A stretch of 64,000 nucleotides of DNA from Sminthopsis crassicaudata (lineage: Eukaryota), in the NCBI RefSeq assembly GCF_048593235.1, contig NC_133617.1, forward strand, positions 627,730,958 through 627,794,957, in the 5' to 3' direction. Shown here piece after piece: positions 1 through 64,000 of the stretch. Under the pieces are notes generated by a model. The model was not told where the DNA came from and did no database searches. It was given only the letters and a program-made list of their open reading frames with translations. A program made the position numbers and the translations under genes. The first letter of the stretch is position 1. Each line of letters starts with the position of its first letter.

Positions 1-11100: not shown

Positions 11101-14100
11101 AAAAAGAAGTGGAGGGCCTTCTGGCTCCAGAACCCCTGGTGTCTTCTGGCTCCTCTAAAACAGAATCTCCACCTGATAAGGAGGAAAAGCTGTCCCTCCC
11201 CTCAACAGGAGGGACTGAGGGACCAGAACAATCTCAAACACCTCGACAGAACCAAATGGGCAGCCCTCCTGGGGGCATCAGCAAAGGGGATGACAAAGAA
11301 GAGGGACCTGTCACTGAGTAAGTGGGGTAGGGACTTGGGATAACATGCTTTAGTGGAAGGGAGAGACTGAAGGAACAATGCAAAAAGATGGGGGTATTAA
11401 GAGACCTACAGTTATTAACCTTGTGTTTCTTTCATAGTCAAGTGAAGAAGTCAACACTGAATCCCAATGCCAAGGAGTTCAACCCTTCAAAGCCTCTGTT
11501 GTCTGTGGTAAGATGGGAGCAGAAGAGGAGATTTTAGAGAACTGAAAGGACGAGGATGAACAATGCTCTGATGGAGTGAGGGGAAGGCAGTAGCAGTCTG
11601 TGGGTCAACAGCAGTTCATAATATTTATTCTTTATGTGGAAATAGGCAGTGTTGAGAAGGGGGAAAGAGGGAATATATAGGGGAAACATAGAGACAAGAA
11701 TATTTTAAGAACACTTATTAGGAGAAGGCTGAATAGTTAAGAATTGAGCTAGGCTAAAAGTGAAGTTATAAAAGGGACTTGATAGACTTGAGGAGGCTAA
11801 GGTATTTACACTATTCAGTAAATACTTGTCTCTTACATACTTGAGTTGTTAGGGAAGTGCTGCTATATTCCCTTAACTCCCCTCAACTCCTCTCCCCTTT
11901 TGTTTTTTAGAACAAGTCAACCAGCACCCCAACTTCTCCAGGTCCCCGGACTCATTCAACTCCTTCAATCCCTGTGCTGACAGCAGGCCAGAGTGGGATG
12001 TATAGTCCCCAGTACATCTCCTATATACCTCAGATCCACATGGGGCCAGCCGTGCAGGTAAGAAGGGGAAAAAGGGGTAGAGTGGGGGATTTGGGAGGAG
12101 AGCAGCTAGGGTATATAACCCTGAGGTTTTGTCAGTGCTTCCTGAGAGGAAAATTGGATGATTTGAGGGAATCACAGCCCTGGTCCTTTTGATTTCTCCA
12201 GGCTCCTCAGATGTACCCATACCCTGTATCTAACTCTGTACCTGGTCAGCAGGGCAAATACCGGGGAGCTAAAGGTAAGAATAGGGAAAAGAGGTCTGAA
12301 CCATGCAGCAGCATGAGTTGTTCTCATGGGATTGGGGAATATTGGGTCATTAATTGGTGAATTAAAAATACTTCATCTGGCTTTCAACTTTCATTCTCTT
12401 TTGGTATTAATACTGAACTTTAGCTGTGTCCTTTCTCATCTATAGGTTCCTTGCCCCCTCAACGCTCAGACCAGCACCAGCCAGCCTCAGCACCCCCTAT
12501 TATGCAGGCAGCAGCAGCTGCAGGACCCCCTTTGGTGGCTGCCACACCATATTCTTCCTACATCTCCTATAATCCCCAGCAGTTTCCAGGCCAGCCGACC
12601 ATGATGCAGCCCATGGCGCATTATCCCTCACAGGTAATTGGGGGTGGAACCAATGTAAGAATACCCTTAGATGTTTTGTTGGCCTTCCATCCTACTTTTG
12701 GCTCTCCAGGATTTGGGGAGGTGGGAGTTAGATCATATGCCAATTGGCATTTGTTGGGATGTATAGAAAATATCAAGAAGGAAACACAAGCCTTTCCCTT
12801 CTTTCTCTATCCTCTAGCCTGTCTTTGCCCCAATGCTTCAGAGTAACCCAAGGATGCTGACGTCAGGCAGCCACCCCCAGGCCATCGTCTCATCTTCTAC
12901 TCCTCAGTACCCTCCAGCAGAGCAGCCCACTCCCCAAGCCCTTTATGGTAAGTCTCTTAAATTTTTAGATTCTTTGCCCTGAAATAAGCTCCCTTTCCTT
13001 TTCATGCATTCTTCCTGCTGATTCTTTTTCCCTCTTTACTGCTGCAGCCACAGTTCACCAGTCCTATCCACACCATGCCACGCAGCTCCATGCCCACCAG
13101 CCGCAGCCAGCCACCACCCCTACTGGGAGCCAGCCGCAATCCCAGCATGCGGCCCCCAGCCCTGTCCAGGTGCCTGACATGGGAGAGGATTAAGAGTTGA
13201 GGCAAATACTAGGGTTATAAAATGATGGGAGTAAAACTGGAAGAAAGAGGAATGAAGAAGGGATCTCCCATCAGAATGGGAGGGTTTGAGGTGGCACAAA
13301 GTAAAGCTAGTTGTGAAAATAGTTTGTTGCTTTGTCTGCCTTTGGAACTAATCATCTTTTTCTGACAGCATCAGGCAGGGCAGCCACCACACTTGGGTAG
13401 TGGGCAGCCACAACAGAACTTGTACCATCCAGGTGCCTTAACAGGCACACCACCATCTCTGCCACCGGGACCTTCTGCCCAGTCCCCTCAGAGCAGCTTC
13501 CCTCAGCCAGCTGCCGTCTATGCCATCCATGCCCACCAGCAGCTACCCCACGGCTTTACCAATATGGCCCATGTCACCCAGGTAAGTATTCTAAAATAAT
13601 ATTTTCTAGACTCACTTTTTAGTATATTTACACAATAGGACTTGATTTTTTTTTTTTTTTTTTTTTTTGCTACCCAGAATAGTTTTCCCAGCCTTATTGA
13701 ATATCCCATTAATTCCCCTATTGTGATTTTAATGTAACCCTTGTTATTTAGAACATGATAGTTATTCCCAAGGACTCATAAATTTCTTTTCCAAGTTGTT
13801 CTCCTTCTGAACAGTTTTACTAATAGTGTGTTTCCTTTTTCTCCTGTTTTGGAGTGGAAAAACAAAGCCATAGGAATTTTTCTGATAATGATTTGTAGCG
13901 GCTGTCTGAGATAGGGGTTTTTGTTTGTTCCTTGTGAAGTCCTCACATCTGCTTCTTTTCTGAAGGCCCATGTCCAGACTGGAATTACAGCAGCCCCACC
14001 CCCTCATCCTGGGGCTCCCCACCCACCCCAGGTGATGCTGCTGCACCCACCCCAGAGCCATGGGGGTCCACCTCAGGGGGGTGTGCCCCAGAGTGGTGTG

Positions 14101-14804
14101 CCTGCTCTTTCTGCTTCTACACCTTCACCCTACACCTACATCGGACACCACCAAGGTGAGCAGACAGGCCTTGTTTATCTGCCTTTCCAGGAAGGGAGGG
14201 ATAAAGATATAAGAGGGGAGGTAGAAGAAAGGATTCGTGAAATCCAGCTGAGGGAATTTGGCAAGGAAGATTTTAGGCTGGTGGCAAGAAAGAATTGTAG
14301 GACTGAATGGGAGACAGAAGGGGCTGCCTGATAGATGTTGCCCGTTTGCTGCATCTGGTCTGCAAAAGGTTTTAATGTGGTTTGTAGGCCATAGCTGCTG
14401 CCTGAATTTGATTAAGTTTGTTGCTCCATTCTTTGCACTCTGTCCTTGGGCTTGTCACCTATAACCTGACTTGTGGCTTATCAAGCTGTGGTTAACTGTA
14501 GTAGCGTGCCAATTAGGAAGGGTTAAAATAGGAATGAGGCTGATAAGGTGGGAGTGAGAGCCTGTGAGAAATGAAAACTAACTTGAGAAACAGGCACATG
14601 CTTTGAAAGGGCCAGTGTTTAACATTGGACTTTGTGGTTTGTTGTTTTTACATAAATGTGGCCGCCTCCTTCAAAGAAGTTGGACAGCTCTAGACTAAGG
14701 GATAGATGGCTAGGTTCTAATGTTCCTGATCTCTTCTCTTTCCCCTTCAACCAGTTCAATCTCATCCCTCCCAGCAGCTCCCCTTCCACCCCCCGGGGAA
14801 CTGA
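4835..14804 (+). CDS. ATXN2L: Ataxin-2-like protein (Lsm, LsmAD, PAM2 motif), 1044 aa for the VQSHPSQQLPFHPPGN-ending isoform
   Basis: Exons (all GT-AG, phases consistent): 4835-5121, 6944-6980, 7157-7213, 7299-7370, 7764-7914, 8322-8446, 8668-8759, 8972-9172, 9477-9658, 9793-9900, 10190-10381, 10483-10554, 10828-10898, 11013-11317, 11438-11507, 11911-12057, 12202-12274, 12446-12633, 12818-12947, 13048-13169, 13369-13581, 13966-14155, 14755-14804; total 3135 nt. Motifs: MLKPQP start, VFEGVYNNSRMLHFLTAVVGSTC (Lsm), FRQRELRAAQLAREIE (LsmAD), KSTLNPNAKEFNP (PAM2). Confidence 0.97.
8054..8170 (+). mobile_element. MIR/CORE-type SINE
   Basis: tRNA-like head 'ggtagttcagtgggtggagcacagaccctggagtcaggaga...agttcaaatc'. 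Confidence 0.7.
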
Positions 14805-15283
14805 AGATGGTCCTGGCCGTCACTTGAGAGACTTCCTTGAGTGGAGGGAGGAGTGACCTATATCTCTTCCCCCAGCAGCTCGGACCAGTACTCTAGCCCT
14901 CCACTCCCCTCCCCAGCCCACCCCACAGGGGGAGTAGGGAACTCCTACCAAGCACCTTGAATGGGGCAGGGGGTGGGGTGTGGGGTAGTTTGGGGGGACC
15001 TCAAGGCGGGGCCAGGGTCTAGAGGGAGTGGAGGATTCCTGCTTGGCCCATCCTTCCTCCTACCCCTCCCCTTCATTCCCTGCCATCCCTGCTGGAGACG
15101 GAAGATCTTTTATTTTCTATTATTTATAACCTCAGACTTGGGTTCCCTTATCCTTCTTTCCCATTAACCTGAGACAGACACATAGACAGATGCCCCACAA
15201 GGATGGTTGACAAGGACTTTTACTTTTTATTACATAAAAAATATTTAAAAAAAAAAAAAAACAAAAAAAAAAAACAGAAAAAA

Positions 15284-15289
15284 AATAAA
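15284..15289 (+). terminator. ATXN2L: ATXN2L polyadenylation signal AATAAA
   Basis: AATAAA at the end of the recognisable ATXN2L 3' UTR (AATAAAATTTTAAACTAACT). Confidence 0.75.
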
Positions 15290-15537
15290 ATTTTAAACTA
15301 ACTCAACATGCCTGGAATTCCCTCTCTGGGGAAAAGGACAAGTGTGACCCTAGTCTATCACAGGACCAGGGCATCAAGGAAAAATACAGAGGTAAGATAT
15401 TGGGGGCCAGAGTCCTTAAGTTGAAGGGAAGGGTGTCACTAATGAGATTTGTCTGGCTGTGTTTCCTTGATTTGATGATCCGGTGTGTGTATGTGTGTAT
15501 GTGTGTGCGTGCTCGCGCATCTCTTCCTCCCAGACAC

Positions 15538-15660
15538 AGAAGCAGAGTGGTATAGTGGAGAGTATAGAGAAGTTCTTTAATTATTATATTACTTGTGTGA
15601 CCTTAAGCAATTATTTAACCTTTTTAGCCCTCGGTTTCCTCATATGTAAAATGGTGTTGG
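15538..15660 (+). mobile_element. MIR SINE fragment
   Basis: CORE motif 'tgtgtgaccttaagcaattatttaacc...cctcggtttcctcatatgtaaaatgg'. Confidence 0.7.
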
Positions 15661-16403
15661 GGGAAGGAGGGGAGTTGAACTGGATGAGCTTTTTATTAAA
15701 GATAATTTTGCAATTTATAATTCAAAATATTATGAAGTAGTTGCACTCCAATTGAAAGAAATTACCTGCCTTCTCTTCTTGGGCTTGCTAGCTAGAATAA
15801 AGAGAATCAGTCTTATATCTTGTGGCTCTTGGCAAAGGTTCTGATCTTGTATAACTAGATTGTGATGGTCTAGGTCACTAGTTTGAAATTGTTTAATATC
15901 TCATTTATGCCCTGATGGCTTGTCTAATGGAGGCTAGGGTTTAAGAGGACTGATCTGTCAAGTCTTAGCTTAGGAACTATTTCTCAGTTCTATTATTAAC
16001 TTGTAGTTATAATCTGGTTTGTGGGTTAAATAAGGCAATATGTGATATATTTCAAAAAGTGAATTATTGCCATGATTCTTACTTTTGATTGAGTATGGGG
16101 ATTTGTAAGGTTTTCAAAAGAGCAGTGGAGTCAGGTTAAAAAAAAAGGTTTAGCTTTTAGGAAAAGTAAACACTAATTGCTGTGAAGACATTTTAGGCAT
16201 TTCATGGCTTTTCTTTGGTGTGTGGATAAAAATAGCTAGACATAGGTTTTTGCTTTATTAAAGAGAGAATCTGGTTATAGATACTGCATTTTCATGTTTA
16301 TTCCATGATTGCTCTTGAAGGAATGAAAGCAGATGTTTGTGTAATTCCACTCTTACTCTATTGTGATAATATTCCAAAGACTCTAAGATATTTGGGGAAT
16401 TTT

Positions 16404-16576
16404 ACCTGGCATCATGGCATACACGGGTAATAACTACTATTGGGGAGGCCGAGACTTGCGAATCATTTGAGCTTGGGAATTCTCAGCTGCAGGGGCTGAT
16501 CAAGCTGTCTAAGAGAGGGGTAAATTAACAAGAAATGGAGCAGGCCAAGGCTTCCATGTCAGACAACAGTGGGATT
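16404..16576 (+). pseudogene. Degenerate 7SL (SRP RNA)-derived retrocopy with an internal deletion
   Basis: Resembles the 7SL 5' Alu domain (ggaggccgagacttgcgaatcatttgagc...ggaattct) and the S domain (ctaagagaggggtaaa...gaaatggagcaggccaag...cagtgggatt). Confidence 0.75.
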
Positions 16577-16799
16577 TGTTCTTGTCCTGGTTTTTGTACT
16601 GCTATAGGGGAATTTCTTTTAAAATAGGATTTATCAATCATGTTTACTTTTTGGGCACATTTTAAATAATGGGACGACTTGAGTGTATAATGAGGCAACA
16701 AACACTCTTCTTCCTTGCAGTGCTCTTGGATTGTTGGACCACTCAAATTAGAAGCTTCTGTCTTTTAAGTTCCTTTCATTAATTCAGATTGCAGTCCAT

Positions 16800-18510
16800 A
16801 TGTTTGATGTGTATCCTCCCATATTTTAGCACAAAAGGTACATAACTCAAGTGTCCTGTACCTTTTTTCTCTTGACCAGTGGAACACTAGCTTCCTATCT
16901 TAATATGTATTCATCTCTTCCTATTTATTTGATGACATCTTTTACATAAACCTGCTCTTTTTTGAAGTTGCCTATTACTTTTACTATATTATAGTTTGCT
17001 CACACTGTGCCTTTATATCATCTTTGTGTTGAGTTTTTGTTTGGCTACATACCAAAATAGCAACACTTAGGCAAATATTTCTGAATACCAATATATTGCC
17101 TTTGTTTCTTAGATTTGATGCTTATTGGGGGCAATTTCCAAAAGGTAATTCCATGTCCCCCCTAATTCAGATCTGGACTTAACTTGTTTGTCCATCTGTA
17201 TGTACTGATGCACAAGTGCTAGATTGTTGAGCAAAATGCATACCATGCCATCAGGGCAAGATATCCTATATCCACTTCCAGTTTTTGCTATGTAGATGGT
17301 CAAAAGCATATCCTTGGGTGATTATGGATTTCTTCTAGAAACTATGAATTTCCGGGGCTAAATGCAAACAATATGTCATTTTTAAGAAAAACATTTAAGA
17401 TTTTTAAGTGTTCTCTTAAATTTGGACTCCTTAAAGGAGAATATATTGGCAAGTATATATCTATCCATTTTATCCTCACCTAAAAATTTATAATCAGAGG
17501 GGGTAATTAAGCAACAGAAAGAAAAAACCCTCTTTTTTGATTTTTTTTTTTTTTTAAATAATTTTGATGTATAGATTGACAGATTCTGGAAGAATATTCT
17601 AGTATTTAGTCAATAAAGTACAGTGGGTTTTAAAATGTATTTTTCATTTCCTACTCATTCTCTCACTTAAGATGCCTTCATTTTGTGTTTATAACTCATT
17701 TTGTACAGAGTGTATTGTCACATGTCACTAGTTTGGTATTATGGGGCATTTTATTTTTTATTAATAAGGTCTTTGGTATTTCTCTCCATATCCTCTAGCA
17801 TGTCCCCTCTAGCATGAATTCTTTCTGGCAGTTTTCCCCATCTTGGTTCTAAAATAATGTTATTTCTCTCTTTTCTGAATAATTTGGACATATTAAATAC
17901 TTACTAAATGCTTTTTTCATTCTGTGAACCTGTTCATCAAGCCAGGGTTCAAAAATTGTACATGCATCAGTACAGGTGGTTCAAATGTTCTTGATGGGGA
18001 AAAAATTCATTCAAATATTTTCAAATCTTTTTCATTTTTCTAATGATTGCTCTCATTCCATTTTCATCCTTGAGTACTCTTTAGTTTACTTGACTTGGAT
18101 CTTTTGTAAAGCTTTCTTTAAATAGGTTCTCCTCTCAGCTTTGAGAGAAAATAGTGTTCATAATCATCCATCATTATTCTTAACAGTTTTGCCTTTGGAT
18201 GATTTCTTGGCAAGTAAAATGTTTGGTAATTAAGGGATTTTCTGGTCTCTTCTGGCAATTTACATTGATTAAACTTTTGCATTGTAATTGGTGACGATAT
18301 TTTTGATGCTTATTTTCCCTTTTTTTGGTCAATTGCTGTTAAAGTAGATCAGGACAGAATTGTTTATATCATATGTACCATAACATTTTTTATCTCCATT
18401 ATTAGTCTCTTTACTAATTCTGATCTTCATGAAGTGTAGGATAGTTCTTTTCATGGAAAATACTTTTAAGTTTTGTCTTTTTTTCTCAGTACCTGTGACA
18501 ATGTCTGCCA
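16800..18510 (-). mobile_element. Decayed RTE-clade LINE fragment
   Basis: Minus strand resembles marsupial RTE reverse-transcriptase coding sequence (e.g. 'aatacattttaaaacccactgtactttattgactaaa', 'gatgattatgaacactat'); short remnant ORFs at 17109-17309 and 18329-18511. Boundaries approximate. Confidence 0.6.
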
Positions 18511-19709
18511 AAGAAGGTATTTAATGATTGGTTCTTACTGTTTTTTTCTGAATGTAGGTTTCTTTATTTATAAAATGGGAATAATTAAACTCCATGTGGT
18601 TGTTAAAAAGAAAAAGACTTTTAAAGCCTTAGAAAGCAGTATAACTAGGCCAGTTGGGATAGTGTGAGTGTTGGATTATGTGTAGACCAAACAGTGTAGG
18701 TTGCTTACATTTAACTGCCTTTGTTAAATTAGAGTCTGGATGAAGTGAAAGGCAAATTAAAAAACAGAAAAACTTTTGACCATTTCTGATACATCCTGGC
18801 TGGACAAGTAAATCACTTAATCTTTCTATGCTTTAGTCCAGTAGTGGTGTCAAACTCCAGTAGAAACATTGACTTAGAAAACCCAAAGTTAACATTCTGT
18901 TGAATTGAGTTTTTATTTTAAATATCTCCCAATTACATTTTCATCTGATTGTAGCACTGAGAAGTTTGGGCTTGAGAGTTAGACAACTCTGTTCTCTTGT
19001 AAAACTTCTAAGTTATAGAGAAGTATCAGTCTGCCCTTGGTAGAAAGGAAGTTTTCTTCACTGAGGATTTCTTTATTAAAAAAAAAAAAAAAAAAAAATC
19101 AGATCCAGATCTACTCCCAACTTTCCATCGGGATCTTTTTTAAAAATCTAGTAGTTTGTAACACTTAACACTTAATGCCTAATTAAATTTCATCTAACTT
19201 GATTTGTCCTATTCTAATCTATTAATTTGGATCTGTCAGTATTCTGACTCTTCTTCAGTCTTTATATAGTCAATCTATAAATTTGTTGTTTTAGCTTCAA
19301 GACATCAATTCCTTATTTAAAAAAAAATCTTAATAGTTCAGCTAAACCACAGACACACCTATCATGTCTGACTAAGAGTTCTACCAGTAATGTTCAGTTT
19401 CATATTTGCTCTTTCCATTTATACTTTAGTCATTGTATGTTATTTCTCTGTTTCTGCTTACTTCACTGCATCATTTTACATCCTTACATTTCCTGAATTT
19501 CTCATGGTACAGTAAGATTTTGTTAACTTCCTACATTGTGATTTCTGGGTTAATACAACAAAAGATGCTGCTGTGAATTACTTTGAGTAATGTTTTGTTT
19601 TTGACCTCCGTGTGGTATATTCCTTAACAGATCTTTGGAATAAAGAGGGTGGGTCAGAAAATTCAATGATTAATCCAAAATATGATCTTGTTATTAAAAA
19701 TTTGTATCC

Positions 19710-20450
19710 TTTCAATCAGATAAACATTTAAGTGCATACTATGTGGGAGGCACTAGGAATACAAAGACAAAAGAAATCAAAAAGAAACCTGCCCTCAAGC
19801 ACTTATATAGGACACATCTACCTTTGTATTTATAAATGCATGTAAAATAAATACAAAGCATTTGAAGTGAAAGAAGATCAAGGAGTAAAGTGTCATATAG
19901 AATCTGATACCTGAGTCAAGTTCTGAGGTGCAGGGATGAGTGACAAGCTTGGGTGAAAACTTTGAAATCAAGAGTATATGGTATTTCTAAGGTGTGAGAA
20001 AGCCAGTTTGGGCTGGAGTTTGAGCTAAGTAGTGACATGACTGAATCTGTGCTTTTAAGATATCACTGGTAGTTTATGTGGAGGCAAAGAGTCTAATCAC
20101 AAAACTTGTTTTAAAAGTCCATAAGTGATGGAGTGTGAGTGATTAGATGAGTTAATCACCAAGGAAAGATGATGGTAGGTTGTAAATACAGATGACTGAA
20201 AAGGTTAGTGGTCTTCATAGAAATAGGGAAGTTTGGAGTAATGTAACACTGAGTCTGGATATATACAAATCTGGGAGTTTATAGAAATTTAAGCCAACTG
20301 GATGTGGAGGTAGAGCAGAGAAAGGGCCCAGGACAATATTTTAGGGGATATAACCCGCAATTAGGTGACATGATAAATGGATGATGATCAAGCAAAGGAG
20401 ATGGGTTGACCAAACTGGAATACAGAAGAACAGAGACTGGAAAAGGAGAG
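19710..20450 (-). mobile_element. L2 LINE 3' remnant
   Basis: Reverse-oriented L2 tail 'aaacatttaagtgcatactatgtg...gcactaggaatacaaagac...cctgccctcaag'. Confidence 0.6.
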
Positions 20451-22227
20451 ACTATCTGGAAGGAAACAGGTCCAAATTAACAATTTGGAATACTTTTAGG
20501 CCATGCTAATGACTAGTAGTAACGAAAAAAATCATCTTTTTGAAAATAGCATTTCAGGAGAGGTTTTGCATTTTCAAAAATTGGAACTTCTCACAAAGAC
20601 TAGCTATGCTGTTTCTGAGCACTCATCTCCCTAAGACTTTTTGTCAAGTGACCTAAGATTAAATTTTTAGATCTGATAATCTTTTTATTTTTCTTTGCCA
20701 TTCTCAAAGCAAAATAGGATATAAAGTAGTTCTAGACATGTTTTCTTATACCACATGTCCCAAATGTTGTATCTGTTCCCTTTGTTCTATCCCTGAGATA
20801 GTTTTAAATTTTAGTTGGAAGCAGGTACCTAAGCAGCATCCAGGATCAAGACAATACAGTGGTTGGAGGAATATACATGTAGAAAGATTGTGACTGTTAC
20901 TCTTGCAGAAGTGTTTCTTTGGGTAGAAACCTAAAATTCACACCTTACATAATAGATGGGATCGCCAAGAGCTTTAGGTGATGAATGTATCAGGCTTTCT
21001 AGTGTAATTGAATTTGCCTCAGAAAATCCAGTGACACAATGACTTTTAGAATCATCAAAATTTCAGGTAACCCCAAGAATCAGAAAAAGATTTCAGGATA
21101 TTGGATAAATTTAATAAGTGATCAGATCTGTGATCTAAGTGACCATTAAAAAAAAAAAAGGTCCACTTTAGCACTACAGGTTGGCTATATCCATCCCCTC
21201 TATGTCTCAGTATATCCTACTAGAGATAGCAGGAAAGGCTTAAGGTCTTGTTTTTATCTTACTTCCTGAACTTGAGCTGCTTGTGTTTCAAATCAGTGAG
21301 CAGTCAAAATCTCAATGTCACAATTACTTAATGTCCCTATTTTCTTTGGTCATATCTGTTTTGCTTGTGTTTGTGGTTTATGCTGAGTATAACCAACCAC
21401 TGAAGGTAGAGGGAGAAATTACCTATTACCAGATACATCCTTAATTATTAGCATACATATCATTTATACCATTTGACTTGTTTTGAACAAATATGTTTTG
21501 GAGGTAGAAGGGATCTTTAGGATAAGTACTGAGAATGGGAAAAGTAAAGTTCACAATTCATTAAAGAAATAATCTAACATATATTTTTTTCCTTGTGAGT
21601 TTAGAAAAATGAGGAATGTGGTTAAAATCACTACGCCATCCACTTCTGTGTTTTCTGGAAAGCCCAAGTTGTAGTTACCTCTGCTTGCAAAAGGAATATT
21701 GTTAGAATGAAGGGAACAGGAGGTGGGAGGAATAAGGCCCTCAATCTAATGTGAACAGAGAGAATGAAGAGTTTTTAAAGTGTTAATTATGGACTTTGCC
21801 TGTGATCACAGATCATATAATCTTGTTGCCCAGAAATTCATATTAAGCTTCTTTCTTCACAGTTTCTTTCCAGAATTCTTATTAAATCCTTAGAATTGAA
21901 CTAGTTTAAAATGGGGGGAGATGGAAAGGAGAGGTGGAAGGTCACCAAGAAAGGCAGGGAAGGTGGCGCATATTAAGTCTTCCAGCTATTATCTATATCT
22001 TGTACAGGGAGTCAGACCAGTTCAGGATTATATAGAATCACTGGGAGCAGGCTGACCCAAATTGAAGAGTTAATTCTCTGACCACCCTCTCTTAAGATAT
22101 TCCCAGATGAACTCAATCAGAATGAATAGAGAGCCCCAGGGAGAATTAGTCTCCCAACTGGTGTCATCCCTTTTAACTCTTATCAGCACAAAGCAACAGT
22201 GAGTGTTCTCCCATATGTATCCAAATT

Positions 22228-22408
22228 GGGGGTGGGGAGAAGGGAGGAGAAACAGCTGAAAAGCACTGTGGATAGAGCATGGGCCCTAGAGTTAGGAGAA
22301 CCCGAGTTCAAATCTTGCCTCAGGCACTTGACATTTCCTAGCGTTATGAACCGTGGGCAAGGCATTTAGCCCCAATTATATCATCAAAAAACAAACAAAA
22401 AAAAAACC
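22228..22408 (+). mobile_element. Marsupial CORE-SINE inserted into the exon 5 copy of the TUFM pseudogene
   Basis: 'gtggatagagcatgggccctagagttaggagaacccgagttcaaatcttgcctcaggcacttgac...' with an A-rich tail; both flanks align to contiguous TUFM exon 5 sequence. Confidence 0.85.
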
Positions 22409-23379
22409 TCAAGTGAGCAACTCATATCTCTAGCTCTAGTAGTTTCACTATCTCATTGTCCTGGACAAGCACCTACCTTGTTCACAAACACATGTGTGCT
22501 CCACATCAATCTGGTGGAAGAAAATTGCTCCTGTTAATAAGGTTTACATCCAAAGTTTAGAAAACAATTTAAATGCCATTTAGGAATGAACTTGACCCCA
22601 GTGAACCTGTTCCCCACATCGGAGATGTTTTAAAGAGTGCCTTCCTCTTCCCTATACCTTGCCCACTATTCAACCCCAAATATTGGTCTCTAGTAAGGTC
22701 TCCTGAAAGAGACTGGCATCTTATTTTGCAAACAGCAGGTGCTTCCTTGTATGAAGAATGGGGCCATTTATTGGTTACCACTACCAAAATGTTGCTTTCC
22801 AACCATGGCTTCTAGAGTCTATTTGAGCATGCTAATTTTGCCTGTCCTGTCTAGTGGTGTGTGTTTTAGTACTTTCTCCCACGATTTCCCTTTTTTTTAG
22901 GCTCCAGATTTTTCAAGTTTCTAACTTTTTCTACTCTCTTCTTAGCAGTAGCCCAGATTATAACTGTGACACCTCAGTATCTTCCCCAGATACAGAGCTC
23001 CCAGTTTCTTCAGCCACCTCAATGCCTAGATGTGTCCCCCCTCATTTAGGACAGTCAGTGTAAATAATGTGTAGAATGGCTCTGCTAGAACTTGCAACCA
23101 GAGGGGAGGGAATGAGAGTCCCATAGGGGGTAAGTACACTGTTCTCTCCCAGATCAACTTCTGTGCCCTTGCAGTGCTAGAAAACAAGATTTTGACTGCA
23201 TACCCACAGAGCCCAGTTACAAGGCCAATAACTGAGCTACTTCAAACTGGTTCCTAGACTCAAAAGCCTCTCAGAATGGTGAGCCAAATGGGATGTCTTG
23301 GGGGCAAAGTGATCTATCTCAAAGTTTGAAATAATCTCCACCCTTGATTAGAGCTAAAAAGCACTGCACTATTTGCAAA

Positions 23380-23612
23380 TATTTAGTGGTACAGTGGAGA
23401 TGGAACAAACATTGGGTCTGGAGTCAGTACTCTTGAGTTCTCAAGACACTTAACTAGGTACGTGACCTTATGCAAGTCAATTAATCTCTTTGCATCAAGT
23501 TTTTTGCGGAGTAAGAGCACCTACCTCACAGGGTTGTTGTGAGGATCAAATGAGATACTATTTGTAAAAGGCTTAACACAGTGCCTGGACATAATTAGGT
23601 GCTTAATAAATG
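23380..23612 (+). mobile_element. MIR SINE with L2-type tail
   Basis: 'cctacctcacagggttgttgtgaggatcaaatgagata...acagtgcctggacataattaggtgcttaataaatg'. Confidence 0.75.
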
Positions 23613-24209
23613 CCTCTTCACTTCCTCATTCTTGGTGGTGACTGCTGTCAGCATGTTTATAGTCCATGTGGCATATGATGCCAACATTGTGTGGTTTGTA
23701 CATTGTGTGGTTTTGTCCCTCAAGCCTTATTGGCTGCCACAAGTTCAAAATGGGAAGGTTGGGAAGGGATTCCATCAAGAATTGGGCCTGTGTAGAAAAA
23801 AATTTGTCATCAAAGTGTTCCGAACTTCTTTCTCAAACCCTCATTTTTACTGGCTCTTGATCAAGTTCGAGATCAGGAATATTAACTACTCAAAAAGCTG
23901 TGCAACTGGCAGCATTGAGTGGGAAAGAGAAGGAAACCACTTACTAAAGACGCATTTATTAGGCACCAGCTATGTGCCATGCACTCCCCTGGGTGTTGAC
24001 ACTTGACTAGTGATAATGTACTGACCTTCCGTCCCTTTGGCAGTCACTCCTGCATTCCCTGCTTATTTCCATCTCTTAGGTCCCTCGTTTCCCCTCGGGG
24101 GACACTTTACCTTATTCATTCCCTTGTTTCCCAACCCCTTCCCCGTATATTTTTTTTTTTTTTTTTTTTTTTTAATATCATTGGATAGACCTTGCCCCCA
24201 CCTTGCCCT

Positions 24210-24740
24210 CCTACTTCACTCCCGTGGAAGCCTGGATTCCCTCCACGCTCCATTCCTTCTTACTACGCCGTCTGTGTACCCTTGGCGTAAGGGGACCCGC
24301 AGCTTCGTCACGCCCCGCCTCTGGGGTCCGGTGGCGATGAGTAGCAGTTGTTAGGACAAGAAGGGGAAAGGGATCACCGTAAAGGAAATTAGGAAGGAGA
24401 CATGCTGTGTTCTGGAGGTGGAAAGATCTGCAGTATTCTACAAGATAGCTTAACCGCATCCGGAAGTGACGTCACGTGAGGGCGAGCAAGAACTACGTCC
24501 GAAACTCTTCAAGGATTTCCGGCGGAGCGGGGTCCGCGGAAGAAACTTGAAGACATTCTAGGCCACAGCGGGATATCAGATCCCACAATGCAATACCAGG
24601 AAGGACAAAGAAGCCCCGCCCCCTCTGCCATAGCCTCACGGGATTTGTAGTTTGCTGAGGGCATATTCAAAAGGACCTGTAATATAAATTGAGGCACTTT
24701 CGCGGGACCTTATAAAATACTATTGGACTACCCCGACCCT
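24210..24740 (-). promoter_or_regulatory. Orphan CpG island, the duplicated TUFM promoter
   Basis: About 30 CpG by hand count in ~530 bp; CCGGAAGTGACGTCACGTG 24460-24478, TCCCACAATGCA 24581-24592, GC box 24614-24622, ACTACA (minus strand) 24646-24651. Confidence 0.85.
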
Positions 24741-25939
24741 GGGCAGTAGGTATTTTATGCCTGAAGTATATTGTTAGCTTCTTTAAAGCTCCTTTCCTGG
24801 GCCGGCAATACTTAGAAATTCACACAAAAGTACTATTTGTCAGGCCTTGTCCTTTTGACAGACTACCTGCTACCCCTCAGTTCCTAAAAAAGGGGGAAAC
24901 AAGGCCGTTAATACTTAGCCTGAGCTTACTGCACATCACTGCCTGCCCTCCAAATCCATCCCCTTTCCACATCTTTGATCTCATGTCATTTTTGGTGGAT
25001 CTCAAAGTTCCAAAGTGGGTGTTGTAGTGGGTTGCAAAGATCAATGACTGTCAGTCTTGAAATCAGGTGACCTGAGCTCAAATTCCCTTTCTGACATAAC
25101 GTGTTACTCTGCTTCACAATACCAGTGACCCCATGTTGTGAAGGAAGTTTTGAAAACTTGTGAGCCATTAATAAAAGACTGAACTGGTCAAGCATTCAAG
25201 GTCCACCATCATCTGATCTCTGAAATTTTTACTTTTCCAATTCCTTTTCCCTTATATTTTTGAAACTCAGATAAAATGTTTACGTCTTTTGTTTTCCAGC
25301 TTATATTTCTTCTCTGGAACGTCTTCACCTAACATCTCTTTGAAGCAAATCTAGCTTCAGACTCAACTAAAATTCATCTTCCTGAACCCTTCCCCCAAAT
25401 AACTCAACCAGAAGCAGAGAATTCTCAAAGTACTTTATTATATTTTCTATGTGACTTTTAAGGATAAGGACTTATAACTTCATAGATTCCCTATAGGGAC
25501 ACTCCCTCTACCCTTGCTCTGCAACTTTAGGGTTACTTAGAGCAGTGTCAAGAGGTTCAGAGTGTTCAGAGTTCAGGTCTTCTGACTCTCTGATAAAGCT
25601 GTTCTCTGTCACATTGTTCTGTATTGTGATTAGATGTACATGGCTGTTCAAAAAAAATTGTTCTCAAAAAGGTACAGTACCGGGTGTATTTATAAGTAAG
25701 TTCTATCATCAAATAACACCAATATTCCATAAACACTTTGCAAAATGGTAAGGATCTCATCAAGGATATCCTTTGATCATTTTGAAAGTACTCTTAAACC
25801 TAAACTGGAGGGTGACAGAAATTTCTAATATCCCTAATGAACAGATGTTAAAAAAGCTATAAAGTAGATCACATCAAGCTGGATTTATGCTAAAAGTACA
25901 GGATTGATTCAACATAAAAAAAAGTTGCATAGACAAACC

Positions 25940-26100
25940 CAAACATCCCAATAACTGGGGATTCACTATTTGATAAAACTGAAAGTAAGTCTAGCAAAAA
26001 TTAGGTTCACAGCATACTTTCCTAACCTGGTTTCATAAATTAAAAATGATCTCTGGGTTAGACAAATAGCTCTTACCATATACCAAGTTAGATTCCAAAT
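25940..26100 (+). mobile_element. L1 ORF2 fragment
   Basis: 'ggattcactatttgataaaactg...cttaccatataccaag'. Confidence 0.5.
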
Positions 26101-27159
26101 GTATATTTTTGCATGTTGATCTCACTCCCTTTGTACACTCTTCCCCCCCCCCAAAAAAAAAATTTAAGAGCAGTTTTGTCTATGAAGTTAACTCAGCACT
26201 TTCAAGGAAAAAACTTGGGAAAATAGGAATCCATTAAGACAATGCTATTTGGGGGAGAGCATTTTCATCTATCCGAGAAAATAGGCAAAAGATGCTGGAA
26301 CGAGAGTGCTGGGCTGTTTCTCCTCCCCCCACACTGCTCCAAATCATGACTAGATACCACAGAGAGGATTTGCCTCATTTTGCCTTGAAAGGAGAGGGGA
26401 AAGGGTTAGTCCCTATATTTAGCTGGCCTAGGAAAAAATACTTCTCTAAACACCATAAACCCTCTTTCTATCCTTACGGGTTCTACCAGCATCCCAAAGC
26501 GGGGTTAGACTGGAAGTGAGAAACAACCAATGAATTTAGCTTGGGGTGGGCAGGCTTTTCAAACCATGTCTCATCTTCCTATACCCTCAGGAACCAAAGT
26601 ATCTTCTCCATTTAGCAGTTTCTCATAATTCAGAGGCTTTAAGGTATTGCATTAGAATTAGAAGTCAGGAAAACATGGATTTGGATGTCTCTCCTAACCT
26701 GTATGGTAATTTACCTCTATCATTTAAAACAGTCCAAGATGCCTTCCAGCTCTGAATTTATGACCACATTTATCCTTTTCCCTAAGGATGCTTTAGAAAC
26801 CAGCTCACATTTTAAAATTCTTTGAACTCATTTCTGGGAGACAGACTCCCTAGCAATCTGATACCATCTTCTTCCATTCCTCATATTTGTGAACCCGTAG
26901 AAAGTGAAAGCTATGAAGGCTCATGTTTTTAGAAGCAGTAATTCTCTACCCTGACTGGGCAGGCTTTTTTATTTCAAGTAATCAAAAAAGAAGAGGCAGC
27001 CTAGGATGGGGGAAGGGGAGATACTCTTGGGAATTTGGAAGACCTAGGATGTCATGTTTTCTCCACTATCCCATAGGACCAATGGAATCAAGGTGTATTT
27101 CACCTGCATTTTTTCCCTCCCACTGTAAAAAGGTGTTAATCATGTCTTACTCACCTTGG

Positions 27160-27570
27160 GATTCTAGTAGTAACTCTCCATTTTCTCTCAGCAGCCCTGC
27201 TTGGTTTCGACTCCAAGGGAACATCATGCCTCACTCAGGATAAGCTGATCACCTGAAGTCTCATGACCATGCTGATTGACTGACTTGGTTTTTGATACTC
27301 AACACCTTCTCAAACCCCAAAATTGCCCCTTCTTCCATTAGACTGTAAGCTCCTTGAGGGCAGGGACTGTCTTTTTCTTATTGTATGCCCAAGGCTTAGC
27401 ACAATGCTTAGCATATTAAGTAGACCCTTTTTGTTTATTGAACTGTGTGAGGATCAAATTCAGTAATTTATACAGTGCTTTGCAAACCTTAAAGCACATT
27501 AACCAGTGTGGCTTAATGGACAGAAAGCCAGCCTTGGAATTGGTCCAGGGGTCTCTCAGTGCCTCTAGTC
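27160..27570 (+). mobile_element. L2 3' end followed by a MIR fragment
   Basis: 'attagactgtaagctccttgagggcagggactgtc...cttagcacaatgc'; 'gtgaggatcaaat'. Confidence 0.7.
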
Positions 27571-28381
27571 AATTCTATAAGGCTATTATTATACATTGTT
27601 AAAGAAGGTGCTGATGTATATTGGAAGAGGGAGTTTCCACATACAAGTCCGCTATACACACACACACACACACTGAACTGTCCAAACAAAATTTTAAACT
27701 TACATTCTACAAATAAAGGTCAGCCATTTCTATTTAATGGATCTGTTTCTTGATGTATATGATGAGGGAATTGATGGCTCTTCACAAACTCTCACACACT
27801 GTGTATTTAAATCCCTTATTAGCAATAATAACACTGATTCTATTTTATATTCCACAATACTTCTAAGCCAAATTTAAGACTTAACAAGTATGATAATCAG
27901 AAACTTTTAAAAATTCTTATACTCAGATGTACAGCACTGGTGAGGAGAACAGCAGTGGTCTTTGACTGTTAGCTTTGACTTTGCCTCTTTAGTAAATTTT
28001 ACAGTAGGGTAGTTTAGCAGCAACATTTCTGTCTTTTTGAGATGTTCATTCTTTCTTACTAACGTTTCTAGAATATGTTTGTTGGCAAAGCACTTTTTTT
28101 TCCACAATTCTTGAAGTAGGTGGTACAAATAATACTATTGTCATTTTGCAAGTAAGGAAATGAACTAGCTAGGACTAAAACTGAGGACTTGAGGAATTCC
28201 ACATCCAACTACTGTTAATGATATACCCCTGATAACACTTTAGAAGTCACTATAAAATCCCCAAAAGAAAACATCCTTAATAGAAATCTTCCATTTGAAG
28301 GTACAAATACTAGTACCCAACCTTTTAATCTCTACAACAGGAAGTTACTACACATGTTGTGTTCCGCCAACCACACAACAC

Positions 28382-28387
28382 TTTATT
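28382..28387 (-). terminator. TUFM: TUFM polyadenylation signal (AATAAA on minus strand)
   Basis: TTTATT on the plus strand, about 150 nt downstream of the TUFM stop. Confidence 0.65.
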
Positions 28388-28539
28388 TTTCCCTTAAAAC
28401 TTACAAGCCTCTCAGATCTAGGAGACATCAGTGCTACAGATGGCAGGAAAGTCTGAGGACCTTTTAAACTTCCTAAACTTGAGTTCTTGATTCAGGCCAG
28501 TGAAGTTACACAATGCTGGAAAGAAGGCTGGAGTTGCGC

Positions 28540-32268
<3,729 letters not shown>

Positions 32269-32269
32269 C

Positions 32270-32680
32270 ACGACGAGGAACGGGGGCGAGAGGGAAAGGG
32301 AGGGGATAAAGGAAACACTACAGGGAAAGGAGCGCCAGAGGAGAAAGGGACCGGGAACCGAACAGCGTGCGAAGCGCTAAGGGCACGGGGAACTGAAAGG
32401 TACTTCCGTCGGCTGGAAGTGACGTAAGAGCAGGAGAGACTATTGAGAAGCTCCCTCTAGGACCGCTGTGGCGGACTTCCTGTGCGGAGGGGATACCCGG
32501 AAGGAGACTGGACCGAAGGCCGGAGACTTAGCAGGTGGCTAGCTCCCACAATGCACCGCTAGGAACTACAGCCAAATCCCGCCCCCGCTTTGTGTTGTCC
32601 CTTGGGATTGGTGGGCTTCTGGGGAAGTTCTTACGAGACGGTTATAAACAGCCTGGCGAGACAATTTTCGTCTAGTGATC
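32270..32680 (-). promoter_or_regulatory. TUFM: TUFM CpG-island promoter
   Basis: GGAAGTGACGT (ETS/CRE) 32415-32425, TCCCACAATGCA (ZNF143/Staf-type) 32544-32555, ACTACA and a GC box nearby. Confidence 0.85.
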
Positions 32681-33429
32681 GTGAAATCCTTTTTGCCTCA
32701 GAGATGACCCTACCAACCCCGGTGGGCAACTCATGAATGAGCGAAGGAAAGCATTTGAGTACTCTTGCAGAGAAGCTGCTCGCTTGCGTGGGCACTTTCC
32801 TCCTCGCGGGGGTGCCCCTGCAAAGAAATCTTACGTCTAGTCCCTACCCCAATCTGCTGTTAGGAGTTTGCAAAATCCTGAATATGCGAAAGAAAGATAG
32901 TCCCTATCATCACAGAGCTTACAACCTAACAAGGGCAGACAATACTAAAGGGTGTTCCATAGGAAAGGATGTTTTAATCTGGAAATTAATAGGGATGCTG
33001 AGTGGACGTGTATGGCAGCTAATTGACACACCACTTCCTGAAAGCTGGGGCAATGTTGATTTGTGTATAGGACCTAAAGCAAAAAATGGAGGGAGACTAG
33101 GTTTTGGGAAGAAGATAGTGGTTTTCAAGCAGAACTATGTAGGAGGAGGGTGGGGGGAGGGGTTAAACATGGTTGGGATTTAAGACTAAAAAACAATTCT
33201 CCAAAATTCCAAACAATATTCCAAAAGTGAGCAGGCTTGTTTCTCCAGGGTATGAGGTGAGGCCTGGGGTCTCCCCTACATCGCTCTGGAGATCCATTCT
33301 TGTTTCTGTCTGAAATCCTTCTATTAGGGAGCTTCTTCGGGGTTCCCCTTTTGAAAAGAAAATACTTCTAAAGCATTAACAAAATGTACTTAATGTGCTA
33401 GATCAACTTTTAAAATGAAGAAAGGAAGA

Positions 33430-33800
33430 CCCCCTAGTCCAAATTACTGCAGAACCTTCCTGGCTGGTTTCTTTGCTCCAATATTCTTTCTCCGATCCAT
33501 CTTGCAAGCAGATTATTTTATAAAACTTAGCTCTGATCATGTCACTCCTAATCAGAAACCTTCAGTGGTTCTCCCAAGACCTATAGCAGGCATTGTGGTA
33601 TTTTATGGAAAGAGTAATATTTGGTCTTGGAGTCCTGAGTTCAGAAATCTTTTCTGATACTTATTTAGTGTGTAATCTTGATAGATAACTTCATTTCAGT
33701 TTTCTCATCTGCAAAATAGAGAAATAGAGCTTAAATTCATAATTCATAAAGTTGTTGTGAGAAGAAAAGTATTTTCCTTAAAATTCTACAAAAATGTGAG
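33430..33800 (+). mobile_element. L2 and MIR fragments
   Basis: 'tctgatcatgtcactcct...aaaccttcagtggttctccca'; 'gagtcctgagttcagaaatc...tttctcatctgcaaaatag'. Confidence 0.6.
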
Positions 33801-34329
33801 CCATTATTATTACAGGATAAAAGCCAAACTCTTGCACCAAACTTTAGCATCTGATTCCTATTTACTTTAGGGATCTTTCCAATCTCAGCTTTCACTGTTG
33901 TCTTCTACTTTTAAACTTCAGCCAACTTGTTCCATCTGGAATGCCTTTATTTTCTCCATCTATTTAAAACCAGCCCCTGTTTAAAAGGCCCAGCTCAAAT
34001 TCTTTCTACTTAGTGAATTTTCTACCAAAACCTGAGTCAGAAGGGCACTTTTCTAAGAATTATCAAAGTACTTTGTACCCCTACCGTGACTATTATATTT
34101 GTAACAGGAGTGATCGAGACTCCTAATCAATATGATGAGTCTCCTGATCAATTAGATAAGACCTTTGTTAGAAGAGCATACTTCACATAGAGCACAAGTG
34201 CCAAAGTCTCTTGTTGAGAGTACTAGTGATTTTCTCTTATTGGTCTTCAGTGATTAGGGCTGCCTTAAAAGATGAATGTGTACTGAGAATCAAGGATATA
34301 TCAGAGGAACCATCTTAATAAAGTCTATA

Positions 34330-35060
34330 AAAATGATAGTCCTTGTGAAAATCTATCTCTGGTGGAATTCTGGGTAGAATTTATAATCAAACAAGGAAGA
34401 AAGGAAAACAAGTTGGGCAATTTTGATTACATGAAATGTAAAAGCTTTTGCACAAACAAAACTAATGAAATTAAAATGAGAAAGGAAAAAAGAAAATTAG
34501 GGAAAAAATCTGCAACAACATTTTTTGATAAAGGTTTCATTTCCAAGATATATAAGGAATTAATTCAATTTATAAGAGCCATTCCCCAATAGATAAACAA
34601 AGGACATGAGCAAGCAGTTTTCAAAGGAAGTCATCCAAAATATCAACAATCATATGATAAAATTTTCCAAATCATTAATAGTGAAATGTGAATTAAAGCA
34701 GCACTAAGATTTCACCTTATACCCATCAGATTGGCAAAGATGACAAAAAAGAAAAAAATGACAAATGTTGGAGGAGTTGAATGAAAACAGGCATGCTAAT
34801 GCACTGTTAGTGGAACTTTAAATTGATCCAGCTATTCTGGTAAATAATATAGAACTATGTCCCCAAAGTCTTTAAATTTTGCATATCTTTTACTTAGGAA
34901 TACTACTAATAGGATTATAAAGGAAACAAAGAAGAAAAGGATCCACGCGTACAAAAATATATCATCACTTTTCATAGTAACCCCAAACTAGAAACTAAGG
35001 GGATGTATGCCCATTTATGTCAGAACAGCTAAATTAATCTTGGTATATGAATGTCATACT
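34330..35060 (+). mobile_element. L1 ORF2 3' fragment
   Basis: 'ttttgattacatgaaatgtaaaagcttttgcacaaacaaaac...gataaaggtttcatttccaagatatataagg...atttcaccttatacccatcagattggcaaagatg'; remnant ORF 34362-34592. Confidence 0.85.
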
Positions 35061-35630
35061 TATGACAAGCCACGGAGACATATGTAACACAAGTGTCAAA
35101 GAACTTCTTTGTGATCACAAAGCTACTAAGTACTCAAACCCCAGCCTGATATTCTTCACCATGCCATTCTATATTAATAACAAAAGGCTTTCCTTAACAC
35201 AGAGGATAGTTGCAGAATCCCAGAAACCAAACACCATCCACATTGGAGGAGTCAAAAGTGACCTGAGTCCGTGGATTTCTCAACTTTATTCAAGTCCGTA
35301 AGTACCAAAGCTTTGGCTCTCCCTGAAGTTCCTGCAAAAACTAGTCAGCTCATGTCATGTTATGTAGTCCCAGAAGAGAACGTACAAGGATCTGACACAA
35401 TTTCCTCATTTAACAGAAGAGGAAACTGAGGCACAGAATGACTAGGACCAGAATTTTAATTCAGGTTCTCCACTTCTCTTTCTTAGGACATCCTGCTGTC
35501 TGATAGACCAGTGACCTGGCGAGAGCCAAAGTAGATGTTGTTCAGAGGGGCACCGAGGGTAGAGCTCTCCTCGGGCTGCTCCATTGAGAATACCACAGTC
35601 TCTTAGGTCGGGTCAGCTCCTGAGCCACTG

Positions 35631-35687
35631 GATACCCTCTCCTCAGGGGAGATACCCTCTCAGGGGAGATACCCTCTCCTCAGGGGA
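35631..35687 (+). repeat. Three-copy 17-20 bp tandem repeat GATACCCTCT(CCT)CAGGGGA
   Basis: Units at 35631-35650, 35651-35667 and 35668-35687. Confidence 0.9.
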
Positions 35688-35761
35688 TTAAGGAGAGCCC
35701 AAGGCATCTCAGGGGCTTCTGGAGAAGGTCTCTCCCAGAAAAAGGACAAGGTCATGAACTC

Positions 35762-36020
35762 AGGGACAGCTGGGTGGCAGTGGCTAGTGCTGGGTCTGAA
35801 GTCAGGAAGACCTGAGTTCAAATTTCATCTCAGAAAAAGTATTAGCTACGTGACTCTGAACAAGTCTTCCCCCTTTGCCTCAGTTCCCTCATCTGTAAAA
35901 TGAGCTGCAGAAAGAATGGCAAACCACTCCAATATCTTTGTCAAGAAAGCCCCAAACAAAACAAAATAAAACTCCAAAAAGGGGTCACGAAGAATGGATA
36001 AGACAGAAAACGACTGAACA
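35762..36020 (+). mobile_element. Marsupial MAR1-type CORE-SINE with RTE-derived tail
   Basis: 'ggacagctgggtggcagtgg...gaagtcaggaagacctgagttcaaat...gcctcagttccctcatctgtaaaatgagctg...gaatggcaaaccactccaatatctttg'. Confidence 0.8.
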
Positions 36021-36199
36021 CCATAAATTCCCGTTCCAGACTCCCCAAGGGGGAGGTGGGAGTTCTTTCTCAAGGTCACCTCAGCCTTCCCACATCCCTC
36101 TCCTAGAGGGTGCTGTCTCTTCAGCGAACAGAAGGAACCGACACTCTAGGAGGCCACCTGACCCCTCCGTGACCTCTAACCAGCCTTTCCCCCCTCCTC

Positions 36200-37300
36200 T
36201 CTCTGGTTTCATGCTCCCCTAGCGGGAGTTTCGCCCGCATGTTTGGGATACTCTATCTCGAGGCATCGTCTCTATGGTTGACTGGCCGAGCTCCTCCGTT
36301 TTCCTTACGGAAGATGGGCGGGCCGGTCCTAGCCTAGACTAGCGCATCTCCGCGGGATAGCTCCGGGGATGCCCATCCTGAGGGGCGGCGGGGAAGACGC
36401 TAAACTTTTACAGCCTCCTCCTCCTCCTCTACACTGAGTCCCTATTCCTACAGCCTGGGAGAACGATCTCTATGATCCCCGCGCCTTAGGAGGAGGAAGT
36501 CGGAGGAACGTGCCTTTCTCTCTCCGCTGCCTTATCTATGGTTTTTTTTTTTTTTCCCTTGATGGGAAAGGGGGTCCTGGCGCCTGCGCAGTAGCTGGCT
36601 GGTCGCTGGTCACTGGTTGTTGGGGGTGGGTGGGGGAGCGGGAGCCACCGCTGCTGCCGCCGGAGCAAACCGCGGGGACCGAGATGCAGGTGGGACCGGA
36701 ACCGGAACCCCCCTCCTCATTCCCCTTTCCCCACCCGGACCCTCCCCCCTTCCCCGGGCCTGGGACTGGAGGAAAGGCCGGAGGTCCTGGACCGGGGCCG
36801 GGCTCAGAGCCCGGGGGCTGGGGGAATGCCCCCAGGACGGCTCCCCCCGGGAGGCCGGTGCTGCGGGTCGCGATGGGCGGAGATGAAGGCGGCCGCCCGC
36901 GGGCGGAGGGAAGGCTGGCCATCTCCGGAGGCCCCCCCACTCCGCCGGAGCAGCTCCGGGGTCGGGCAGGTCTCATCGCCGCAGAGCCAGAGGCGGGCGG
37001 GCCGGGGTCGGGGCGAGTGGGCAGAGCAGCTTGGCCGCGGAAGCTTCGGCATCTGGGGAGGGGCTCCGCCTGGTTGGGGTGGGGGGCGGAGGCCTGTGGC
37101 GCTTGGGTGTCTCCCTGGCTTGCGCCAGACCTTCCTCTTTGCCAGCCTCTTCTTGGGGACTTGTCTGTGTCTCCCGTCTCCGTCACGGGTCAGGGTCAGG
37201 AGCCGTTGTCAAAGGTGCCCAAGGATGGGGGCTTGGCGAGGGGAAGGGCGTGGGGCGCGCCCTCGGGGGGCAGGCACTGTCTGGCCCCGGGGTTTATCTC
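36200..37300 (+). promoter_or_regulatory. SH2B1: SH2B1 CpG-island promoter with a first exon ending at 36689
   Basis: High CpG and GC content; 'gccgccggagcaaaccgcggggaccgagatgcag|gtggga' donor; the next acceptor is 'cccttctacag|' at 38321/38322. Confidence 0.75.
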
Positions 37301-38410
37301 CTCTGCCCATCGCAGGTTCTGGTGTCTGTCTGTGGGAATTCATGTTGCTATGGGATCTAGACTTGCCCGGAGCTTGTCTCCTTAGGGGATTGGAGTAGGA
37401 GTGACCTCCTGAGTCTTCTCACCTAGCAATGGGCACAGGGCAGTTGCTCTGTCTCTTAGTGGGGTCGCTGTGAAAATGCTCCGAAATCACAAAGCATGAC
37501 GGAAATCCATAATTTGTCCAGCAGAAATTAAAAAACACGACCCCTAGCATGGTCACCTAGGGATGCTGCAGATAGTGGCCGGGTCTGGGTGAAGGAGCAC
37601 AGGGTCAGTGGCTCCCACTCCGGGCTGTAGGCCGTGGGACCGAGGGCCTGTGTGCCCACATCCACCACTTGTCTGACCTTTAGCCCATTTTGTTTCTTTC
37701 TGTTCTTAGTGACAATAAAAAGTAGTTCATCCAGCCTTCTTGTTTTTTTTCTTGTGACTGAGGGAAAGAAGGTCTAAGGTAGTTGCCCTCACAATTTTAT
37801 AGTGAATAGCTACAGAACCTCTGATGTAGAGCAGGCAGGAGTAATACTCTCATAAGTATTGTAAGCACTTAAATGAGCCTTAAGCAGAGAAGCCAGGGGC
37901 AAGTCCCCCCTGCATTGCTGGAGTAAGATAGTGATGGATTTATCTCTGAAAAGGAGGTGATGGAAAAGGAACCTTTATCAGTAATTAAAGGGTTGGGGTT
38001 TTTTGGAGGATGGTGACCAGCTCACCTCTAACTCTGGGGATCAAAGTCAGGCTGAGATTGCAGTAGAAAAAATGGAGGTGAGATACCTGGGGAAGCCTAC
38101 CACAGCTCGAGAAGTGTGAGAACCTGGAGAAGGGGAAGGAAGCAAACATTTCTGAACTGGAAAGGAACAATATGAACAGAAGGCAGTATGGAGAAGTGGG
38201 AGCTCCTCAGTGGGGGAGGAACAATGAAGGAATTTCTGGTACCTGGGGAAAAGGTTTAGAAAAGAATAATAAACATGAACCCTAATCCTGTTATATATGT
38301 GCCTCTTTTTCCCTTCTACAGTTGCTGCAAATGACCCTGAGTCTTCTGGCCTTCCCCCCCACTTCCTTCCCTCCCCTGGGTCCCCCACTCTCCATTTCAT
38401 CTGGCTCATC

Positions 38411-41400
38411 ATGAATGGTGCCCCTTCCCCTGAGGATGGGGCTTCCCCTTCTCCTCCCCCTCTGCCACCACCACCACCTCCTCCAAGTTGGCGGGAGTTC
38501 TGTGAATCCCACGCTCGGGCGGCAGCCCTGGACTTTGCCCGACGCTTCCGCCTCTACTTGGCCTCCCACCCCCAATATGCAGGGCCTGGGGCTGAGGCAG
38601 CCTTTTCCCGACGTTTCGCCGAGCTCTTCTTGCAGCACTTTGAGGCAGAGGTGGCCCGGGCCTCTGGTTCCCTTTTATCATCTGGCTCAATCCCTCTGAG
38701 TCCTGGTACAGAAACCCCATCCCGTGATCTTTCCCTGGAGAGCTGCAGGAGCAGTGGGCCTCTGACTGTGTTGGGTCCTTCCCGATCCTCTGAAGACCTG
38801 GCTGCCCCTCTCCCTTCCTCAATCTCTTCATCCTCCTCAAAGCCTAAGCTGAAGAAACGTTTCTCCCTTCGCTCTGTGGGCCGATCAGTACGAGGCTCAG
38901 TTCGAGGGATCTTGCAGTGGCGGGGAGCTGGTGATCCCCCCTCTCCAGTGGGACCCTTGGAGACCTCTGCCTCTGGGCCACCTGTCCTGGGTGGAAACAG
39001 CAACTCCAACTCCTCTGGTGGGGGTGGTAGCACCAATGTGGGGTCAACTGGCGGTGGGGCATCCCCCGGGGAAAGATGGACACATCGTTTTGAGAGGCTG
39101 AGACTAAGTAGGGGAGGGGGACCCTTAAAGGAAGGGACAGGGACAGTACAAAGGGAGGGGCTACTGAGCTTCATGGGAACAGAGGAGGCAGCTGTTGGTG
39201 GAGGAGAAGGTCGAGGGGGAGGAGGAATTGGAACCTCATCTGGGGGTGGGGGACCACCAAGGTGGCAGAAGTGTCGCCTGCTGCTTCGGAGTGAGGGGGA
39301 AGGAGGAGGAAATCGGCTGGAGTTCTATATCCCACCTAAGGTGAGAGAGAAGGGGAAGTGTGACTGGGGATAAATAATGTAAATGCCTTGCAGATAGAAC
39401 CCCAGAAGTTTGTAAGCTGATAGGTTTTACTTTTCTTTCTTTTTTTTTTCTTTTTTTGAAACTTGGACCCATCTTGCCAGCTCTTGACACTTGTTAAGTG
39501 TACAGGACTAGGGTGGTGATTTAAACAGTTTTTCTGCCACCTCCACATTACTTACAAGGTAGAGCAGGGAGCCACTGGGCTTGTGTTGACACCTCTTTGT
39601 GAAGTGGGAAGAGCTGGGAGGCCAGGTTCCCCCCTCCCCCCAGAAGTGGAGGAGTATATTTGATCGTGAATATTGAGACTCCTACCAGCCTCTTCTACCA
39701 CAGGCATCCCGGCCCCGGATCAACATCCTGTGTTCTACCATCACAGATGTCCGGACAACCACAGCCCTGGAGATGCCGGATAGGGAGAATACCTTTGTGG
39801 TCAAGGTCAGCGGCTTTGGCATTTCATTCTTCTTTTATCATTCATTCCAAAGAATATGATTCTTGTATGTGGGGAGGGGGGGAGTGCAGTATGGAAGATA
39901 GGCAGGCTCTAGGTTTTCTCAAGGACTAGAAGTTGTGAGAAAGATGCCATGATCCCACAACCAAGGGACAGTTCCCCGAAATGAAGACATGCTCTTGAAG
40001 TTTAGGCCTTCTTTTCTCTTTCTCACTCTCTCCATGTATATGTGTGTACGTGTGTATGTACATATACACACCATTATGCATACACACACATGTAATACAA
40101 ATATACTTACTAGGAAAGTGATACACAACAAAAGGAAATGGCTGGAGAGAAGGTTCTTCTCATTGAGGTTGGTTGAAGGCACCTGGGAAGCTCTCAATGT
40201 CTTACTGGCCTACTCTTGCCCCCATCTGCTGTCTGAAGTACCTTACCCTTGTCTCCATAGGTGGAGGGTTCTATGGAATATATTCTGGAGACAGCTGATG
40301 CCCTAAATATGAAGGTTTGGGTGTCTGATCTACAGGATTGCCTGAGCCCAGGGTGAGGGGCCTGAGGGGGCAAGGGAGGGTAGGTGGTAGAAAAGGTGCT
40401 TAATGCCGCTCAGTTCACCTTGTGACTTTTCCCTCTTCCCCCTTTTCCCTGAAATTTTCTGTGCCACTGATTCCCAATCTGATTACTTCATTCCCTACCA
40501 GAGAAAAAACAGACAGCCTGGACCTATCCTGCCTCAACCACTCAGAGAGTCTGCCCAGCCAGGAGCTGCCCTTGGGGCCTAGTGAGAGCAACGAGCACTT
40601 ATCTCAGGGTGAGACTGCAGAAAAGGACAGCCAGACTCTTGGGGGTAACTTGGGTTGTTAACTAGCTCCTTCTCAAAATGTTAGAGCTAGAAGAGACCTT
40701 ATAGTCCAACTTCCTTGTTTTACAGGTGAGGAAACAGGGTCAGAGAGGAGGAGTGTAAGTGGTAGGGCAGAGTTAGGACTAGAACCCAGGTCTGCAGACT
40801 AACGGTGCAGGGGGTGTATCTTTTGAAGACCTGTTGTCTTAGCTTATTTAATGAATCAGCGTCAATAGATTGTCATCCTCCATGATCTCTGAGGTCTTTA
40901 CCAGTTCTAAGATGGATATATTGATTTAGTGTCCAGAAGATGCTTTGAACTCTGGACATAAAAAGAACTTGAAGGTGTTGCTTTTACTCTTAAGGGCCAT
41001 TGTGGAGGGGAAGACTTAGCATTAGATGAAACCAGCAGTAGTGTGAGGCAGGACCTGCCATGTGCCTGGTGAGTGCTACCTGCAGCAGTTACAGTGGATC
41101 TGAGAGGAGGAAGAGGCCACTGGTGGTTGAAATAGTCAAGGGAGGTCTCCTGGATTTTGATGGGCTCAGGTGTTAGGACAGTGGAAGCAGAGAAGCAGAG
41201 GAAAAGAATTCTGGGGCATCTAAATGGCTCAGTGTAGAGCACCAGCCTTGAAGTCAGGAGGATCTGAGTTCAAATCTGGCCTCAGACACTTAACACTTCC
41301 TGGCTGTGTGACCCTGGGCAAGTCACTGAAGCCTGATTGCCTTAGGAAAAACAACAACAGTAAAATGAAAATAAGTGAGATGTGTGTATGAAGGGCAACA

Positions 41401-44082
41401 AATGATCAATTAGGCTGGAAGGAAGAAGACAGGAGAAAAGACTGAAGAGTAGACTGAAGTTAGGCTGAAGTGCTACACCAAGTTTAGTCTTTTTTGGGTT
41501 AAGTGACTTGCCCAGGGTCACACAGGTAGGAAGTATTAAGTGTCTGAGGTCACATTTGAACTCGGGTCCTCCTGAATTCAAGGCTGGTGCTCTATCCATT
41601 GCGCCACCTAGCTGCCCCCCAAGTTCAATCTTTTAGAAAATGAGCCCATAGAGGGTTTTTGAGCATCAGGTTGCTTTTAGGAAGATTTCTCTGATCTCAT
41701 CTAGAGGATAGATTTGAGGAGGAAATTTGAGCCACAGAGACAATCAGAAAGTTATTCTCCTTTTGTGGCCTAGGAAGAAGAGTTAACTGGGGAGTGGTTT
41801 GGGTTATGGAGGGTGCTGAATCTCATGCTTTTCCTGCACCTTTGGTTTTTCCTTTAGGGGCATATGGGGGCCTCTCGGATCGTCCTTCAGCTTCTGTCTC
41901 CCCCAGCTCTGCCTCCATTGCTGCTTCCCATTTTGATTCAATGGAACTACTGCCCCCAGAGTTGCCCCCCCGAGTCCCTATTGAAGAGGGGCCCCCAGTG
42001 GGGACAACTTACCCTCCGCCAGCCCCCTACCCTCCTCCAGACACTCCAGACACTCCAGGTACCAGGGTGTATATGTGTGTGTATATAAATGTGTGTGTGC
42101 ATATAGTAACATACCTATGGATACACGTGGATAGAGAGGAGGATATTTGTGTGTTTTTGTCTCATAAGTCTTTCTAACTACTTCTAATTCTAGTTCTCTT
42201 CTTACCTAAAATCTTTTTCCGGAGTCTTTCAGCTGTGAGGGACTGTGAGTGTAGGGGAAAGGGAAGTTGTGAAAGGGAAGGGCTTCAAGACAGAAGATTC
42301 TTGTCCTCAGGGATGGGGGAGGCTTCCCTGACACCCCGGTTTCCCCACTCTTTCCTCCCTGAAGGTTCGTTCCTGTTCCAGGGGGAATCAGATGGAGGTG
42401 ATGGGGACCACCCCCTTTCAGAATACCCTTGGTTCCATGGGACCCTCTCCCGACTCAAAGCTGCCCAGCTAGTATTGGCAGGGGGTGCTGGCAGCCATGG
42501 TGTCTTCCTGGTACGTCAAAGTGAGACAAGGAGGGGGGAGTATGTCCTCACGTTCAACTTCCAGGGCAAGGCCAAGGTGAGTGCCTCCATGGAAGGAAGG
42601 GCTTCTTTCTTAGAGAAAAGGAAACTTCAGGGTCTCCTTGGGAAGTCTTGGGAAGCTTAGAAGTATCCCTTGGAAAGAGAGTTAAGAGGAGGGGAAGTTT
42701 GTGAAGTACGTGATTCCCAGGGAAATGGGAAACTTGGGGAAAAGATCTTAGATCCCAGGGGAAAGGGTAGTTTAAGAGAGATGACAGAGAGAAGGTGACA
42801 GCCCTCGGGTCCCGAGAAGAAAGCAGTCTTTACCTTCCCCATCCCGGCCCCCAGCACCTTCGTTTATCCCTGAATGAGGATGGTCAATGCCGGGTGCAGC
42901 ACCTCTGGTTCCAGACCGTCTTTGACATGCTGGAGCACTTCCGGGTCCACCCCATTCCTCTGGAGTCTGGGGGCTCCAGTGACGTCACCCTTGTCAGCTA
43001 TGTTGTGGCCTCCCAGAGGCTCCAAGGTAAGTGGGGCTGCAGGGGAGAAGGGAGGATGAGCAGAGAGGAGAAGGCTCTCAATGCAGGTTGTGGGGCATGT
43101 TTAGAGGGGGATGAGGGAGGGGTGGAAAGGAGAAAAGTGTACCTGCAGAGAGGGGCTTAACCACTCTTCCTTTCTGTCCCTTTGGAGGGGACCCTCGAAC
43201 CAGGGGGAGGGGGGAAGGTGGTGAGAATGGGATTGGTACATTTTCATTTCCATCAAAAGCCTCTGCCCATTGTCTGTCTCTGCTTCCATTCTTCCCTACT
43301 TTTTCCTCTCTCTTTTCCTTATCTATACCTTGATCTTCCTCTGTCTTTTCTTGGCAATGCTTTCCCTGTTCCCCCATGTGTTTGCCCCATGTGATCTTTG
43401 CCCAACTCTCTGCTCCTCCTCTTTCCCCTTCCTGACCACTCTCCAACCCCTGCTGTCCTGTCTGCCCTCCTCCTCACTCCCCCTCAGGCAGGGAACGGGC
43501 AGGGAGCCGAGCTGGGGTGTGTGAGGGAGATCGCTGCTATCCCGACGCCTCTTCCACCCTCATGCCCATCGGAGCGAGTGACTGTGTGTAAGTGTGCTTC
43601 CTCTCCATGTTCCATCCTCCATGAGGGGGCTTGGAAGGTGTGGGAAGAAGGTATTTGGGTCCTGAGGATAATGGAGGTAAAAGGGAGGGAGTGCCAAAAA
43701 GACTTAAGTCCTATGTGTTCTCTCTGAGTCATCTTCCCTCCTACCCTTTTTAGAACCGAACATCTCCCATGACCCATCCCAACCTACTGACCCTGATCCA
43801 AGGGCAGACCCTGCACACCCTGGGGAAGAGGAGGAGATGGTGGAAGCACCAGAAGCTGCAGAGCAGGAGAAGGCAGGCAGTGGAGGGACCCCAGGAGAGC
43901 CAGGCCCTGTGGCTGAGCTCGAGGAGGCCACAGCCCTAAACAGGGAGCCCCCAGGGCTAGAGGGGCCTGCTGGGGAGGTGGGAGTGAACTCTTTTGTGCA
44001 TTTCTTGCAGTTGCAGCCAGGGAATGCCGGGGAGGAAGGGGCCCGCTCCAGAGCCATCAATAACCAGTACTCCTTCCTATAA
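38411..44082 (+). CDS. SH2B1: SH2B adapter protein 1 (Phe-zipper dimerisation, PH and SH2 domains); alpha isoform 714 aa, beta isoform 644 aa
   Basis: Exons 38411-39340, 39704-39805, 40261-40352, 40502-40608, 41858-42058, 42365-42576, 42855-43026, then 43754-44082 (alpha, ending [10 protein letters not shown]) or 43488-43587 plus 43754-43772 (beta, ending CVTEHLP*). Motifs: [73 protein letters not shown]. Confidence 0.96.
41213..41350 (+). mobile_element. Marsupial WSINE/MAR1-type SINE
   Basis: 'ggggcatctaaatggctcagtgtagagcaccagccttgaagtcaggaggatctgagttcaaatctggcctcagacacttaacacttcc'. Confidence 0.9.
41491..41620 (-). mobile_element. Marsupial WSINE/MAR1-type SINE (inverted relative to 41213-41350)
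   Basis: Reverse complement reads 'ggggcagctaggtggcgcaatggatagagcaccagccttgaattcaggaggacccgagttcaaatgtgacctcagacacttaatacttcc'. Confidence 0.9.
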
Positions 44083-44447
44083 GGATGAATATCCCCACAC
44101 ACAACTAATTCCCCTTTCTTCTTGGCCCCGGGCCAGGACCCAGGACAGATCCTCCCCAGAGAGGTACAAACGCTTCCCTTGCCCCTGTTTGTCTAGGGGG
44201 TGGGAATGGTACAGGACAGAGGGACAGAGCCATTAGTAACTTCCCAGATGACACACTCCAAGCCGCCCCTTTCCCGGGGCGGGGACTTAGGTCCATTACC
44301 TCCTTTTGGGGGTGGGCCAATTGTGCTCAGCCTCGCCCCCTGTGGGCCATTTCTCCAGTACCTTTCACAGCTCTCTGTGATGTATTGGAGAGGGGCTGTA
44401 TCAGCTACATTAAGGATTTTTTTTTTTAAGTGAAATGGAGAAACATC

Positions 44448-44453
44448 AATAAA
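44448..44453 (+). terminator. SH2B1: SH2B1 polyadenylation signal AATAAA
   Basis: AATAAA about 370 nt after the alpha stop, followed by U/GU-rich sequence. Confidence 0.75.
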
Positions 44454-44983
44454 AAAGGTTTATCTCAGCTCTCTGGTCCTTGGCCCAATGTTTGTGTCCC
44501 AGGAAGGAATTGGAGATGGGGATGTGATTGGCTCAGGAGGTGCATATAAGAATGCTTTTTGATCCCAAATCAGCCACTTCCCACGTTAAGCTAGTCATAA
44601 GTGCCTTCTAATGCTTAATACTCTCAATCTGGAATTACAACCCTCTGGGAGGGCTGTGAAATAGTCGGGGGTGAGGGTAGCTGCTTCTTCCTAAGTGGGT
44701 GATTCTGGGGGAAGTCAGAGAGAATAGCCATCGAACTAGGCTGGAAAGGCTAGACTGGGGGGGGGGGGCATTGTGAGGTGACTTGGAAACCTGGTGTGGA
44801 GTGAGGGAACCTGTGTCCTGGCTCTGTTGCTCACTTGACATGGCACTCAGAGGAGCCTCTCAGTGTGGGGGCTCCCTTTACTCCTCTGAAAACCAGGGTA
44901 GATTAAATGTGTCTCAGGACCTTCTAGCCCCAAAATGCTGTGTCCCCGCTTGTGACTGTTCCCAGCTTTTGTGGTGCACTTCT

Positions 44984-44997
44984 CCAGAAGGGGGCGC
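44984..44997 (+). promoter_or_regulatory. Candidate CTCF site CCAGAAGGGGGCGC
   Basis: Close match to the CTCF core consensus, in the SH2B1-ATP2A1 intergenic region. Confidence 0.55.
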
Positions 44998-47409
44998 CCC
45001 CGGGCCTCCTCCTTGTGGGTTTTAAGAGAGAAGAAAAGCGCTGGCAGGAGGCGTCCAGGCAAATCACTTAGATTTAAAGATGATTAATTGGACCCTAAAA
45101 GATGAGACGGGTCATAGGAGCATGCGGGGCTCCCAGAACTGACTGCTGGCTGGTTGCTCTGCACTGCACCACACTGCTGCCGAAGGCCCTCTCCAGCCCG
45201 CTCCAGCTGCCCTCTCTCTGCAGGTTACCTTCCCCCCTGGCTTTTCCCCTGTGCTCCTGCCTGTCACTAGCACTCCCACCCGGTGGGATGCTCCGGCTCT
45301 GTGTTCTTCCCTTCCTTCTGTCCCAACTCCCCTCCTCCTGCAGGCCCCAGGCGCTGTGACCTTGTTATTCTGAGCCTCTGGTTCTGACAAGAGACAGACA
45401 GGAGACAGCTGGCCCTGCAGTGTGCCCTGGGCAGGGAGCTGCCTGGAGGCTGCTTATTTCCCCACTTGGTCTTCTCTCTGGGGTTCCCTCATTACTCAGC
45501 TGGGGGGGGGACCTGAACCAGCACTTCAAGAGGGAGAAAGCTGGGGGATCTCGGTGTTAGGAATGGGGAGTAGGAGAAGCCCACCGCTTGAGAGATTCAC
45601 AGGATCTGATTCAGATCTAATCTGACTAGAAACAAACTGTATTCTTGGTTTTCAGAAAATTATCTGTATGAGGCAAAAGGGGACTCTGGAGGAATAGATG
45701 GCACACAGGAACCAAAGGCCTTCCTCCTCAGTTCCCATGTTTGAATGATAATTGTTCCTTTCCCTTAAACTCTGGGCCTTCACATCTCCTCACAGACTCG
45801 GAATGTTAGAGCTAAGATGCACTTGAGAATTTTGGTCCAACTCCTTGTTTTAGAGATAAAGAAGCTGTCTGCCAGGGTGACAAGGGGAGTTGATGATGAG
45901 CCCTTGGGGATAAGAATGAGAACACCTTCCTCAATCGAACCAGAAAATGTTTGGACATCTTCAGTAGAAAAGGATCTTAATTATTTTCTAAATCATTTTC
46001 TTTCTCTTTTTAGAGACACCTCTGATATTCCTCAGTGTGGTAACTGGATAAAATATTTTTCCTCCCTGAGCCTCTAGTTTTATCTGTAAAATTAGGGGAT
46101 TTAAGGCTTTGGACTAGCACTTGATAAACTTTAGAATCCCTTTTTGGTTTTTTCCTTATTAAGATTCTGTGCTCTTTTATCCCACATACAATCTTTTGCT
46201 CCCTTTAATATTCTCTCTTTCTCTTTCCCCTCTTTCCTCCCTCCCTCCCTCCCCTTCGCTCTCTCTCCCTCCCTTCTTCTTTTCCCCCCCTCTCCATGTT
46301 TGGTCACTCTTGCTCCTTCAAGACGGGCAGTGGCCCCTGTCACTCAACCAGGGTGGGGAAAAAGTAGCCTGAGCAGTAGCTTAGGTTATAGTGAATTTGC
46401 CCTCTCACACCTCTCTCCACGACCCAGATAACATGGGATCACGCGATAGGTCTAAAAGTCCCCTGATTCTTGTGGGTGTGATTCTCTCACATAACTGCCC
46501 CATTTTGTGTAGCCCCCACACTCCAATCTCCCACCCCCCTCCCCCAGAGGTCAGGGAAGGACTCAGCTGTGGAGGAGAGACAGTCAAAGCTGTGAAAAAG
46601 GGGAGGGGGAGGAGAGCTATGTCCTCACATTACCCTGGAGGTTGCCCTTCCAGCCCAGGCAGAGAAGTGGTAAGGTACTGAAGGGTTCAAGAGGGAAGCA
46701 TTCCTAAATCTCTTTGCACTCCCACCCCACAAATCACTGTTTTTCACAAGTGAAGAAGTTCCCTCTCCCCCCCTTTTCTTGCTTGCACCTTTCATTAGAG
46801 TATTGGAGCCAAAATGGATCTTAAAGGATTAATCAACTAGTATGGTGTCCTCATACTGCAAATGGGAAAATGGAAGCACAGGAAAATGATTTTCAAAAAG
46901 TTACACAACTCCCTTTCTATGACCTTCCCCTCTAATTCTTTACTACTATTCTCATCTCCTCCCAGCTCTTCTCTCACTTCTTTTCCTTACTCCTTCAGCT
47001 ATTGCCTTCCTCATTCTCTCTCCTATACCCCTCCTAACCAGCCCCCAATACTCAACACTCTCCTGACCCCCCAAAGTCCCCTCCTACCTCCCCCATTCTT
47101 CAGCAGTTGCCTAGTGGTAACCAGACGCTCCACCCTGGGGTAAGGGTGGGGGCTGGTTTGGAGCAGCTGCTACTCCTGAGAGGCTGACACTGAATCCAGG
47201 GTTCAGAAACTTCTTGTGCCTTCAAAGCCACTCTTTCAGTCCTGCCTGGCTCCTGACAAAAGGGCCCCCAAGCCCCTTCTCCTTAAGATTCAGCTTGCTG
47301 CTTATTCCACTGCCCCCTTTCCTCTGCTTTGTTCCCCTCAGCTGTCCCTTTTAGGGCTTTATCCATTCTTCCTCCTTCCCCCATGACTTCTCCAAATAAG
47401 GCAACTGTG

Positions 47410-47570
47410 GCGGAGTGGAAAAAGTGATGGATTAGGAAGAACTGAGTGTGAATCCCAGTTTTGCCACTTATTAGTTATGTAATTGTGGACATCTCTCTGG
47501 AATTCACTTTTCTCATCTATAAAATGAAAGGGTTGGAAAAGATGGTCTACAAGGTCCCTTCCAGTTCAAA
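47410..47570 (+). mobile_element. MIR SINE
   Basis: 'ctgagtgtgaatcccagttttgccactt...tttctcatctataaaatgaaagggttgg...aaggtcccttccagttc'. Confidence 0.75.
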
Positions 47571-49028
47571 ACCCAAGATTTCCCCTACACCAGTGCCTGT
47601 CCCAGATTTCACCAGATTTGATCTTCCCCAGTTGTACCCATATCCACTTCCTCTGTCTACAGCAACCTGATTTAGTTATCCTTCATGACTGCCTGTCCCA
47701 CCCTAATTTCCCTGAAGGGATCTATCCAACTCTTGAACACAGTATAAACATTATTGTTGTTCTCCACTAACCCTACATTTTTCCTGTGAACTTTTCCAAT
47801 CCTCACTGCCACAAATAAGTGATAATATATTAACTATAAGGTTTGGGGTCAAGACCTGTCAGTGGGGGGGGGGGAGAGAGAGAGAAAAGAAACCTGTCAA
47901 TGTGGAGGAAGCCATGACTAGAGAAAGAATTGTTTCTATCCATCCTTGTCTAAGAAGGTATCTCTACCCCCATTTTAAACCTTCAGACCATATGTCTCTC
48001 CCCTCTGTGCCATCAGCACATTTTGTAGCCTCTTGGGTTACCCCTGTTGCCATCTTCCTGGGGGAGGGGGGGAATTCCCTATCAGGAATAGTGGAGCAGG
48101 GACCTGTGTTTCCCGTGCCTTTTGGAGGGCAGGTGGGGAGGTGGTGTTGGCAGGGGGTACATGCAGTCCTGGCTCTGCTCACCAGCACTTGGACACTAAA
48201 TCCCATGTTGATGGCTTCTGCTGTCCCCCTCCCTGGGGTAGGGTTACCACCTTCTGCCCTGTCCCTTTGACCCTCTCCCCTCCTCATTTCCACTTGCCCC
48301 TCTAAAGTTGCTATCTCCTAAGCCACAACAGAAAAATCTCCCCTCTACTTTTGTCTTAGATTTCCCTGGCCCCTTTCACTTAATCTCATAGTTTTGATCT
48401 CTATGTGTTTCCTCCTTTATTTCATTAGGATGAGGAAGATGCTATGGCAGTAGGGACAGGCTGTGCTGTCCAGGTGGAAGTAGTGGTGGAGGGAACTAAT
48501 GGGAGGGGGAAAAGGGATGAAAGTTGAAAGGGGGTGGAAAGAGGAAAAAATAAACTTGTGTTGAGGAAGCTAGAATTTGATGGAAAGAGGAAGCAAGGGA
48601 AGTAAGTTGAAGGGAAGATGAGAAATATAGACAGTCTCAGTTTCCCCCTGCCCCCTCTTTCCCTGGGGCAGGGGCCACTCTGGCCTTATGAGTGACATCT
48701 CAGGCTGCAGCCCCACTGTTCCCCCTCTGTCAGCAAAAATACCTCTCTCTTCTGGCCCCTCCTGTAGGGTCTTGGCCAGCCAATCCTGGACCTGGTGGGG
48801 GGGTTGGGCACCCCCTCAACTCACTCATAAGGGCCAGCTGGGGGTGGGGGGGTGGCCGGCTGCTGTAGGTTGGACGGGGGTCAGAGTTGCGTGGAGGGAG
48901 ACAAGCCCATTAGGGGGGCTGAAGAGAGACAGACAAGCAGGTGGAGAGATTGAGGAGGAAATCCCCACGTCTGAAAGAGACCCCCAAGAAAGAACGCACC
49001 GGCCCCTGGCCCCCAGGAAGGGAGCAAG

Positions 49029-64000
<14,972 letters not shown>

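What the first reader, a model, noticed from the sequence alone, without database searches (positions are those of the whole stretch)
21200..24700. Whole-locus tandem duplicate of TUFM decayed into an unprocessed pseudogene
Seen: exon copies 2, 3, 4, 5 and 7, intervening intron sequence, 3' UTR and promoter all align collinearly and in the same orientation with functional TUFM 7.2-8.0 kb downstream. Example: 22431-22560 'ctagctctagtagtttcactatctcattgtcctggacaagc...ttgttcacaaacac...gtgctccacatcaatctggtggaagaaaattgctcc' vs 30328-30432. Lesions: start codon lost, P-loop eroded and frameshifted, +1 frameshift in exon 4 (ILVVVTN then shifted), exon 6 largely deleted, exon 7 donor GT changed to GC, SINE inside exon 5. 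I know of no such copy between ATXN2L and TUFM in human or mouse (from recall). Inference: an old, lineage-specific duplication of a normally single-copy nuclear gene for mitochondrial translation.
Basis: partly seen in the sequence, partly recalled or inferred. Interest (0 to 1): 0.8.

Follow-up and report, generated by a model that had tools for sequence, protein, structure and literature searches.

The report
Ancient marsupial TUFM unprocessed pseudogene
The fat-tailed dunnart has a dead second copy of TUFM, the mitochondrial translation factor EF-Tu gene, next to the working one; it still has introns and a promoter, it is shared with antechinus, Tasmanian devil and koala and so predates their split, and only its CpG-rich promoter still looks preserved.

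Summary
Window 21220-24731 (minus strand), with weaker upstream homology to about 25436, aligns collinearly and in the same orientation with functional TUFM at 28434-34074. The match covers the promoter, exons 2, 3, 4, 5 and 7, introns and the 3' UTR, so this is an unprocessed duplicate and not a retrocopy or a repeat artefact.

- **Not dunnart-specific.** Orthologous, equally dead copies lie at the same place in Antechinus, Tasmanian devil and koala. Paralogues group by copy, not by species (100/100 support).
- **Old lesions.** Loss of the start codon, a stop codon in exon 5, loss of exon 6 and several deletions are shared by all four species. The gene died before Dasyuromorphia and Diprotodontia split, about 60 Ma. 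A rough clock puts the duplication at 1.35-2.3 times that age.
- **Absent from the one placental checked.** Water buffalo has no copy.
- **Not directly adjacent to its parent.** A spacer of about 3 kb holds a conserved, apparently marsupial-specific terminal exon of ATXN2L. The pseudogene therefore lies antisense inside an ATXN2L intron.

The former promoter keeps a CpG island (observed/expected 0.73-0.85 against about 0.1 around it) and transcription-factor-like motifs in all four species. It may still be active, but I obtained no read-level RNA evidence.

The scan had already noted this promoter on this same window (s1-153287), not on other DNA. This is an ordinary kind of feature; interest is modest.

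The parts
21220..24731 (-). psiTUFM: the recognisable body of the duplicated TUFM locus, from 3' UTR remnant to promoter
   Evidence: A collinear chain of blastn HSPs to 28434-32700. Orthologous to L001 about 17.6-21.2 kb, L002 about 17.7-21.4 kb and L004 17971-21465.
24760..25436 (-). Upstream flank of psiTUFM that still shows weak homology to the region 1.3-1.8 kb upstream of functional TUFM
   Evidence: Dunnart 25240-25436 matches 33854-34074 at 60% identity, E 0.008. The collinear koala counterpart, L004 17354-17893 against 7653-8213, is clear at E 7e-28.
24150..24750 (-). Former TUFM promoter and exon 1, retained as a CpG island
   Evidence: GC 0.51 with 30 CpG, observed/expected 0.78. 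Antechinus 0.85, devil 0.73 and koala 0.54, against 0.03-0.18 in all flanking segments.
24460..24650 (-). Core promoter motif blocks shared with functional TUFM in all eight sequences
   Evidence: The blocks are an ACTACA/ZNF143-like box (24650-24640), a GC box (24622-24613), an SBS-like block (24592-24581), two ETS sites (24544-24534 and 24522-24513), and an E-box plus CRE plus ETS (24478-24460). See the eight-sequence alignment and coordinates. Among the four pseudogene copies, motif columns vary in 10 of 68 against 52 of 123 elsewhere in the core. The blocks were chosen after seeing the alignment.
24349..24351 (-). Former start codon, now ACA
   Evidence: The alignment shows the ATG lost in all four species' pseudogene copies.
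23624..23699 (-). psi-exon 2 (P-loop exon) with deletions of 3+1+1 nt in the GHVDHGKT codons
   Evidence: Local alignment score 49 against a shuffle maximum of 26.
23049..23087 (-). psi-exon 3 remnant, with a 5-bp or larger deletion at its 3' end
   Evidence: Score 30 against a null of 26. The multi-species alignment makes the homology clear.
22702..22810 (-). psi-exon 4
   Evidence: It carries a 15-bp deletion shared by all four species, a dunnart-only +1 insertion, and a donor changed from GT to AT in dasyurids.
22405..22531 (-). End of psi-intron 4 and the 5' part of psi-exon 5, with a CGG-to-TGA stop shared by the dunnart, devil and koala copies (TAA in antechinus)
   Evidence: Score 153 against a null of 28; alignment.
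22268..22406 (+). CORE-SINE-like element with an A-rich tail, inserted in psi-exon 5
   Evidence: Other copies lie at 54278-54411, 41493-41598 and 41235-41325. It is present in dunnart, devil and antechinus and absent in koala.
22011..22182 (-). 3' part of psi-exon 5 and the start of psi-intron 5
   Evidence: HSP to 30057-30243.
21686..21874 (-). psi-exon 7 and psi-intron 7
   Evidence: HSP to 29408-29598. Deletions of 2 bp and 3 bp are shared by the dunnart, devil and koala copies; the antechinus copy lacks most of exon 7 and shows only the 3-bp one. The donor at 21799-21798 reads GC in dasyurids only.
21220..21299 (-). psi-3' UTR remnant
   Evidence: Aligns to 28434-28503, just below the TUFM stop codon.
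28387..32268 (-). Functional TUFM, from start codon at 32268 to poly(A) signal at 28387
   Evidence: The exons were mapped with GT-AG boundaries. The locus is identical to L005, which encodes XP_074165558 of Sminthopsis crassicaudata.
27191..27256 (+). Distal terminal coding exon of ATXN2L, lying between the two TUFM copies
   Evidence: The annotated ATXN2L coding range ends here in the dunnart. The same distance from TUFM is annotated in 8 other marsupials. The peptide is identical in four species, and conservation peaks over 27200-27800.
14751..14804 (+). Proximal ATXN2L last coding exon, shared with eutherians
   Evidence: It encodes the same C-terminal peptide as the buffalo ATXN2L coding end.

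Best explanation
A segment of at least 5.6 kb was duplicated in the same orientation about 3 kb beyond TUFM's own 3' end. The segment held the whole TUFM gene with its introns, its 3' UTR and about 1.8 kb or more of upstream DNA. The copy landed in what is now the last intron of the long ATXN2L isoform, antisense to ATXN2L.

The duplication happened in an early marsupial ancestor: after the split from placentals, before the split of Dasyuromorphia and Diprotodontia, and probably around or before the crown marsupial radiation. The copy lost its coding capacity before the Australian orders diverged. By then it had lost the start codon, acquired a premature stop, lost exon 6 and taken several frameshifting deletions. 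Since then it has drifted at the neutral rate and picked up lineage-specific damage: a SINE and splice-site changes in dasyurids, and a further frameshift in the dunnart. It makes no EF-Tu.

One part behaves differently. The old promoter is still a CpG island with its ETS, CRE, GC-box and ZNF143-like sites in all four species. From this I infer, but have not shown, that it has stayed unmethylated in the germ line and may still fire as an orphan promoter.
For: **Shown.**
- Collinear same-strand homology includes introns, promoter and 3' UTR.
- Controls exclude chance and repeats.
- Independent DNA runs from a second sample hold 0.95-0.96 of the region's words. The window is identical to the S. 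crassicaudata assembly.
- Orthologous copies exist in Antechinus, devil and koala.
- Maximum-likelihood trees separate four functional from four pseudogene sequences with 100/100 support, on all columns, on introns only and on exons only.
- Disabling lesions are shared across species. The pseudogene copies also share derived substitutions, PMPQTREH to PIPHTRKH.
- Buffalo has no copy. Its ATXN2L coding end lies 2.95 kb from the TUFM stop, against 13.7 kb in the dunnart.
- Between species, the pseudogene body is conserved at background level, while the ATXN2L terminal exon stands out.
- CpG observed/expected is 0.73-0.85 in the three dasyurids (0.54 in koala) at the old promoter, against about 0.1 around it. 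Motif blocks are retained.

**Inferred: the age.** On intron columns the stem between the two clades is 0.15 substitutions per site, and the koala-dasyurid path within a clade is 0.24-0.31. This puts the duplication at about 1.35-2.3 times the ordinal split. The Australian orders radiated after about 60 (54-72) Ma (abstract of PMC4419798).
Against: - Opossums, Dromiciops, bilby, possums, wallaby and monotremes could not be read because no DNA was returned. Whether the copy is marsupial-wide is therefore untested.
- Absence in placentals rests on one species.
- The date depends on strongly unequal rates: dasyurids evolve 3-4 times faster than koala here.
- No duplicate of the ATXN2L terminal exon is found beside the pseudogene. 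A simple head-to-tail tandem event does not explain the layout without a later deletion.
- For the promoter, overall divergence in the core between koala and dasyurid copies (K2P 0.26-0.29) is no lower than in the pseudogene body. The motif blocks were picked after seeing the alignment. RNA-labelled runs cover the unduplicated spacer as fully as the pseudogene.
Confidence: 0.93

Rival explanations
1. The pseudogene is a living non-coding gene. Its retained CpG-island promoter drives a long non-coding RNA, antisense to the ATXN2L intron, or acts as an intronic regulatory element. This function would explain why the promoter survived while the exons decayed.
For: - The CpG island persists in four species, against fully decayed flanks.
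- 25 of 30 CpG positions are shared among the dasyurids, and 9 among all four copies.
- ETS, CRE, GC-box and ZNF143-like blocks are retained.
- RNA-labelled runs hold 0.82-0.97 of the region's words.
Against: - The same runs hold 0.83-0.98 of the unduplicated spacer. That coverage is explained equally well by ATXN2L pre-mRNA, by TUFM read-through or by mislabelled runs.
- The read-laying run failed, so no transcription start, splice junction or strand is known.
- Sequence conservation of the island is not above background.
- Koala's observed/expected of 0.54 is below the usual 0.6 threshold.
Confidence: 0.4
2. The duplication is recent and specific to the dunnart or to dasyurids, and only looks old because of fast decay.
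For: Dasyurid branches are 3-4 times longer than koala branches, so raw divergence overstates age.
Against: Koala carries the orthologous copy with the same lesions. The tree groups sequences by copy with 100/100 support.
Confidence: 0.01
3. It is a processed (retrotransposed) TUFM pseudogene that happened to land next to its parent.
For: None beyond the lack of exon 6 and exons 8-10.
Against: - Introns 3, 4, 5 and 7 are aligned: 686 intron columns are shared by all eight sequences.
- Promoter and upstream DNA are homologous.
- The apparent exon 6-7 junction in koala is the 3' end of intron 6.
Confidence: 0.01
4. It is an assembly artefact, a false duplication or a collapsed haplotype.
For: The devil assembly does contain a suspicious 100%-identical second copy of this whole region. 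This shows that such artefacts occur.
Against: - The two dunnart copies differ by 20-40% and by many indels.
- The copy is present in four assemblies of four species.
- DNA runs from another sample hold it.
Confidence: 0.005

Closest known systems
Unprocessed (duplicated) pseudogenes, as catalogued for example by GENCODE (from my own knowledge)
   Same: A segmental copy of a gene that keeps exon-intron structure and promoter, lies near its parent, is disabled by frameshifts, stops and lost exons, and drifts neutrally.
   Different: The parent is a normally single-copy housekeeping gene for mitochondrial translation. The copy is very old (older than the roughly 60 Ma ordinal split) yet still alignable. 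It sits antisense inside an intron of the neighbouring gene.
Human TUFM processed pseudogene (TUFMP1; from my own recollection, not checked here)
   Same: A non-functional copy of the same parent gene.
   Different: That one is a retrocopy on another chromosome, without introns or promoter. This one is a DNA-level local duplicate with both.
Orphan CpG islands and transcribed unprocessed pseudogenes (from my own knowledge of the literature; no paper on them was read here)
   Same: A CpG island away from any annotated protein-coding start that retains promoter-type motifs and is conserved as an island across species.
   Different: Activity (hypomethylation, H3K4me3, transcription starts) has not been shown here. 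Only sequence composition and motif retention support it.

Membership tests
Unprocessed (duplicated) pseudogene | Homology to the parent extends through introns and flanking non-coding DNA | tested here: met
   Introns 3, 4, 5 and 7, the promoter, the upstream flank and the 3' UTR all align.
Unprocessed (duplicated) pseudogene | Disabling lesions prevent translation of the parent-type protein | tested here: met
   Start codon lost, in-frame stop in exon 5, frameshifts in exons 2, 3, 4 and 7, and exons 6 and 8-10 missing.
Unprocessed (duplicated) pseudogene | No purifying selection on the former coding sequence | tested here: met
   - The exon-column stem (0.16) is not shorter than the intron-column stem (0.15).
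- Pseudogene crown branches on exon columns are 2-5 times the functional ones.
- Cross-species identity of the pseudogene body is at background level.
- A formal dN/dS was not computed because too few intact codons remain.
Processed pseudogene (retrocopy) | Lacks introns and the parental promoter; has a poly(A) tail and target-site duplications | tested here: not met
   Introns and promoter are present. There is no poly(A) tract at the 3' end of the homology.
Tandem (head-to-tail, contiguous) duplication | The two units abut, so everything between the copies is itself duplicated | tested here: not met
   About 2.9 kb between the pseudogene's upstream flank (25436) and the TUFM 3' end (28387) has no paralogous counterpart, and neither does the ATXN2L terminal exon inside it. 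Same orientation and proximity are met.
CpG island (Gardiner-Garden and Frommer criteria, from my own knowledge: at least 200 bp, GC at least 0.5, observed/expected at least 0.6) | Composition thresholds | tested here: met
   Dunnart 601 bp, GC 0.51, observed/expected 0.78; antechinus 0.85; devil 0.73. Koala reaches only 0.54.
Active (orphan) CpG-island promoter or transcribed pseudogene | Germ-line hypomethylation, H3K4me3, and a mapped transcription start with a stranded transcript | tested here: inconclusive
Word-sharing with RNA-labelled runs is not specific to the pseudogene.

The most novel reading that the evidence does not exclude
The promoter of a gene copy that died more than 60 million years ago has been kept alive across Australian marsupials as an orphan CpG-island promoter inside the last intron of ATXN2L. 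It sits 2.4 kb from a conserved terminal exon of ATXN2L that was absent from the one placental checked. It would fire antisense to ATXN2L, and possibly in both directions, and could influence the choice between the proximal and distal ATXN2L 3' ends.
Probability: 0.3. Interest if true: 0.55.

Novelty: new member of a known kind. Interest (0 to 1): 0.33.

Why it matters
- TUFM is normally a strictly single-copy nuclear gene. This locus shows that a full genomic duplicate arose once in early marsupials and was discarded almost at once, which fits dosage or redundancy constraints on mitochondrial translation factors.
- The copy is a dated block of neutral DNA with a parent beside it, present in several orders. 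That makes it a convenient internal yardstick for lineage-specific substitution rates (dasyurids 3-4 times koala here) and a rare genomic character for marsupial phylogeny.
- It also corrects the local annotation. The pseudogene lies inside an ATXN2L intron that exists only because marsupials use a distal terminal exon.
- The retained CpG island is a clean natural test of whether promoters can outlive their genes. That part is still unproven.

Tried and rejected
1. **Read-level RNA evidence.** I did not resend those positions by any route.
2. **Word-sharing with sequencing runs as a proxy for expression.** RNA-labelled runs hold 0.82-0.97 of the pseudogene. The control spacer 24900-28300 is held equally well, 0.83-0.98. 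I therefore dropped this as evidence for an independent transcript. The region is annotated ATXN2L intron, and some 'RNA?' labels are guesses.
3. **Rfam scan of 19-36 kb.** Nothing found.
4. **A duplicate of the ATXN2L terminal exon beside the pseudogene.** This would fit a simple tandem unit. None was found in dunnart, devil or koala.
5. **Homology of the remaining spacer with TUFM's upstream region.** Only the block next to the promoter matches.
6. **DNA for bilby, brushtail possum, grey short-tailed opossum, Gracilinanus, sugar glider and tammar.** Gene tables were returned but no sequence, so the didelphid test could not be run. Gracilinanus has no ATXN2L call within 10 kb of TUFM, which is compatible with a long gap there but proves nothing.
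7. **First tblastn at E 50.** It gave only noise and was replaced by filtered runs.
8. **Global alignment with cheap gaps.** It over-aligned, so I relied on local HSPs and MAFFT blocks instead.
9. **Literature.** No paper combines TUFM, pseudogene and marsupial. The two papers that mention TUFM with Monodelphis: the ataxin-2 one, which I opened, gives the human gene order and says nothing on a TUFM pseudogene; the other, on HIV-1 antibody autoantigens, I did not open.
Full report
**What the window is.** The reverse complement of window 18541-42268 is base-for-base identical to locus L005 from assembly GCA_048593235.1, chromosome record CM109181.1. L005 encodes XP_074165558, 'elongation factor Tu, mitochondrial isoform X1 [Sminthopsis crassicaudata]'. 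The gene order ATXN2L(+), TUFM(-), SH2B1(+) matches the human order given in PMC12898128.

**Functional TUFM.** It lies on the minus strand, with its start codon at 32268 and its stop at 28542-28540. The ten exons have GT-AG boundaries:
- exon 2 ends at 31441
- exon 3: 31154-30988
- exon 4: 30713-30609
- exon 5: 30409-30245
- exon 6: 29899-29767
- exon 7: 29623-29519
- exon 8: 29406-29255
- exon 9: 29121-29002
- exon 10: from 28713

The poly(A) signal is at 28387.

**Checking the observation.**
- Default blastn of 20000-26500 against 26501-36000 returned three same-strand, collinear HSPs.
- A more sensitive scoring scheme returned ten collinear HSPs from 21220 to 24660, matching 28434 to 32624 at offsets of 7214-8064 bp.
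- With the subject reversed, only two HSPs of at most 28 bits appeared, against a best of 253 bits for the real pair. Other parts of the window matched only through one SINE.
- A self-search of 16-36 kb against the whole window showed that the only interspersed repeat in the pseudogene is 22268-22406.
- Local alignment of each functional exon against 20.5-25 kb, with shuffled-query nulls, recovered exon 2 (49 against 26), exon 3 (30 against 26), exon 4 (80 against 25), exon 5 (153 against 28) and exon 7 (73 against 28). Exons 1, 6, 8, 9 and the exon 10 coding part stayed at the null.
- About 80 bp of 3' UTR aligns: 21220-21299 to 28434-28503.

The only addition is that exons 8-10 have also been lost.

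**It is an unprocessed copy.**
- The aligned blocks run through introns. After multiple alignment of the exon 3 to intron 7 block, 686 intron columns are filled in all eight sequences.
- The promoter aligns as well.
- In koala, homology continues to 2.35 kb upstream of the TUFM start: L004 7653-8213 against 17354-17893, E 7e-28. The weak dunnart HSP 25240-25436 against 33854-34074 is its collinear counterpart.
- An apparent exon 6-7 fusion in the koala copy is in fact the end of intron 6 read in frame.
- There is no poly(A) tract at the 3' end of the homology.

A retrocopy is excluded.

**Other species.** I reached marsupial TUFM proteins in three steps: an exon 2 search of the representative library, a full-length search, and the 90% cluster of the dunnart protein. 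Genomic DNA with 10-kb flanks was returned for four species, plus the dunnart itself (L005):
- Antechinus flavipes (L001)
- Sarcophilus harrisii (L002 and L003)
- koala (L004)
- water buffalo (L006)

Six further marsupials gave gene tables only.

The dunnart interval 33461-19100 aligns collinearly with Antechinus and devil at 82-87% identity, straight through the pseudogene. In koala, window 24696-21417 aligns to L004 17971-21465. The koala copy still matches koala TUFM at 77% over 1100 bp.

tblastn with each species' own TUFM finds only short broken remnants downstream of TUFM in all four. These remnants share derived substitutions, for example PMPQTREH to PIPHTRKH.

Buffalo has no second copy between TUFM and ATXN2L. 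The marsupial pseudogenes hit only the exons of buffalo's functional TUFM.

**Order of events.** A maximum-likelihood tree of the eight sequences (992 columns) puts the four functional copies on one side and the four pseudogenes on the other, with 100/100 support. The same split holds on intron-only and exon-only columns. The duplication therefore predates the Dasyuromorphia-Diprotodontia split. There is no sign of later gene conversion.

Lesions shared by the pseudogene copies of all four species, except where noted:
- the start codon changed to ACA
- a 15-bp deletion in exon 4
- a deletion of 5 bp or more at the end of exon 3
- a CGG-to-TGA stop in exon 5 (TAA in antechinus)
- complete loss of exon 6
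- deletions of 2 bp and 3 bp in exon 7 (the antechinus copy lacks most of exon 7 and shows only the 3-bp one)

Dasyurid-only changes:
- the SINE in exon 5
- GT to GC at the exon 7 donor
- GT to AT at the exon 4 donor

The +1 insertion in exon 4 is dunnart-only. The gene was therefore already dead before the orders diverged, and no examined lineage keeps an intact second EF-Tu.

**Rough dating (inference).**
- On intron columns the stem joining the two crown nodes is 0.151 substitutions per site. The koala-to-dasyurid path is 0.238 among the functional copies and 0.313 among the pseudogenes.
- With the mean rate, the duplication is about 1.55 times as old as the ordinal split. With dasyurid-like rates it is about 1.35 times, and with koala-like rates about 2.3 times.
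- The Australian orders radiated after entry about 60 (54-72) Ma (abstract of PMC4419798). This gives very roughly 75-130 Ma.
- That range is after the split from placentals, which fits the buffalo result, and probably around or before the crown marsupial radiation. A copy in opossums is therefore predicted but not tested.
- The exon-column stem (0.160) is not shorter than the intron stem. I see no sign of a period in which the copy was kept by selection.

**Where it sits.**
- The annotated dunnart ATXN2L coding range ends at L005 15013, which is window 27256.
- There, a polypyrimidine tract and AG precede a short exon (27191-27256) ending in TGA.
- Its peptide is identical in dunnart, antechinus, devil and koala.
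- The interval 27200-27800 is the conservation peak of the whole region between ATXN2L and TUFM.
- The same 1.28-1.47 kb distance from the TUFM stop is annotated in bilby, brushtail possum, sugar glider, tammar and Monodelphis.
- Buffalo ATXN2L instead ends 2.95 kb from TUFM, at an exon whose peptide is also encoded at dunnart 14751-14804. Buffalo has no counterpart of the distal exon.

The pseudogene therefore lies antisense in an ATXN2L intron bounded by 14.8 kb and 27.19 kb. The two TUFM copies are separated by unduplicated DNA containing that exon. No decayed twin of the exon lies beside the pseudogene. The event was either not a simple contiguous tandem duplication, or it was followed by a deletion.

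**The promoter.**
- Between species, the pseudogene body is conserved only at background level.
- The 600 bp at 24150-24750 have CpG observed/expected values of 0.78 (dunnart), 0.85 (antechinus), 0.73 (devil) and 0.54 (koala). Every flanking segment in every species gives 0.03-0.18. The functional TUFM promoters give 0.56-0.78.
- 25 CpG columns are shared by the three dasyurid copies and 9 by all four.
- The eight-sequence alignment shows six blocks kept in both paralogues: ACTACA/ZNF143-like, GC box, SBS-like, two ETS sites and a CRE plus ETS site. Ten bases of the last block are invariant in all eight sequences.
- Among the pseudogene copies, these blocks vary in 10 of 68 columns, against 52 of 123 for the rest of the core (Fisher p = 9e-5). 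They match the functional consensus in 57 of 68 columns against 57 of 123 (p = 3e-7).
- I chose the blocks after seeing the alignment, so these p-values are optimistic.
- Overall divergence of the core between koala and dasyurid copies (K2P 0.26-0.29) is not lower than in the pseudogene body.

Methylated CpGs decay roughly ten times faster than other sites (my own knowledge). The simplest reading is that this island has stayed unmethylated in the germ line, as active promoters do. This agrees with the scan's separate note s1-153287. It remains an inference.

**Expression.**
- Many RNA-labelled runs hold 0.82-0.97 of the sampled words of 21200-24700. They hold the control spacer 24900-28300 just as well.
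- Both stretches are ATXN2L intron and lie downstream of TUFM on its strand. Intronic RNA, read-through or mislabelled libraries explain the coverage without any pseudogene transcript.

I draw no conclusion on transcription.

**Verdict.** This is a real, well-preserved, ancient unprocessed pseudogene of TUFM. It is shared by at least two Australian marsupial orders and absent from the one placental examined. It is a known kind of object, so interest is modest. The retained CpG-island promoter and the embedding in a marsupial-specific ATXN2L intron are the parts worth a follow-up.

Noticed in passing
window 27191-27256 (+), with conserved sequence to about 27800: ATXN2L has a distal terminal coding exon 1.28 kb from the TUFM stop. 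It encodes ...ALLGFDSKGTSCLTQDKLIT*, identical in dunnart, antechinus, devil and koala, and is annotated at the same distance in five more marsupials. It was not found in water buffalo, whose ATXN2L ends at the exon homologous to dunnart 14751-14804. It may be a marsupial-specific alternative 3' end.
   Followed up: partly
L002 and L003 (devil assembly GCA_048593225.1, CM109174.1, 125172531 and 125289699): Two places 117 kb apart carry SH2B1-5', TUFM and psiTUFM. From about position 200 to the end of the 23.7-kb loci the sequence is 100% identical, and all 144 mismatches lie in the first 200 bp next to a microsatellite. This is either a false duplication in the assembly or a very recent segmental duplication.
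   Followed up: partly
P0001 (100-aa ORF from the representative library): A marsupial-like TUFM fragment joins exon 2 directly to exon 4 out of frame, skipping exon 3. This suggests an exon-3-skipping, presumably non-productive TUFM transcript in some marsupial RNA data set.
   Followed up: no
L001-L005, trees: At this locus dasyurid lineages have accumulated 3-4 times as many substitutions as the koala lineage since their split, in both the functional introns and the pseudogene.
   Followed up: partly
window 15000-21150: The 6.3 kb between the proximal ATXN2L last exon and the pseudogene is AT-rich (GC 0.32-0.36), has no paralogous match, and aligns to the other marsupials. Its origin was not examined. 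The whole gap from the proximal ATXN2L exon to TUFM is only 2.95 kb in buffalo.
   Followed up: no
I did not look into why.
   Followed up: no
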